A stretch of 64,000 nucleotides of DNA, taken from the NCBI GenBank assembly GCA_963714015.1, contig OY970223.1:192001-256000 (forward strand). The letters run 5' to 3'. The notes beneath the pieces were generated by a model that was given only the letters and a program-made list of their open reading frames with translations, was not told the origin of the DNA and did not search any database. Position 1 is the stretch's first letter. The number at the start of each line of letters is the position of its first letter. The stretch is from Vulcanimicrobiota bacterium (GTDB lineage: Bacteria > Vulcanimicrobiota > Vulcanimicrobiia > Vulcanimicrobiales > Vulcanimicrobiaceae). Below, piece after piece: positions 1-64,000 of the stretch. The translations under genes and the position numbers were made by a program.

Positions 1-1
1 C

Positions 2-910
2 GACGCGGTGATGATGCAGTATACGCCTTTTCTCTATCCGCCGCGGTCGTTGTATCCGGCGCTGGCATTGCGAGGATTACGCGGTTATCGCCGCATCCTG
101 TACGCGCACGAGTTCTTCTATTCCGCGCAGAGCGTTGCCGTGCGGGGTCGCGCAAAAGCCGCCTACCTCGCGCTGCGCGACAAGGCCGCCCTGAGCGCCG
201 CCGATTGGATCTACGTGGCAGGCACCGCACGGCGCGATGCTTTACTGCAGAAGCTGCCCGCGCTCGCCTCTCGCGTGAAGGTCGTTCCGTTCGGCGCAAA
301 TGTGGAGCCGCGTCTGCCGCTCGCCGGCCGCCGCGTGCCCTATGCGCCCTACCGGCTGACGGCGTTCGGCATCGTCATGGCCCGCCGGCGAATCGAACTG
401 CTCGTGCGCACGATTGCCGCCCTGGCGATCTCGGGCCTCGATGCGCAGCTGACCGTCGTCGGACGCGTACAAGAGCCGCAGTACCGCGAAGAATGCGAAA
501 ACTTGGCGCGCCGCCTGCACGTCGGCGAACGGGTGCGCTTCAGCGGCCCGCTGCCCGGACCGCAATTGGCGGATGAATTCGCGCAGACCGACTTATTCGT
601 GCACGCCGCCGCCGAAGGAGCGATTCCGTCCGCCGGAAGTTTGCTGGCCGCGCTTGCGCACGGCGTTCCGGTCCTTTGTGCTCGCACCGATTCCGACGAT
701 GCGCTGTTTTCCGATGCTGCCGTTATCGCCGAAGCAGATCCGGATGCACTCGCCTCAGCAGCGCGTGCGCTTTTAACGAACGCCGAAGAGCTTCAGCGCC
801 GCGCCGGACTTTGCCGCAAACTCTACGAGCGCGAGTTCGGTTGGCCCCGGATGGCGGACGCCATCGCGCGAGACTCGGCGCACGACGTCCCGATCTATGC
901 CGCGCTGTAA
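2..910 (+). CDS. Glycosyltransferase family 4 (5' truncated by window edge)
   Basis: GT-B C-terminal motifs (FG...RRRIELLV, FVHAA..EGA..S..LLAALAHGVPVL); frame is open to the window start. Confidence 0.8.
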   Translation, partial: DAVMMQYTPFLYPPRSLYPALALRGLRGYRRILYAHEFFYSAQSVAVRGRAKAAYLALRDKAALSAADWIYVAGTARRDALLQKLPALASRVKVVPFGANVEPRLPLAGRRVPYAPYRLTAFGIVMARRRIELLVRTIAALAISGLDAQLTVVGRVQEPQYREECENLARRLHVGERVRFSGPLPGPQLADEFAQTDLFVHAAAEGAIPSAGSLLAALAHGVPVLCARTDSDDALFSDAAVIAEADPDALASAARALLTNAEELQRRAGLCRKLYEREFGWPRMADAIARDSAHDVPIYAAL

Positions 911-1872
911 ATCGCGGTTTGTCTGACGAACCAGGCGACGGTCTTGGCGATGCCCTCGTCCACACTGGTCGACGGCGCCCATCCGTACTGCCGGGCGCGC
1001 GCGAGATCCGGCCGGCGGCGAGACGGATCTTCCGGCCGCGGCGGCAGCTGCTCCACTTCAAACGGAACGCCGAGCGTTCGCGCCACGCGTGAGGCGATCT
1101 CGTTCACCGAGAGTTCCTCGTCGTTGCCCAGGTTCACCGGAGTCAACTTCGGCATCGCGCATTGCGCGACGTGCAGAATACCTTCCACGACGTCGTCGAC
1201 ATACGTCAGCGAACGAGTTTGCTTGCCGGTCCCGTGAATCGGCAGCGGTTTGCGCTCCATCGCCGCAGTAATCAGCGCCGGAATCAGGCGCCCGTCATCG
1301 GCCTTCATGCGAGGCCCGTAACAGTTGAACAAACGCACGACCCTCGCATTGAGGTTTCGGGAGGCGACGGCAACGGATATCGCCGCCTCACCGAAACGCT
1401 TGCCTTCGTCGTAGCATGCGCGCGGCCCGACCGGGTTCACGTTGCCGAAGTACGTCTCCGGCTGTGGATTGACGAGCGGATCGCCGTAGACTTCCGACGT
1501 GGACGTGTAAACGAGCAGTGCGCCCTGCTCGAGCGCCACCTCTACCAAGGCCATCGTGCCGAGCGCGTTTACCGCGAGCGTCTCCCACGGGCGCGCACCG
1601 TAGGCTTCAGGACTGGCCGGAGAGGCTAAATGATAGATCGCTTCGAGCGGTTCACCGCTCGCGTGGAGTAACTCGGCTTTGATCCGCTCGGCCGGCGAGG
1701 CAACGTCACAGTAGACTAAGGTCGCGCCGCCGCGTTCGATCGCCCACTCCAGATTGCCGATGCAGCCGCTTGAGAGATCGTCCATAACCACGACGTGCTT
1801 TCCGTCTTTGCAAAGCCGATCGACCAAATGACTTCCGACGAACCCGGCACCGCCGGTAACCAAGACAGCCAT
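895..1872 (-). CDS. UDP-glucuronate decarboxylase-like NAD-dependent epimerase/dehydratase (UDP-xylose synthase family)
   Basis: GGAGFVG, HLASPASP, STSEVYGDP, YDEGKR, FNCYGP motifs typical of UXS. Confidence 0.85.
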   Translation of the reverse strand: MAVLVTGGAGFVGSHLVDRLCKDGKHVVVMDDLSSGCIGNLEWAIERGGATLVYCDVASPAERIKAELLHASGEPLEAIYHLASPASPEAYGARPWETLAVNALGTMALVEVALEQGALLVYTSTSEVYGDPLVNPQPETYFGNVNPVGPRACYDEGKRFGEAAISVAVASRNLNARVVRLFNCYGPRMKADDGRLIPALITAAMERKPLPIHGTGKQTRSLTYVDDVVEGILHVAQCAMPKLTPVNLGNDEELSVNEIASRVARTLGVPFEVEQLPPRPEDPSRRRPDLARARQYGWAPSTSVDEGIAKTVAWFVRQTAIYSAA

Positions 1873-1873
1873 G

Positions 1874-3202
1874 TTACGTTGTTTCTCCCTCGACGCGTTT
1901 GGGAAGTGCGACGATGCCTGAAAGTAGCCAGAAGATCTGCGCCACCGGCGCGTACTCGAACGATCCTTGCGTCCATATCCCGCTCACGAGCAATGCGCCT
2001 TGCAGCGATGCAAAGGTGATGTAGGCGGCGCGCGATTCGATCGACTTGGCCGCTCGCGAAGCGCGAACGGCGAGCATGAAGAACGTACCTTGACAGAGCA
2101 GCAAGACCACCACACCCGGTATCCCCGATTGATACAGGGTAGCGTAGTATAAATTGTCGACGAGCAACGGTGGTTGGCCGCTGTTCTTGTTCAGACGGCC
2201 TCCGGCTCCGGTGGATCCCAAGCCCATCCCGAACAAATGCCGCGGCAGCGTCATCAGCACGATGTGTTCGCTGCGCCGGCGGGTCTCCGCGCTGTAATCG
2301 ATGTTCGCCGAGCCGTAGCGCGTGCTCAGAAGGCCGCCTCCGGCGCGCAGGGCGAGCGGAATCGCGAGCAGCAGAATACTGAACGCGAGCACGGCCGGCA
2401 CGCGCATCGAACGGTGGCGCCACGATAGGACCAAGAAGACGAGCAGGCCGCCGCCCAACGCGGCGGACGACGCGCGAGAGCCCGACAAGAGCAGCGCAAT
2501 TGCCATGCAGGGCAGGCAGATCGCGAACCAAAGCCGCCCTAAACCGCGCGACCGCGCAAGCGCACCGGCCGCCAGAATAAATCCGGCGCACATCGCAAGC
2601 CCGAGCGATGCCGGATCGACGAGCGTTCCGTACGCGCGCATGAACTGCGCCGCCAACCCCCCGCCGTCCGGCGTTTGGTATGACGAAAACTTCTGCGAGA
2701 GGGCAAAGAGTGAAGGCGAGATTGAGTTCCACGTGTCGGGCGCAATGCTTTGAAAGATTCCCGCCAGCGCCGGAATCATCATGAAGAGGATCGCCGCATT
2801 GATGGTGTTCGTCACCCGCCTGGGATTGGTGAAGTAGACGACGCCGACCACGAACAGCAGCGCAAACAGCAGCAGCGCGCGAAATCCGGCAACGCCGGAC
2901 ATCATATCCGATTGTGCCGGATTGATGATCTGCGCGGTCATGTACCCAACGTAAAGGCCCCAAGCCCAAAGACCTTGCCATTTCCCTTGCGGACGGTCCC
3001 ACGGCTTGAGCGCGATCGTCAGCAACGCCGCTACGAGGAGAAAGACGAGCGCGCTGTCCTTGAGCACGAAGAAGACCGGATTGCCGTGCGTGTTTTTCAG
3101 AAACCCGTCGACGCACGAAATGAACAGCAGGGAGATGCCGACGGCCGCCGTGGCCATCACCCTGCGGTTCGGTCGTTGACTAACGAGTTGCAACGACCTC
3201 AC
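1874..3202 (-). CDS. Wzy polymerase / O-antigen ligase family membrane protein
   Basis: Many TM segments, RAYGTL, SGSR, GMGLG, DNLY motifs; EPS context. Confidence 0.75.
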   Translation of the reverse strand: MRSLQLVSQRPNRRVMATAAVGISLLFISCVDGFLKNTHGNPVFFVLKDSALVFLLVAALLTIALKPWDRPQGKWQGLWAWGLYVGYMTAQIINPAQSDMMSGVAGFRALLLFALLFVVGVVYFTNPRRVTNTINAAILFMMIPALAGIFQSIAPDTWNSISPSLFALSQKFSSYQTPDGGGLAAQFMRAYGTLVDPASLGLAMCAGFILAAGALARSRGLGRLWFAICLPCMAIALLLSGSRASSAALGGGLLVFLVLSWRHRSMRVPAVLAFSILLLAIPLALRAGGGLLSTRYGSANIDYSAETRRRSEHIVLMTLPRHLFGMGLGSTGAGGRLNKNSGQPPLLVDNLYYATLYQSGIPGVVVLLLCQGTFFMLAVRASRAAKSIESRAAYITFASLQGALLVSGIWTQGSFEYAPVAQIFWLLSGIVALPKRVEGETT

Positions 3203-3878
3203 CCGCCGTCGCCACTATGGGGAGCGTAGGAAGCGTCATCACCGGTTCTACCGTCGTTTCGGGCACGGCCGGCGCTTCGGCTCCGGCGCGCATTGCCGGT
3301 TCCGGACGTCGATCGGTCGCGCGTCCGATAGCGACGACGCCGAGAATCGATCCGCCTACGTGCCGCAGCGACGCCATGAGTTCTTGATCGGCGCGCGCCG
3401 GTTTGCGTCCGAAGCGGAAGCCCAGAATCACCCCTTGACTGCCGGCGGCGAACTGCATTGCCATCGGATTGTTGGCGATGACGCCGGCGCTGATAATCGT
3501 CACGTCGTAACTGCTGCGCAGGTCGCCCAGGATCGAGCACAATTTAACGAACGAGGTGTTGGTATGCGGCGCATTCTTCGCAACGGCCACCGCGGACAAA
3601 TTCTTGATCGTGCCGTTGACGGCGCTCTTCGGAATAGCCGCGATCTCCGAGGCAGCCGGGACCTTTAGTCCGAGTTCATCCTTGAGCATTTCGCCGCCGT
3701 ACGGATCCACCACGACGGTTCGATAGCCGGCTTCGGCGAACGCTTTGCTCAAGTTGCCCGCGACCATCCCGGGATCGTCCTCTTCGGTCGCGGCCCCCAC
3801 CACGACAATGGCCGGCATCGTGAGTGCCGCTTCGAGGGTGACGCGCAGTGCCGCGTATTCTTCGCTTACGGGTTTCAT
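3180..3878 (-). CDS. Wzc/CpsD-like BY-kinase domain protein with degenerate Walker motifs
   Basis: SEEYAALRVTL, NLSKAFAEAGYRTVVVD and YDVTII match the CapB/CpsD pattern; follows the co-polymerase gene. Confidence 0.65.
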   Translation of the reverse strand: MKPVSEEYAALRVTLEAALTMPAIVVVGAATEEDDPGMVAGNLSKAFAEAGYRTVVVDPYGGEMLKDELGLKVPAASEIAAIPKSAVNGTIKNLSAVAVAKNAPHTNTSFVKLCSILGDLRSSYDVTIISAGVIANNPMAMQFAAGSQGVILGFRFGRKPARADQELMASLRHVGGSILGVVAIGRATDRRPEPAMRAGAEAPAVPETTVEPVMTLPTLPIVATAGEVVATR

Positions 3879-3894
3879 GTTGAATGGCTCCTGA

Positions 3895-5223
3895 CTAGTC
3901 GGTGGTGATGGTCCCGAGCACGGGACGTCCGTAGAGATTCTCGACTGCTGCGACTGTGCGGATCCGCGGATCCATCAGTTCGAGCAGGAACGCTAAGGCG
4001 AATGCCACGATGACGAATCCGCCGAAGGTTCCGACGATCCCGACCATCGTGCGTTTGTCGATCGATTGAAAGGCCATGGACGCGCGGTCGATGATGGCGA
4101 CGGAACCAACGTCCGCTTCTTGCGCCGTCGTCGCGAGAACGTCGACGTACTTGCCGGCAAGCGTTTGATACTCGGTGACCATCAGGTCGCGCTGGCGCCG
4201 CAAATCACCGAGCTTCACGCCCATGCCCGGCACCGCTTGAAGATGATCTTCGGTTTGCGCGATTTGACTGTCGATGGCGTTCACGCGCGCGGTGTCGGAC
4301 GCAAGTTTGGCGTCGACGCTACCCTGAGCGGAGAGCGCCGCGACGTAGGAGGGGCTGACAGTGGTCTTGGATGTCAGCGCCGATTGCTGCGCCGCCGCCA
4401 GCTGAGCTTTCTCTTGCGCAACCGTCGCTTGAAGACCGGGCAGGCCCGGGTAGCCGTTCCTGTAGTCGGACCGCATCGTCGCAAGCTCTGCTTCGTCGGA
4501 AGATGCTTGCGCCTTCAGCTTTTCATAGTACGGATCGCTCGCGGCCTTCTCTTGCTCGATAACCGGTGCGATCTCGGCAAGATGCCGGGCTAGGGCTGCC
4601 CCTTGCGCGCGGTCGCCGATCATCTCCGCCTGAAGGCTGTCACGCTGGCTCTGCAGGCCGACGATCTGCTGCGCGAGGGCCTGCGCCGCGTCGCTGTCGG
4701 CATTGTACGGGTCCTGGATCGTCGCCTGCTGCAGCTTCGCATCGACTTTCTCGATCTGGGCGCGCTTCAGGTCCATTTGTTTCTGCAAGTAACTCGAAAC
4801 GACGTCGAAGCGCTGCGAGGCGATCTGCTTGTAATACTTCTCCAGTTCTATGGCCGCTGCGTTCGCGCCCCGGACCGCCTCTCTCGGTGAACGATCGCTA
4901 TACGCGATCGGCATCACGTTCGAGCCGAAATTCACGTGCGCGACGATTCGGCCCTGAATGACGGGCAACGGCACGTCCTCATGGAGGTTACGCTTGACGC
5001 CCTCCAGCACGACGGAACTCGTAGCGAGCGTCTGCAAGTCGATCCCGGTGGTGATCGGAGAACCGCCTGCGTGCACGCCGATCGCAAGAACTTGCGCCGT
5101 CGCCGTGTACTGCTTCGGCGACGTCGCGAAGATCGCCGCAGCGAGCACGAAGCCGATGACCACGACGTACGCGATCAGCCACTTACGGCGCTTGAGAATG
5201 TCTATTACGGTTCCAAAATCCAT
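3895..5223 (-). CDS. Polysaccharide co-polymerase (Wzz/GumC/Wzc N-terminal part)
   Basis: ILKRRKWLI followed by a TM, Y.ATA motif, coiled-coil middle, second TM and DPRIRT. Confidence 0.8.
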   Translation of the reverse strand: MDFGTVIDILKRRKWLIAYVVVIGFVLAAAIFATSPKQYTATAQVLAIGVHAGGSPITTGIDLQTLATSSVVLEGVKRNLHEDVPLPVIQGRIVAHVNFGSNVMPIAYSDRSPREAVRGANAAAIELEKYYKQIASQRFDVVSSYLQKQMDLKRAQIEKVDAKLQQATIQDPYNADSDAAQALAQQIVGLQSQRDSLQAEMIGDRAQGAALARHLAEIAPVIEQEKAASDPYYEKLKAQASSDEAELATMRSDYRNGYPGLPGLQATVAQEKAQLAAAQQSALTSKTTVSPSYVAALSAQGSVDAKLASDTARVNAIDSQIAQTEDHLQAVPGMGVKLGDLRRQRDLMVTEYQTLAGKYVDVLATTAQEADVGSVAIIDRASMAFQSIDKRTMVGIVGTFGGFVIVAFALAFLLELMDPRIRTVAAVENLYGRPVLGTITTD

Positions 5224-5235
5224 GACGCTCTACTT

Positions 5236-6547
5236 TCAAACGGCGTTGGCAAGTGAGATCTGTTCGTTGAGTACGCTTCGACCGATTCCGCGATAAAGTA
5301 ATCCCGCCGAGGCGATCCGTTCGGGATCCAGGAGATTGCGGCCGTCCACCACCAAACGCCCGCGCAGGCGCCCGGCATACTCGGCCGGGTCGATTGCCGC
5401 GAACATCGGCCATTCGGTGAGCACGAGCAGCGCGTCCGCATCGGTGACGGCCAGGGGCGAGTTGAGAACCTTGCAGGGAACGTTCATCGGAAGTGCATGC
5501 ACGCCCGGATCGTACGCTTGCAGCGTCGCACCGCGCGCCGCCAAGTCGCGAATAATGCGCAGAGCCAGCGAGTCGCGGACGTCGTTAGTACCCGCTTTGA
5601 ACGCGAGTCCCCAAATGCCGATCGTTCGTCCCGCGAGATCCCCGAGTTCCGCCTCCAGCGCTTGGACGACGACGTTCGGCTGCCGATCGTTTACTTCTAG
5701 AATCGCAGTGAGCAAAGAGCGGCCGGCGCCCAAACGGGTGGCGACGTGATGCAGGCTTTTCACGTCTTTTTCGAAGCAAGGGCCGCCGAAACCGATTCCC
5801 GGATTCAGAAACAACGACCCGATACGCTTGTCGTAGCCGACGCCGCGCAGCACGTCGTCGGCGCTGGCGTCGGTCTTGGCGCAAAAGTTCGCGACTTCGT
5901 TCGCGAAGTCTGATCTTGAGCGCCAAGAATGCATTGGACCACCCTTTGATCAGCTCCGCTTCCCGTAATTCCGTGATCAAGATCGGGCGGTGCAGCGCCT
6001 CGAAGAGCCGCGCATACGCGATTGCCGCTCCGTTGCGCCGGCAGCCGATCACGATGCGATCGGGATGCAGAAAATCGTTGAGGGCCGTGCCCTCGCGCAG
6101 GAATTCCGGATGGTAGAGGACCGTGTGCCGGCCATGCAGCCGCCGTTCGATCAGATCGCTGGTCCCGACCGGGACCGTGGAACGAACGACGACGATCGAC
6201 CACTTCGGAAGCTGCGCGTCCAAAATGGCTTGAATCGCCGCATCGAGCCCGCTTAAATCCGCCGAACCGTCCTCGGATGCGGGCGTCCCCACCGTCAGGA
6301 CGATGAAGCGCGCACCCTCGAGCGCCGATGCGGGATCGTCTACGAATGAAATGCGGTCCGAGGCGAGATGTTTGTGCAGCATCTCGGTAATACCGGCCTC
6401 GTGGTACGGCGTAACGCCCGCACGCAGTCCGGCGATCCTATCGCGCAGGACGTCGTAGCCGACGACTTTGCAGCCGAGTTCGGCGAAACCGATTGCGGAA
6501 GCCATGCCGACGTAACCCGTGCCGACGATACAGATTTTGCTTTCCAT
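5236..6547 (-). CDS. ugd: UDP-glucose 6-dehydrogenase (1-nt frameshift near 5909)
   Basis: GTGYVG, PEFLREG, GFGGPCF, GLAFK motifs across two ORFs; removing one base restores LKISFANE. Confidence 0.9.
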
Positions 6548-6554
6548 GCGTTCT

Positions 6555-7163
6555 CTAAAAGGCTCCGTTGGCAGAGATGACGGCTTTGAAAGTACGGGCC
6601 AGAAGAATTCCGTCCGTGATCGGTGAGGCCGTTTCGATGTAGTGAAGATCGAGCAGTGTCGCTTCGGGGAGCGCCAGCGGCAGATTCGAACGCTCGCTGA
6701 TTTGCCAAAGCCCCGTCACGCCGGGCTCGACCAGATGACGCAAATGCTGCCACTTCGCGTACTTTTCGACCACGAAGGGCATCTCGGGCCTCGGCCCGAC
6801 CAGCGACATCTCGCCGCGCAAGACGTTTACGAGCTGCGGCAGCTCGTCGATCGAGGTCTTCCGAAGCAATTTCCCCACCCGCGTGATCCGCTCGTCTTGC
6901 GGGTCTGCCGGCGAGAGTTCGTCGCCGCAGCGCTGTTTGCGCATCGTGCGCAGTTTGTACATGACGAACGGACGCTCGAATTTTCCGATGCGGCGCTGCT
7001 TGAAGACGACCGGAAATCCATCTTCCATCGCGATCGCCGCTACGGCCAGCAACAGCACCGGCGCAGCCGCGCATAGCGCGAGGCTCGCGAGCACGACGTT
7101 CATGAAACGCCGCGCCCGCATGTAAACCCGCCGTTCGCGGTAGACGAGCGTCCGAACGTGCAT
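6555..7163 (-). CDS. Priming sugar transferase (WbaP/WcaJ catalytic domain)
   Basis: KLRTM, RITRVGKLLRKTSIDELPQL, GEMSLVGPRP, PGVTGLWQ. Confidence 0.9.
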   Translation of the reverse strand: MHVRTLVYRERRVYMRARRFMNVVLASLALCAAAPVLLLAVAAIAMEDGFPVVFKQRRIGKFERPFVMYKLRTMRKQRCGDELSPADPQDERITRVGKLLRKTSIDELPQLVNVLRGEMSLVGPRPEMPFVVEKYAKWQHLRHLVEPGVTGLWQISERSNLPLALPEATLLDLHYIETASPITDGILLARTFKAVISANGAF

Positions 7164-7164
7164 T

Positions 7165-8247
7165 CTAGAGGCGTCCACCCGGCAGCAGCCACCGCGCCCA
7201 GACCGCGTTTTGGAAGAACGATTTAAAATCGATCTTGTGGCCTTCGGGCACGAACACGACGTCGCCGTCCTCGATTGCCGGATTGCTCACCGGATTGCCG
7301 TGCTCCAAGTTCGCTAGGTTGTACGAGCGCGTTACGCCGTTATGCTTGACCATAACGGACTTGAGGTCGGCCCATTTGTTCGGTCCGCCTGCGGCATAGA
7401 CCGCACTGGCAAGCGTGAAGTCTTGTTTCAGGACGACTTCTCCGCCGCCGTTCACCGCTCCGATCACTTGAACGTGCTCTTCGGACGGAATCACCAGCGA
7501 ATCTCCGGGCTGCGCCGGAGCGCTGAATTCCGGGCTCGACTGCCCGATGTCGATTTCGGTACCGTTGCGCTTGAGCAGTATCTGTCCGTACGACGCACTG
7601 TCCGTCAATCCGCCGAGCTGATCGATCGCTGCCGAGAGGGGCTGTCCGGCGCTTAGATATGCCATACCGGGTGCTTTGACTGCGCCTTTGACCGAGACTC
7701 CGATCGGGCGATCGACGAACGTAATACGATCGCCGGGCTGCAGCGAGGGGCCGGCATCGCCGGTGGATTTCAGGGTTTCGATATCGTATGGGCCGAGCGC
7801 AAAACCGTCGCGGACGACCTTGACGCGTGTCGTGTCGCCGCGCGAGACGGACAGCGAGCACGTACACTCTTTCTCGATCTCGCCCATAGCGTTGAGCAGC
7901 GTCTCGCCGGGGCGATACTGCAGCATTCCGCCGGGGCCGCCGACGACGGACATGTCGAGCGACTGAGAGATGAGTACGACGTCGACGGCCGGATAGCGCA
8001 CGTACGATGCGAGTCGATCCTGAATCCTCGACGCGAGCTCCTTCTCGGTTACTCCGACCGCCGGCACCTCTCCGGCGAGCGGAATGGAAACCAAACCTTC
8101 CGCATTGACGACTGCTTGCGTCGCCAGTTCGGGATGGTTATAGACCGAGATTCGAAGTGTGTCGCCCGGATGGAGCGCCGCCTGGGCGGCGGCACCCATC
8201 GAGAGCGCGAGCACGGTTGCGGCAATTGCGGTACGCCAGAGCTGCAT
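7165..8247 (-). CDS. Polysaccharide export protein (Wza/Poly_export with SLBB domains)
   Basis: Signal peptide, PGDTLRISV, G.VSIPLAGE, repeated V.GAV..PG and L.PGD motifs. Confidence 0.85.
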   Translation of the reverse strand: MQLWRTAIAATVLALSMGAAAQAALHPGDTLRISVYNHPELATQAVVNAEGLVSIPLAGEVPAVGVTEKELASRIQDRLASYVRYPAVDVVLISQSLDMSVVGGPGGMLQYRPGETLLNAMGEIEKECTCSLSVSRGDTTRVKVVRDGFALGPYDIETLKSTGDAGPSLQPGDRITFVDRPIGVSVKGAVKAPGMAYLSAGQPLSAAIDQLGGLTDSASYGQILLKRNGTEIDIGQSSPEFSAPAQPGDSLVIPSEEHVQVIGAVNGGGEVVLKQDFTLASAVYAAGGPNKWADLKSVMVKHNGVTRSYNLANLEHGNPVSNPAIEDGDVVFVPEGHKIDFKSFFQNAVWARWLLPGGRL

Positions 8248-8269
8248 GATTCATCAATCCCGTTTCGGT

Positions 8270-9244
8270 TTAGGGTGTATTGAACGTCGTGATCGGCGAG
8301 ACGGCGAAGTCGATCTCTCCGGGAAGCTTCGGCGCCTGAACGGCACCTTGCGACGTGTAGACGTTGATGTACGGAACGTCGGAAGAGATCAGCATCACCT
8401 GGTACTGCGCCTTCGAGTAGAAATTGCCGGCCTCGACGCACTCGCTCGTCGAATTGGTGATCACGAAGCCGACCGTGATGAAACCGTTCTTCGGATTGTT
8501 GTTGAAGTGCGTAAGGAAATCCAAGAAGTATTCGTCGGATCCGGCCACCGGGTTCCAACTAACGTAAGCACTGCCCGCAGGGCATCCCGCCAGCGCGTTG
8601 CCTTTGAACGTTACCGAGGCCGCGGTTTGTCCTCCCAACATCGGCGCGTTCTGGGAGAGCAGGAACGACGCAGAACCGGCCGGCTTGGGAACGTTAGCGG
8701 CGTACGTGCCGCCGTGGTTTGAAGAGTCTTGATTTGCTTTATCGCCGATCAGCAACACTGTCGTGGAGGCCTTAGCCGGGAACGGCTGGCCCTTGATCCA
8801 TAACGGATTGCTGACCGTCATGTTATACGGTTTGGGGAGCTTCGGATTGTCGTTCGAGCACTCGCACAAACCGCTCGAGTCCCGGAACGTCATCAAGAAA
8901 GCGACTGCGGGTTCGATCTTGTTCTTCGCGCGCAAAATTGAAGCGGTTCCGCCGGTGACCTGCAGGCTGAACTTCGGCCCCGGGTTTTGGGAGAGCGTGT
9001 GGACCGATTGCATCGAGCGCACAGAGAGCGGCTGCGCGGTGTATCCGGCGTCCTGCTCCAGCTCGCTGAGCACGTCCGAACCGTCCAGGCTGAAGAGATC
9101 TTCGGCTGTGATGCTTTGGCTCTGCGGACTACCGCTGCCGCCGGAGTTGGCATTGGAGATGGCGCTCGATGCGCCGCCTCCGCTGCATCCGGTAAGCACG
9201 AGCAAAAGAGCAACCGACCCTAACCAGAAAGCATTTTTATGCAT
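8270..9244 (-). CDS. Hypothetical lipoprotein
   Basis: Lipobox LTG-C after a hydrophobic stretch, Ser/Gly linker; GGAG RBS before MHKNAF. Confidence 0.65.
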   Translation of the reverse strand: MHKNAFWLGSVALLLVLTGCSGGGASSAISNANSGGSGSPQSQSITAEDLFSLDGSDVLSELEQDAGYTAQPLSVRSMQSVHTLSQNPGPKFSLQVTGGTASILRAKNKIEPAVAFLMTFRDSSGLCECSNDNPKLPKPYNMTVSNPLWIKGQPFPAKASTTVLLIGDKANQDSSNHGGTYAANVPKPAGSASFLLSQNAPMLGGQTAASVTFKGNALAGCPAGSAYVSWNPVAGSDEYFLDFLTHFNNNPKNGFITVGFVITNSTSECVEAGNFYSKAQYQVMLISSDVPYINVYTSQGAVQAPKLPGEIDFAVSPITTFNTP

Positions 9245-9375
9245 AAAATTCTCCGGCATCTATAGATTTAAGAATCATAACCAAAGGCCGGCTGCGGCAT
9301 AAGAGCGGCCTGCACCAGGCCGGCAATAGGTATCTCACGACGACGCACAGCGCAGTTGGCGCGAGTCGTATGAGA

Positions 9376-9763
9376 CTAACGGCGTATGCTCAGGTGATAC
9401 TTCAGCGCTAAGCGCGCGCGCAAAAACATCGCACGAAACGGCGATCGCAGAGACGAACGGATTATGCGGCCGCCGCGCCGCACTTCGATGACGGTGCCCA
9501 GCAGCATCCGGGGGTCGACCGTTTCGCGAACGGTCACGCTCGCGTCTCCCGCCGTCAGCAGTGAGGCACCCGTTCCGACGAGCCGGTGAGCTGATCAGCA
9601 AATCGCGGTGTGCAAACACCACAACGTCACCGAAACGCGCCTTGCGATGCGGATCGACCAGCAGCTCGTCGCCGTCACGAATTCCCGGCGCCATACTCTT
9701 GCCGCTCAAACGCATGCGCCAAGGCTGCGTGGGACGTGCCATCGAGAGAACCTCGGCCAGCAT
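9376..9763 (-). CDS. S24/S26 signal-peptidase-like peptidase (1-nt frameshift near 9592)
   Basis: GKSMAP.I.DGD..LV...GDVVVF; after removing one base it reads LLIAHRLVG...TAGDA...LLGTV, the Ser/His S26 pattern. Confidence 0.75.
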
Positions 9764-9765
9764 TA

Positions 9766-10630
9766 CTACGCTACTGCGGATTCGGCGCCCGCGGTGAGCC
9801 GCCCGACGAGCTCGACGCTGTCCTGCGGCGCCCCTAGAGTCAAGGCGTAGAGCCGGCACTTCGAGAGCGCGTTGATCACGCGATCGACGACGCGCAGACG
9901 ATTGCTGTCGATCGTCGTTTGAATCTCGCTGCCGACGGCCATGAAAATCGCTTCCGAAAGCGGCAGTGGACGCGCGCGCGCGCTTCGTCCTCTGCCGACG
10001 ACAAAGAAGAAGGCCGTTCGCTTAGCGGTTGCCGCCCACTCGGAGGTCAGCGTTCCGGAGGGATCGACGCTCTCCCAATTCAGATCGAGCGACGTCAGTC
10101 CGAGCAGCCGCCGGGCGCCGGCGCGGACCGAAAACAGGCGCGGAAAAGCTTCGACTTCGTCGGTCGCGGTATTGACCAACGCAAACTCGTCCGACAGCGG
10201 ACGATTCTCCGGAGAGGCTGAGAATGAGCGCCATCGACGTGGTGCTCTTACCGCTCGTCGTCGGCCCGACTATCACCGCAGCCCGGTCGCCAAGCGCCAC
10301 CGCTCCGGCGTGAAAGACCACAAGTTCCGGACGCAGACGGAAAATGCGCGCGTTGATGGCAAGCATCGCGCGCCCTTCGATCGACGCGGGCGAGAGCCGC
10401 CCCGAGGCAAACGGTTCGTCGTCGAACACGCGGATGAACTCGTCGCCGATCAAAACGCCGGCGGATCGCCCGTGCGTGATAATATACGCGCTAAGTACCG
10501 GATCCGCTGTCGAACGGTTCAGCATGCGCGCATACCGGCGCTCGATAAGCTCGGTAACGCGGTCGTCGTCACACCCAATTTGGACGGGAATGCCCGCGAT
10601 CGATAGGCGTGCGATGACCGAACCCTCCGC
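9766..10630 (-). CDS. HPr-kinase-related P-loop protein (frameshift near 10200; start codon uncertain)
   Basis: FHAGAV...IVGPTTSGKSTT then LSDEFALV...FPR across two ORFs; frame is open up to about 10630. Confidence 0.7.
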
Positions 10631-10636
10631 TCAGTC

Positions 10637-10897
10637 CTACGCTACGACTTCTCGAACCAAACCTTGCTCGATGAAGACATGCATGATGTCGCTCACGTCC
10701 TGATCGACGTCGTGGCCATCCGCGTCATAACAGGTGCGCAGATAGTCGCCGAGCTCTCCAGCCGTCTTCCCCGAACAGTTCCGCAGCAAGTCGGCCGCGG
10801 TTTGATTGACCACGTGAACTTTTTCACGCGCGGAATCGTACACGAGCATCTCGGTGCCGACTTCGCGCATCTCCAAACCTTCGATCGCTTGAAACAT
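10637..10897 (-). CDS. PqqD family RiPP recognition element (RRE)
   Basis: 86 aa: REVG.EMLVYD...VH.VN.TA...L...Y......DV.......GLV; AGGA RBS. Confidence 0.85.
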   Translation of the reverse strand: MFQAIEGLEMREVGTEMLVYDSAREKVHVVNQTAADLLRNCSGKTAGELGDYLRTCYDADGHDVDQDVSDIMHVFIEQGLVREVVA

Positions 10898-10906
10898 TCC
10901 TAATCC

Positions 10907-11050
10907 TTACTGATGAGTGATGTCACATTGCGGATTCGGCGGGCCTTGCTCGAAGCAGATGATCGACGCAAAGCCGGATGCATCTTTGAACAAATCGCGC
11001 ACGTCGACCGTGTCGACAATCGCCGGCCGGGCATATTCGGATTTTTGCAT
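10907..11050 (-). CDS. Putative RiPP precursor peptide, 47 aa: MQKSEYARPAIVDTVDVRDLFKDASGFASIICFEQGPPNPQCDITHQ
   Basis: Read manually on the minus strand; GAGGT RBS 9 nt upstream; YxxP leader motif; stop 9 nt before the PqqD start. Confidence 0.75.
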   Translation of the reverse strand: MQKSEYARPAIVDTVDVRDLFKDASGFASIICFEQGPPNPQCDITHQ

Positions 11051-11248
11051 TACGAACATACCTCAGGCGGAGAGCAAAAATTGCCGGAGACTTCGGCGAA
11101 TAATGCTGAGAGATCGAAGCTGGCTACCAGAGCCGGTCTCGAATAGCGCATGGCGGTGGTCCTTTCCGGGCTTTCTCTTATTCTATCTGCGAGCAACCAA
11201 GGTCCAAAGTGCAGGAAGACACTTCGAGCACCGTGCCGTCGGCTTCAT

Positions 11249-12049
11249 CTACGTATAAGCCAACGAGCCTACGCGTCTGGAGTAACGCACCGAAAAAACG
11301 AAGAGCGCAAGAGCCAAAGGAATCCCCACTGCCGCAAAGCCGCCGAGAATGAGCAGGTTGCCGCCCAGCTCGGGCAAGCTCGCCCCGCGCAGCACCGCTT
11401 CGCGCAGCGCCGATAGGCCGTGCGTTATCGGAAAGACTGCCGAGAGCAGTTTCAAGGGCGCAGGCAGCGCGGCGATGGGAAAATATACGCCTCCCAGGAC
11501 GTTGGTGAGGCTCGCAACCATTGCGACGGCCGCGTCTCCCTGCTTGAACGCGATGACGGATGCGGCTGCGCAGATGCCGATCGGGGAGATGGCCAGCATA
11601 GAGAGCACGAGGACGACGGTCGCCGACAACGCGTTGGCGTGGTGGAGGTTGACCCCAAAGACCGAGGCGCCGACGATCAGGAAGAGCACGGCCTGCACCG
11701 CCGTGAAGATGAAAGCCGACGCCGCCGCGCCGGAGACGAATGCCGGCACGGAAGCCCGCGAAACCAGAATAGCCTCGAGCGTGCCCGACGATTGATCCCG
11801 GCGAATCGCGGATGCAAACGAGTGCAGCGCTACCGACTGAAATCGCGCAAACACAATGCCGATGAGCACGAACTCGAAGTACGGACCGTGAATGGATTTG
11901 AGCGCGCTCGAACTGGATCCGAAGGTCTTGCCGATAAAGAACATCATTGCGCACATGATCAGAACGGATGCGAGTTGCCCGACGACGGCAAACTTCGACA
12001 TCGTCTGAAACGCCCAATCGCGGCAGATGAACGCGGCGAGGATGCGCAT
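11249..12049 (-). CDS. ABC-2 type exporter permease
   Basis: GTLE.ILVS, GGVYFPI..LP, about 6 TMs; follows the ABC ATPase. Confidence 0.85.
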   Translation of the reverse strand: MRILAAFICRDWAFQTMSKFAVVGQLASVLIMCAMMFFIGKTFGSSSSALKSIHGPYFEFVLIGIVFARFQSVALHSFASAIRRDQSSGTLEAILVSRASVPAFVSGAAASAFIFTAVQAVLFLIVGASVFGVNLHHANALSATVVLVLSMLAISPIGICAAASVIAFKQGDAAVAMVASLTNVLGGVYFPIAALPAPLKLLSAVFPITHGLSALREAVLRGASLPELGGNLLILGGFAAVGIPLALALFVFSVRYSRRVGSLAYT

Positions 12050-12840
12050 CAGCCGACGCCTCCGGCGACGTGGCGGAAGTATCCGAACAAGGGATGCTCG
12101 CGCGTTCCGGCGGGCGCCTTCGCCTCGATTTCAATTGGTGTTCCGACCGCCGCGACGCGGCGTTCGTGAAGAATCGCCATTCGATCGCACATGGACCACG
12201 CCTCGTCGAGCTGATTGGTAGCGAGCAGGACGGTCTTGCGCTCCTGAACGACGAGCCGATCGCGCACCGATTGCCGGAAGTTCAACGCGGCAATCGGATC
12301 GAGGGCCTTCGTCGGCTCGTCGAGCAGCAGGATCGGCGGATCGGCCACCATCGCTCGAATCAGCGCCAGGCGCTGCTTCATGCCGGTGCTGAACGATCGC
12401 ACGCTGGAGTGCATGCGATCGGCGATGCCAAGCCACTCGGCCAGTTCCGAGATGCGCTTTTTCGAGGCACGCTCGCTCAGACCGTTGAGGCGCGCAAAAA
12501 ACGCCATGTTGTCCCAGGCGCTCAAGCGCATGTAGTACGCCCGCTCGTCGGAACTGCAAATCCCGATCGATGCGCGTGCCGGTGCGGCTTGTTTGTCGGC
12601 GTCGTATCCGAGGACGCTCACGCTGCCGGTATCGGGAATGATCAGCGTGGAGATGATCTTCAGCAGCGTCGTCTTTCCCGCCCCGTTGATTCCCAGCACG
12701 CCGAAGCATTCGCCTCTGTGGATCGTGAGCGAAACGTCGTCCAACGCCGGGCGGCGCTCGCGCCGGCGGAAGAGTTGCTTCACGCCTTGGTCGACGGGGT
12801 AGGCCTTGCTCACCCCGCGGACTTCGATCGCCTCAAGCAT
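12049..12840 (-). CDS. ABC transporter ATP-binding protein
   Basis: GINGAGKTT, FSTGMKQR, LLLDEPT. Confidence 0.9.
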   Translation of the reverse strand: MLEAIEVRGVSKAYPVDQGVKQLFRRRERRPALDDVSLTIHRGECFGVLGINGAGKTTLLKIISTLIIPDTGSVSVLGYDADKQAAPARASIGICSSDERAYYMRLSAWDNMAFFARLNGLSERASKKRISELAEWLGIADRMHSSVRSFSTGMKQRLALIRAMVADPPILLLDEPTKALDPIAALNFRQSVRDRLVVQERKTVLLATNQLDEAWSMCDRMAILHERRVAAVGTPIEIEAKAPAGTREHPLFGYFRHVAGGVG

Positions 12841-13978
12841 GATGGATGAACGGAGCCGCCGCGCGGCGCAGACCGCCCGCCAAACGCTTTGCGAGCGGCG
12901 GACGTTTGTCGAATTCTTCAAACTCCACGGAGCCGAAGTTTTGTTTGAGCAGGTGCAACCGTTCTCCGAGGCGCTCCATCCAGAAAAGACGCATCAGCGT
13001 GCGGTGGCCTTCGCCGCCGGTGAGCACCCGCGACTGTCCGATGCGCGTAGCGGAACGCGAGAGCAGCCCGCCGCGCAGTCTTTGAAGCCGCGAGAGCGCG
13101 CGCTCGTCTATGCCGGCATCGAGCAGCCAGTGCGCGAGCTCGATCGCCGGAACGGCGACTTGTGCGGTATTGCTCGCGCGCACGCGCTCTTCGAAGACGT
13201 TCCAATCGATGCCCCGGCGCAAAACTTCGGCGATGTCGACGATGCCGCGGACGTGTCCATCGAAGCCGTTCCCCCAAGCAAGGTGCACCGCGAGATGCAG
13301 CAGCTGGTCCTCCGGATCGAGAACGTGAACGGGAACGCCTGCGGCCATGGCGGCGACGGCCCGCGCGCGCATCGCCGCGACGTCGATTCGAAAAGGATTC
13401 GGCCGGCGGCCTAGATCCCAGTGCAGTTCGATGCAGAAAGACGCGCCCGGACGAGCGTAGCGCGGGAGCTGGTAGTAGTTGACGAAGTACCATTCACGCG
13501 TGTGCGGCGTCGGTTCAGAACGATAGCCGAGGTCTTCGAGCACGCGTTCGGCGCGGTCCAGATCTTCGATCGGAAGCAGAACGTCGAGATCGCAGAAAGC
13601 GCGCAAGCCGATGTCGCCGTACAAGTTCTCTACGAGCGCGACGCCTTTGAGCACTACCGGTGCCAAATCGTCGCGCGCGAAGGCCCGCAGCACTTCTCCG
13701 GCGCGCTGCAGATACACCGCGTTGAGCGCAACGGTTTTCTGTCTGGCCAAACGCAACTGCTCGCGCACCGGCTGCGGTATCGGCGCGTAGGGCGCGGCAT
13801 CGGCCGACCGCGAGAGCAGCGGCAGCAGATGATGCCGGCGCGCCTCTTGAATTACCCGTTCCCACGAATCGACGCCGCGCGCTGCCGACGCGACCGCCGA
13901 CGGATCGGCGTCCAGTCGAGCGCACGCGAGCATGAATTTTCGCTCGCCCGTGAGCGTGCGCGCTAAACGCCGGTGCAT
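12833..13978 (-). CDS. Nucleotidyltransferase family protein (NTP_transf_5-like)
   Basis: VVLKG..L...Y....LR.F.DLDVL, IELHW, HL..H, DI motifs. Confidence 0.85.
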   Translation of the reverse strand: MHRRLARTLTGERKFMLACARLDADPSAVASAARGVDSWERVIQEARRHHLLPLLSRSADAAPYAPIPQPVREQLRLARQKTVALNAVYLQRAGEVLRAFARDDLAPVVLKGVALVENLYGDIGLRAFCDLDVLLPIEDLDRAERVLEDLGYRSEPTPHTREWYFVNYYQLPRYARPGASFCIELHWDLGRRPNPFRIDVAAMRARAVAAMAAGVPVHVLDPEDQLLHLAVHLAWGNGFDGHVRGIVDIAEVLRRGIDWNVFEERVRASNTAQVAVPAIELAHWLLDAGIDERALSRLQRLRGGLLSRSATRIGQSRVLTGGEGHRTLMRLFWMERLGERLHLLKQNFGSVEFEEFDKRPPLAKRLAGGLRRAAAPFIHHA

Positions 13979-13996
13979 AGAGAAATCTCCCGGTGC

Positions 13997-14665
13997 TTAG
14001 ATGAGGCCTGCCCGAACCGCATGCACCGCGGCTTGAGATCTCGCCGTGATGCTGAGTTTCGAGAAGATGTGGCTCACGTGATTCTTGACGGTCTTGTCGG
14101 ACAGGCGCAGCTGCTCGCTGATCTCTTTGTTCGAGAGTCCTTGCGCGATCAGACGAATCACCTCGTTTTCTCGCTGCGTCAGTTCGTACATGTGCGCGCG
14201 GCTGGTCGACGAGCGGCGGCGCAACAGTTCACCGGCGATTCGGGGATCGACGTACGAGCCGCCGGTCGCGATGATCTTGAGCGCCCGAATGAGCTCCTTG
14301 GGAGCGATGTCCTTGATGATATAGCCGTTCGCTCCGGCCGAGAGTCCACGCTGTAAAACCTCGGGCTGCAACTGGGTGGAGAGCAGGCAAATCTTCACCG
14401 CGGGAACCTCGCGGCCGCACGATGCGATCGCCTCGTCCATCTTCAGTATCTGCCCATCGACGTCGAAAACGATCAAATCCGGTACCAACGACCGCAAAGC
14501 GACCTTCTCAAGCGACTCGGCATCGCCGACGATTTCCAGTTCGGAGTCCAGCGAGAGCAACTGACAAAGCGCCTTGGCGAAGATTCCTTGTCCGGCGACG
14601 ACTACCACTCGCGTTGGGCGGGGGGCGGCTTCCGTATCGTTGACTCTTACTGCCGTAGCGGTCAT
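13997..14665 (-). CDS. NarL/LuxR-type response regulator
   Basis: Receiver domain (PDLIVFD, GA.GYIIK) and HTH (LT.RE.EV..LIAQG.SNKEI...L.LS.KTVKNH); GGAGG RBS. Confidence 0.9.
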   Translation of the reverse strand: MTATAVRVNDTEAAPRPTRVVVVAGQGIFAKALCQLLSLDSELEIVGDAESLEKVALRSLVPDLIVFDVDGQILKMDEAIASCGREVPAVKICLLSTQLQPEVLQRGLSAGANGYIIKDIAPKELIRALKIIATGGSYVDPRIAGELLRRRSSTSRAHMYELTQRENEVIRLIAQGLSNKEISEQLRLSDKTVKNHVSHIFSKLSITARSQAAVHAVRAGLI

Positions 14666-14882
14666 AGCAAACCTCCGTCTGCTTCATAGCAAACCATCGT
14701 ACTAAAGGCTTTCACTCGCCGATAGAACGGCGAGTTGTGACGCAAATCATGCCACACCGAAAAGCCCATAGCCATCCCGCTTTCGCGGGATTTTTTGGGA
14801 AAAGGGACTAAAATATCGACGATTCTCCGGGCCATTCGCTCCCCCGCGTCCCGGTCCCACGGCATTGCGGACCATTTGCTCA

Positions 14883-14900
14883 TGAGCGATCTGTCGCTCA
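14883..14900. promoter_or_regulatory. 7-4-7 inverted repeat TGAGCGA-TCTG-TCGCTCA in the divergent promoter region
   Basis: Perfect 7-bp arms between the regulator gene and the second HPr-kinase-like gene. Confidence 0.35.
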
Positions 14901-14955
14901 CGCACGATGCGCTTCGAACGTTATGATACATTCAGACCTGCGTCATGGAGTAACC

Positions 14956-15837
14956 GTGTCCGAAACATTACAGTATCGCATCGTCGACGTCGACATCGCC
15001 ATCGAAGCGCCCGCCGAGATTCTCTCGATCATCGTAGAGTCGTACCGGCGGTTTCCTATGACGAAGAATCGCACGCACCCGCATGTAACCGTCAGGGCGT
15101 CGCTCGTAGACGACGGTCAACTCGCCTTAACCATCGGTAACGTTCACTACAAAAACCTTTCCGCCGCTGCCGGCCATGGGCTGATCGGACTAGAACTTTC
15201 GAACGCGATCATCACCGGCGTAGCCGGGCATTCGCGTTTCATGATTCTCCACGCCGCGGCCGTCGAACGCGACGGGCAGGCGCTGTGCATCGCCGCAAGC
15301 GGCCACACCGGAAAGACGCTGCTGGCCTCGCACCTGGTTTCCCGCGGCTGGAGAGTCCTGAGCGACGAGTACGCTTTCATCGAACCGGCCGGCGGCCGTG
15401 TCGTCCCGTTTCCGAAGCTGCTGTACGTGCGATCGTCCTCACTTCCGCATATCCCGCGAAGCTTTCGCAAATGCGTTGAATCGTCGCCGTGGTACGGCAT
15501 GGGCGACTGGCCCGGTCTGGTGTTCTCCGGCGTCGATCCGGCGGACAGCTATTCCGAGGCAATTTGGTCGCAAGGCGCCCGGTTATCGCGCCTGCTCGTG
15601 ATGATTGAACGCAACGCTTCGGGACCTGCGATTACGCCCTGTAAACCTTGGTCGCTCATACCGGACCTCAACAGTTTGGTGTGGCAGCCTCCGGATTTAC
15701 TGGATGGTTTATCACGAATCGCCTCTGCGCTGCGCGGCGTCGAAGTCGCTCGAGTCGTTGCCGGAGATCCGATTCGCACCGTGAACGCGATCGAGCGCTG
15801 GGCGCTGCCCGAGAGTCAGGTTTTGCTGCATGCCTAA
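14956..15837 (+). CDS. Second HPr-kinase-related P-loop protein
   Basis: LHAAAVERDG.A......GHTGKT.L...L...GW.VLSDE...PFP; GTG start with GGAG RBS. Confidence 0.75.
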   Translation: MSETLQYRIVDVDIAIEAPAEILSIIVESYRRFPMTKNRTHPHVTVRASLVDDGQLALTIGNVHYKNLSAAAGHGLIGLELSNAIITGVAGHSRFMILHAAAVERDGQALCIAASGHTGKTLLASHLVSRGWRVLSDEYAFIEPAGGRVVPFPKLLYVRSSSLPHIPRSFRKCVESSPWYGMGDWPGLVFSGVDPADSYSEAIWSQGARLSRLLVMIERNASGPAITPCKPWSLIPDLNSLVWQPPDLLDGLSRIASALRGVEVARVVAGDPIRTVNAIERWALPESQVLLHA

Positions 15838-16393
15838 GCGCGGCATCGCGCGCGGGGTTCTCAAACTCGCGCAGGATGCCGGCTTCTTTGCGCGCCTTTT
15901 CCGTTACGATCTTTTCATCGGAACCCGCGAGGGACTCGCGAAAATCAGCCCCGGCGTCACCGCGACGGGTGAGGTCGCGGTCCGCTTGGGAAGACGCGTG
16001 TATTTAGGCCGCAACGGCGTGTTTCAGGGAACGGGCGAGATCTCGATCGGAAGCGGAACCTACGTCGGGAATTACTTCGACTTCAACTGCCGGACTTCGA
16101 TCGCGATCGGCGAGAATTGCATGTTCGGAAACTTCGTGTCGATCGTCGATAACAATCACGGCACCGATCCCGCGAGCGACATGAAAGAGCAGCCTTTCGA
16201 GGTCGCCCCAGTCGTCGTAAGGCGCAACTGCTGGATCGGCGAGAAAGCCACACTCCTCGCCGGCGTTACGCTGAACGAGAACGTCATTGTCGCCGCCGGC
16301 TCGGTCGTGACGCGCGACGTTCCGGCGAACGCGATCGTCGCGGGCGTTCCGGCGCGGGTCTTGCGGCTGCGAGCGGCCAGCGCGGCCAGCTGA
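15830..16393 (+). CDS. Hexapeptide-repeat O-acyltransferase
   Basis: IG..C..G, D.NH, WIG.....GV......VAAGSVVTRDVP.N.IVAGVPAR. Confidence 0.85.
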   Translation: MPKRGIARGVLKLAQDAGFFARLFRYDLFIGTREGLAKISPGVTATGEVAVRLGRRVYLGRNGVFQGTGEISIGSGTYVGNYFDFNCRTSIAIGENCMFGNFVSIVDNNHGTDPASDMKEQPFEVAPVVVRRNCWIGEKATLLAGVTLNENVIVAAGSVVTRDVPANAIVAGVPARVLRLRAASAAS

Positions 16394-17989
16394 ATGCAGG
16401 CCAAGCACCACAGCGCCAAGCAAGTCTTTCTGAATACGTTCGCCGGCCTTGCCAGCAACGGCGGTTCGGCGATCGTCGGGTTGATCGTCACGCCGCTGCT
16501 GATCGCAAAGCTCGGCGTAGAACAGTTCGGATTTTGGGCGGTCGTTACCGCAATGGTCAACTACGCGGGCCTGCTGGACGGCGGGCTGAACAGCACCTTT
16601 ATGAAATACGTGGCGGAATACGCCGCTCGTAACGAGACGGCGCGAATCCGCCAAGTTACGACGTTCGGCACGGCATTCTACGTCGTGCTGGGTCTGCTGA
16701 TAGCACCGGCGGCCGCCGCTGCTGCGCCGTACGCGATCGGCGTGATGCACCTCGATCCCGGCCTTGCGCGCCGCGGACCGATGATTTTCGGATATGTCGT
16801 GCTCTCGCTTTTTCTGACTAGTGCGGCCGGCGCGATCGCATCGGTGCTCAGCGGCTTCGGCAAGCTGCGTACCGTCTGGACGAGTAATTTTCTAAGCCGT
16901 ACCGTCTTTTCGATAGCCGCCCTAATCGCGTGCACCTTAGGCTTCGGACTGGACGGCATGGTGTTCGCCACGTTCGCGCAGCTCGCGGTTTTTGCCGGCA
17001 TAACCTACATCGCAGCACGGCGCCTGTTCGGCCCGCTTTTCTGTCCGCCTTGGCAGTGGGAACGCAGCGTGATCGCCGGCCTCTTCAAGCTGGGCGGCTG
17101 GGTTCAGGTAACGAACACGTGCAGCACGATTGTGGTTGAGAGCAACCGTTTCATCATCTCGGCATTCGTTTCAACCTCGGCCGTTACGTACTTTGAGGTC
17201 GCCAGCCGTTTGACTCGCGCCGCACGCTCGTTGCCTTTCAACTTCATCGTGGCGCTGCTGCCGGCCGTTTCGGCGCGCAACGCCTCGCTGCCCGACGACC
17301 GCTTCAACGAGACCTACGTGCGCGCAAGCCGCTACGTCAATTACGCAACGCTCTTTCTCGTGGGCTTCATCATCGCGGCCGGTACGCCGATCTCGTACGT
17401 CTGGATCGGAACGGTCTATCCGGACATCGGCGTGATCTGCGCGTGCGTCGGGCTTTCGTTCATCTTCATCAACGCGACCATGGTCGGAACGACGATGCTG
17501 CGCGCCGTCGCGCTAGCCCGTTATGAAGCGTATTACTACATCGTCTGGACCGTTGCCAGCATCGCGCTGATGATTGCGACGGTACCGTTCTTTGGTCTCA
17601 TGGGCGTGCTCGCAGGAATCGCGGGCGGAGCAGCCATAGGGACGGTCTACTTCTTGCGCGTGCTGCACGGTTTGCGCCGCTTGGACGTCCGGAGTGGTTT
17701 GCTGAATTGGGCCGTCCCGCTTTGCGTCATTGCGGCTGCGTCGATCGCCGGCACGGCCTTTGCCGCCGCCCATTTGGCGCCGCACTTTCACGGACGCGTG
17801 CAGTGCGCGCTGGAAGTGCTCATCTTGGGCGTGCTCTACGTCGTGCTCTTTGCAGCCGGAACACTCGCGTCGCGCTTCTTCGGGCCCTCCGATTGGGAGG
17901 TCGCCCGCCGCGTGCTTCCCGGGCCAATCGCCTCATTTGGGCGTAGGCAAAGCGTCTCTGCCGGGTCCGAAGGCGTCTTGATACGGTGA
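16394..17989 (+). CDS. Wzx-like polysaccharide flippase
   Basis: TP.LI.KLG.EQFG.W, D.GL, about 12-14 TMs. Confidence 0.8.
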   Translation: MQAKHHSAKQVFLNTFAGLASNGGSAIVGLIVTPLLIAKLGVEQFGFWAVVTAMVNYAGLLDGGLNSTFMKYVAEYAARNETARIRQVTTFGTAFYVVLGLLIAPAAAAAAPYAIGVMHLDPGLARRGPMIFGYVVLSLFLTSAAGAIASVLSGFGKLRTVWTSNFLSRTVFSIAALIACTLGFGLDGMVFATFAQLAVFAGITYIAARRLFGPLFCPPWQWERSVIAGLFKLGGWVQVTNTCSTIVVESNRFIISAFVSTSAVTYFEVASRLTRAARSLPFNFIVALLPAVSARNASLPDDRFNETYVRASRYVNYATLFLVGFIIAAGTPISYVWIGTVYPDIGVICACVGLSFIFINATMVGTTMLRAVALARYEAYYYIVWTVASIALMIATVPFFGLMGVLAGIAGGAAIGTVYFLRVLHGLRRLDVRSGLLNWAVPLCVIAAASIAGTAFAAAHLAPHFHGRVQCALEVLILGVLYVVLFAAGTLASRFFGPSDWEVARRVLPGPIASFGRRQSVSAGSEGVLIR

Positions 17990-18846
17990 GAGCGATGAAA
18001 CTCAGCGTGGTGATTCCAACCAAGAACTGTGTCGAGCTCATGCGGCGAACGCTCGCGGCGCTCGACTTTGCGGACGAAATCGTCGTCGTGGATATGTTTT
18101 CTACCGACGGCACCGCCGAGCTGGTGCAGGCGCACCCCAAAGGGCGGCTGATCCAGCGCAACGGGCACATTTACGAAAACGTGAACCATGGCTTCGATGC
18201 GGCAACCGGCGACTGGCTGCTGCGCTTGGATTCCGATGAAGTAGCGACTCCTGAGATGGGACGCGAAATTCGGGAACGCATCGAAACCGCTCCCGCGGAT
18301 CTATGCGGTTTCTACATTCCGAATCGCACCTATTACTCCAACCGCTGGCTGCGGTACGGCCCCGCGTACGACGAACGTTCGCCAATCCCCGGAGAGCGCT
18401 TCCGCTTGAGCCTGTTCCGCAAAGGCGCCGGGCGGTATGAATCCGAGCTCTCGCATGCCGATCTCACCGTGCACGGCCGCTGCGAGTATCTGAAGCACCG
18501 CTACGATCACTATTCGGTTCGATCGTTCTCGCACTACATTGCGAAGAACAACTACTACACCGACATGGACACCGAGCGAATGGAGAGCGGCGAATTGGAC
18601 CCTCGCCGGGAAGCCTGGGCGATGCTCTGGGGACCGCTCAAAGAGTTTCTGGTCTTCTTCATCAAGCGCAAAGGGTACAAGGACGGCGCCCTCGGGATCG
18701 TCGCATGCGGCGGTTACGCTATCCTGCGCTTTATGATCCACGCCAAACGCTGGGAGCGGCTAACGGCGCAGCAGAACGAGGTCGAGGATCTCGACAAGCG
18801 CAAGATGCTCGAATACGTGCCGGCAAGCCACGTCACGAACGCCTAA
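17986..18846 (+). CDS. Glycosyltransferase family 2
   Basis: SVVIPTKN, VVD.FSTDGT, LDSDE, GYKDG. Confidence 0.9.
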   Translation: MRAMKLSVVIPTKNCVELMRRTLAALDFADEIVVVDMFSTDGTAELVQAHPKGRLIQRNGHIYENVNHGFDAATGDWLLRLDSDEVATPEMGREIRERIETAPADLCGFYIPNRTYYSNRWLRYGPAYDERSPIPGERFRLSLFRKGAGRYESELSHADLTVHGRCEYLKHRYDHYSVRSFSHYIAKNNYYTDMDTERMESGELDPRREAWAMLWGPLKEFLVFFIKRKGYKDGALGIVACGGYAILRFMIHAKRWERLTAQQNEVEDLDKRKMLEYVPASHVTNA

Positions 18847-20399
18847 GAGCGTTTGATCCAAAGCAGCATCGCGTCGGGACGCTCGCGCGGAAGCACGATC
18901 GGTATCTGACGCACGCAACAGCCGACGGAATCGGAAAGTTCGAGCGCGTCGTGCATGTCGCCCAACAGATAAGCGTTCGTCCGTAGCGGTATCGAGGATG
19001 CGTTCTGCGCGACAAGCTGCATTCGCACGTCCGGAGAAAGATAGAACGCCAAATCGAGCGCGTCCGCCCAGCGACCCGAGGATTGCGGAACGATCACGAG
19101 CGCATTGCGTGTCGCGTCGAGGGGCTTGCTGTCCGCAAGGACCCAGCCGTTGAAGTCGTTGTCCCACCACACCGGCGCGCGCAGGCCCGTATAGCCGCAG
19201 AGCGCTCCTGCCGCCATGAGCAGCGCTGCGGCGCCGATCCAAGCCGAACGCGGCGCGCCCTCATGCCTGCGGATCTCGAAGGCAAGGTATCCGGCGACGC
19301 ATACGATGAGCATCAGCCAGATCGGCGTCCCGTACCGCGGCACGGTCGAGCGATGATCGTGCAGCACGAGGTCCGAGATGACGAGCGCAAGTACGGGAAC
19401 CGCCAGGAGCGCCGCGATCATCGTCCGATTTGCTGCCCCGCTTCGCGCGACGCACCAGTAGATCGCCGCACAGACCAGCAGCGCCAAAGGCAAGAGCATG
19501 AGCGCAGCTTTACCGTGCGCGTACTGCAGGTCGAAAAAGGTCGCGCCCGCTTCGAACGTCCAGCTCTTCAAGTACCAGACCAGCGGCCAAGCACCGGCAC
19601 TCCACGAAAGCGAATCCGCTAAGCCGGTGCGCGTGCGAGCGATGACGACCGCCCACGGAATGAATGCGGCAATGGCGATGCAGGCCGCTATGGCGAAGCG
19701 GCGCAGATCGGAGGCGCGCAACCGAAACGCGGCGTAAACGGCATGCGCGGCAAGCGTAATCACAAAAAGGCCGTCGGTGTACATTCCCAACACCGCGACG
19801 ACGCCGTACAGAATCCACCACCGCGGCCTTCCTGTCCGCTGCGCCCGCAATAGCGCCGCGGTTGCGACTGCGAATAGCAGCGCCCAGAGACTATATTCCT
19901 TTGCCTGCTGCGAATACACGATCAGCATCGGCGAGACCGCCGCAAGTGAAAAGCCGAGCAGCGCCGCGAGTCTATTTCCGAAGATCTCCAAGCACAGCCA
20001 GCCCGCGGCAAACGGGACGAGCAATCCGAAGATCAGCGCCGGCAAGCGCAGGCTGACGATCGACGTGCCCGCAATACGCGTCCATAACGCGGAGACCACG
20101 TAGTACAGCGGCGGATGTTTCGCGTCTTCAGCGGCAAGCGACGAGACCGTCTTACTAATAGGCTCCCGCTCGCTGCTGCGCCCGGCGAACGCCAGCACTT
20201 CAGCCGCAGTCGCGGTTCGGCCTTGCAACGCATCCAAGAATTCGCTGCGGGTGTGGCCCGCAATGCGAAGAGCGGTGACGGCTTCGTCGCTCCAAAAGAG
20301 GCGCGAATGTTCGCCGGCGACGCGCAGCGCGAAACCGCCCAGCGCAAATGCCGCGCAGATTGCGACCAGCGCGAAGAGCGCGGGATTAAGCCGCGGCAC
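18843..20399 (-). CDS. GT-C fold glycosyltransferase (GT39/PMT-like)
   Basis: FWSDE, HPPLYY, LRLP, SP...YSQ.A..Y, multi-TM. Confidence 0.75.
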   Translation of the reverse strand: MPRLNPALFALVAICAAFALGGFALRVAGEHSRLFWSDEAVTALRIAGHTRSEFLDALQGRTATAAEVLAFAGRSSEREPISKTVSSLAAEDAKHPPLYYVVSALWTRIAGTSIVSLRLPALIFGLLVPFAAGWLCLEIFGNRLAALLGFSLAAVSPMLIVYSQQAKEYSLWALLFAVATAALLRAQRTGRPRWWILYGVVAVLGMYTDGLFVITLAAHAVYAAFRLRASDLRRFAIAACIAIAAFIPWAVVIARTRTGLADSLSWSAGAWPLVWYLKSWTFEAGATFFDLQYAHGKAALMLLPLALLVCAAIYWCVARSGAANRTMIAALLAVPVLALVISDLVLHDHRSTVPRYGTPIWLMLIVCVAGYLAFEIRRHEGAPRSAWIGAAALLMAAGALCGYTGLRAPVWWDNDFNGWVLADSKPLDATRNALVIVPQSSGRWADALDLAFYLSPDVRMQLVAQNASSIPLRTNAYLLGDMHDALELSDSVGCCVRQIPIVLPRERPDAMLLWIKRS

Positions 20400-21624
20400 G
20401 GCCGCCGGAGAGAAGCGGCCGCAGCCACTCCGTCATGTGCAGAATGTACCAATCCCGGCGGAAAGCCTCGCCGTTGCGCGATCCGGCACGGGCGGCGCCC
20501 TGCTCCACTGCAATCTCGAGCGGCATGTCCTGCAATGCCAGTTCGAGCAAAACGCCGGGGCGATCGCTCGAGAACGGAATACCGCGCAGGCGGACGATTT
20601 GTTCGAAGAGTTCGCCGAGCTTCGCTGCCGGACTTGCCTTCGGAAAACGATCGGCGGTGAGGCTCAAGGCCACGGGGCGATCGGGCGCACTGCTCACGAG
20701 CGCGAGGAAGAAACGCAGGTCCGGCTCCCGCACGGCGTTCATTGCATCCTTGACGAACCGCAGCCTAACGCGTTGTGAGAGTGCCGAATCGAGCACAGCG
20801 GCCAGCTCTCGATGATGCGGTGCGATGTGTGCGATCAAACCGGAGAGGATCGAAGGCTCGGTCCCGCTGCCTCCGGCCTCAAGCCGCTGGCGAACAATCC
20901 GCTGCGCCGCCCATAGATCGCCTGAATCGATCAGTCGCAGCGCTTCCCGCTCGTACAAGCGAGGATCCGCTTTGTACAGCGTGCGCAGCAGGGCCAGGTG
21001 CGTGCGCAGCGGTTCCATTTCAAATTGCGGATCGAACGCCAGACCCGGAGTGATAAAGTTATACGGCTCGTACTTGAGGTCGTGCAGCGTCCGGATGACC
21101 AGGCTGATCGAAGGCGCGTCCAAATGCAGAAGCGCGTGTATAAACTTTCCGCCTTGTTCGATCGTCCGCACGTCCCCCGCGCGCAGATGTTCCGCACGTT
21201 TGAATCGCAGATCGCCCAGCGCCAGCTGCGGCGTGACGCGCTCGTGCCGATCGAAGGTGTACTCCGCGTGAACGCTCGATCCCCGAACGACGCCCCAGGC
21301 TCCGGCAAACTGGTGCTGATGGATCGCCGTGGGAGCGTCGATCCAGAACAGCAACTGCATCACCATCATATCCGTGCGGTACACGAAGACCGGCGGCTGA
21401 GCGTTGAATCCGAGCCGCTGGGGAACGCCGCAATGTCCGAAAATCCAATCGGTTATTCGATCGAGCGGGATCGACCGCCAGTCGCCGTTTTCGAGCAAAG
21501 CTTCCTGCGCGATGCGCGGGAAGAGGGCTGCATCAAACGCACAGGCCTCCCAACGCCGCGAAACCGCGTCGCCGAGAGACCTGAAGACGTCGAGGTCTTC
21601 TGAAACCGGGGCGGAAGCCGTCAT
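20386..21624 (-). CDS. Hypothetical protein with cupin-like HxH...H metal motif
   Basis: FW....TAIHQHQFAGAW.V..G.S.H...IH.L.H pattern. Confidence 0.55.
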   Translation of the reverse strand: MTASAPVSEDLDVFRSLGDAVSRRWEACAFDAALFPRIAQEALLENGDWRSIPLDRITDWIFGHCGVPQRLGFNAQPPVFVYRTDMMVMQLLFWIDAPTAIHQHQFAGAWGVVRGSSVHAEYTFDRHERVTPQLALGDLRFKRAEHLRAGDVRTIEQGGKFIHALLHLDAPSISLVIRTLHDLKYEPYNFITPGLAFDPQFEMEPLRTHLALLRTLYKADPRLYEREALRLIDSGDLWAAQRIVRQRLEAGGSGTEPSILSGLIAHIAPHHRELAAVLDSALSQRVRLRFVKDAMNAVREPDLRFFLALVSSAPDRPVALSLTADRFPKASPAAKLGELFEQIVRLRGIPFSSDRPGVLLELALQDMPLEIAVEQGAARAGSRNGEAFRRDWYILHMTEWLRPLLSGGRAAA

Positions 21625-21693
21625 AATCCGATTTCAGAATACAGGGAACGGTTTAGACCCTTATACCTGCAAGGTGCCTATGAAGGCATGATA

Positions 21694-23358
21694 CTAAAGG
21701 GCCCAGCTCCCGAAGGATTGGTAACGGGGATCGTTCACCCAGGAGCCGCTCGTGGTAGACCCCAGGCCGATCGCGCTATATGAGCCGCCGCCGTCGTCGC
21801 CGTCCCAGATGCTGGCGTTGACGATACATGCGATCTGGGGATCGGCAAAAGCCGTGCCGTACGCGAGCGACATGTCGAGCGCGGCGACCTGCGGATCCTC
21901 GGACCACGCATCGTTTTGGTCGCTGGCAAAACCGGATTCGGTCAGGCAGATTTTGACCCCCGAATCGTTATTGGCGTTCGCGATCGCCTCGATGCCTTTG
22001 TAGTTCTGCCATTGTCCTTCGAACGTGGGTCCCCAGTACACCGTCGGGTCCATCTGCCAGGCGAAGTTGTGAATCGAAATCCCGTCCCAACAGTTTCCGG
22101 TGCGGCATCCGGCTGCGTAGATGTTCGTCATATCGCTGAACATGTTCGTGTGCTCGCCGCCGCCGTTGGCTAGCGCCGGGCCGTAGACGAATAGGCTGGG
22201 ATCGTTCGCCTTTACGGCCGCATAACCGGCTCGGAGGAAGGCGGCAATTCCGGGTCCGGTATCCGAATCGTAGAACCAATAGCTTTGGTTCGGCTCGTTC
22301 AACAGCTCGACTTGGGTGATCTGCGGAAGGTTCTGCTGCGCCATCTGCTGGTTATGCTGCACGATCCATTGCGTCACCGTTCCGGCGTACGTACCGTAGT
22401 CCGAAACGTTTGCAAAGGCTTTGTTCATGCCGACCGTCTGCTGAAATCTCGTTCCGCCATACTGGAGAATAATAGGAAACATCGAGATGCCGTGCTGCGC
22501 CAAATGCGTGGCGATGTAGTCGTAAGTGGTCCAGTTTGCGTCTAGGCCGTTGAGATTGCCTTGCAAGCCGCCCCAAATGAACGAAGCCTGAATCTCTACG
22601 CGGGCACACGTCGCGCCGGCGTTCGCCGCGGCTTGTTCCGCTGAATCGATGAGCGCGTTCGCCGGACCGTTCGGAATGTTTTGGCACGGATTCTGGTCAC
22701 AATTGCGGATTGTTTGCTCCTGCAACGTCCACGTGTGCCCCATGACGCAGTAGCGGCTGCGCGGCGACGGCGGATGGTTCACCTGCGGCATGGGAACGGG
22801 CGACTGCGTCGTCACGTTGAACGTTGCACCATTGGTCGTGATAGTGTACATGACCCCGGGCGTGCGGCGCCAGCGAATGCCGACGCTGTTGGCGCCGACG
22901 CCGCCGTAAGCGTAAACGGTTTCGGAAGGCGAGACACTGGCGACGGTTTGAACCGGGCCTTTTGCCAAGTGCAGAATGAGCGGCGCGTCATAAGGAACTG
23001 CCGACGCGTTGGAAACGGGTGCGCACACGCTCGGGCCGGTTTGCACGCACGCCGACAAAACGCCGAACGGCGTCGGTACTGCCGAAGGCGTCGGCACCGG
23101 ACTGGCGGTCGGAGACGGCGTGTGATATGGCGATCCGGTCGGGTACGGCGTGTGAAACGGCGATCCGGTCGGGTACGGCGTGCGGTACGGTGAGGGCGAA
23201 ACGGATGGACGAGGCGTCGGAGTGCCGCTCGCGATGCCGGTGCCTCCTTGCGCACTGTTCGCGGGAGGTGTAAGTCCGCCGCCTGCGCCTCCGCAAGCGG
23301 TTAGCGCTGCAGCCGAAACGGCCAAGAGCAGCGCGAAAGCGGAACCATTGATTTTCAC
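21694..23358 (-). CDS. Clan GH-A (GH39/GH5-like) glycoside hydrolase lipoprotein with Pro/Thr linker
   Basis: Lipobox LTAC; E..NEPN acid/base, DGIS.H, LTE.G nucleophile. Confidence 0.7.
   Translation of the reverse strand: MKINGSAFALLLAVSAAALTACGGAGGGLTPPANSAQGGTGIASGTPTPRPSVSPSPYRTPYPTGSPFHTPYPTGSPYHTPSPTASPVPTPSAVPTPFGVLSACVQTGPSVCAPVSNASAVPYDAPLILHLAKGPVQTVASVSPSETVYAYGGVGANSVGIRWRRTPGVMYTITTNGATFNVTTQSPVPMPQVNHPPSPRSRYCVMGHTWTLQEQTIRNCDQNPCQNIPNGPANALIDSAEQAAANAGATCARVEIQASFIWGGLQGNLNGLDANWTTYDYIATHLAQHGISMFPIILQYGGTRFQQTVGMNKAFANVSDYGTYAGTVTQWIVQHNQQMAQQNLPQITQVELLNEPNQSYWFYDSDTGPGIAAFLRAGYAAVKANDPSLFVYGPALANGGGEHTNMFSDMTNIYAAGCRTGNCWDGISIHNFAWQMDPTVYWGPTFEGQWQNYKGIEAIANANNDSGVKICLTESGFASDQNDAWSEDPQVAALDMSLAYGTAFADPQIACIVNASIWDGDDGGGSYSAIGLGSTTSGSWVNDPRYQSFGSWAL
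23115..23190. repeat. 30-bp coding tandem repeat, about 2.5 copies (P[Y/F][H/R]TPYPTGS)
   Basis: acggcgtgtga.a.ggcgatccggtcgggt at 23115 and 23145, partial copy at 23175. Confidence 0.8.
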
Positions 23359-23495
23359 CGGGGGAGGTCTCCTAAAAATGCAGCAAGGAATCTCCCCTCA
23401 ATGTCGGCACTTGGCGCCGTTTAAGTTACGTTAATGCGTCAACGGGCAAGCGTTTTATGTTACGTGTTCGTAAAAGAGGCGCCTATTCGAGGGCT

Positions 23496-24668
23496 CTACG
23501 GTAACGTAGCGGACGCCGTGGCGCCGTGCGCCGCGAATTTTGCAAACACCTGGTAGCGCTCATTCGGTACGAAACGATCGTCTTGCAGCGTTCCCAAACC
23601 AATTGCGCCGAAGGGGCCGCCGCCGTCGTCGCCATTCCAAATGCTCGCATTGACGATACACGCAACCTGCGGATCGGCGGCGGAAATCGCGTACGCTTGC
23701 GCCATATGCTGCGCAGCAACGGCGGGGTCTTCGCCCCACGAGGCGTCCCCGCTCGCGAATCCGGTTTCCGTTAGACAGATCTTTACGCCGCGATCGCCGT
23801 TCGCCGCAGCGATCGCTTCAGCGCCGCGATAGTTTAGCCACTGATTTTCGTAGTCGGGGCCACGGTACTCTTGAGGATTCGTTCGCCAAGCAAAGTTGTG
23901 CACCGAGATCCCGTCCCAGCACACGCCCCTTCTGCAACCCGCGGCGTACAAGCCGCTCAAAATGGCAAACATGTTCGTGTGATGGCGGCCGCCGTCGGCA
24001 AGCCCCGGTGCGAAAACGAACAGATCCGGATCCGCCGATTTTACCGCTGCGTATCCGGCTTTCAGGAACTGCGCGATCGTGGGCGCGTCGTCGGGCTGCA
24101 TGAACCAGTAGCTTTGATTCGGTTCGTTCATCAGTTCGACGCGCGTAATCTGCGGCAAGTGCTCGCCGGCCATCTCGCCGTTGTGGCGGAGGATCCAATT
24201 CGTGACGGTGCGCGCAAACTCAGCGTAATCGCCGGCGCTCGTAAACGCACGGTTTCCACCATCGGCGGTGGGAACGAAGCGCGCGCCGCCGTACTGCAGG
24301 ATGATCGGAAACATGGCAATGCCATGCTGCGCGAGATGATCGGCGATGTAATCGTAGCGCCCGAAGCCGGCGCGATCCCCGCTCAAGCTCCCCTGCAGAC
24401 CGCCCCAAATGAATGAAGCCTGAATCTCCACCCGGGCGCACGTTGCGCCGGCTTGGGCGGCCGCTTCTTCGGCCGAGTCGATCGCCGCATTGCGCGACTC
24501 CACGGGAACGTTTTGGTTTCCGACGCGCATTGTCTGCTCTTGCAGCGTCCAGGAATGTCCCATGACGCAGTAGCGTCCCGCCGAAGACGCCGTCGTCACG
24601 GGAGCGGCGCTGGTGGGTGCAAGCGAAAGTAGCAACGCAACGGCGGCCGCGAACACCGCCGCTTTCAT
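23496..24668 (-). CDS. Secreted clan GH-A glycoside hydrolase, paralog of 21694-23358
   Basis: Signal peptide; NEPN and CLTETG motifs; long identical stretches shared with the neighbour. Confidence 0.7.
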   Translation of the reverse strand: MKAAVFAAAVALLLSLAPTSAAPVTTASSAGRYCVMGHSWTLQEQTMRVGNQNVPVESRNAAIDSAEEAAAQAGATCARVEIQASFIWGGLQGSLSGDRAGFGRYDYIADHLAQHGIAMFPIILQYGGARFVPTADGGNRAFTSAGDYAEFARTVTNWILRHNGEMAGEHLPQITRVELMNEPNQSYWFMQPDDAPTIAQFLKAGYAAVKSADPDLFVFAPGLADGGRHHTNMFAILSGLYAAGCRRGVCWDGISVHNFAWRTNPQEYRGPDYENQWLNYRGAEAIAAANGDRGVKICLTETGFASGDASWGEDPAVAAQHMAQAYAISAADPQVACIVNASIWNGDDGGGPFGAIGLGTLQDDRFVPNERYQVFAKFAAHGATASATLP

Positions 24669-25774
24669 AAGGCAGGCACCGATTGCGCGACGTCATCGAG
24701 CGTCGACGATCCGTACACCAGATCCGCAATGGTCTCTTTGAATCGCTGGGTCGAGAAACGCTCGGCGTTCTGCCGGATTGCGGCGGAATTGAAATCCGTG
24801 GATTCGAAGCGCCGAATCGCGAGCGCGAACGCACCGGCGCTTTGCTCTTCGACCAGAATGCCGGTAACGCCGTCGATTACCGTTTCAAGCGCTCCGCCGC
24901 GGCCGAATGCGATCACCGGACGGCCGCAGGCCATCATCTCGACGGGCGCCATGCCGAAGTCTTCGTAGCCCGGGAAGATCATGGCCTTCGCGCCGCGCAT
25001 CAGCGTCAAAAGTTCCTCGTCCGTTACGTGTCCGAGCTGCGTCACGTGGGAAGCGGCAAATGCGGGCGACGTGCAGCCGGCGATCCGCAGCTTTCGCCCC
25101 GCCAGCCGCGTTGCCTGAACTGCAATATCGATCCGTTTATAAGGCACGTTCCGGGATGCGACGAGATAATAATCGCCGGGTGACTGAGCGGCCGGCGTGA
25201 ATCTCTCGACCGAACACGGCGGATAGACGATCATGCTCATACGCGCGTAGTGTTTGGAGATGCGCGTTCGGGTAATCTCGCTGTTGGCCAGAAAGAGGTC
25301 GACGCGATTCGCGGTCATGACGTCCCACTGCCGCATTCGCCGCATGGCTGATGCGCCGAACGGACGCATCGGAGCGGGCAGCGTTCGAAGCTCTTCGTGC
25401 GGGCGTTCCCAAATCGCCCGCATGGGGGTGTGGCAGTAACAGATGTGGCGCTGCCCGGCATGGCGCAGCAAGCCCTTCGCGGCGGTGTGATGCGAGGAAA
25501 CGATCACGTCAAACTCCGAGAGATCGAAGGACTCCACTGCAGCCGGATACAGCGGAACGAATAAGCGGTGGCGTCGTGCCGCGCCGGGAATGCGCTGCAG
25601 GAACGATGGTATCACGCGATCTTTGAGCGAGGCCGGACCGGTTTTCTCCGAGTACAGAATCGCATAGATCGGCGCATCCGGAAAAACTTCGGCAAGACGC
25701 TCGACGACGCGTTCGGCGCCGCCGCGCTGAACCAGCGGGTCGGAGACAATCGCAACGCGCGGCGAGCGTCTCAT
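24665..25774 (-). CDS. Glycosyltransferase family 4
   Basis: GGAERV, YCHTPMR, YKRID, EDFGM.PVE.MACG.PVIA. Confidence 0.9.
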   Translation of the reverse strand: MRRSPRVAIVSDPLVQRGGAERVVERLAEVFPDAPIYAILYSEKTGPASLKDRVIPSFLQRIPGAARRHRLFVPLYPAAVESFDLSEFDVIVSSHHTAAKGLLRHAGQRHICYCHTPMRAIWERPHEELRTLPAPMRPFGASAMRRMRQWDVMTANRVDLFLANSEITRTRISKHYARMSMIVYPPCSVERFTPAAQSPGDYYLVASRNVPYKRIDIAVQATRLAGRKLRIAGCTSPAFAASHVTQLGHVTDEELLTLMRGAKAMIFPGYEDFGMAPVEMMACGRPVIAFGRGGALETVIDGVTGILVEEQSAGAFALAIRRFESTDFNSAAIRQNAERFSTQRFKETIADLVYGSSTLDDVAQSVPAL

Positions 25775-26919
25775 GCTGCCGCTCGCAGCAAGATGTCCGC
25801 AACGCTTTGCGCGTGCGCCTCGGCCGCAAACTGCTGCGCCCAAGCCTTGGCGGCATCGCGATAGGCTTGGCGCCGGTCTTGTGCGAGCAGATCGATTATC
25901 GCCTGCGCGAACGCCGGTTCGTCTGCGCACGGCACCACGCGTCCGCTGACGCCGTCCTGGAGGACTTCGCTTACGCCCGCGTCGGCAAAACAAACGCTTG
26001 GAACGCCGCAAGCGGCCGCTTCGATAACGGATCTTCCGAACGGCTCCCGGTCCGAGCAATTCACATGCACGTCCAATACGGCGTATGCGTTGCGCACGTC
26101 GTCGGTCCATGGAATGAAGCGTACGCAATCCTCGAGCCCCAGTTCCCGCACGGAGCAATGGAGTTCGTCCACGAATTCCGCGTCGCGAAACACAGCCGAG
26201 CCGAAGACGAAGAAACGCGCCGGCATGCGGTCGCGCACGGCGCGAGCAATACGCAGGAACCGGTCGTGGCCCTTCCAGCGATTGATACGCCCGACGATGC
26301 CGATGTGCGGCACGTGCGGTTCGTCCGGGATCTGCATTGCATCGCACGCTTGCGCTCGCGAGGGTACTGCGCGGTACGCAGCCAGATCGAGTGGATTGAA
26401 CACGACTGTCGTTAGCGGGAGAGCGTAGGCGCGCGCGACGGAATCGGATATGGCAATGTGCTGCTGCGCGCAAAAGGAGCAGATCGTCCGCAGAGCGGCA
26501 AGCGGACGCCCTTCTAAAATATCTCGCAGATGCGTCACGCACCGCGTACCGGCCAGGCGCGATGCGGGCGCCCCGACGAAGTGCGCTTTGACGGTGTGCG
26601 TGTAAACGACTTCGATCCGGTTCGCGCGCAGCCACGCTGCCAGACGAATGACCGCCGAAGGCATCGTCACCATGCCGCCCAATCGCGGCCTCTCGCGCTT
26701 AGAGGCGGCTAACGCCGCCGAAACCGAAAGCACCGAAACGTTCAGCCCCAGGTCCCGCAGCCGCTGCGCGTACTTACCGTCGTGAAATACCAGGACGCGC
26801 GGATCGATCGACGACGGCAGATGGGTCAACAGCAGCGCGAAACTCTCCTGAGCTCCGCCCGCTTCGTCGCCGGTCTGATCGACGAACGCTACGCGGAGGC
26901 GCCCGTTGCGGGAAGTCAT
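25771..26919 (-). CDS. Glycosyltransferase family 4
   Basis: GGAQES, VGRI..WKG, EPFGR..IEA.ACG. Confidence 0.9.
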   Translation of the reverse strand: MTSRNGRLRVAFVDQTGDEAGGAQESFALLLTHLPSSIDPRVLVFHDGKYAQRLRDLGLNVSVLSVSAALAASKRERPRLGGMVTMPSAVIRLAAWLRANRIEVVYTHTVKAHFVGAPASRLAGTRCVTHLRDILEGRPLAALRTICSFCAQQHIAISDSVARAYALPLTTVVFNPLDLAAYRAVPSRAQACDAMQIPDEPHVPHIGIVGRINRWKGHDRFLRIARAVRDRMPARFFVFGSAVFRDAEFVDELHCSVRELGLEDCVRFIPWTDDVRNAYAVLDVHVNCSDREPFGRSVIEAAACGVPSVCFADAGVSEVLQDGVSGRVVPCADEPAFAQAIIDLLAQDRRQAYRDAAKAWAQQFAAEAHAQSVADILLRAAA

Positions 26920-27080
26920 CTGTTCGATTATAGAGGCCTGGTCCGCAAGGCCGCGAGAGAAGAACGCCGCCCGTGTGTGGTACGCTCGGCATGGTCGCAT
27001 TGCACCATGCCGAGGTGAACGCGTCGGCGTGGGCCGCGTGGCACTTCTGCCGCTCGCTCCGTAGCCGTAACGTTGACTGG

Positions 27081-27639
27081 ATGCAGCCGATACTGCGGCG
27101 CGCCGCCGATGCCGTTTCAGGTACGCGCGCTTTGCTGTTGGATCGCGACGGCGTAATCAACCGGAAGATCGACCGCGGATACGTGCTCGACTACGATCGG
27201 GATTTTCGATTCGAGCCGGCCTTTCTTTCCGCAGTGCGCCGTTTCTCACGCGCGCGGATCCCGCTCATCGTTGTCTCTAATCAAAGCCTGCATAGAGCGC
27301 GGCTTGATTTCGGCGTCGGGAGAGGTGGGGATCATGCAGCGCATGATCGAGGAGTTGAAAATTTACGAGATCGAGATTTCCGGCTATGCCGTCTGTCCGC
27401 ATCAACCCACCACCGGGTGCGGCTGCCGCAAGCCCGCGGCCGGATTAATTTACGCGGCCGCGGCGCTCTTCGAATTGACGCTCGCGCAGTGCGCGCTCGT
27501 CGGCGACTCCCGAACCGACGTCGAGGCTGCCTCGCTCGCCGGATGCCGGGGAATCCTCGTGCGGCGCGACGATTCCGACTCATTCAGGAGTGCGTTCGAA
27601 GAAGCGTTCGCATTCGTAAACCCGGAGATCGCCGCATGA
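27081..27639 (+). CDS. gmhB: Heptose-1,7-bisphosphate phosphatase-like HAD IIIA enzyme (frameshift near 27289)
   Basis: LDRDGVIN, SNQS, CPH....C.CRKP..G, VGD...D. Confidence 0.75.
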
Positions 27640-28763
27640 AGTTTCTGAACAGTCTTCCGCTGCGCAATGCGTATACCGTCGTGCGAAGCCGCTCGCCGCT
27701 GCGCATCAGACTTCTGCGGCGGCGGCACCGACGTTCCGCCGTATCCGGAAAAGTTCGGCGGCTGCGTGCTCTCGTGCACGATCGACAAATACGCTTACGT
27801 TTCCGTACGGCCGTATGTGAACAGCAAGATTCACGTCATCTCCGAGGATCAAGGGCTGGACATTTACTTCGAGCCCAACGGCGGAGATCGGCTCGAAGGA
27901 CGCCTCGATTTGGCTCAGGCGATCTTCCGGCGGTTTTCGAGCGTCGGACTGGAGTGCCACATTGCAGCCGACGCGCCGCCCGGAAGCGGACTCGGGTCGT
28001 CTTCGAGCATGATCGTCGCGCTCATCGAGGCGCTCTGCCGCGAGCAGGGCGTAACGCTTTCGAAGTATCAGAAGGCCGAGCTCGCCTTTCAAATCGAGCG
28101 CGGGGATCTCGGAATCGTCGGCGGGATGCAGGATCAATATGCGGCTTCGTTCGGCGGCTTCAATTTCATCGAGTTCGACCGCAACGGCGTCTACGTGACG
28201 CCGCTTGCGCTGCAGCCCCGAACTGCTCTCCGAACTGCATTATCATCTGCTGCTGTGCTATACCGGGACGACGCGCGTCTCCAGCAACATTCTTGCCGAG
28301 CAAACCGCCAACGTCGTTCAAGAGCGGGCCGGAAGTCATGGACAGCCTGGCAGGCATGAAACAGCTGGCTCATGCGCTCAAACGGGCGTTTCTGAAAGCG
28401 CAGTTCCTCGACTTCGGACACCTGCTCGACGAGGCATGGGCCCTCAAGCGCGGCTTGGCGTCCGCAATCACCAATCCTCATATCGAGGAGCTGTACGATA
28501 CCGCGAAGACTGCAGGGGCAATCGGCGGCAAGATCCTCGGCGCCGGGGGCGGCGGGCATTTGCTGCTCTTCACGCCGTTCAACAAACGGGGAAAGGTTCG
28601 CGGCGCGCTCGAGGCGGCCGGCGCGCGCATCATCGACTTCCAGTTCGAGGATCAGGGCGCTACGAGCTGGGTGACGACGGACGAAACGTGGGCGCCGGCA
28701 ATTCATCCGGCATCGCCTTCGAACGGAGCTCGCAAAGGGGATCTCGTCCAAGCGCCGTCATGA
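27636..28763 (+). CDS. hddA: GHMP sugar kinase, D,D-heptose-7-phosphate kinase-like (three frameshifts)
   Basis: PLRI(S)F.GGGTD, PPGSGLGSSS, G.QDQYAA.FGGFN, GGKILGAGGGG. Confidence 0.75.
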   Translation: MKFLNSLPLRNAYTVVRSRSPLRIRLLRRRHRRSAVSGKVRRLRALVHDRQIRLRFRTAVCEQQDSRHLRGSRAGHLLRAQRRRSARRTPRFGSGDLPAVFERRTGVPHCSRRAARKRTRVVFEHDRRAHRGALPRAGRNAFEVSEGRARLSNRARGSRNRRRDAGSICGFVRRLQFHRVRPQRRLRDAACAAAPNCSPNCIIICCCAIPGRRASPATFLPSKPPTSFKSGPEVMDSLAGMKQLAHALKRAFLKAQFLDFGHLLDEAWALKRGLASAITNPHIEELYDTAKTAGAIGGKILGAGGGGHLLLFTPFNKRGKVRGALEAAGARIIDFQFEDQGATSWVTTDETWAPAIHPASPSNGARKGDLVQAPS

Positions 28764-29856
28764 TGTTCTGCGCGGCATTGCGCCACGCAAATTCGCCGAG
28801 CGCTCTTTCACGTCCATAGGTGCCCATCGCTGCCGCTAACGCGCGCTGCGTAATGAGCGTGCGCAGTGCGGTCGCAATCGCTTGCGGACTGTTGCCGTCG
28901 ACCAAAAATCCCGATTTTCCGTCGGCGATGGCATCTTCGGCTCCGGAATCCACTCCGCCGACGGACGCCAGGCGCGCCATTGCCGCCTCGAGGTAGACGA
29001 TTCCGAATCCCTCAACGTCGCCTGCGCCGACGCGCCGGGTCGCAAGCGAGAAGCACCAAGCGCGCGCGTATGCATCTTCGAGTTCGGCATCGCTGACGTC
29101 GCCGAGGAAATGCACGTTTTGCGAGGCGCCTACGCGCTTTGCAAGTTCGCGCAGATACCCCTCCGCCGGACCGATACCGACGATCTCGTACCGCAGGTCG
29201 GGAAACTCGGCAAGCATCAGGGCAATGGCTTCGATCGTTTTATCAAATCCTTTGCGCAGCACCAAGCGCCCGACGGAGAGGATCGTCGGAACCGGCGCCG
29301 GCCGGCGCGTAAAGTCCTTCGAATCGATGCCGCACCGGCCAAGCACGGCGCGGCTGGTGATGCCCGCTTCGCGCAGTAAGCGCGCCGTAAATGTGCTGTT
29401 CGCGACCGCGACGTCCGCTCGCGCGAAGACGGCGCGCATCATACTTCGCCGCAGAAGCGATTGCTGCGAGAGTATCTCGGAACCGTGCGCGACGATCGCG
29501 AGTTTTCCGCGCACGCTGCGCGGCAGCGTTGCGCATGCCAAGCCGCTGCGCAGCCAGGACGATGCAATCGTGCATTTATCAGGCATCGAGCGATGCGCTT
29601 GCGCAACCGCTTGCCGCACACGAAACGACCAAAGGGGCAGCGGCTCGGGCCGATCGTGTCCCGGGAACGGAAAGCGCATGACGCGATACGGCTGCTGCGC
29701 GTCGAAATCTTCGCAATCGGGCATCCACGGCGCGACGACCGTCAGCGGATGGCCGGCTGCAGCAATCTCGCCCGCCAGCCGGAACATGTAGCGTTCGATT
29801 CCGCCGTAGCCGGGCGGCGGAAACTCGGTGGTTGCCAAGACAGCCATCGCGTTCAA
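28660..29856 (-). CDS. Glycosyltransferase family 4 (PimB-like)
   Basis: FPP..GGI, VGRLV.RKG.D, EGFGIVYLEA. Confidence 0.88.
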   Translation of the reverse strand: MNAMAVLATTEFPPPGYGGIERYMFRLAGEIAAAGHPLTVVAPWMPDCEDFDAQQPYRVMRFPFPGHDRPEPLPLWSFRVRQAVAQAHRSMPDKCTIASSWLRSGLACATLPRSVRGKLAIVAHGSEILSQQSLLRRSMMRAVFARADVAVANSTFTARLLREAGITSRAVLGRCGIDSKDFTRRPAPVPTILSVGRLVLRKGFDKTIEAIALMLAEFPDLRYEIVGIGPAEGYLRELAKRVGASQNVHFLGDVSDAELEDAYARAWCFSLATRRVGAGDVEGFGIVYLEAAMARLASVGGVDSGAEDAIADGKSGFLVDGNSPQAIATALRTLITQRALAAAMGTYGRERALGEFAWRNAAQNIMTALGRDPLCELRSKAMPDELPAPTFRPSSPSS

Positions 29857-29959
29857 GTATACGGGGCGTGTAGGACGGCTCGCATGGGCCGGATGCTTCA
29901 GGCCCGCGCCGGTGGACGTCTCATTCTACGGCAAAACTGCCCGTGCTACGATTGCGCTC

Positions 29960-30367
29960 GTGAACCTCGCGCTCGGACGCATGCGGCCGCTCATTTCCGT
30001 CCTGACTGCGCTCCTGCTCGCGGCGCTTTTCGCTCTTGCGGTGAGCCGCAACTTTGAAAAGTACACGACGCCGAGTACGGATGGAGCGCTCGTTCACATC
30101 TATCTGCGTAAGGTTTTCAGCATCGGCGCATTCGCAGGGGTGGGGTACCTGATCGCCTCTTTGCGAGGGCGCGGACGCGGGGACGTCCTCCCCGTTACAC
30201 TCATCGTGGGCGCGTTCAGTGCGTTGATCGAAATCGGGCAGCGGCTGCACGGAGAACGCGAAGGATTGTACTGGAACGCGATCGATACGCTGTGCGGGGC
30301 CGCGGGGGGATTTTTGGGCGTTTACTTCCGGGCGCTAGTTCGTCGAATCTTCGGAACGGGTGCGTAA
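29960..30367 (+). CDS. VanZ-like small membrane protein
   Basis: 4 TMs, LRK, IE.GQ...D....G.G pattern; start uncertain. Confidence 0.5.
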   Translation: MNLALGRMRPLISVLTALLLAALFALAVSRNFEKYTTPSTDGALVHIYLRKVFSIGAFAGVGYLIASLRGRGRGDVLPVTLIVGAFSALIEIGQRLHGEREGLYWNAIDTLCGAAGGFLGVYFRALVRRIFGTGA

Positions 30368-30628
30368 CTCCTCGAACGTCATGACTCGCAGCGGCTTCTC
30401 CCCTACCAGCGGCGTTATACGCATGACGACGGAAAGATTGAGCACCGCTACTCCGCCCGCGGGTCCGAGGAGCTTTGCGGCGCTTTCGACGTGACGCGAT
30501 ATGGAAGGCGCATCGGTGGCGTTGTCCACGACCAATGCGGGAGGTGCGTGCATCGCAAGGACGTGAAAGTCGTCGTCGACGATCAAGGTGAGGGCAAGCG
30601 ATGGCCGCCGCTCTCGCGCATCCGTCAT
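30335..30628 (-). CDS. Small hypothetical protein resembling the sensor domain of the LuxR protein at 32461
   Basis: ATG next to the esterase stop; LIVDDDFHVL...VVMRITPLVG...TFEELRTR. Confidence 0.5.
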   Translation of the reverse strand: MTDARERRPSLALTLIVDDDFHVLAMHAPPALVVDNATDAPSISRHVESAAKLLGPAGGVAVLNLSVVMRITPLVGEKPLRVMTFEELRTRSEDSTN

Positions 30629-30629
30629 G

Positions 30630-32143
30630 TCAGGATCCGGCGCGCTGCATCTGCTCAGCAATGCGCTGCACCAAACCGCCGGCGTAGATATTGTAGTGGT
30701 TACGGCCGGCAACGAAATCGAAGGGTTCGGCCGAACCGAGCTCTCGCAATCGCCGCTCGAAAAGCGCCGCGGGCTCGTTCAGCAGATAGGTGTCGTCCGT
30801 ACCGACGACGATGTGCAATCTGCCGGCCAGTTCTCGTCGCAACGGCCGGCCGCTCTTTGCCAATATCGCGGAGATGTCATAGGCCTTCCAGGCCTGACGC
30901 GACGTTGCGCGAAGATGCGTCCCGTCCGGCGGTCGAAAAGCGGTTCCGGAGCACCATCGGACCCCCGCGGACTGAAAACGGCCTCGAACGAAGCGAGCTG
31001 TCCGCCGAAACGTCCTTCGACGGACTCGAGAGCGGCGGCATTCCGTGTCGTCATCAGCGTATGCCCATGCTGCTGTTCATAGGCCGTTTCACGGCCTCTT
31101 ACTTCATAGAGATTGGCGCCCCGCGAATAGATGTCGACCCCCAAAAAACTCCGGAAATCGACGGGATCCGGCGAAACCGCCCACGCACCGGCAAAGAGCC
31201 CGGGGTAGCGCAGTTGCAGCCAGAGCGCGGACCAGCCGCCCGAAGAGTGGCCGGTGAGAAATTGCGCGTCGGAACGAACGCGGTAGCTGCGCTGAACGTA
31301 CCCGACGACGTCGTTTACGAATGCCGTTCCCCATGGACCGTTATTGGCGGAATCCGCGAATTCGGTATGTCCCAGCGACCAATGCGCGTCGGGATAGACG
31401 TAAATCATTTTCGGAATCATGCCGGCGCGCATCTCGTACAGAATCTGACGCGCGTCCATCGGCCCTCGGTCGAACGCTGCGCTTTCCGCCGTCGCGTGGA
31501 AGGCGTGAATCACGTAAACGACGGGATAACGGCCTGCGTTCCGTTTGTAATCCGGCGGCAAGACGACGACGGCCCGGATACTCACGGGTTTGCGCCAAAA
31601 ACGCGAGAGGCTCGGGGCTGGGAACGTCGACGGCGTCGATGGAGTCTTTGTACGGGAAACGGTGTCCAAACGCCGGCCGTGAGATCGTAATGGTCAGTTG
31701 CGTTCCCGGGGTGACGTTTACTTGCGAAACGGCGCTCAGATCCATCCCCGTTCCCGCGCCGGAGTAGCCGTAGGAGCCGCTTCGGTCCAGCAGCGCCATG
31801 ACGTAGTACTTGCCGGCCGGCAGCCGATCCGGGGGATTCGGAAAATAATGACCTGCGGCATCAAATGATATCGTGCTGCCTGGCCCGGTTGACCGTACGT
31901 CCTCGGAGTAGACTGCGACGCTCGTAGATCGGTTGCGGATCGTATTGCAGCACGTGCCCCGGCGCGCGCGAAACCACGACGATCGCCCGGCCCGCTCCGT
32001 TGGAGCCGAGCAGCCACGGCGCAATACGGACCGCTACGTGCGTCTTGCCATCGGGCGACGGCGCAGTCGAGGCGCCCCAGCAACCGCTCAAAGCGAAGAC
32101 TGCCGCAGGCGATGAGGAGAAGGTGTCGCCGCAGTTGACCCAT
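30630..32143 (-). CDS. Exported alpha/beta-hydrolase (Fes-like putative esterase), several frameshifts
   Basis: LPP.Y...YPVVY, DSANNGPW, GHSSGG, SPDPVDF; reconstructed lipoprotein-like N-terminus. Confidence 0.7.
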
Positions 32144-32460
32144 CGCTATTAAGTTTAGTCTTCGGATACGCGCAGGGTAAGGCGCATTATGACCAGGGAC
32201 TGCGCGCCGGATTTCTTTGCGCCGTTACCGCCGGGGAAGAACGGACCTGACTGCATGGGCCGTTTAACCCGCCTGCCGTTACAAGCATTTGCGGCCGCAA
32301 CGCAACCATCGCGTGCCGAAAGAACCTATAAGAATAATAGGAAAAATGGCCCAAATCGGCCGTTTTTAAGTTAAAACGCGCAGGACAGCGGCCCGGCTTG
32401 AAGCAACAAAGTGCGACTGTAGCACCTGCCTCCGCGATTATCTCTATGGGTAATTAGCAT

Positions 32461-33042
32461 TTGCTGGAACCGACGCCGCATAAAGTAGTCTCCCACTCCG
32501 GCTCGGATGAATCGTTGGATTCGTTCATCTTGAAGCGCGCAAAACCGCGCGTGATTCTTCTCGACGCTTCCATGCAGATCGTGTTCGCCGAGGCAAAAGC
32601 TTGCGCAACTTTGTGGCGCAGCTTCGATCTGACAACGACGAACACGATGCAGCTGCCCGAACCTGTTGCAGCCGCCGTTGCGCAGGCGCTTTCCGAGATT
32701 CCGGACTACAGCGATCGCGAACGGATCGTTCGGATCGAGCCGAACATCATGCTTCGCGTAGCGAGGCTGCGCGGTGCAGGCGGGTCTTACATCGGCGTCT
32801 TCATCGAAGAGATCGCGCGGCGCGAAGACCTCTGCGCAACCGCCAAGCGCTTCAACCTCACCCATCGTGAGGTCGAAGTGCTTTCGCTCATCCTGCACGG
32901 TTTCAACACTTTCGAGATCGGCGAGCGCTTGACAATTGCGCAGGTCACAGTCAAAGACTACTGTAAAGCGCTCCTGCGAAAAACCCATGCGCGCAACCGT
33001 GCCGATATGCTCGCCAAAGCCCTGAACTGGATAGACGACTAG
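32461..33042 (+). CDS. LuxR-family transcriptional regulator with N-terminal PAS-like domain
   Basis: [11 protein letters not shown]....EI...L.I...TVK. Confidence 0.8.
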
Positions 33043-33048
33043 CCCTTC

Positions 33049-33936
33049 TCAAGACGACATGCTCGGAACGGGCATGCGCTGCGCCAGCAGTGCGGGGATC
33101 TGCGAGGGGCGATCGGCGACGGGAACGCCGGCGTTTTGGAACGCTTCGATCTTGCTTTGCGGCGTTCCGAATTTCCCGGAGATGATTGCGCCGGCATGTC
33201 CGAGCGATTTGCCCGCCGGCGCATTGCGGCCGCCGATGAACGCCACAATCGGCATATCCGGCATGTGCTCTTTGATGAACGCCGCGGCATCCTCTTCGTC
33301 GGAGCCGCCGATTTCGCCGCAAACGACGACGGCTTCCGTTTGCGAGTCGTTCTTGAACTCGCGCAGACAGTCGACGAACGTCGTGCCGATGATCGGATCG
33401 CCGCCGATGCCGACACACGTTGATTGCCCGTAACCGGCGCGCGTCAGCAAGTCGACTACTTCATACGTCAGCGTCCCCGAGCGCGAGATGAGGCCGACGT
33501 TTCCTTCTTTGAACACGTGGCCGGGCATAATCCCGATCGACGATTTTCCCGGTGAGATCAATCCGGGGCAGTTCGGCCCGATGATCCGCATGTTCGGCGT
33601 CGCGCCGACGACTTTCAGCACGTCGTGCACCGGCACGCCTTCGGTGATGCAGACAGCGAACGTGATACCGGCATCGTGCGCTTCGAAGAGCGCATCTGCG
33701 GCGAACGGCGGCGGTACGAAGATGCAGGTATGTGTCGCGCCGGTCGCATCGACGGCGTCGTGCACCGTGTTGAACACCGGCAGACCATGCTCGGTTTTCT
33801 GACCGCCTTTTCCGGGCGTCACGCCGCCGACGATGTTCGTGCCGTAGGCGAGCATCCGCGTCGTATGGTACGAACCTTCCGCACCGGTGATCCCTTGAAC
33901 GATGACTTTGGTGTTTTTGTCTAAGAAGATGCTCAT
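33049..33936 (-). CDS. sucD: Succinyl-CoA synthetase alpha subunit
   Basis: [25 protein letters not shown]. Confidence 0.95.
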
Positions 33937-35105
33937 GAGGCGGCTCCTGCGAGTTTGACGGCTTCGGCAGCCCCTTCGTCCATAGTTTCAACGGGCTTCA
34001 TGCCGGCTTGGGAAAGAACGCGGCGTCCTTCTTCTTCGTTGGTGCCGGTGAGGCGGATGACGAGCGGGACCTTGCGCGAACTCGTGGTGTTCAGCGCTTC
34101 GACGATACCTTTGGCAACTTCGTCGCAGCGCGTGATTCCGCCGAATATATTAATGAAGAACACTTTCGCCGGCGTATGGTTCATCACCAGCTCGTAACAG
34201 TTGCGCACGCGCTCGGCATTTGCGCCGCCGCCGACGTCAAGGAAGTTCGCGAACGAGCCGCCCGCGTTCTTGACCGCGTCCATCGTGCCCATCGCCAAAC
34301 CGGCGCCGTTGGCCATCGTCCCGACGTTTCCGTCGAAACGCCGGAAATTGCGAATACCCAATCCGGCCGCAACGGCGAGCTGCTCGTCTTCGTCCAGCGG
34401 CAGCGCCGTCTGCCATTGCTTGAACTCGGGATTCTTGTAGACTGCGTCGTCGTCGAGCTCGACTTTTGAGTCGGACGCGACGACGTTTCCGTCTTGCGTC
34501 AGCGCGAGCGGATTGATCTCGACGAGCTTGGCACCGTAGCGGAAGAAAAGATCGTACAAGCCTGAGATGATTCCGGGAAGCGCTTTGCGGTAACCCGGAT
34601 CGAGGTCGCTCGCGAAAGCGAGATCCCGTCCGATGAAGGGCCAATAGCCGCCCGCGGTATCGATAAACGCCTTGGCGATGGAGTCGGGATGCTGCTCGGC
34701 GACCTCTTCAATGTCCATGCCGCCGTGTTTGCTGACCATGACGACGGGTTTCTTGGTGGTGCGATCGATCGCTATTGCGCAATAAGCTTCCTTGACGATG
34801 GGCAGCTTCTCTTCGATCAGCAGCGAATTGATCGGCTCGCCCTTGGGATTCTGCCGGTTCGGCGGCATGGGCGTCGCCACGATCGCCTGGGAGACTTTGC
34901 GCGCTTCATCCGCGGTCTTCGCGAATTTGATCTTGCCGGCTTTGCCGCGGCCGCCCATCAAGACTTGGGCCTTCACAACCCAATCGCCCGGATTTTTGCC
35001 GACGAATTCGGCGGCTTCTTCGGGCGTCGTGACGTGCTTGCTGCGTGGAATCGGAATGCCGGCGCGCCGGAATAATTCCTTTCCCTGATACTCCATGAGG
35101 TTCAT
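33933..35105 (-). CDS. sucC: Succinyl-CoA synthetase beta subunit
   Basis: [42 protein letters not shown]. Confidence 0.95.
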
Positions 35106-35166
35106 TCGGTTGTTCTCATCTCCTATTTTAAAAAACGTTCAGCCAAACGGAAACTTCGTAGCATCC

Positions 35167-36324
35167 TTAAAGTTTTCCCAAGTACGCGCGGCTGATGATG
35201 ATCTGCTGAATCTCCGAGGTGCCTTCGTAGATCTCCGTGATTTTGGCGTCACGGTAGTACCGCTCGACCGGAAACTCGGTGGTATATCCGTATCCGCCGT
35301 GAATCTGCAGCGCTTCCGCCGCGTGCTTGCGCGCCGCCGTCGATGCGAAGTATTTGGCCTTGCTGGCTTCGACCGCAAACGCTTTTCCCGCATCGTATAG
35401 TGCGGCCGCGCGATACGTCAGCAGCCGCGCCGCGTCCAGGTCGGTCGCCATCTGCGCGATCTTGAACGAGACGCCCTCAAAAGCGCCGATCGGTTTTCCG
35501 AATGCGACGCGCTCCTGCGCGAACTTCACCGAGGCATCCAAGCACGCGGCCAAAATGCCGCAGGCTTGCGCGGCGATGCCGATGCGCCCGCCGGTAAGCG
35601 CCGTCATGGCGTGACTGAAGCCCGCACCCTCGTCGCCGAGCAGCGCCGAAAGCGGTACCTGCGCGTCGTCGAACGCAATGTCGCACGTGTTGCTGGTATG
35701 GATTCCGAGCTTCTCCGTAACGCGATCGACGGTCACGCCCTCCGTATCGTTGTCGACCAGGAATGCGCTCACGCCCTTAGCGCCCTCACCGCCGGTACGG
35801 AACATCCCCATGAGCACCATCGAATAACTGCCGTTCGTGCACCATTGCTTGCGGCCGTTCAGGACGTAACCTTCCGCGTTCTTGCGGGCCGTCGCGCGAA
35901 TATTCGCGGCGTCGGAACCGGCATCGGGTTCGGTGAGCGCGAATCCGGCAATTTTGTCTTCCTGCGCCAGCATTGGAAGATAGCGCCGCTTCTGCTCCTC
36001 GCTGCCGAGTTTGAGGATCGCCATGCAAATCATCGAATGTACGGAAACCGTCACCGCCGTGCCGGCGTCGACCCGAGCCAACTCTTCGATCGCACGCGCG
36101 TACGAAACGTAGTCGGCTCCGGCGCCGCCGTATTGATCGGGCACGAGCAGTCCCATAACGCCGGCGGCATTGAGCTTACCGAACACCTCCCGGGGGAAAC
36201 GATGCTCGCGATCCCATTTGGCGATGTGGGGTGCGATCTCGCGCTGAGCGATCTCTGCGGCCAGATCTCCGATCTCCCGCTGTTCTTGCGTGAGCTCGAA
36301 CGACACGCGAGACGTCGTTTCCAT
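35167..36324 (-). CDS. Acyl-CoA dehydrogenase (short-chain/butyryl-like)
   Basis: ALTEP.AGSD, GRIGIAAQ, QIHGGYGY, IYEGTSEIQ. Confidence 0.92.
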   Translation of the reverse strand: METTSRVSFELTQEQREIGDLAAEIAQREIAPHIAKWDREHRFPREVFGKLNAAGVMGLLVPDQYGGAGADYVSYARAIEELARVDAGTAVTVSVHSMICMAILKLGSEEQKRRYLPMLAQEDKIAGFALTEPDAGSDAANIRATARKNAEGYVLNGRKQWCTNGSYSMVLMGMFRTGGEGAKGVSAFLVDNDTEGVTVDRVTEKLGIHTSNTCDIAFDDAQVPLSALLGDEGAGFSHAMTALTGGRIGIAAQACGILAACLDASVKFAQERVAFGKPIGAFEGVSFKIAQMATDLDAARLLTYRAAALYDAGKAFAVEASKAKYFASTAARKHAAEALQIHGGYGYTTEFPVERYYRDAKITEIYEGTSEIQQIIISRAYLGKL

Positions 36325-36339
36325 GGTTACCGCCGCGGC

Positions 36340-37178
36340 CTATTCATAACTGTAGAAGCCTCGTCCGGACTTTTTGCCGTACCAACCGGCGGCGACATAC
36401 TGCTTGAGAAGCGGACACGGACGATATTTCGTGTCGGCGAACCCGTCGTAGAGCACGTTCATAATAGCCAGACACGTATCCAAGCCGATGAAATCGGCGA
36501 GCTGCAACGGCCCCATCGGATGATTCATGCCGACTTCATCACCGTGTCCACGGCTTCGGCCGTTCCGACGCCTTCATAGACGGCGTAGATCGCTTCGTTG
36601 ATCATCGGCATGAGCACGCGGTTCGAAACGAACCCCGGGAAATCACGCACTTCGACGGGCGTCTTCCCTAAGCCGCGAGCGAGCGATTCGACGAGATCGT
36701 ACGTTGCTTGCGTCGTAGCGATTCCGCGAATGATCTCGACCAGCTGCATCACCGGGACGGGGTTCATGAAATGCATGCCGATGACGCCGCCTGGGCGCCC
36801 GGTGACCGCCGCCAGCCTCGTAATGGAGATCGACGAAGTATTGCTGGCCAAAATCGCACTGGGCGGCGTCGATTGATCGAGCGACCGGAAGAGCTCCAGT
36901 TTCAGGTCCAAGTGCTCCGTCGCCGCCTCGATCGCGATGTCGACGTCAAAGTCTTTGATGCCGGCGACCGGATTGATATGCGTGAGAATCGTCCCGCGCT
37001 GCTCGTCGGTAAGTCGCCCCTTTTCAACGCTCCGGGAAAGGTTGCGTTCGATCGCCGAAACGCCGCGGTTCACCGTCGGCTCGTCGCGATCGACCAGCGT
37101 AACGGAATGATGATGCGAAGCTGCTACCTGCGCGATGCCGGAGCCCATCTGTCCGGCACCGATAACTGCAATGCGCAC
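36340..37178 (-). CDS. hbd: 3-hydroxybutyryl-CoA dehydrogenase (frameshift near 36533)
   Basis: [33 protein letters not shown]. Confidence 0.88.
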
Positions 37179-37187
37179 GAGGCGGGG

Positions 37188-38540
37188 TTAATCTACCCGG
37201 ATCAGCAACGCGTCGCCCTGGCCGCCGCCGCTGCAAATCGCCGCGATGCCTAGGCCGCCGCCGCGTTTGCGCAGCTGATTGATGACCGTTCCGGCGAGCC
37301 GCGCACCGGACGCGCCGATCGGATGTCCCATTGCGACGGCACCGCCCAGCTTGTTGACTTGAGCGGGATCTATGCCGATTGCGCGAGCCGACGTAAGCGC
37401 CACCGCGGAGAACGCCTCGTTGATCTCCCAAACGTCGATCTGCTCTTTGCCGATGCCGGTCTTCTGCAGCAATTTCTGCACGGCCATTGCGGGAGTCAGA
37501 GCGATGTACGGTGAGTCCCACCCGACGGTGGCATGATCCAAAATCGTCGCCAGCGGTTCGTGTCCGCGCTGCGTTGCAAATTCGCGGCTTGCCAGAACCA
37601 ATGCCGCTGCTCCGTCGTTCACCCCGGGCGCGTTGCCGGCCGTAATCGTTCCGCCTTCTTCGAGCGCTTTGAGTTTGCTCATGCTCTCGAGGCTTGCGTC
37701 GATACGCACCGCTTCGTCCCGGTCGACCGTTACGTGCGGCACGTCACCGGTGACGAACGGCGCCCACTGGGCATAGTTCAGCGTAAATTCTTTGGACGGC
37801 CGGTGCGCCCAAATCGCATCGGCGCCTTCATTTGAGGAACCGGCGGCAACGGGTACGCGTTCGCGCGCCGGCTCCGGCAGACGGTTCACGACCATCTTCC
37901 CTTTGTGTTTGGTCGCGACGCGCACCGGCACCATTTCATCGGCAAGCTTTCCGCTGTTTTGCGCTTCGGCGGCTCGACGGTGGCTCTCGTATGCAAAACG
38001 ATCCTGCTCTTCGCGCGTCACGGCAAGTTCGTTTGCGACTTTCGCGCCTTGGGCTGCCATCGTCATCGGAAAATAGTAATCCCACAAGCCGTCGTGGATC
38101 ATCGCATCGATCAATCTTCCGTCGCCAAAACGGTATCCGTTGCGCGCGTCCTTGAGCAGGTACGGCGCGTTGGACATCGATTCCATTCCGCCGGCCGAGA
38201 CGACCGCGTTGCTGCCCTCGTTGATCAAACGCGCCGCATTTACGACCGCGATCATCCCCGATGCGCAAACCTTGTTTACGGTTTCGGCAGTCGTCGTCTT
38301 GGCAAGGCCGGCTTTGAAAGCGCTTTGACGTGCGGGATTCTGGCCCGCGCCGGCTTGGAGCACTTGCCCCATGACCACATGCTCGATGTCGGCAGGATCG
38401 ATTCCGGCGCGTTCGATGGCTGCAACCAACGCAGCGGCGCCCAAACTCGTTGCCTCAAGCGCGGAAAGGCCGCCTCCCAGACGCCCAAACGGAGTACGCG
38501 CGAGGCCGAGAACCACGGCGTTGGAACTTTGAAAAGTCAT
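37188..38540 (-). CDS. Acetyl-CoA C-acetyltransferase (thiolase)
   Basis: NKVCASG, NEAF, GHPIGASG, ICSGGG. Confidence 0.93.
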   Translation of the reverse strand: MTFQSSNAVVLGLARTPFGRLGGGLSALEATSLGAAALVAAIERAGIDPADIEHVVMGQVLQAGAGQNPARQSAFKAGLAKTTTAETVNKVCASGMIAVVNAARLINEGSNAVVSAGGMESMSNAPYLLKDARNGYRFGDGRLIDAMIHDGLWDYYFPMTMAAQGAKVANELAVTREEQDRFAYESHRRAAEAQNSGKLADEMVPVRVATKHKGKMVVNRLPEPARERVPVAAGSSNEGADAIWAHRPSKEFTLNYAQWAPFVTGDVPHVTVDRDEAVRIDASLESMSKLKALEEGGTITAGNAPGVNDGAAALVLASREFATQRGHEPLATILDHATVGWDSPYIALTPAMAVQKLLQKTGIGKEQIDVWEINEAFSAVALTSARAIGIDPAQVNKLGGAVAMGHPIGASGARLAGTVINQLRKRGGGLGIAAICSGGGQGDALLIRVD

Positions 38541-38582
38541 AGCCCGGGACGATTCGAGGCGCCCGAAGCGCGTCCCTCATTC

Positions 38583-39500
38583 CTACTTATGTCGCTCAAG
38601 CCTGCTTGCTTTAGGTGGAGCGATTGGCTGCGTACAGACCACGCGTTCGTCCGGCGAGCAGTTTTTGCATTCGAACTGCAGAGTTACGTGCGCGATTCCG
38701 AAACGCTCGCGCAGCAACATGTCGACTTCCTCCAGAATTGCGGTCGCCTCGCTGACGCGGCGATCTTCAATAAGCACGTGTGCCGAGAGCGCGGCCCCTC
38801 CGGTGCCGATGGTCCAGACGTGCAAATCATGAACGGCAACGATCCCGTCCAGACCGTTCATAGCGTCGCGCACTTCATCGACGCGAATGCCTCGCGGTAC
38901 GCCTTCGAGCAGCACGTCCGTAGCGTCGCGCATGACGCGGAAGATTCCGATCAGGATGATCGCCGCAACGAAAAGCGAGAGCAGCGGATCGATCCACGCC
39001 GGCCCGCTCAGCGCGATGGCGATTCCGCCCAAGATTACGACGAACGCTCCAAGCGCGTCTCCCGCAACGTGAAAGAGCGCCGCGCGCATGTTCAGATTCG
39101 CATGCGCTTCCCGCGAGAGCATAAGACCGATGCCGCCGTTGACGATCAGACCGATAGCCGCGAAGAGGCTCATGAGCACGCCTTGCGGGTGTTGGGGCTG
39201 CGCAAAGCGATGCACCGCCTGATACACGATAAACCCGGTCGCTGCGAGCAGGACGCTCCCGTTAATCAGCGCGCCCAGCACTTCCAAACGCCCGAAACCG
39301 AACGTCTTGCGCGAGGTTGCAGACCGCAGGCTGCCCATCGCCGCAAACAGCGCGACGCCGAGCGCGAACAAATCCATACAGACGTGCAGCGCATCCGTCA
39401 CGAGCGCCAAAGAGCTCGCGCGCAGGCCGCCCCAAAATTCGAGCGCCGCAACGCACGCAAGCAGAAATATCGCGAGGACTAACCGTCCGCGCGCGTTCAT
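38583..39500 (-). CDS. Cation diffusion facilitator (CzcD/ZitB-like)
   Basis: SLAL..DA.H...D, HV.GD.L, HDLHVW, H.T.Q.E. Confidence 0.9.
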   Translation of the reverse strand: MNARGRLVLAIFLLACVAALEFWGGLRASSLALVTDALHVCMDLFALGVALFAAMGSLRSATSRKTFGFGRLEVLGALINGSVLLAATGFIVYQAVHRFAQPQHPQGVLMSLFAAIGLIVNGGIGLMLSREAHANLNMRAALFHVAGDALGAFVVILGGIAIALSGPAWIDPLLSLFVAAIILIGIFRVMRDATDVLLEGVPRGIRVDEVRDAMNGLDGIVAVHDLHVWTIGTGGAALSAHVLIEDRRVSEATAILEEVDMLLRERFGIAHVTLQFECKNCSPDERVVCTQPIAPPKASRLERHK

Positions 39501-39520
39501 GAGATCCGTGTCATGACCGG

Positions 39521-40123
39521 CTAGCTCTTGAGGGCCTTCAGCGCCAGGACCGCAAGCATGGCGCCGAACGTGAGAAACGTATTCGATTCCGCGCTCGCGA
39601 TGACGTCCGCGTTCCACGTGCCTTCTTTTGCGCCGGCGGGTTCGAGCGAGGGAACGATCTGCGGAACGCTGCTGCAATAGCGTTCGAAAGCCTCGCCGAA
39701 CTGCGAATGCAAATACTGCTCCTCATGCGGTACGATCGTCGCATACACGGCGGCCATCGTGCCGAGCGATGCACCGATCAGGCGCAATCTTTTTCCCGCG
39801 GAGACCCCGCCCGTGAAAGCGATCGCAAAGCCTGCAGCCGTGAGAAAATTTCCCACGTACAGCGGATTGCGCACGTATGCATAGGGACCGGCCGTCACCA
39901 GGCGCGGCGCAATGACGCGATCGTCGCGCGTCGTAACGCCGGAGTATCCGACAGCCCAGCAACGCAGCAGCTCGCCTCCGAGCGCCAGCGGTAAGCCGAC
40001 GGCGATGCTGAACGCGCTCGGTTTTCCGAACGCGGCAAGCAATACCGCCGGTATGGCAAGCAGTGCGCCGCGGTTTTTGAAAACCAATGCTCGAATATCG
40101 TCGTCTTGATGCGGATCGGTCAC
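39521..40123 (-). CDS. Isoprenylcysteine carboxyl methyltransferase family protein
   Basis: LVT.GPY.YVRNPLY.G, EE..L...FG..F..Y...VP. Confidence 0.8.
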   Translation of the reverse strand: MTDPHQDDDIRALVFKNRGALLAIPAVLLAAFGKPSAFSIAVGLPLALGGELLRCWAVGYSGVTTRDDRVIAPRLVTAGPYAYVRNPLYVGNFLTAAGFAIAFTGGVSAGKRLRLIGASLGTMAAVYATIVPHEEQYLHSQFGEAFERYCSSVPQIVPSLEPAGAKEGTWNADVIASAESNTFLTFGAMLAVLALKALKS

Positions 40124-41056
40124 GTGCCGCTCATTTGCGCCCGCGCATAGACGTCCTGCAGGGAACGCCTAAGCGGAATACCGGGAACCCACGACGTCTC
40201 CGTTCGCAGTTTGCGATTGTCGCCGTAGAGCAGCGGAACGTCGGCCGGGCGCATGCGAGCGGGATCTTCGCGCACTTCGACCGGCACGTGCGCAATGCGA
40301 ATGAGCTCCGAAAGAATCTCGCGCACGGAAACCGCCGTGCCGCTGCTGATGTTGTAAATCTCGCCGCTTCTTCCAACCTCCGCGAGCCGCACGTATGCCG
40401 CCGCGACGTCGCGAACGTCCAAAAAGTCGCGCTTGGCTTCGAGATTTCCGGCCAGCAGCACAGGGTCCGCGCCGTTTGCGATCTTCGGCCAGCTGCGCCG
40501 CAAATGACGGCACGACGAAACGATCGCTTTGACCGGGCCCGATGTGATTGAAAGCCCGCGTGATCACGGCGTCGACGCCGAAAACACGCGCTTCGCCGAG
40601 AACAATCGCTTCCGCCGCCGCTTTGCTCGCGGCGTAAGGGTTTGCGGGATTCGGCGCCGTCGTCTCGATAAGCGGCATCGCATCGGGCGGCTGCGGTCCG
40701 TAGACTTCCGCTGAACTAACGTAGAGAAGCCGAATCCTGCGATCGGAACGCCGCCGGGCGTCGCGCAACGCGTGCAAAACGTTGACGGTGCCCAGAACGT
40801 TGGCGCGATACGTTTCGAGCGGCGCCTCGATTGCGCGCGGCACGAACGCTTGCGCGGCCAGGTGAAATACGACATCCGGTTCGGAAAGGTCGAAGGCAGC
40901 GTTCAACGTGTCGGGATCGCCGAGATCGATCGGAAGGATGCCTTCGGAAGCATCGCGGGGACCGCCCGCGGCCAAAACGTCGTGACCCTCGGCGCGCAGA
41001 GCTTCGACGAGATACGTCCCGACGAATCCGCTCGCGCCGGTAACCAGCGCGCGCAT
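40120..41056 (-). CDS. rmd: GDP-4-keto-6-deoxy-D-mannose reductase (frameshift near 40488)
   Basis: GASGFVG, YAASK, FNHIGPGQ, GNL...RDFLDVRD; adjacent to gmd. Confidence 0.75.
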
Positions 41057-41061
41057 CGCTT

Positions 41062-42721
<1,660 letters not shown>

Positions 42722-42778
42722 AGGCCGGTTTTTTCGCGCAGTGCGCGCATTGTTCCGCCTCCGAAGCGGCAGGGCGTT

Positions 42779-43513
42779 TTAGGCGGGAATCTTTGCCAGG
42801 CGAGTCGCGATGAACGCTGCGACCTCACTCGGAACCGTCCCGCGACCGAATCCGGCGTCGTAGCCGAGCTCCGCAGCCATGAGATTCGTCACGCGCGGAC
42901 CGCCGCAGCAAAGCACCACGCGGTCGCGCAACCCTTCGGCCTCGAGCAACTCGACTAATGCCGTGAAGTTCTTGACGTCGCTGCCCTTTTGCGTTACGAC
43001 CTGCGAGGCCAGAAGCGCATCTATCTGCTTTTCCTTGGCGAAATGCACGAACTCTTCGACCGAGATCTGGCTGCCCAAGTTGAAGACGTCGAACATTTTA
43101 TATCGTTCGAGGCCATAGTCGCCTTTGTAGCCCTTCATGTTCAGAATGGCGTCGATGCCGACGGTATGCGCGTCGGTGCCGATGCATGCGCCTGCGATGC
43201 GAACTTTCCGGCCGATGCGTTCGGCGATGAGCCGATCGATCTCGTCCATCTCCATCGCATGCGCCTTTAGGGAGGGCGCTGCAATCGTCGAGAAGTCGAC
43301 CGACTGCGGCGTGCTCGCGTAAAGCACGAAGAACGAAAAGCCGCTCGCAATAGCTCGGCCTTCGACCACCTGGACGTCGCTCAGCCCCATCTTGACGGCA
43401 AGCTGACGCGCGGCTTCGTCCGCAGCTTCACTCCATTCAACGGGCAGCGTGAACGAAAGCTGAATCTTGCCGTCGCCGATCGTATCGCCGTAGGGCTTGA
43501 TGATGCGGGTCAT
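42779..43513 (-). CDS. kamE: Lysine 5,6-aminomutase beta subunit
   Basis: KPYGDT..DG..QLSFTLP, DAHTVG (B12 motif), MKGY (PLP lysine). Confidence 0.9.
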   Translation of the reverse strand: MTRIIKPYGDTIGDGKIQLSFTLPVEWSEAADEAARQLAVKMGLSDVQVVEGRAIASGFSFFVLYASTPQSVDFSTIAAPSLKAHAMEMDEIDRLIAERIGRKVRIAGACIGTDAHTVGIDAILNMKGYKGDYGLERYKMFDVFNLGSQISVEEFVHFAKEKQIDALLASQVVTQKGSDVKNFTALVELLEAEGLRDRVVLCCGGPRVTNLMAAELGYDAGFGRGTVPSEVAAFIATRLAKIPA

Positions 43514-45072
43514 AGAGCCGCTAGGGCCGGCTGAGCTTGCCGAAGGGCATCTTCAAAAGGATTCCAGTAATCGCCGGCCCGTTCGAAGACGCCGTCGAAC
43601 CCGCGGCCTCCGTCAGGCGGCCGTGAAACGTCGGCGAAGACCCGCGCTTCAATCGCGTGCATCAACCCCTGTTTCGAGACGCGATCCAAGAGCTGCTCGC
43701 ACGCACTCAAAACCTCTTGCGCGCGCGTCTCTATGCGGCCGCCCGGCTTGAAGGAGATATCATCGCCGAAGTGCCGGGCCGTGTTCATGATGTAGCGAGC
43801 GTTCTCGAGCGAAAGCGCGCGATCGCCCAAAAACGGCGTGTGAATCGCCTCGGTGAGCATGCCGCACAGGTGTATCGTTTGCCGCGTCATCACCGACGTG
43901 AGGTTGAACATCGCGTCGATGAGATGGCCTTTGAAGATGTCGCCGGTCATGTGTTTGGTCGGCGGCATGTACTTGAGCGGCGCGTGCGGGAAAATTTGGC
44001 GCGCGAGCTGAGCTTGCGCGACCTGCAGCAAGAACCCGTCCTGCAAGCCGGGATCGATCTCGTAGGCATCGCCCAGACCGATCTGCTCGTCCGGCATGCC
44101 CGCGCGGTGCGCGAACTGTTCGTTGATGAACTGCGATGCCAAGACGGCCGGCGCCTGATCCACCGCATCGGCGGTCGTCAGGTAATTGTCTTCACCCGTG
44201 TTGATGATGATTCCCGAGAACCCGTTGAGCATGCGGCTGAAGTGCTGGTCGATGAAGGTGCGCTTCATGTTGATGTCGCGAAACAGAATGCCATACATGG
44301 AGTCGTTCAGCAGCATGTCCAAACGCTCGAGCGCCGCCATCGTCGCGATTTCGGGCATGCACAATCCGCTGGCGTAGTTCGTGAGCATTACGTAACGGCC
44401 CAGTCGCTCGGAGACCTCGTCCAGGGCCTCACGCATGATGCGGAAATTCTCTTGAGTCGCGTATGTGCCGCCGAAACCTTCAGTCGTGGGACCGAACGGA
44501 ACGAAGTCCAGCAGCGACTGTCCGGTGGATCGTATCACCGCGATAACCTGCGCGCCGGCCTCGGCGGCCGCAACGGCGGCGGTTCGATCTTCGTAAATGT
44601 TGCCGCTGGCGACGATCACGTAGAGCAGCGGCGTGTGACCTTGCGGCAAACGGCTCAGGCGTTCCGCGCGTTCGGCGCGGCGCTTCGCAATGCGTTCGAA
44701 CGAGCGTTTCGCAAACTTTTCCGCAAGCGCGCGCGCCGCGCCGGCGGGGACGTCCGCGAACTGCTTCAGAGTCAAATCGCCCGAAGCGATGCGCTCGCCG
44801 AGCGCTTTAGGCTCGAGGCCCGTCTGCGCCAGCGCCCGTCCGAATGCGAGCGCGACGCCGCGGCCGCGTTCGTCGGCGTCGAGCGCATCGACGATGAGAT
44901 TGGGAACGGGTACTTCCTCACCGCCGACTCCGTCGACGCCTAAAAGGCGAAGCACGGAGCGCTCCACCGCCGCGGTGGAGTGGCCGGCGATAAATTCCTC
45001 GACGGGCGCGACGATCGCAGCCGCCAAGTCCCGGCAGCGATCGACGGTCCGGCGATCCAGGGTCAATTCCAT
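43510..45072 (-). CDS. kamD: Lysine 5,6-aminomutase alpha subunit
   Basis: YVIVA.GNIYED, VIRSTGQSLLD, NYASGLCMPE, YMPPTK. Confidence 0.9.
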   Translation of the reverse strand: MELTLDRRTVDRCRDLAAAIVAPVEEFIAGHSTAAVERSVLRLLGVDGVGGEEVPVPNLIVDALDADERGRGVALAFGRALAQTGLEPKALGERIASGDLTLKQFADVPAGAARALAEKFAKRSFERIAKRRAERAERLSRLPQGHTPLLYVIVASGNIYEDRTAAVAAAEAGAQVIAVIRSTGQSLLDFVPFGPTTEGFGGTYATQENFRIMREALDEVSERLGRYVMLTNYASGLCMPEIATMAALERLDMLLNDSMYGILFRDINMKRTFIDQHFSRMLNGFSGIIINTGEDNYLTTADAVDQAPAVLASQFINEQFAHRAGMPDEQIGLGDAYEIDPGLQDGFLLQVAQAQLARQIFPHAPLKYMPPTKHMTGDIFKGHLIDAMFNLTSVMTRQTIHLCGMLTEAIHTPFLGDRALSLENARYIMNTARHFGDDISFKPGGRIETRAQEVLSACEQLLDRVSKQGLMHAIEARVFADVSRPPDGGRGFDGVFERAGDYWNPFEDALRQAQPALAAL

Positions 45073-45134
45073 GGCCTTTCTATCTTAAGGGCAAGCCCCC
45101 GGTTCTCCTCAAGAGGTTATGTCGCCGGGCAGCG

Positions 45135-46427
45135 ATGTATGACGCAGATATGGTTTCCCGGAGGCTCGGACTGCCGGCAATCGCTGCCGGCAGCGTCTCG
45201 GCGGCTGCGCTCGTGTTGGCCCTCCACGGCGCCGACTGGAACTCCGCGGCGCAATCGACGCCCGGAGGAAGCTGGCTGATGTACCAGCAGGTTCCTTCGC
45301 ACAACGCGGTGATCGCCCGGCCCGGTTTCCGGACCAACTGGCTGGCAAAACTGGGCGACCGCATCAACGGCGGGCTCGCCGTTGCCGGCGATACGCTCTA
45401 CGTCGACAGCTTCGACAAAAGACTCTACGCTCTCGATTTGAAAACGGGCGGTGTCCGGTGGAGCGCGCAAGCCGACGACACGCTGATGTCCACGCCGGTA
45501 GTCGACGGCGGCGTCGTGATCGTCGGCACGGGAAACAACGGATTCTTGAAGCCCGACGACGCGGACTCGCAGGTCTGGGGCCGCGCTCAAGGCGACGACA
45601 TTTTAGCGTTCTCGACAGCGGACGGACACCCGATCTGGAAACTGCACACGGCCGGACAGGACATGCCTTCGCCGGCGATCGTGAACGGCGTGGCAATTCT
45701 GGCGAACGGCGATCTGCATGCGTACGCCCTTGACGTTGCGAGCGGAAAGCCGCGCTGGCAAATGCGGTTGCAGGGCGTCGACACAATGGCTTCGGCCAAC
45801 GTTAACGGGGGGAGAGTAATCCTCGAGACGTGTCACAACGCGCCGTACGTGTGCGAAACGAGTGCCCTCGACGTGCGCGACGGCCGCACCCTATGGACGA
45901 ACGAGTACGGCGGAAGCGATTGTTCTCCGACGATCGATTCCGGTCTGATCTTCGTAACGGCAAATCGCGATGATACGCGGCGCTACCACACGGGCGGTTA
46001 CGACATCACTGCGGCGATCGACGAACGAACCGGCCGGACCGTTTGGACGCATGAATCGGAACCCGGGCCGTACACCTTCGTCGGATCGAACGAACGCCAG
46101 ATCGCGGCGACCACCGCAAACGGCGTACTCTACCAGCCAATCGGCAACGCGAACGAACTGATCGCGTTCGGCGAACGCACCGGCCGCGTTTTGTGGAGCG
46201 TCCGTACTGCCGGGGACGTGAAGATGAGTCCGGTGGTCAAAGACGACACTGTGTATTTCGGCGACACGGAAGGCATTTTCTATCGCGTCGACCGCCGAAC
46301 CGGACGCGTCGTTCACATGTCATCGTACCTGCAGCCCTTTGCGACCTCACCGCCGGTTATCGTCGGCGACACGATCTTCGTCGCGGACGGACCGTACGTG
46401 ATCGCGGCTGAAGCGGCGACTATCTGA
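45135..46427 (+). CDS. Secreted PQQ-like beta-propeller protein (tetrathionate hydrolase-like)
   Basis: Repeated A.D..TG...W blades; N-terminal hydrophobic segment. Confidence 0.75.
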   Translation: MYDADMVSRRLGLPAIAAGSVSAAALVLALHGADWNSAAQSTPGGSWLMYQQVPSHNAVIARPGFRTNWLAKLGDRINGGLAVAGDTLYVDSFDKRLYALDLKTGGVRWSAQADDTLMSTPVVDGGVVIVGTGNNGFLKPDDADSQVWGRAQGDDILAFSTADGHPIWKLHTAGQDMPSPAIVNGVAILANGDLHAYALDVASGKPRWQMRLQGVDTMASANVNGGRVILETCHNAPYVCETSALDVRDGRTLWTNEYGGSDCSPTIDSGLIFVTANRDDTRRYHTGGYDITAAIDERTGRTVWTHESEPGPYTFVGSNERQIAATTANGVLYQPIGNANELIAFGERTGRVLWSVRTAGDVKMSPVVKDDTVYFGDTEGIFYRVDRRTGRVVHMSSYLQPFATSPPVIVGDTIFVADGPYVIAAEAATI

Positions 46428-46436
46428 TCGCGGTCC

Positions 46437-46500
46437 CTACTAAGACTTTAGTTGACAAGGTTCGCCCGCCGCGGTAGTATCTACTAAACCATTAGTAGAT
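46437..46500 (+). promoter_or_regulatory. Sigma70 promoter TTGACA-N17-TAGTAT with two BlaI-type palindromic operators
   Basis: -35 at 46452-46457, -10 at 46475-46480; ATCTACTAA-N4-TTAGTAGAT at 46479-46500; CTACTAA-N4-TTAGTTG at 46437-46454. Confidence 0.8.
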
Positions 46501-46517
46501 GACCCGAAAGGACCCCC

Positions 46518-46904
46518 ATGCGGCGAGAAAAACGCAAGCCCCTCACCAAGGCCGAATTGCGCATTATGGACGTGCTCTGGCAGTTGCGCCGGGCTACGGT
46601 CGCCGACGTCGTTGCTGCGCTTGCGCGTCCGCCGCTGGCGTATACCACCGTCCTCACGATGCTGCGCATTCTCGAACAAAAGCGCTTCGTAAGGCACGAA
46701 GCCGGCGTAAAGGCGCACATGTATTTTCCGCTCGTCGAACGCGACGAAGCGGCAAACTCGGCAGTCGGCGACGTCCTCGCCTCCTTCTTTGCGAACAGCA
46801 AAACGGCGCTGGCGCTTCGCTTGATGGCCGATTCGCGCCCGTCCGAAAATGAGCTGCACGAGATCAAGGCGTTGATCGCGCGCTTCGAGGAGGGCCAATC
46901 ATGA
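46518..46904 (+). CDS. BlaI/MecI/CopY family repressor
   Basis: LT.AE..IM.VLW...ATV..V...LAYTTV.T.L..L. Confidence 0.9.
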   Translation: MRREKRKPLTKAELRIMDVLWQLRRATVADVVAALARPPLAYTTVLTMLRILEQKRFVRHEAGVKAHMYFPLVERDEAANSAVGDVLASFFANSKTALALRLMADSRPSENELHEIKALIARFEEGQS

Positions 46905-48821
46905 ACGCCTCCCTCGATTCCGCGGTACAGTTTGCGTTTTCGGTGCTCTTGAACAGCCTCTGGGAAGGAATCGCAATCGCGCTGTTATGCGCGGCGATTC
47001 TGCGGTTTACGCGTGCCACGAACGCGACGACACGGGCGAGCGTTCTTACGGGCGCCTTGCTAGCCTGCGCCGTGCTGCCGTTCGCAACGGCGTTCATCAC
47101 CATCGGAATTCATGCGCCGGCGAAGGTTTCTCAAACATCGTCGCACATAACGGTTTCTCCCCGGCGCGAAACTTCCGCGCTGAAAGCGTACCCGGTGCAA
47201 GGCGTGCAAGGCATGAACGGCGATGCAACCGTTCCTTTCCGGCGCATGCAGATAAACATTCCGCGCATTGCGATCGTCACGATCGTCGGCTTGTGGCTTC
47301 TCGCCGCACTCGTTGCGCTGGTACGCTTGACGATCAGCCTATTGCATTTGGAGCGGCTGAAGCACGATGCGCTCCCGCTCGCCGTCGATTACCGTTCGCA
47401 CATGTCACGCTGGACGCAAGCATCCAAAGGCGGTCGCGGCGTACGGCTTTGCCGCTCTCCCGAAATCGCGGTGCCGATTGCCGTTGGCCTGTTCGACGCA
47501 ATGATTCTCGTTCCCGAAACGCTGATTGAGGAACTCAGCCCCGAAGACGTCGACCGCATTCTGCTTCACGAGCTGGCGCATTTGCGCCGCGGCGACGACT
47601 GGATCAACGCAATCGAGCGGATCACCCAAGCCCTTTTCTTCTTCAATCCCGGCATTCAATGGATCGTTGGGCAACTCGATCTCGAACGGGAAGTCGTCTG
47701 CGACGATTGGGTCTTGAACCAAACGACGGAGATTCATCAGTACGCTACGTGCCTTGCCCGCGTGGCCGAGATAACGGCGTGGCCGTATCGCGCCATGAGC
47801 GCGCCGGGCGCGTTCGTTACGCGGCGCAGCATGTCGATTCGCGTCGAGCGCTTGCTCCAAGCCGGACGCGACATTCGCACCAGCACGTCGCCTGGGTCCC
47901 GCCGGCCTAGCCTTGTCGATATTTGCTGCATTGTGTATCGCGGCCGCGTTCGTCTCGCCCTCAATCGCATACACGACCACAGAAGCGCACGCCACGCACG
48001 TCGCCCCAACGTTCGTCGCGCTCGAACATTTCACCGCATTTCCCAAAGGCTCCGTAACTCCGGCGAGCCTCTTCGCGAAGGTGAACAAAACGCTGCTAAA
48101 GAGCGCCGTGGTCGCGGAAGCACCTTCCGGTGATTACATCGACGATCTCGCGGCCGCCGGATATCGCAACCTCTCAATGGACGAGCTGATCAAACTCAAG
48201 AGCGTCGGCGTCAGTGCCGGCTACATTCGAGGATTGGAAGACGCCGGTTTGACGCATCCATCCGTGGAAGATCTGGCAGGCTTGGCAAGTCTCAACGTGA
48301 CGCCCGATTACGTTCGTGCGATGCGCCGTCTGTTTCCGGACGTTTCGGCGCACGATCTCGAAGGGCTCAAAGCGGTCGGGGTAGACGGTACATACATCGA
48401 CGCGCTGCGCTCTGCAGGGTATTCCGGGCTGACCGCCGATGAAGTCGAAGGCCTTCGCGCCGTCGGCGTCGACGCATCGTATATCGCCGAGATGCGCGCC
48501 AGATTCGGAAACCTCTCGCCTAAGGATCTCGAGAGCATGCGATCCGTCGGAGTAACGCCGGGCTACGTCGATTCCTTGCGCGGTTACGGCATGCAGAATT
48601 TGTCAGCGCCGGATTTTACGTCGCTTCGCGCTCTGGGAGTAGATGGCGCTTATGTCAAGGCCATGCGCGACGCGGGATACCCGAATCTCTCAAAGTCCGA
48701 TCTCGAACAATGCCGCGCGCTGGGTATCGATGGAGCCTTCATTCGCGAGGCTGCGGCGCATGGCTTTCACAATCTGACGATCCATCAACTCGTGCGTCTA
48801 AAGGCCAGCGGCCTACTCTGA
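46901..48821 (+). CDS. BlaR1-like M56 metallopeptidase with C-terminal helical repeats (frameshift near 47892)
   Basis: HELAH..R.D, FFNP, E..CD; translationally coupled to the repressor. Confidence 0.85.
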
Positions 48822-48843
48822 AACGACCCTAAGATAGGCGCCA

Positions 48844-50364
48844 TTATCGCGGCGTCGCTTCGATCGGTGCAATAACGCGCAAGACGTTCGGAATTCCCGC
48901 ACTGACGAGTTTCAGTTTCAAGCCCGGCACGCTTCGCTGTTCGGCGACGACGTAAGTCGTGTGCCGCCGAGCCAAAAACCGGATCGTTGCAACCGAGGGT
49001 TTGATCTCCGCAGCGACGGCCCGGCGCGCGCCGAAATCGTGCACGACGTATGCGTGATACGCCAGCGGCGTCACATAGATCCAAGGTGCGACGATCACTG
49101 CGTTATCGGGCGTAACCGCGACTACGCGCTGAAAGTAGCGGTGCGCTGCCGGATTTTCAGGTCGGTGCGGCCATCCATCGCCCCAGAGTTGAAGCACCAC
49201 GATCGAAAGCGCGGCCGCAATCGCTGCTTCACGCAGCCCCGGTCTCAAGCGGTTCAAATTCTCGCAGACGGCTTGCAGTCCCAAGCCGATCAAGAGCGCG
49301 GTTATCCATAGCGGCGTCATCACGTACCGCGTTTTGTCTGCTTCTTCCAAATACGCGTAGGCGAACGGAATGAAGAGCGCTCCGCAGAGTAGCGTTGCGC
49401 CGGCCAGAACGCCGCTCTTTCTCCAAAAGGCTGCCATTCCAGCCAAAGCAAACGCGGTGATGACGTAACCGAACTGCTCGGCTTCGAGGTTTGCAAACGC
49501 GCTAAAATACTTCGGGTAGCCGTTTGGGCGCAACATTCCGAGGATGCCGGCTTCTTTGTTGAACTGCGCTCCGGAAACCATCCACAGGAAGTTGCTCAAC
49601 ACCGCGGGATGCCCGTAGTCCCAAAACGGCCGTCCGGCCGGAAGACCGAGCGCGAGGTTCGGATCGATCCTTTCTGCGGTGACGATTGCGCTTCTAATGG
49701 GCAGATACGCGTACAGAAGCAGGGGCAGCACGAGCAATGCGAATGCCCACCCAAAGCGCGCCGCGTCCAACGACTTGCGGTTTGCCGGAGCGACGATTAA
49801 AAACGCGGGAAGAAGCCACATCGCCACGGGATGCGTAGCAAGAGCGAGCCCTTCGAACAGGCAGCTCAGAAGAAGATCGCGGACTCGCGATGCCGTCGCC
49901 CAGCGGTACAAAAACAATAAAGCCAACGACTCGAAAGCCAGGGCGAGTGTGTGGACCTCGGCTCGAATCGTGTAAGTAACGATAACCGGTCCGAACGCAA
50001 AAGCCAAAGCCGAGAGCGCGGCGGCAATTGCATTTACCCCAAGCGCGCGCAGCGATGCGTAGAGCGCCGCGCACGCTACGCCCACGCAAATGCCGGAAAA
50101 GAGCGACATCCTGAAGGCAACGGTGCCTATTGCCGCTGCGTGCGAAAACAAGAAACCGAGCAAGACGTATGCCGGAAACCCGGTTGGGTGCGCGATTCCC
50201 AGAATGTACGGGACGGTTTGGAACTCGCCGGTGTCCCAAAACTTCACTTCATGCTGTCCCCACACGCAGCAGATCAGCACGGGAACCAAAAACGATGCGC
50301 ACAATAGACCCGCGTCGAGCGCTCGCCGAAGATTTGAGCCTACGGGAACGCCGCTGCTACCCAA
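48844..50364 (-). CDS. DUF2723 (TMEM260-like) GT-C membrane protein
   Basis: WDTGEF...LGIAHPTGFP.Y, AEVH, YLPIR. Confidence 0.8.
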   Translation of the reverse strand: MGSSGVPVGSNLRRALDAGLLCASFLVPVLICCVWGQHEVKFWDTGEFQTVPYILGIAHPTGFPAYVLLGFLFSHAAAIGTVAFRMSLFSGICVGVACAALYASLRALGVNAIAAALSALAFAFGPVIVTYTIRAEVHTLALAFESLALLFLYRWATASRVRDLLLSCLFEGLALATHPVAMWLLPAFLIVAPANRKSLDAARFGWAFALLVLPLLLYAYLPIRSAIVTAERIDPNLALGLPAGRPFWDYGHPAVLSNFLWMVSGAQFNKEAGILGMLRPNGYPKYFSAFANLEAEQFGYVITAFALAGMAAFWRKSGVLAGATLLCGALFIPFAYAYLEEADKTRYVMTPLWITALLIGLGLQAVCENLNRLRPGLREAAIAAALSIVVLQLWGDGWPHRPENPAAHRYFQRVVAVTPDNAVIVAPWIYVTPLAYHAYVVHDFGARRAVAAEIKPSVATIRFLARRHTTYVVAEQRSVPGLKLKLVSAGIPNVLRVIAPIEATPR

Positions 50365-51230
50365 GCGCGGCTTTGTCGCGCAGATAATTTGCTATGCCGT
50401 CACGCCAGCCGGGCATAGCAATTCCAATCGCGCGCAGCTTGGCGTTTTCAAGCGCCGAAAACTCAGGCCGCCGCACGCGCGAATTCCATTCTCGGTACGA
50501 GATGGGCTCGACGGCACAATCGATTCCCGCTTGCCGAAGCGCTTCGGATGCAAAATCGAACCAGGTAACCGGGCCTTCATCTACGGCGTGATACACACCG
50601 GGCGGAGCGCCGCGCGCCGAGGAGCTGCAGCACGGCTGCTGCGAGGTCGCCCGCATACGTGGGAGAGACGGTTTGATCGCGTACGATGCGCAACTTTTCA
50701 CCGGCGCGCGCTTGCGTGATGACTCGATCCACGAACGTGTAGCCTTTGGTCGGACTGAAGTGCGTACCGTATACCCCGCACGTCCGTATCACGTAGGCAT
50801 TCGAACGCAGCCGTTCGACGAGAAGCTCGCCGGCGTACTTGGAGGCTGCGTAGACACTCAGCGGATGCGGCGGATCGCTCTCGACGTACGAGCGCCCCAG
50901 CGTTCCGTCGAACACGTAGTCGGTGCTGAACGTTACGAAAATCGTGCCGGCTTGCGCGCAGCGCTCCGCAATCGCGTTCACGGCGAGGGCATTCGCTTCG
51001 AACGCGGCCGCGGGCTCGACTTCGCAGCGTTCGACGTTATGAAACGCCGCACAATTCACCACGACGTCCGCCCGCGCGGACTCGATCGCGCGACCGATCG
51101 CCTCCCGGTCGGTAATGTCGATCTCGCCGTGGTTCGGGCTGACAATCTGCAATTCAGTCCAACGACGCCGGATCTCGGATCCGAGTTGACCGGAGCCGCC
51201 GAACAGGAGCACGCGCCGCGCTGAAGCCAC
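50357..51230 (-). CDS. rfbD: dTDP-4-dehydrorhamnose reductase (frameshift near 50618)
   Basis: GGSGQLG, STDYVFDG, YAASK..GE, DQ..SPT, RP.FS.L. Confidence 0.88.
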
Positions 51231-51234
51231 TGCG

Positions 51235-52498
51235 CTAAATATCCTTCAGCGGCACGGCGAACACGTAACCTTTCTTGCTTCCGATGATGAGCGTTTTTCC
51301 GACGACTATGGGAGAACCGACGTTGAATCCGTCCGGCATGCGTTTGCGGCCCAAAGGTCTGCCGCGTGCCGCATCGACCGCCCAAAGCATTCCGCTCTCG
51401 TCGCCGAAATAGATCTCGCCGCCGACCGCGGCAATGCCGCCTTTCGCCGGTGCGTCGATTTTCAGCTGCCCATCGGCGCTTTCCGGTCCGCGTGTCCAAC
51501 GCAAACATTTGCGGGACGACGGCGCTGCCCAGATACATGGTTCCGTCGTAAATCATCGGAATCGAAGCGGTGTTGTTTATCGGAACGACTCCGCGCGCGA
51601 GCGGCACGTCCCACAAAACCCTGCCGGTGACGCCGTCCAGCGCGTAAGCATGCTCGATTCCCGGCGTCGTGTATCCTACGAAATCATATTTGCTGCCGGC
51701 GGGATGCGCCAAGTACATCGCATAGATATTGCGGCCGTCGCTCGCCGGCGGACAGTCGTCGAAAGACGCGTCCCGATCGGAGAAGTGCGTTCGCCAAAGC
51801 ACCTTGCCCGTCAAGCCGTCGAACGCGAGCACGTCGTTCGGATAGTCGCCCGAAGTCACGACCGCATCGCCGCGAAAGTTGTTTGCCGCCGCCATGGTCG
51901 CGGTCGAACGCAGATATTCGCGCCAGCGATACTTTCCGTCGTTCGCATCGAGCGCGAAGAGCATCCCCGACGCATCGTGGTGCACGTACATCCCGCCGAC
52001 TATCGCGCCGGTCGGCATGGCGCTGCCCGGCACGAAGAACCGCCATTGCTGCTTGCCGGTGGCCTTGTCTACGCCGATGATGCTGTTGGAGCCGGAACCC
52101 AGCAGCAGGTAATCGTTCGGTGAGAAGTTGGTCCCGTAGTTGTTGCCTTCGGCGACGATGACGGTGTTCTTGATGACGAGCGGCGCGGTCATCAAATCGT
52201 TTGACGCGGTATATTTCCATATCAGCCGGCCCGAGAGCAGATCCAGAGCGTAGAGCGAGCGGTCATTGCTTGCCACGAAGACGGTCCGGCCGGAGATGGT
52301 CGGGCTCGACGAGATTCCGCCGCCGGTCTTGAACGTCCAGCGAACCGCAATGTCGCTGCCGGTCGCGACGACGGCGTTGAGTTCCGGGTTCAGGCGGAAC
52401 GCGCGCCATTCTTCGGGCAGTTGGGACGGCGCACTGGAGGCGCAGGCCGTGAGCGCCATGGCGAACGCGGCGGCCAGACGGAACAGGCTCCTCATCAT
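51235..52498 (-). CDS. PQQ-like beta-propeller lipoprotein (tetrathionate hydrolase-like; frameshift near 51470)
   Basis: Lipobox LTAC; repeated A.D..TG...W blades. Confidence 0.75.
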
Positions 52499-52543
52499 GC
52501 GGCTTAATCGGCGCAGGGCCGCGGATTACCCTCGGCCCGCCCC

Positions 52544-52572
52544 TGTAACAAACGCCTGCCCCGAGCGGTAGA
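52544..52572 (+). promoter_or_regulatory. Possible ECF-type autoregulatory promoter (TGTAAC-N16/17-GGTAGA)
   Basis: AAC-type -35 and GTA-type -10 just upstream of the ECF sigma gene. Confidence 0.35.
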
Positions 52573-52601
52573 ACCCCTCAGAAATCCGAACTCAAAGGAG
52601 T

Positions 52602-53246
52602 ATGGTCATCGGAGAGCAGAGCGACGAGGCTCTGGTGCGGCGGGTCCGTAACGGCGAGCGCGAGCTCTTCTCCGTCTTGGTCGACCGTTACAAGCGTGGC
52701 ATTGCAAGTTTCATCAGCGCCGCCGTCCGGTGCCCCTCGGACGTTGCCGATCTCTCGCAGGAGACGTTTCTGCGGGCGTACGCCCACCTGGAGACTTTCA
52801 ATCCCTCGCTCGGAAAATTCTCGACCTGGATCTATCAGATTGCGCGCAACGTCGTGCGCACGCACTTGGGGAAAGCCCAGCGCCGCGTTGCGACTCAAGA
52901 GCTTCCCGAGGACCAGACACTCGAAAATGCCCTTCCCGACCTTTCACGCGACGCCGATCCGGCCGGCGGCGTCCTTCGCGAAGAAGCGGAGCGCGAATTG
53001 CGCCAAGCGCTCGCGGAGTTGCCGGAGCGGACGCGCACGGTGCTAGCGCTGCGCTATTACAACAACATGGAATACCACACAATTGCCAGTACGCTGGGAC
53101 TCTCGCTGGGCAACGTCAAGACGTTGATCCATCGGGGAAAGATTGCGCTCGCTCAAAAGATGCGCCAGCTCGAAGAGGCGCAAGCCCGGACAACACCCGA
53201 CGTTTCGCCCGACAAAGGAGGTGCACGTGCGCTGCTCGTCCTGTGA
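52602..53246 (+). CDS. ECF sigma-70 factor (SigW-like)
   Basis: D..QETFLRAY, FSTWIYQIARN, region 4 IA..LG...G.VK..IHR. Confidence 0.92.
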   Translation: MVIGEQSDEALVRRVRNGERELFSVLVDRYKRGIASFISAAVRCPSDVADLSQETFLRAYAHLETFNPSLGKFSTWIYQIARNVVRTHLGKAQRRVATQELPEDQTLENALPDLSRDADPAGGVLREEAERELRQALAELPERTRTVLALRYYNNMEYHTIASTLGLSLGNVKTLIHRGKIALAQKMRQLEEAQARTTPDVSPDKGGARALLVL

Positions 53247-53787
53247 ACCTCTGCTCGATCGCTACATCGAGTGCACGCTGACTGCGCGGCAGATGCGCGA
53301 CGTCTCTACTCATTTGCGCACGTGTAAATCGTGTAGCGCCTTGCTGGAGGAGCTGCGCGCCGTCGACGGACTGCTGTTTACGACGACGGTGCCCGATCTG
53401 CCGGAGAACTTCACCTTTGCGGTGATGGCCGAAGTCAATTCGATGCCCGCGCCGCGCGCGCGGCAGCATCCGGTTTGGAGCTTCTTGGCGCTGTACTCCG
53501 CAGCGGCGTGGGTTGCCGCGGTACTCGGCATCGCGTATACCGGCACGAGTCCGCGCACGCTGCTCGAGGCAATCTATCGCGCGCTCGCCGCGGCGGGCGG
53601 CGGTTTCGAGCACCTTGCGGCGGCCGCCGCGCACAGCATGGGGCAAAGCACGCCGGCCTTAGCGGCGTTCGGCGCCGGATTGCTGGTCCTGGATGCGGCC
53701 GTCGCGGCGGCAATCGCCGCCGTCTATTTCGTCATTCGCCCGCGCCTCGCAGCGCGGCTGGCATCGGTTTCGGAGGCCTCGTCATGA
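53227..53787 (+). CDS. ZAS (zf-HC2) anti-sigma factor
   Basis: C...HLRTCKSC (HxxxCxxC) followed by 2 TMs; AAGGAGG RBS before GTG. Confidence 0.85.
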   Translation: MRCSSCEPLLDRYIECTLTARQMRDVSTHLRTCKSCSALLEELRAVDGLLFTTTVPDLPENFTFAVMAEVNSMPAPRARQHPVWSFLALYSAAAWVAAVLGIAYTGTSPRTLLEAIYRALAAAGGGFEHLAAAAAHSMGQSTPALAAFGAGLLVLDAAVAAAIAAVYFVIRPRLAARLASVSEASS

Positions 53788-54638
53788 GATATGTCGTTTT
53801 GCTCGCAATTGTCGCTTGCGTCTTTATCGCTTCGCTCGGGCACGCGTCCGCAAGTTCGCCGCAGACGATCGATCATGGGGGGACGTACTGGACGAGCGTC
53901 TACGTCGGTCCGGATCAAGAGGTCCAGGGCAGCATTACCGTCTTCAACGGCGACGCCGACATCGCGGGCACCGTGGACGGCGACGTCGACGTGTACGGCG
54001 GCACGGTCCGGGAAGAGAACGGATCGGTAATCACGGGACAAGTGCACGAATATGGTTCTTCGTGGGCCAATGCGATGCCGTGGGTTCCGTCCATGGGCAT
54101 GCGCGCGATGGCGGCGGAGAACGCAAAAATGATGACGCTGCTCGCCTACAGCGTGATCGTGTTGCTGGTGTTCCTGATCTTTCCGGTGCGCGTGCGCACG
54201 GCGCTCGACCGCGTGGAGCATCACCCGGGTCTTTCCGCAGCCGTTGGGGCCGTCGCGCTGGTTGCAAGCGTGCCGATCGCGGTGCTGCTCTTCATCAGCT
54301 TCGTCGGATGGCCGCTCTTGCCGCTCGAGTTCGTCGCGTACGTTGCAGGCGTCCTGATCGGTCAGGCCGCTCTCGGTATCCTGATCGGACGGCGTCTGAT
54401 GGAACTGGTCCATCCGCACACGACGCCCTCGCCGCTTGCGGCGCTGATTCTGGGACTGGTCGTCATCAGCGCAGCCGAGATTCTTCCGGTAGTCGGCTTC
54501 GTCGTAACGGCACTCGTCGCGCTCGTTGGTCTGGGAGCCGCTGTACTCGCGTTCATTCGCGAGACCGCGTTCATGGGAGCAGGCGGTGCTCCGCAAGCGC
54601 GGCCGCCCATCGGCGGACCGCCGATGACCGCCGCATAA
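53784..54638 (+). CDS. Membrane protein with short bactofilin-like beta-helix domain
   Basis: Signal peptide, G.V.GDV...GG repeats, 4-5 C-terminal TMs; ATGA overlap with the anti-sigma gene. Confidence 0.65.
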   Translation: MRYVVLLAIVACVFIASLGHASASSPQTIDHGGTYWTSVYVGPDQEVQGSITVFNGDADIAGTVDGDVDVYGGTVREENGSVITGQVHEYGSSWANAMPWVPSMGMRAMAAENAKMMTLLAYSVIVLLVFLIFPVRVRTALDRVEHHPGLSAAVGAVALVASVPIAVLLFISFVGWPLLPLEFVAYVAGVLIGQAALGILIGRRLMELVHPHTTPSPLAALILGLVVISAAEILPVVGFVVTALVALVGLGAAVLAFIRETAFMGAGGAPQARPPIGGPPMTAA

Positions 54639-54676
54639 GCGGGCCCCTCCCCGATTTCGGGGAATACGGCTAGCGT

Positions 54677-55885
54677 ATGGCTATCGTTTCGCGCACCGCT
54701 CGTTTCGCGGCGCGGACCGCGCGAATGCGCGCTTCGACCATCCGGGAAATGCTCAAGGTCACGCAGCAGCCGGACGTGATCTCGTTCGGCGGCGGTTTGC
54801 CGGCGCCGGAGCTCTTTCCGACCACCGAAATCGCCGAGTGTACCGCCGAAGTCATGCGCGACGTCGGGCCGCAGGCGCTGCAGTACAGCGTTACCGACGG
54901 CATTCCCGAACTGCGCGCTTGGGTCGCAGATCGACTCTCGCGCCATACGGGAGCGACCTATACGGCCGCCGAGGTGCTCATCGTCAACGGTTCGCAGCAA
55001 GGCCTGGACTTGATTGCCAAGATCCTCGTCGATCCGGGCGACCATATCGTGCTGGAAAAACCGTCGTATCTTGGGGCGATTCAAGCTTTCGATGCGTATC
55101 AAGCCAGATATTTGACGGCCGAGACCGACGAAGACGGAATGATTCCCGAGTCGCTCGAGAGCGTGCTCGCGCATGCGGAACCGCTCCCCAAGTTCGTCTA
55201 TCTGGTGCCGAATTTTCAAAATCCGTCGGGCCGCACGCTGGCCGCGAATAGACGCGAGCGCATCGTGCGCATCTGCGAGCACTTCGGCGTGCCGATCGTC
55301 GAAGACGATCCGTACGGCGAACTGCGGTTCACCGGAACGCATCTGCCTTCGCTCTCATCGTACAGCCGCAACGGGACGGTCATCTACAGCGGGACGGGAA
55401 GCAAGATCATGGCTCCCGGTATGCGGATCGCCTGGCTTGCCATGCACGATGCCGAAGTGCAAGAAAAACTCATCCTCGCAAAGCAGGGCGCCGATCTGCA
55501 AAGCGGCACGCTCGCGCAATACGTCTTTGCGCGATACGTTTCAAAGGCTGAGGCGTTCGAGCGGCATGTGGCCACGATCGTTCGGGTCTACGGCGAGCGT
55601 CGCGACGTGATGCACGAAGCACTCACCCAGTACATGCCTTCGAACGTGGAGTTCAACAATCCGGAGGGCGGGATGTTCCTTTGGGCGCGCACGAGGGGCG
55701 TGGACACGACCGAATTGCTCGCCATTTCGGCCCAGCAGAAAGTGGTCTTCGTACCGGGCGTACCGTTTTATCCGGCGCGGGACTCCACGGACGGAATGCG
55801 GCTGAATTTTTCCAACGCGGGCCCGCAGAAGATCCGCACGGGAATCGAGCGCCTGGCCAACGCGGTCCGCTCAATGTCACGCTAG
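54677..55885 (+). CDS. PLP-dependent aminotransferase (LysN/MocR-like subgroup)
   Basis: ISFGGGLP, GSQQ, PNFQNP.G, EDDPYGEL, SKI.APG.R. Confidence 0.88.
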   Translation: MAIVSRTARFAARTARMRASTIREMLKVTQQPDVISFGGGLPAPELFPTTEIAECTAEVMRDVGPQALQYSVTDGIPELRAWVADRLSRHTGATYTAAEVLIVNGSQQGLDLIAKILVDPGDHIVLEKPSYLGAIQAFDAYQARYLTAETDEDGMIPESLESVLAHAEPLPKFVYLVPNFQNPSGRTLAANRRERIVRICEHFGVPIVEDDPYGELRFTGTHLPSLSSYSRNGTVIYSGTGSKIMAPGMRIAWLAMHDAEVQEKLILAKQGADLQSGTLAQYVFARYVSKAEAFERHVATIVRVYGERRDVMHEALTQYMPSNVEFNNPEGGMFLWARTRGVDTTELLAISAQQKVVFVPGVPFYPARDSTDGMRLNFSNAGPQKIRTGIERLANAVRSMSR

Positions 55886-55968
55886 GGGCGGCGGCCGCGC
55901 TAGCAAGCCAGGAAACAGCGGGGCCTCGCATAAATGCCCGCCTGTCAATTCATGTACGAGGAGCACCA

Positions 55969-56451
55969 ATGGCTGAACATCTAGTGACCGGCATCGCGCA
56001 GACGTCCGATCCCGCCCATCTCGAGACCACCCTTTGCGGCAACGAAGCAGTTGACTGCGACAAGATGGCGGTTATTACGAAAGATCAGCCGACGGATCAC
56101 CATCAGGAATCGGTACTAACGTTCCTGCATGTGGGCGCGAATCACGCCACGAGCGACGTGCAGCACGAAGTGATCGCCGGCGGAGAGTCGATCCTCACCA
56201 ATTTCGGCGATCCGCAAGTGCCGAACATCAGCGCCGACATGCGTTACGTCGGATTCTTTGCCGAACCGCACATCATCGATCACTTGGCCGACTACGCCAT
56301 TCCTCAAGATCAAGTCCAAAATTACAACGACGCAATCGAAGCCGGACGCAGCGTCGTCGTCTACAAAGCCGATAAAGCAGAAGCACCCGGCGTCGAACAA
56401 AGCTTCAAGGACGCCGGCCTCAAGAACGTCAAGACGTTCGAAACGAAGTAA
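55969..56451 (+). CDS. Hypothetical protein (160 aa)
   Basis: GAGGAG RBS before ATG; coding-like composition. Confidence 0.65.
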   Translation: MAEHLVTGIAQTSDPAHLETTLCGNEAVDCDKMAVITKDQPTDHHQESVLTFLHVGANHATSDVQHEVIAGGESILTNFGDPQVPNISADMRYVGFFAEPHIIDHLADYAIPQDQVQNYNDAIEAGRSVVVYKADKAEAPGVEQSFKDAGLKNVKTFETK

Positions 56452-56477
56452 GTCCGGTTCTCATATAAAATTGAGCC

Positions 56478-56684
56478 GGCGCGCCGTCCCCGGTGCGCAC
56501 TTGGGCATGTGAACGGATGTACTGCTTCCGCCCTCCAAGCAAGCGCCACCATAAGGCGCTGACGCAACGGATCGGACCACGCATTCGTTTTCACGACGGG
56601 GCCCTGCATCCCGCAGGCGACCGTGAACCCTCTTTGCGGGTGTGCGGCTGAGCTCGAACGCGCAGGTCCCAAACAGCCGCGCCC
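56478..56684 (-). ncRNA. Putative 6S-like structured RNA
   Basis: About 200-nt intergenic element whose ends pair on the minus strand using G-U pairs; CCUGCGCGUUCG at the 5' end and GCGCACCGGGG at the 3' end resemble 6S closing-stem motifs. Confidence 0.45.
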
Positions 56685-56797
56685 AAAAATTTGGAAGCTC
56701 TCCAACCATCCAAAGGAGCACGATGGCCGAGCACTTGGCAGCCGCGGCTCGCCCGTTTATAAACCTCAGCAGGCCGGTGAAAAACCCAGACTTTAGA

Positions 56798-58225
56798 GTG
56801 CGGTTCTTCCTACTCTATGCGGCGATCCTATGCGCCCTCCTCGTTGCCGCATGCGGCGGACAAGGGACTTCCAGTTCACCATCCGGACCTAAACCCACAC
56901 CCGAGCCGCCCGTTGGGCCGACGATAACGGGTGACGACTGGACCACGTTCGCGCACGACTTTAGCCGGAGCGGTTACCAGCCTCAGGACACCGGAATAAC
57001 GAAGTCCAACGTCGGCACTCTGCAACTCCGCTGGGCGACGCATCTGGGCGAGCTCTCGTTCTCCAGCCCCGTCGTCTATAAAGGCGTAGTGTACACGGTA
57101 ACGCACAACACCGGAACGGTATACGCACTCGACGAGAAGAGCGGCCAGATCCTTTGGCATACGTCGCTCGGGGGCCAAGTGCGCATGACGCCCACCATCG
57201 CCGACGGTCTGCTCTTCGTAGGAACGCATTTATTCACTGTCGATTCCAACGGCGACATTCTCGGCGCTCCATCTGCCCTTTACGCATTGAACCTCACCAC
57301 CGGCTCTATCGTTTGGCAGAAAAATCTTCCCGGCGACGTGCGCAGCGATCCCGCGGTAATCGACGGCACGATTTACGTTGGTGTCTCCGGAGGAGACGAA
57401 CCCGCCTGCATTCAGGGCGGCCTTTACGCGTTGGACGATCTCTCCGGGGCCGTAAAATGGTCCTGGGTCGTAGACCCGCACTCAAACGACGGCGGGTCGG
57501 TTTGGTCGCCTATTAGTTACAACGGATCGTATCTGTTTTTCGGCACGGGCAACACCTGCGGGCAAGTGCCGAATATGATTGCGAACGGCATTGTCGCCAT
57601 AAGCACGACGGGCTCAATCATCTGGAACCTTCAGAACGTAAATCCCGTATTGGATTTCGATACGGGCAGCGGCGAGCTGCTGCTGAACGGCCTCGTAATA
57701 GAACTGAACAAGAACGGCACTGTATATGCGATGCTGCAGCCGAACGGGCAGCTCGTATGGCAAAAGCAAATCGACTCGAAAGTCGACGGCTCCGCCGGTT
57801 ACGGTACGCCGACGACCGATGGAACGACGATCTTCGTACCGACCGGGACGGCGTCCACTCCCAGTTCCCGCGGCCGTGAATCGTTCTTCGCGGTTCGTCG
57901 TATGGCCGTTCCGGCCGGCCCACCGCAAGGGGCGTTGTATGCGCTCGATCTCATGGGAAACGTACGCTGGTCGCAGCAGTCGCAAGCCCAAAATATCGGA
58001 TACGTCGCGATCAACAACGGCATCGCTTTTGCAGATCAAGACGCTCAAATTGAAGCGCTGGACATACAAACGGGAACGAAACTGTGGTCGTATACCACCA
58101 CCGGGCTCATCAATGCCTCACCCGTAGTCGTTCCCAGTGGGATTTACACCGTCGACTCGAACGGCGTAGTCTATGCGTTCACGTTGCCTCAAAAATCGCA
58201 AAACAAATCCTGGCGTAAGGTGTAA
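56798..58225 (+). CDS. PQQ-like beta-propeller lipoprotein (alternative ATG at 56723)
   Basis: Lipobox VAAC, DW.TF.HD..RSG, GGSVWS, GTGN and blade repeats. Confidence 0.75.
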   Translation: MRFFLLYAAILCALLVAACGGQGTSSSPSGPKPTPEPPVGPTITGDDWTTFAHDFSRSGYQPQDTGITKSNVGTLQLRWATHLGELSFSSPVVYKGVVYTVTHNTGTVYALDEKSGQILWHTSLGGQVRMTPTIADGLLFVGTHLFTVDSNGDILGAPSALYALNLTTGSIVWQKNLPGDVRSDPAVIDGTIYVGVSGGDEPACIQGGLYALDDLSGAVKWSWVVDPHSNDGGSVWSPISYNGSYLFFGTGNTCGQVPNMIANGIVAISTTGSIIWNLQNVNPVLDFDTGSGELLLNGLVIELNKNGTVYAMLQPNGQLVWQKQIDSKVDGSAGYGTPTTDGTTIFVPTGTASTPSSRGRESFFAVRRMAVPAGPPQGALYALDLMGNVRWSQQSQAQNIGYVAINNGIAFADQDAQIEALDIQTGTKLWSYTTTGLINASPVVVPSGIYTVDSNGVVYAFTLPQKSQNKSWRKV

Positions 58226-58233
58226 AGGCAAAA

Positions 58234-59280
58234 ATGCGTACTATTGCTTCCGGTCTACTTCTCGTGCTTGTAGTCACGCAAAGCGTTCCGGCGCGCGCGG
58301 ACTCTCCGGCGCCGAGCGAGTGGCAAGTTCTGCAAGCCATGAATCCGGCTGTCGTGAATATGTGGGCCTCAGCGGCCAGACAGAATGCAGACGGGGCGGT
58401 AAGCGTAAACAAGACGGGCGGATACATCAACGTCGGCTTTCAGCGGGAGTCCGTCGACCAAATCCCCGCGGCGGTCGAACACCGCGATAAGAAGACTCTG
58501 GACAACGCGCTGCAAATCATTTCCTACGCCTTGAAGCACGAGCATAACGACGGCGGCTTCGATTACGCGGAGAGCAACGGCGTAGTCTCGTCCGGTGCGG
58601 CGGCAACGGCACTCGGCGAGGCGTCGGCCGAAGCGTTCTTTGCAAGCGACTTTGGTCACACGCTTCGGCTTCTCCAAGAGTCGTCGTGGTTTAAGACCAG
58701 CCCCGATCTAAACGCCGAGCGCGCGAGCGTTGAATCATTTGAGGAAAAAGCGAAGCCTATGGCAGCATGGCTCGTTCAGCACTCGCAACTATTGTCGACG
58801 GATCGCGCGGCATTGAATCGGGTCTTCATTTACGCTGCAGCGTACTCACTTTTGGGAGCCGCGGTCGGCAACACGGCCGCCGTTTCTCTGGGACATTCTT
58901 TCCTGCGTCAGGGATTGGACCGCCAAGAATCCGACGGCACCCTGCCCGAGGCCGGTGGATTCGACAGCAGCTATCAAGCGGTATCGCTCTACTGGCTGCA
59001 GGTTCTGTACTTGCAGCTCGGTGCCGGCGATCCGCTTCATGCGGATCTTTGGAAGGCAATCGACTCAGGCGCACAGCGCGAGACCAAAAACATCTTGCCG
59101 GACGGAACCGTTTCCACGGCAAACAATACCCGCGTCGGGTCAAATGGCGAAACCTATTTCGGCCACAAGAAGCAGATCGACGGCCGCATGGTCATCCTAT
59201 CGATGAATTACTGGGCTGCGACGACGGGAAATCCTCATATCGGACGGGTTGCTCATCTCGTATTCGCAAGGTATTACTGA
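58234..59280 (+). CDS. Secreted hypothetical protein, possibly alpha/alpha-toroid
   Basis: Signal peptide (ARA cleavage), Q..DG...E.GGFDSSY motif. Confidence 0.6.
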   Translation: MRTIASGLLLVLVVTQSVPARADSPAPSEWQVLQAMNPAVVNMWASAARQNADGAVSVNKTGGYINVGFQRESVDQIPAAVEHRDKKTLDNALQIISYALKHEHNDGGFDYAESNGVVSSGAAATALGEASAEAFFASDFGHTLRLLQESSWFKTSPDLNAERASVESFEEKAKPMAAWLVQHSQLLSTDRAALNRVFIYAAAYSLLGAAVGNTAAVSLGHSFLRQGLDRQESDGTLPEAGGFDSSYQAVSLYWLQVLYLQLGAGDPLHADLWKAIDSGAQRETKNILPDGTVSTANNTRVGSNGETYFGHKKQIDGRMVILSMNYWAATTGNPHIGRVAHLVFARYY

Positions 59281-60304
59281 GCCCGGAAAGATAGCCTCGC
59301 CTCGCGTCGCCGTAGATGCGCGTTTGACGCGCCGGCTGTCGGCCGGGATGAGAACGTACTCAGAGGAACTCGCGCGCAGGCTCCCGTCTGCAGCGCCCGA
59401 CCTGGATTTTTACTTCTATCCGGATACGTTCGATATCAACTTTACGGAGCAAGTCCTCATACCGTGGGACGCTCTTTCCAAGAAGCGAAGCCTCGTTCAC
59501 TTCACGACGACGTTCGCTTCCGTAGCGATCGCGTGCCCGTATGTCGTTACCGTGCACGACCTCATCTTTCTGCGGTTTCCGCTTTTGCTCAGACCCGTTA
59601 CGCTTCGGCTTTTCACATGGATGGCCAAGTGGGTGGTTCCGCGCGCGGCGCGAGTCATCGTCGACGACGAGCGGACGATCGACGACTGCGAACGGCTGCT
59701 CGGCGTGTCCCGCGAACGTTGCCGCGTCGTACCGTTGGGGTACGACGATGAACTTCTCAAGACGAAAGGCTTGGAACGACTCGCCGGCCGGCCATATTTG
59801 TTATATTCCGGCAACCGCAGCGCGCATAAAAATGTCGACCGGCTGATCAAAGCGTGGGAAATGCTCCCGCCGTCCATTGAGGTCGACCTGGTAATCACCG
59901 GACCGGGACATCCTGAAGGCGTGGACATGAGATCGGGAACGAATGGCCGCACGCTGGTTTACGCGGGTAACGTGCCTCGTGAGCAACTGTGGGGACTTTA
60001 CGGCAGCGCGCTGGCGTACGTACACCCCGCTCTAACCGAAGGCTTCGGTATTCCGATGCTCGAGGCAATGGTGCTGGGGACGCCGGTAATCGCGTCGGAG
60101 CAATGCGTACCGCTCGTATTGCGCGACCACGCCACGACGTTCGCAGCGGAGAATGAACGACAACTCGCGGCAATCCTGGAATCCGTTTGCCGCTCCCCGG
60201 AAGGCTTCCGGTCGAAAGCGCAGGAGGCGGCGGCCTGGGCACGTCGCTTTACCTGGGATAGATGTGCAGCTGAAACCGCGGCCGTGTACCGGGAACTTAT
60301 CTGA
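59249..60304 (+). CDS. Glycosyltransferase family 4 (start uncertain)
   Basis: VTVHDL, HKN..RLI, EGFGIPMLEAM..G.PV. Confidence 0.85.
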   Translation: MLISYSQGITEPGKIASPRVAVDARLTRRLSAGMRTYSEELARRLPSAAPDLDFYFYPDTFDINFTEQVLIPWDALSKKRSLVHFTTTFASVAIACPYVVTVHDLIFLRFPLLLRPVTLRLFTWMAKWVVPRAARVIVDDERTIDDCERLLGVSRERCRVVPLGYDDELLKTKGLERLAGRPYLLYSGNRSAHKNVDRLIKAWEMLPPSIEVDLVITGPGHPEGVDMRSGTNGRTLVYAGNVPREQLWGLYGSALAYVHPALTEGFGIPMLEAMVLGTPVIASEQCVPLVLRDHATTFAAENERQLAAILESVCRSPEGFRSKAQEAAAWARRFTWDRCAAETAAVYRELI

Positions 60305-60326
60305 CAATGCGTGAATCACGCCGTCC

Positions 60327-61109
60327 ATGACCCTCGGGCATCCCGTAGATGCGCTGGCCGATCGCTATCACGAACTAATGGCTTTGCGTGCGGAAGCGCT
60401 CAAAAAGTATGGATCGAACGTCATGAGCACGATGAAGGGTCCGCCGGCTCGCGCGTACGTACCGTTAGTTAAGCCGTCTCGAAACGTGAAAAGCGGCGGG
60501 ACGCGCATTGGCCCCATTACGCTGCTTAATCAACCGCCTTTTTGGCGGCACGTTCAAGGCCTTATTTCGGCAATGAGCGGTACCATCAACGTGTTGGAGA
60601 TTGGTCCGGGCAGCGGCGAGTTTGCGGCGCACCTCCGAAGAGTCTATCCGGAAAAGATCGGACGTTACTTCGGGCTGGAACGCGACAAAAACGTACAAGG
60701 AAGCTACGAGCGTATAGACAGCATCGCCGACTTGAACGTTCCCGTCGATTTGGTACTTGCCAGCGAAGTATTCGAACATATGCCGGCCGACGATCTTTAC
60801 CGGTTCATGCTGCTGCCGCTCAGAGGCCGGCTGTCGAAGCAGGCGTATTTCATTGCATCCGTGCCGAATCCGATCGCACCGGCCGGCATAGCTCGGGATT
60901 TTACGCACGTTCAGAGTTACCCCTGGTACGACTTTTATGCAATCGTTCGCCTTGAGTTCAGCGCAGTCGAGATCTTCCGCACGTTCTATATTTGGACTCT
61001 GCCGCGGCTGCTGTTCTTGCTGCCGCGCATTGCCGTTTGCACGGTTCAGGAACTCGACTGGTGCGACGGAGTTATTTGCGTCGCTTCAGGGCGCCGCTTC
61101 ACGGCGTGA
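60327..61109 (+). CDS. Class I SAM-dependent methyltransferase
   Basis: VLEIGPGSG, D.V...EVFEH, VPN, D.TH. Confidence 0.8.
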   Translation: MTLGHPVDALADRYHELMALRAEALKKYGSNVMSTMKGPPARAYVPLVKPSRNVKSGGTRIGPITLLNQPPFWRHVQGLISAMSGTINVLEIGPGSGEFAAHLRRVYPEKIGRYFGLERDKNVQGSYERIDSIADLNVPVDLVLASEVFEHMPADDLYRFMLLPLRGRLSKQAYFIASVPNPIAPAGIARDFTHVQSYPWYDFYAIVRLEFSAVEIFRTFYIWTLPRLLFLLPRIAVCTVQELDWCDGVICVASGRRFTA

Positions 61110-64000
61110 ACGGCCGGCGAGCAGTAACGACGCCAGCGAAATCAGCAGCGCCAGCGCGGTGAGCCCGATTCCGGCAACCAAAGGCGGCGGGTAGCGGTGG
61201 AGCAGTTGGTAAACGCCCGGCGAAACGCCGACAAAACATGAATTCAGCAAATCGCAGCGCGTCCCGACCAACGTTCGACCGTTCCCCACGAGAATCCAGT
61301 TCCCATCATTCAAATGTGTAACCTCAACGTCGCCGGCCGTAGGGATGCGGAGCTGCCCGCGAAGTGCGGAGATAGGCTTATACGTTATCTTCTGCGCGTT
61401 CTGTCCGGGCCAAAGCCGGTTCACGAAAACCAGCAGATTGGCATCAACGGGAACTCCGCCGACGCGTATCCATCTATAGCCGCTCGACGAAAAAGCGATG
61501 GAGTCGTTGCCGGCGATGCGGGCACCTTCGATGGATATGGCACGGTCTGAGAGGATGGCGCCTTCGACGGATCTCAGTTCGACGTTATAATGTCCGGCCG
61601 GTACCCAGATCCGGATTGCGGCGTCCGACGATGCAGGCGTCGCATTAACAGTCACCGCTTTGAGGGCGGATGCGCCGCTTATCCAAGTCACTGTGGCGCG
61701 GCATTGCGTGAACCGTCCGTGAAGAGCGACGTCACCATCGCCGGCAAACGTTTGGGAAGCCTGCGACGTGCCGCAAGTCAAGGTCAGCTCGCACCGCCCC
61801 GCTGCCGCTTAGGTCCAGCGCCAGATCTACGGATCGAACCGGGCGCCAGGAGCGGATCGGGAAAGAAACGCTCTGGTACGGAACGCCGATGACTCCGTCG
61901 AGCTGTCGACTGAACCGAGTTCAAACCTTGGACGGAAACGTTTACGGGGCCCGAACCCGTGAATTGAAGATTGCCGCGCAGTAATGAGCCTCGCCGCGGC
62001 GCGAGTTCGATTCCCACACTCTGGGATACGACCGCCTTAACGAGTTCGATCGGCTCGTCTTCGCCCGGTGCAACGGAATCCATCGAAATTCGTATGCGGT
62101 CTCCCGGCTGCAAACGAGCTGGAATTTGAACTTCGACGCGCGACATGTCACTGGAGATTTGCGTGCGTTGGACCTGCGTTGAGCCATCCGGCCGCAGCAG
62201 CGCAACGGTCAGGGCGTCTCCAGGCCGCGAAACGTGCGCGGCGGCGTCGACGACGTACTCGCCCGTCCCACCGCGCCACAAATACGTCAACTCTGCCAAG
62301 GACGCCGTAGCGGCATACACGGATGCCCCGCCGACGGATTCTCGACGTACATTCGTACGTTGCATGGGCGAAACGCCGCCGGGCCCCGGCGCGAGCGGCA
62401 CTTCCATTATCGGAGCGGCTGCCCGCTGCCGGCGGTCGAGCGTTACTGCAACGCTCGAGTCCGGCATTGCACTTGCAACGGCGCCGCGAAGATCCGCTGC
62501 CGAAACGAGCGCCACTCCGTCGACCGCAATCCCGTCCCAGCGCTCCTTTGGATTTACACCGCGTGCGTTGGTACTTATGCGAACCGAGAGCGTATGGGGG
62601 CCTCGCGCTAGGGAATCGACCGGCAATTGGAGCCATCGCATTCCCAATGCGGGCAAGAGCGGTGCGGAAAGACGAAACCCATCTATGTACGCCTCGAGCG
62701 AGCCGCGTTCGTGTGCACATACCCTCGCGAGGAAAACATATTTCCCCGCGCGATCGACCGTAAATGGTGCTGAACCGGAAGAAACGCCGGTAACGAGTAT
62801 CGCGCCGTTGCGATCGAATACCGGCGCGTCCCCATCCACGGAATTGCGATACCACAAGTCCTTGAGCAGCGCGCGGTTCCCGGGATAATCGTAGTCCGCA
62901 TCCTCGAGAGAGGAGCTTCCGAAGAGCGCTGTTGCCGGTATTCGCACTACTGCAAATCGTTTGAACGCCGTATCGATCGGATCGAAGTTCGCGAGCAGAT
63001 TCATCTTAGCGCCGCAACCTGCGGACGCTTGCAGAGATACCGCGGACATCGCCGGTAAAGCGAGTAACTGATCAAGTAATCCGGGGCCGCTGCGCAAGCA
63101 GACGACCTTGGTGAGCGTTGCAACGCTCCTGGGATGGGGTATGCGAGCCACGACGACGCCCTGCGGCCCGGTGTATAGAGGAGTCGTTAGCGCGGAGTTC
63201 CGGAAAATCGATGCAAAATCAGGAAAATCCCGTGCGTCGGCGGTAGCCCACATCGGCGTCGCGACGACGCTGCGGGCGCCGGCTCGCTGCATCAAGCCTA
63301 CGCCGCCGATTCCGTCTTCCACATACCGGGACGCCCAGTCGGTCACGGCACTCACCGAATCGACGGGGACGCCGTACGATGGATAGTCTTGAGGCGAGCC
63401 TCCGTTGACGAGGGCCAGCGCAACGTTCTTCGATCCCAGCTTTGCTGCCGCGTCGTTCGCTGCAAAAAGGTCCGGTTCCGCGGAACCGATAGAATACTGG
63501 TTCTGAAAGCAATGCTCTGCGAAATCGAACGACGTGAAACAGGTTAGGAGGATGGCGGTAACGGCCGCTGCGGCATATCGCCTCCCGCCTGCGCCCAATT
63601 CCAGTCGTTGAATTGCCTTCACGCCCAGGATGACGATAGCCAGCGCCGGGAAGAGCATAAAACGGTCGGGCGTCCTTATCGCGTCCAGGAGCGGAACAGC
63701 AGCGAGAAGCCGCCAAAGCTGAGGCCCGAGCGGCACGTTGGTCCCAAAACTCAAGTACAAGCAAATGAACACTACAGCGGCGGACGCGATCCACGCGCGG
63801 TTCTGACGCAAGCGCGCGGCGCTCGTTACACTAAACCCGATAGCAAACAAAATCAACGCGCAACCCGCGATCTGGCCGACCCAAAGGCTTCGAATCGCGT
63901 TGAAGATCTGCACGGGCGACACAACGGATTCTCGCGGAACCAAGCCGGCGAACTCGTTGGGCGTTTCGCTGAACAGGGGCAAGATCTGATCGGTCGTGAG
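61086..64000 (-). CDS. Large membrane glycosylation protein (AftD/YfhO-like GT-C with extracellular beta domains); 5' truncated, two frameshifts near 61790 and 61905
   Basis: TM region with IRTPDRF motif, CBM-like G.H.L.V segments, C-terminal TM. Confidence 0.5.

Follow-up and report, generated by a model that had tools for sequence, protein, structure and literature searches.

Linear polyphosphorylated peptides (LPPs) are a RiPP family first described in 2026 in Bacillota, the phylum to which that description calls them restricted (Popov et al., Nat Commun 2026, PMC13381572). In the pathway reported there, exemplified by lppA-K-B-S-D-N of Paenibacillus alginolyticus DSM5050, a discrete RRE presents the YxxP leader, the HprK-like kinase LppK adds 1 to 4 phosphates to core Ser3, and a SipW-type peptidase removes the leader. 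LppS cleaves only when LppB is present, and its residues S29, H68, and D93 are essential; deletion of lppN changed nothing, and LppN may need a partner encoded beyond the core cluster (PMC13381572). The supplement annotates lppK as TIGR04352, lppS as TIGR02228, lppN as PF14907, and lppB as a discrete RRE. Phosphorylated and phosphoglycosylated lasso peptides are the second point of comparison: paeninodin (PadeK), pseudomycoidin (PsmK/PsmN), and Bsf of Bradymonas sediminis (BsfK), where the kinase is reported to target the C-terminal Ser, or core Ser3 in the case of Bsf (PMC8498205, PMC10368454).

Organization of the cassette and comparison with LPP clusters

The DNA analyzed here is a 64,000-nt stretch (the window) from a soil bacterium of the little-studied phylum Vulcanimicrobiota/Eremiobacterota, and the cassette lies within a slime-polysaccharide locus. 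We consider that the locus is probably an LPP-type RiPP cluster, in a form specific to this phylum, that works by the pathway proposed below. Its features are as follows.

9376..9763 (-), SipW/SEC11-type (S26B) signal-peptidase-like leader peptidase, LppS-like (PF00717 4.3e-8, TIGR02228 0.0011)
9766..10615 (-), HprK-like kinase paralogue beta, HprK1 (TIGR04352 1.7e-4 on the N-terminal piece)
10637..10897 (-), discrete RRE of the PqqD family, LppB-like (PF05402 6.7e-9)
10907..11050 (-), precursor peptide B, 47 aa, MQKSEYARPAIVDTVDVRDLFKDASGFASIICFEQGPPNPQCDITHQ
11050..11151 (-), precursor peptide A, 33 aa, MRYSRPALVASFDLSALFAEVSGNFCSPPEVCS
11249..12049 (-), ABC-2 type permease (ABC2_membrane 5.2e-17), its start overlapping the ATPase stop
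12049..12921 (-), ABC exporter ATPase, DrrA-like (ABC_tran 3.9e-31; TIGR01188 drrA 1.9e-59, below cut-off)
12833..13978 (-), PF14907 NTP_transf_5 nucleotidyltransferase, LppN-like (1.6e-52, 179 bits)
13997..14665 (-), NarL/LuxR-type response regulator, first in the minus-strand run (GerE 1.9e-20)
14666..14922, divergent intergenic region between the cassette operon, headed by the regulator, and the HprK-alpha/EPS operon
14923..15837 (+), HprK-like kinase paralogue alpha, HprK2 (TIGR04352 5.3e-17, 61.8 bits against a cut-off of 200)
Minus strand after the peptidase: 329-aa lipoprotein-like ORF, Poly_export/SLBB, Bac_transf, split UDP-glucose dehydrogenase, Wzz, Wzy_C
Plus strand after HprK2: hexapeptide acetyltransferase, Polysacc_synt_3, GT2

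ORF calls and family searches recovered every gene of the first-pass annotation at its coordinates; peptide A, whose stop overlaps the peptide B start (TAATG), is a second precursor that it had missed. The intergenic region is a putative promoter region common to both divergent operons, and an 89-aa ORF at 14662-14931 had no family match in NCBIfam and Pfam searches. The response regulator reached 9e-7 and 29.5 bits with Response_reg, slightly below the cut-off of 30.2, and its MadR/NarL-type NCBIfam matches were likewise sub-cut-off; LuxR regulators also adjoin related peptides in loci L101 and L073. The ABC ATPase, which may in fact start at the ATG near 12840, shares 38 to 49% identity with the cassette ATPases of loci L022-L025, and the permease shares 35 to 37% with theirs. 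Among the relatives, the recurrent order is peptide(s)-HprK-HprK-S26::NTase, plus ABC, permease, and PqqD. Most carry the peptidase fused to the nucleotidyltransferase, whereas these are separate genes in the window, an arrangement identical to that of genome G242 (locus L091).

With the exception of the RRE, the window proteins best matched the same models that annotate the lpp genes (TIGR04352, TIGR02228, and PF14907), although the kinase, RRE, and peptidase scores all fell below the curated NCBIfam cut-offs. The cassette resembles LPP clusters in its discrete PqqD-type RRE, TIGR04352-type kinase, PF14907 nucleotidyltransferase, ABC export, and lack of a cyclase, in the use of an archaeal/SipW-type signal peptidase I (TIGR02228-type, Ser/His/Asp) as leader peptidase, in precursors with an N-terminal YxxPx[VIL] leader, variable C-termini, and a Ser near the core start, and in its frequent siting in polysaccharide loci. 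It differs in phylum, in having two conserved kinase paralogues instead of one, in the fused peptidase of most relatives, and in a two-component ABC-2/DrrAB-like exporter in place of an MsbA-like pump. The precursors are also shorter (30-47 aa, of which 7-23 aa form the Cys-rich core, against 35-200 aa), some are dispersed orphans, and their leader, of which only YxxPx[IVL][IVL] agrees with the LPP motif YxxPxVLxHQxIxFETxxS, is about 5 residues longer from the Pro to the proposed cut. The names Eremiobacter, Vulcanimicrob, and Baltobacter are absent from the text of six supplement files of PMC13381572.

The first-pass annotation had proposed a non-lasso, RRE-dependent pathway with kinases, a nucleotidyltransferase, leader removal by an S26 peptidase, and ABC export. 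Because the cassette matches LPP clusters family for family, this mechanism appears to be essentially right, and it corresponds to that reported for the LPPs of Bacillota. The accompanying remark that no product had been characterized is outdated, as a leader-cleaved, polyphosphorylated intermediate was reported in 2026 (PMC13381572).

Precursor family and leader recognition

Among the fetched loci, peptide A matched the peptide profile with E 1.4e-13 and peptide B with E 9.6e-16. In the window's own genome, a profile built from seven related peptides matched them with 6.2e-13 and 1.1e-14; these two matches hold by construction, because A and B are two of the seven rows. Of 301 genomes sampled from the class, 42 contained matches to this profile, up to 8 per genome and dispersed. 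A conserved YxxP peptide family was found beside homologous cassettes, the kind of peptide that the first-pass annotation had proposed to look for near related PqqD proteins, and the arrangement at the locus exceeds chance.

The family statistics rest on 62 unique peptides from fetched loci. The leader consensus is M-Y-x-x-P-x-[IVL]-[IVL]-...-A-x-G, with Gly at position -1 in all 62 and Ala (50), Val (9), Thr (2), or Ser (1) at position -3. Each core contains Ser somewhere, at +3 or +4 in 41 peptides and not at these positions in 21, and exactly two Cys occur in 41 of the 62. In peptide A, the predicted leader extends to the invariant Gly23 and is followed by a 10-aa core with two Cys, a Ser at +4, and a C-terminal Ser; peptide B has a 21-aa core with two Cys and a Ser at +3.

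On average, leaders are 52% identical between pairs of peptides and cores 13%, and such hypervariable cores behind a conserved leader would be expected if selection had diversified the products as peptides for competition or recognition (bacteriocin-like or kin-signal-like). The multiplicity of precursors per genome, the 22 fetched loci without any cassette gene in the stretch examined, the second ABC_tran plus PF16962 ABC_export pair that adjoins the peptides in f3-type loci, and the patchy, HGT-driven LPP distribution, described as typical of conflict systems (PMC13381572), point the same way. No immunity gene was identified in the window, however, and the peptide B core is kept across two genera, with an orthologue in G242, which fits a fixed target or receptor equally well as conflict. 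We regard this function as conceivable but somewhat unlikely.

The RRE matched TIGR04353 and lasso_PqqD below their cut-offs, and N31 and D67 are invariant across six cassette RREs. Its profile matched LppB (9x8z_B) with E 0.51, more weakly than PqqD (0.0014) or TfuB1 (0.015). The modeled RRE-leader complex gave an ipSAE of 0.42 (0.41, 0.42, and 0.42 in three runs) against 0.01 for the best control. Of 157 solved complexes, 116 reached the mark, as did 2 of 215 mismatched pairs; with values at or below 0.60, the range of the present model, only 18 of the 157 passed, together with both mismatches. At least 98% of contacts agreed between the runs, and the partner pLDDT was at least 57. Because like complexes have been solved (5v1v, 6jx3, 9x8z), the pass may reflect memorized structures, and the predicted complex weakly supports binding of the leader by the RRE.

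Kinases, leader peptidase, and absence of lasso machinery

HprK2 groups with the first kinase of canonical cassettes (alpha) and HprK1 with the second (beta), and both groups retain GK[ST] and SDE. The alpha-kinase profile matched the HPr kinase/phosphatase 1ko7 (8.4e-7) across the P-loop and the RG..L..D[DE] segment. For the kinases and RRE, the best-scoring named models belong to the NCBIfam "HPr-rel-A system" (TIGR04352 HprK-related kinase A, TIGR04355 kinase B, TIGR04353 PqqD family chaperone) and to ScmC of the SynChlorMet cassette (TIGR04249), but every score is far under its curated cut-off, as with the 61.8 bits of HprK2 against 200. The nearest Atlas clusters bear the names HprK-related kinase A and ScmC; for the alpha kinase, they include one with the first of these names.

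The window peptidase has no membrane anchor. Five fused relatives share an invariant G.SM.P Ser, AHR His, and GDA Asp, and all three are encoded in the window gene (GKSMAPG, AHRLVG, AGDAS); a profile of fused relatives matched SEC11A (1.5e-4). The KG...D.D and ELH motifs of the nucleotidyltransferase are likewise invariant among the fused relatives and can be recognized in the window protein.

Compared with the orthologues in G242, which are intact, the frame is broken in the assembly by a 1-base insertion in the S26-like gene at about 9589, which separates the catalytic Ser upstream from the His and Asp downstream, and by another in HprK1 at about 10213-10216; HprK1 also has no ATG, GTG, or TTG start. 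Such features would fit a decaying remnant in which the beta kinase and leader peptidase are pseudogenes and the organism makes no mature peptide. Against this, both halves of each gene are well conserved (74 and 66% identity to G242 for the HprK1 pieces), and the missing start is common to G242; the ATC at 10615-10613, probably the HprK1 start, and a Shine-Dalgarno-like site ahead of it are conserved in both genomes. One X1 soil-metagenome contig has one letter fewer at 10216, although at a depth of 2.4 this could be an error and the run may stem from the window's own sample; a contig without the extra base was seen for the HprK1 site only, not for the S26 site near 9589. HprK1 without that letter is an open frame of 282 aa that aligns end to end with the G242 orthologue at 70% identity. 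At least three further window genes appear to be split likewise (UDP-glucose dehydrogenase, a 3HCDH, and an epimerase fragment), which, together with an estimated completeness of 89.6% in a single 3.56-Mb contig, fits an assembly rich in indel errors. We therefore find decay of the locus improbable.

Neither an Asn_synthase-type cyclase nor Transglut_core3 was found in the window, in agreement with the first-pass annotation, and searches of the 3.56-Mb genome found no lasso cyclase or B2 peptidase and no match to PF13471, an absence that is not absolute because the genome is estimated to be 89.6% complete. The sole strong Asn_synthase match scored 395 bits with the AsnB model, above its cut-off of 267, and 184.8 bits with the lasso cyclase model, short of the 525 required; a weak second match is MnmA. 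True lasso precursors, with ring closure by a cyclase and cleavage by a B2 peptidase encoded elsewhere, would account for the YxxPxL-type leader motif used by lasso RREs (PMC10368454), for the Glu at position 8 and 9 in the two window cores (counting Gly as residue 1), and for Transglut_core3 in 44 of the 301 class genomes, including, by comparison of tables, 18 of the 42 peptide-positive ones. Yet 24 of these 42 have no PF13471 match, and Asp or Glu is absent from positions 7-9 in 48 of the 62 family cores, for which a 7-9-residue macrolactam is impossible. Asn_synthase and Transglut_core3 were found in none of 83 flank proteins scanned at 15 cassette loci (109 ORFs called), nor in any of the 92 flank proteins scanned at 22 loci with orphan peptides; the latter came from 131 ORFs within 3 kb, less the shortest and some marginal ones. 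A lasso product is thus extremely improbable. The cassette shares with phosphorylated lasso systems ABC export and the PF14907-type nucleotidyltransferase, sometimes fused to the leader peptidase, but a serine peptidase here replaces the cysteine peptidase.

Proposed pathway and polysaccharide context

Homology to Bsf and to the LPP systems of Bacillota allows an LPP-type pathway to be proposed for the locus. The two precursors would be translated with a conserved leader and a hypervariable Cys/Ser/Gly-rich core, and the discrete PqqD-type RRE would bind the leader at its YxxP segment. One of the HprK-like P-loop kinases, or both, would phosphorylate a core Ser, perhaps several times and most likely at +3 or +4. 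Removal of the leader would fall to the soluble SipW/SEC11-type Ser/His/Asp peptidase, assisted by the RRE, with the likeliest cut after the invariant Gly, a position that fits the small-residue rule at -1 and -3. The PF14907 nucleotidyltransferase would add a further group to the phosphate, the corresponding group in pseudomycoidin being a hexose, and the ABC-2 exporter would pump out a product in which no macrolactam ring is formed and the two cysteines could then form a disulfide. The alpha kinase appears to have moved in this lineage to the head of the neighboring polysaccharide operon, a position that suggests co-regulation with the polysaccharide.

The peptide might work with the polysaccharide, as a phospho-sugar primer or anchor or as a signal tuning synthesis through the LuxR regulator. 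The cassette is flanked by wza/Bac_transf on one side and wzx/GT2 on the other, with HprK2 heading the divergent acetyltransferase-wzx-GT2 operon, and this is conserved in G242. Six of 16 cassette loci, belonging to five genera, have clear polysaccharide genes no more than 5 kb away (the window, L091, L023, L088, L094, and L102), and a single such gene occurs in L101 (GNVR) and in L022 (GT87). In Bacilli, LPP and paeninodin clusters are reported often to lie within capsular polysaccharide loci, lppB and espG rise together in stationary phase, and the partner that LppN may need would lie outside its core cluster (PMC13381572). On the other hand, 8 of the 16 loci have no polysaccharide gene within 5 kb, most dispersed precursors adjoin unrelated genes, and the locus counts overstate independence because they come from related genomes. 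The linkage to EPS genes raised in the first-pass annotation is thus recurrent but not general, and a role with the polysaccharide seems unlikely.

If the LPP-type assignment holds, genes for LPP-like phosphopeptides occur in another phylum, in a distinct form marked by a pair of kinases and by short, Cys-rich peptides.

The window cassette and its reading frames

ORF calls and family matches recovered every gene that the first-pass annotation had described in the cassette, but where it had seen one precursor of 47 amino acids there are two, the second being a 33-residue peptide encoded immediately upstream. The minus-strand run from 14665 to 9376 comprises nine genes including the two small peptides, and a second kinase gene diverges from it.

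Genes of the cassette
Run 14665 to 9376, minus strand, first gene: NarL/LuxR-type response regulator
Same run, minus strand: nucleotidyltransferase (PF14907, 1.6e-52)
Same run, minus strand: DrrA-like ABC ATPase (family search)
Same run, minus strand: ABC-2 permease (family search)
11050-11151, minus strand: peptide A, 33 aa (ORF call)
10907-11050, minus strand: peptide B, 47 aa (ORF call)
Same run, minus strand: PqqD-family protein, the discrete RRE (PF05402, 6.7e-9)
9766-10615, minus strand: HprK1, HprK-like kinase (family search)
Same run, minus strand, last gene, ending at 9376: S24/S26-like peptidase (PF00717, 4.3e-8)
14923-15837, plus strand, divergent from the run: HprK2, HprK-like kinase (TIGR04352, 5.3e-17, below cut-off)

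The stop of peptide A overlaps the start of peptide B. Downstream of the peptidase lie a 329-aa lipoprotein-like ORF and genes for Poly_export/SLBB, Bac_transf, UDP-glucose dehydrogenase, Wzz, and Wzy_C, while HprK2 heads a divergent set of a hexapeptide acetyltransferase, a Polysacc_synt_3 flippase, and a GT2. The polysaccharide locus also encodes two paralogous, apparently secreted proteins of 554 and 390 aa (21694-23358 and 23496-24668, minus strand), which gave no Pfam match and share a long conserved C-terminal region.

In the window assembly, HprK1 and the peptidase gene each contain one frame change. Each is a one-base insertion relative to G242, a genome of the same family whose locus (L091) has the identical gene arrangement and in which the counterparts of both genes are single open frames. 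Among contigs from three sequencing runs compared with the window, one contig of the soil metagenome X1 is one letter shorter at 10216, although this is a single contig of depth 2.4 that may itself be in error, from a run that may be the window's own sample. Without that letter, HprK1 becomes an open frame of 282 aa whose product shares 70% identity with its G242 counterpart over the full length. No ATG, GTG, or TTG start was found for HprK1; where the conserved protein begins, the window and G242 both have an ATC accompanied by a Shine-Dalgarno-like site. The peptidase frameshift near 9589, which separates the Ser/His/Asp motifs present in that gene, was bridged by none of the listed contigs, and the third X1 record begins at 9594 with nine unfitted letters. 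The other two runs, X2 and X3, contained hardly any of the window, their matches being limited to conserved ABC and Bac_transf pieces from other organisms. At least three further window genes appear split, and the source genome is a single contig with an estimated completeness of 89.6%. The frameshifts in HprK1 and, putatively, in the peptidase gene are most likely assembly errors.

Other split or truncated window genes are a UDP-glucose dehydrogenase in two overlapping frames (5236-6547), the N-terminal part of a GHMP kinase (27667-28359), a truncated 3-hydroxyacyl-CoA dehydrogenase (36525-37178), and a C-terminal epimerase fragment (40120-40503); they fit an indel-rich assembly. The HprK2 orthologue of G242 is likewise in two overlapping frames (contig C2, L091 11962-12982), and that assembly may have its own frameshift.

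Likeness to linear polyphosphorylated peptide clusters and the absence of lasso machinery

Linear polyphosphorylated peptides (LPPs) were defined in Bacillota by Popov et al. (Nat Commun 2026, PMC13381572). There, lpp clusters are often embedded within capsular polysaccharide loci, LppK places one to four phosphates on core Ser3 in a heterologous host, and leader removal by the peptidase LppS requires LppB and is lost in the S29A, H68A, and D93A variants; deletion of lppN was without effect (PMC13381572). The annotations in the article are TIGR04352 for lppK, TIGR02228 for lppS, PF14907 for lppN, and the MsbA-like TIGR02204 for lppD. Since TIGR04352, TIGR02228, and PF14907 are the models best matched by the window proteins, the locus is best read as an LPP-type pathway, one demonstrated by experiment in Bacillota and inferred for the window from homology, with kinase, RRE, and peptidase scores that all fall under the curated cut-offs. 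Both systems combine an HprK-like kinase and a PF14907 nucleotidyltransferase with no macrolactam cyclase, and in both a SipW/archaeal-type signal peptidase I with Ser, His, and Asp residues corresponding to LppS S29, H68, and D93 is co-localised with a discrete RRE; in the window the peptidase gene is two genes away from PqqD.

Several features differ. LPPs are said in the article to be restricted to Bacillota, and names of Eremiobacterota are absent from six text supplement files of PMC13381572, whereas the window cassette and its relatives belong to Vulcanimicrobiota/Eremiobacterota. The window cassette has two kinase paralogues in place of one, and its exporter is a separate DrrA-like ATPase and ABC-2 permease rather than a fused MsbA-like LppD. 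Most relatives, unlike LPP clusters, encode the peptidase and the transferase as a single fused protein. The precursors are far shorter and Cys-rich, with extra copies scattered round the genome, and share only YxxPx[IVL][IVL] with the LPP leader YxxPxVLxHQxIxFETxxS, their own consensus being different and longer.

The first-pass annotation had proposed a non-lasso mechanism of RRE, kinase, and peptidase and had found no cyclase or B2 protease in the window. Its mechanism fits the LPP pathway, but its statement that no product had been characterised is superseded by the LPP data (PMC13381572). The absence of lasso machinery extends beyond the window: the source genome (89.6% complete) gave no match to Transglut_core3 (PF13471, the B2 peptidase) and contained no lasso-type cyclase. 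Its only strong PF00733 match is AsnB-type, with 395 bits to TIGR01536 (cut-off 267) and 184.8 bits to the lasso model NF033535 (cut-off 525), and a weak second Asn_synthase match is MnmA. An Asp or Glu at core positions 7 to 9, counting Gly as residue 1, occurs in both window peptides, yet in only 14 of 62 family members. Within the class, PF13471 was found in 44 of 301 genomes, and comparison with the precursor-profile matches puts 24 of the 42 peptide-positive genomes among those lacking it.

At one relative's locus, L094 (contig C9 of G043), a second peptide-system set (12604-19095) and the cyclase-less cassette lie about 10 kb apart, with Bac_transf, udg, and C5-epimerase genes between them. 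The set comprises a 180-aa PqqD (lasso_PqqD, 4.1e-11), an HprK-like gene, a GT2, a Transglut_core3 match, and a PF14907 domain, and Asn_synthase was not found in it. Two related peptide systems adjoin there, an arrangement also described in Bacilli, where LPP and paeninodin are the neighbours.

Conserved enzymes, leader recognition, and the precursor family

The canonical order in relatives is peptide(s), HprK, HprK, S26-peptidase::PF14907 fusion, ABC ATPase, ABC-2 permease, and PqqD, with the genes co-oriented or convergent. Window HprK2 groups with the first canonical kinase and HprK1 with the second, which indicates that the divergent HprK2 is a genuine member of the cassette and that both paralogues are conserved. 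The GK[ST] motif and the RG..L.SDE segment are kept in both kinase groups, and the profile of the HprK2 group matches HPr kinase/phosphatase structures over exactly this P-loop and RG..L.SDE region (1ko7, 8.4e-7). Against TIGR04352, HprK2 scored 5.3e-17 (61.8 bits, curated cut-off 200) and the HprK1 fragment 1.7e-4. The curated NCBIfam HPr-rel-A cut-offs (TIGR04352/04353/04355) were not reached, the window RRE giving 18.7 bits against 35; the best scores among relatives, at most 50.1 bits for the kinase and 31.0 for the RRE, are likewise under cut-off. A second tandem HprK-like pair with an 89-aa ORF occurs in the source genome (C1:3236705-3238086; L015 9352-11126, minus strand), flanked by ECF sigma factor, MauE/DoxX, thioredoxin-like, and SCO1 genes; it was set aside as a cassette part because no RRE, nucleotidyltransferase, or peptide lies nearby.

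The peptidase matched TIGR02228 at 0.0011 in the window and at 2.9e-9 to 2.1e-4 in relatives, all under cut-off. Catalytic S37, H74, and D89 are invariant in five fused relatives, where the G.SM.P serine, AHR histidine, and GDA aspartate motifs and the transferase motifs KG...D.D and ELH do not vary. The fusion profile matches the eukaryotic SEC11A/C catalytic subunits (SEC11A, 1.5e-4). Full-length matches to the fusion came almost only from Vulcanimicrobiota/Eremiobacteraeota records or mislabelled MAGs, and in other phyla only the nucleotidyltransferase part of the alignment was matched.

For leader recognition, a complex model built from the RRE and peptide alignments gave an ipSAE of 0.42 (runs 0.41, 0.42, and 0.42) against 0.01 for the best control; among 157 solved complexes 116 also pass this mark, as do 2 among 215 mismatches, and at or below 0.60 the passes are only 18 of those 157 complexes and both mismatches. 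Contacts agreed between runs to at least 98%, and partner pLDDT was at least 57. The model thus hints that the RRE may bind the leader; since RRE-leader complexes have already been solved, it may have passed through resemblance to them and not because this copy binds. A profile of six cassette RREs matched LppB weakly (9x8z_B, E 0.51), compared with 0.0014 for PqqD and 0.015 for TfuB1. N31 and D67 are invariant among the cassette RREs, and LppB is reported to hold the leader through N33 and D70 (PMC13381572). Judged by position, N31 and D67 may be the counterparts of these two residues.

The pattern Y.[RK]P.[LIVM] matched the peptide in the window only, and the peptides of relatives, small ORFs with the same leader in their cassettes, were recovered first by loosening the pattern and later by profile search. 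Tyr, Pro, and the leader-terminal Gly are invariant among seven aligned peptides. Of the 301 genomes sampled from the class, 42 matched their profile at E <= 0.01, a count that takes in the source genome and four unpublished ones; by family, 28 of 263, 0 of 5, and 13 of 32 genomes were positive (f1, f2, and f3, respectively), with up to eight matches per genome. A few of the weakest matches, inside very long ORFs, are probably false. The conserved YxxP peptides that the first-pass annotation had suggested seeking around homologous PqqD proteins do exist beside homologous cassettes. From the fetched loci, profile search recovered 62 unique family members.

The leader consensus is MYxxPxIVASxDxxxxLxxAxG. 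Relative to the predicted cleavage site, all 62 peptides have Gly at -1, while at -3 there are 50 with Ala, nine with Val, two with Thr, and one with Ser. Mean pairwise identity is 52% in the leader and drops to 13% in the seven residues that open the core. Cores are 7 to 23 residues long (median 12) and contain exactly two Cys in 41 cases, one in 15, and none in six. No core lacks Ser, and in 41 of the 62 this residue occupies +3 or +4; a cut after the invariant Gly would put it third in the core of peptide B (+3) and fourth in that of peptide A (+4), where it may be the counterpart of the phosphorylated core Ser3 of LPP. The idea that the kinases generally target a C-terminal Ser, as happens in paeninodin, was rejected, as only seven of the 62 cores end in Ser. 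In G242 the peptide B core is conserved, but that of peptide A is not.

At 22 fetched peptide loci, mostly from f3 genomes, the examined stretch holds no cassette gene, and a scan of 92 of the 131 ORFs called within 3 kb found no shared modifying enzyme. Besides the cassette's ABC-2 exporter, a divergent pair of an ABC_tran gene and a PF16962 'putative ABC exporter' gene adjoins precursors in f3 genomes at the following loci and could serve either as an additional pump or as an immunity-like one.

Loci of the ABC_tran and PF16962 pair
L024, 12553-14891
L069, 7991-10710
L070, 5466-7804
L071, 656-3132
L089, 1160-3495

DUF4760 genes recur beside orphan or cassette-linked precursors (L066, L072, and L097), sometimes with Methyltransf_24 and DJ-1/PfpI.

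Polysaccharide linkage and meaning for the family

The cassette was compared at 16 loci, the window and 15 relatives, with 83 of the 109 flanking ORFs called in the relatives scanned. Clear polysaccharide genes lie within 5 kb at six loci (the window, L091, L023, L088, L094, and L102) that span five genera, although the loci come from related genomes and the count therefore overstates their independence. Two more loci have a single such gene (GNVR in L101, GT87 in L022), and eight have none within 5 kb. The EPS linkage raised in the first-pass annotation accordingly holds at six of the 16 loci and is missing from eight: it is recurrent, as in Bacilli, but not general.

A more specific scheme, which we regard as unlikely, would have an LPP-like machine with two specialised kinases serve a dispersed library of Cys-rich precursors in Eremiobacterota. 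One kinase would prime a serine phosphate and the other extend it or hand it on; in the window's lineage the system would be wired into a polysaccharide operon, where the PF14907 enzyme would use an EPS-made sugar donor to yield a phosphoglycosyl peptide attached to, or controlling, the exopolysaccharide. If true, this EPS-coupled reading would provide the first function for both the LPP family and the orphan nucleotidyltransferase.

What is new here is an Eremiobacterota form with two kinases and short Cys-rich cores, the enzyme logic itself being already known from LPP. LPPs have been known only since 2026, and the same logic now appears in a distant, uncultured soil phylum. This form is tractable, its short cores being easier mass-spectrometry targets than the 45-residue LPP core. 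The two kinases, the peptidase-nucleotidyltransferase fusion, the short disulfide-capable cores, and the dispersed precursors are independent comparative handles on which parts of the pathway are essential, what the nucleotidyltransferase does, and why such systems recur in polysaccharide loci.
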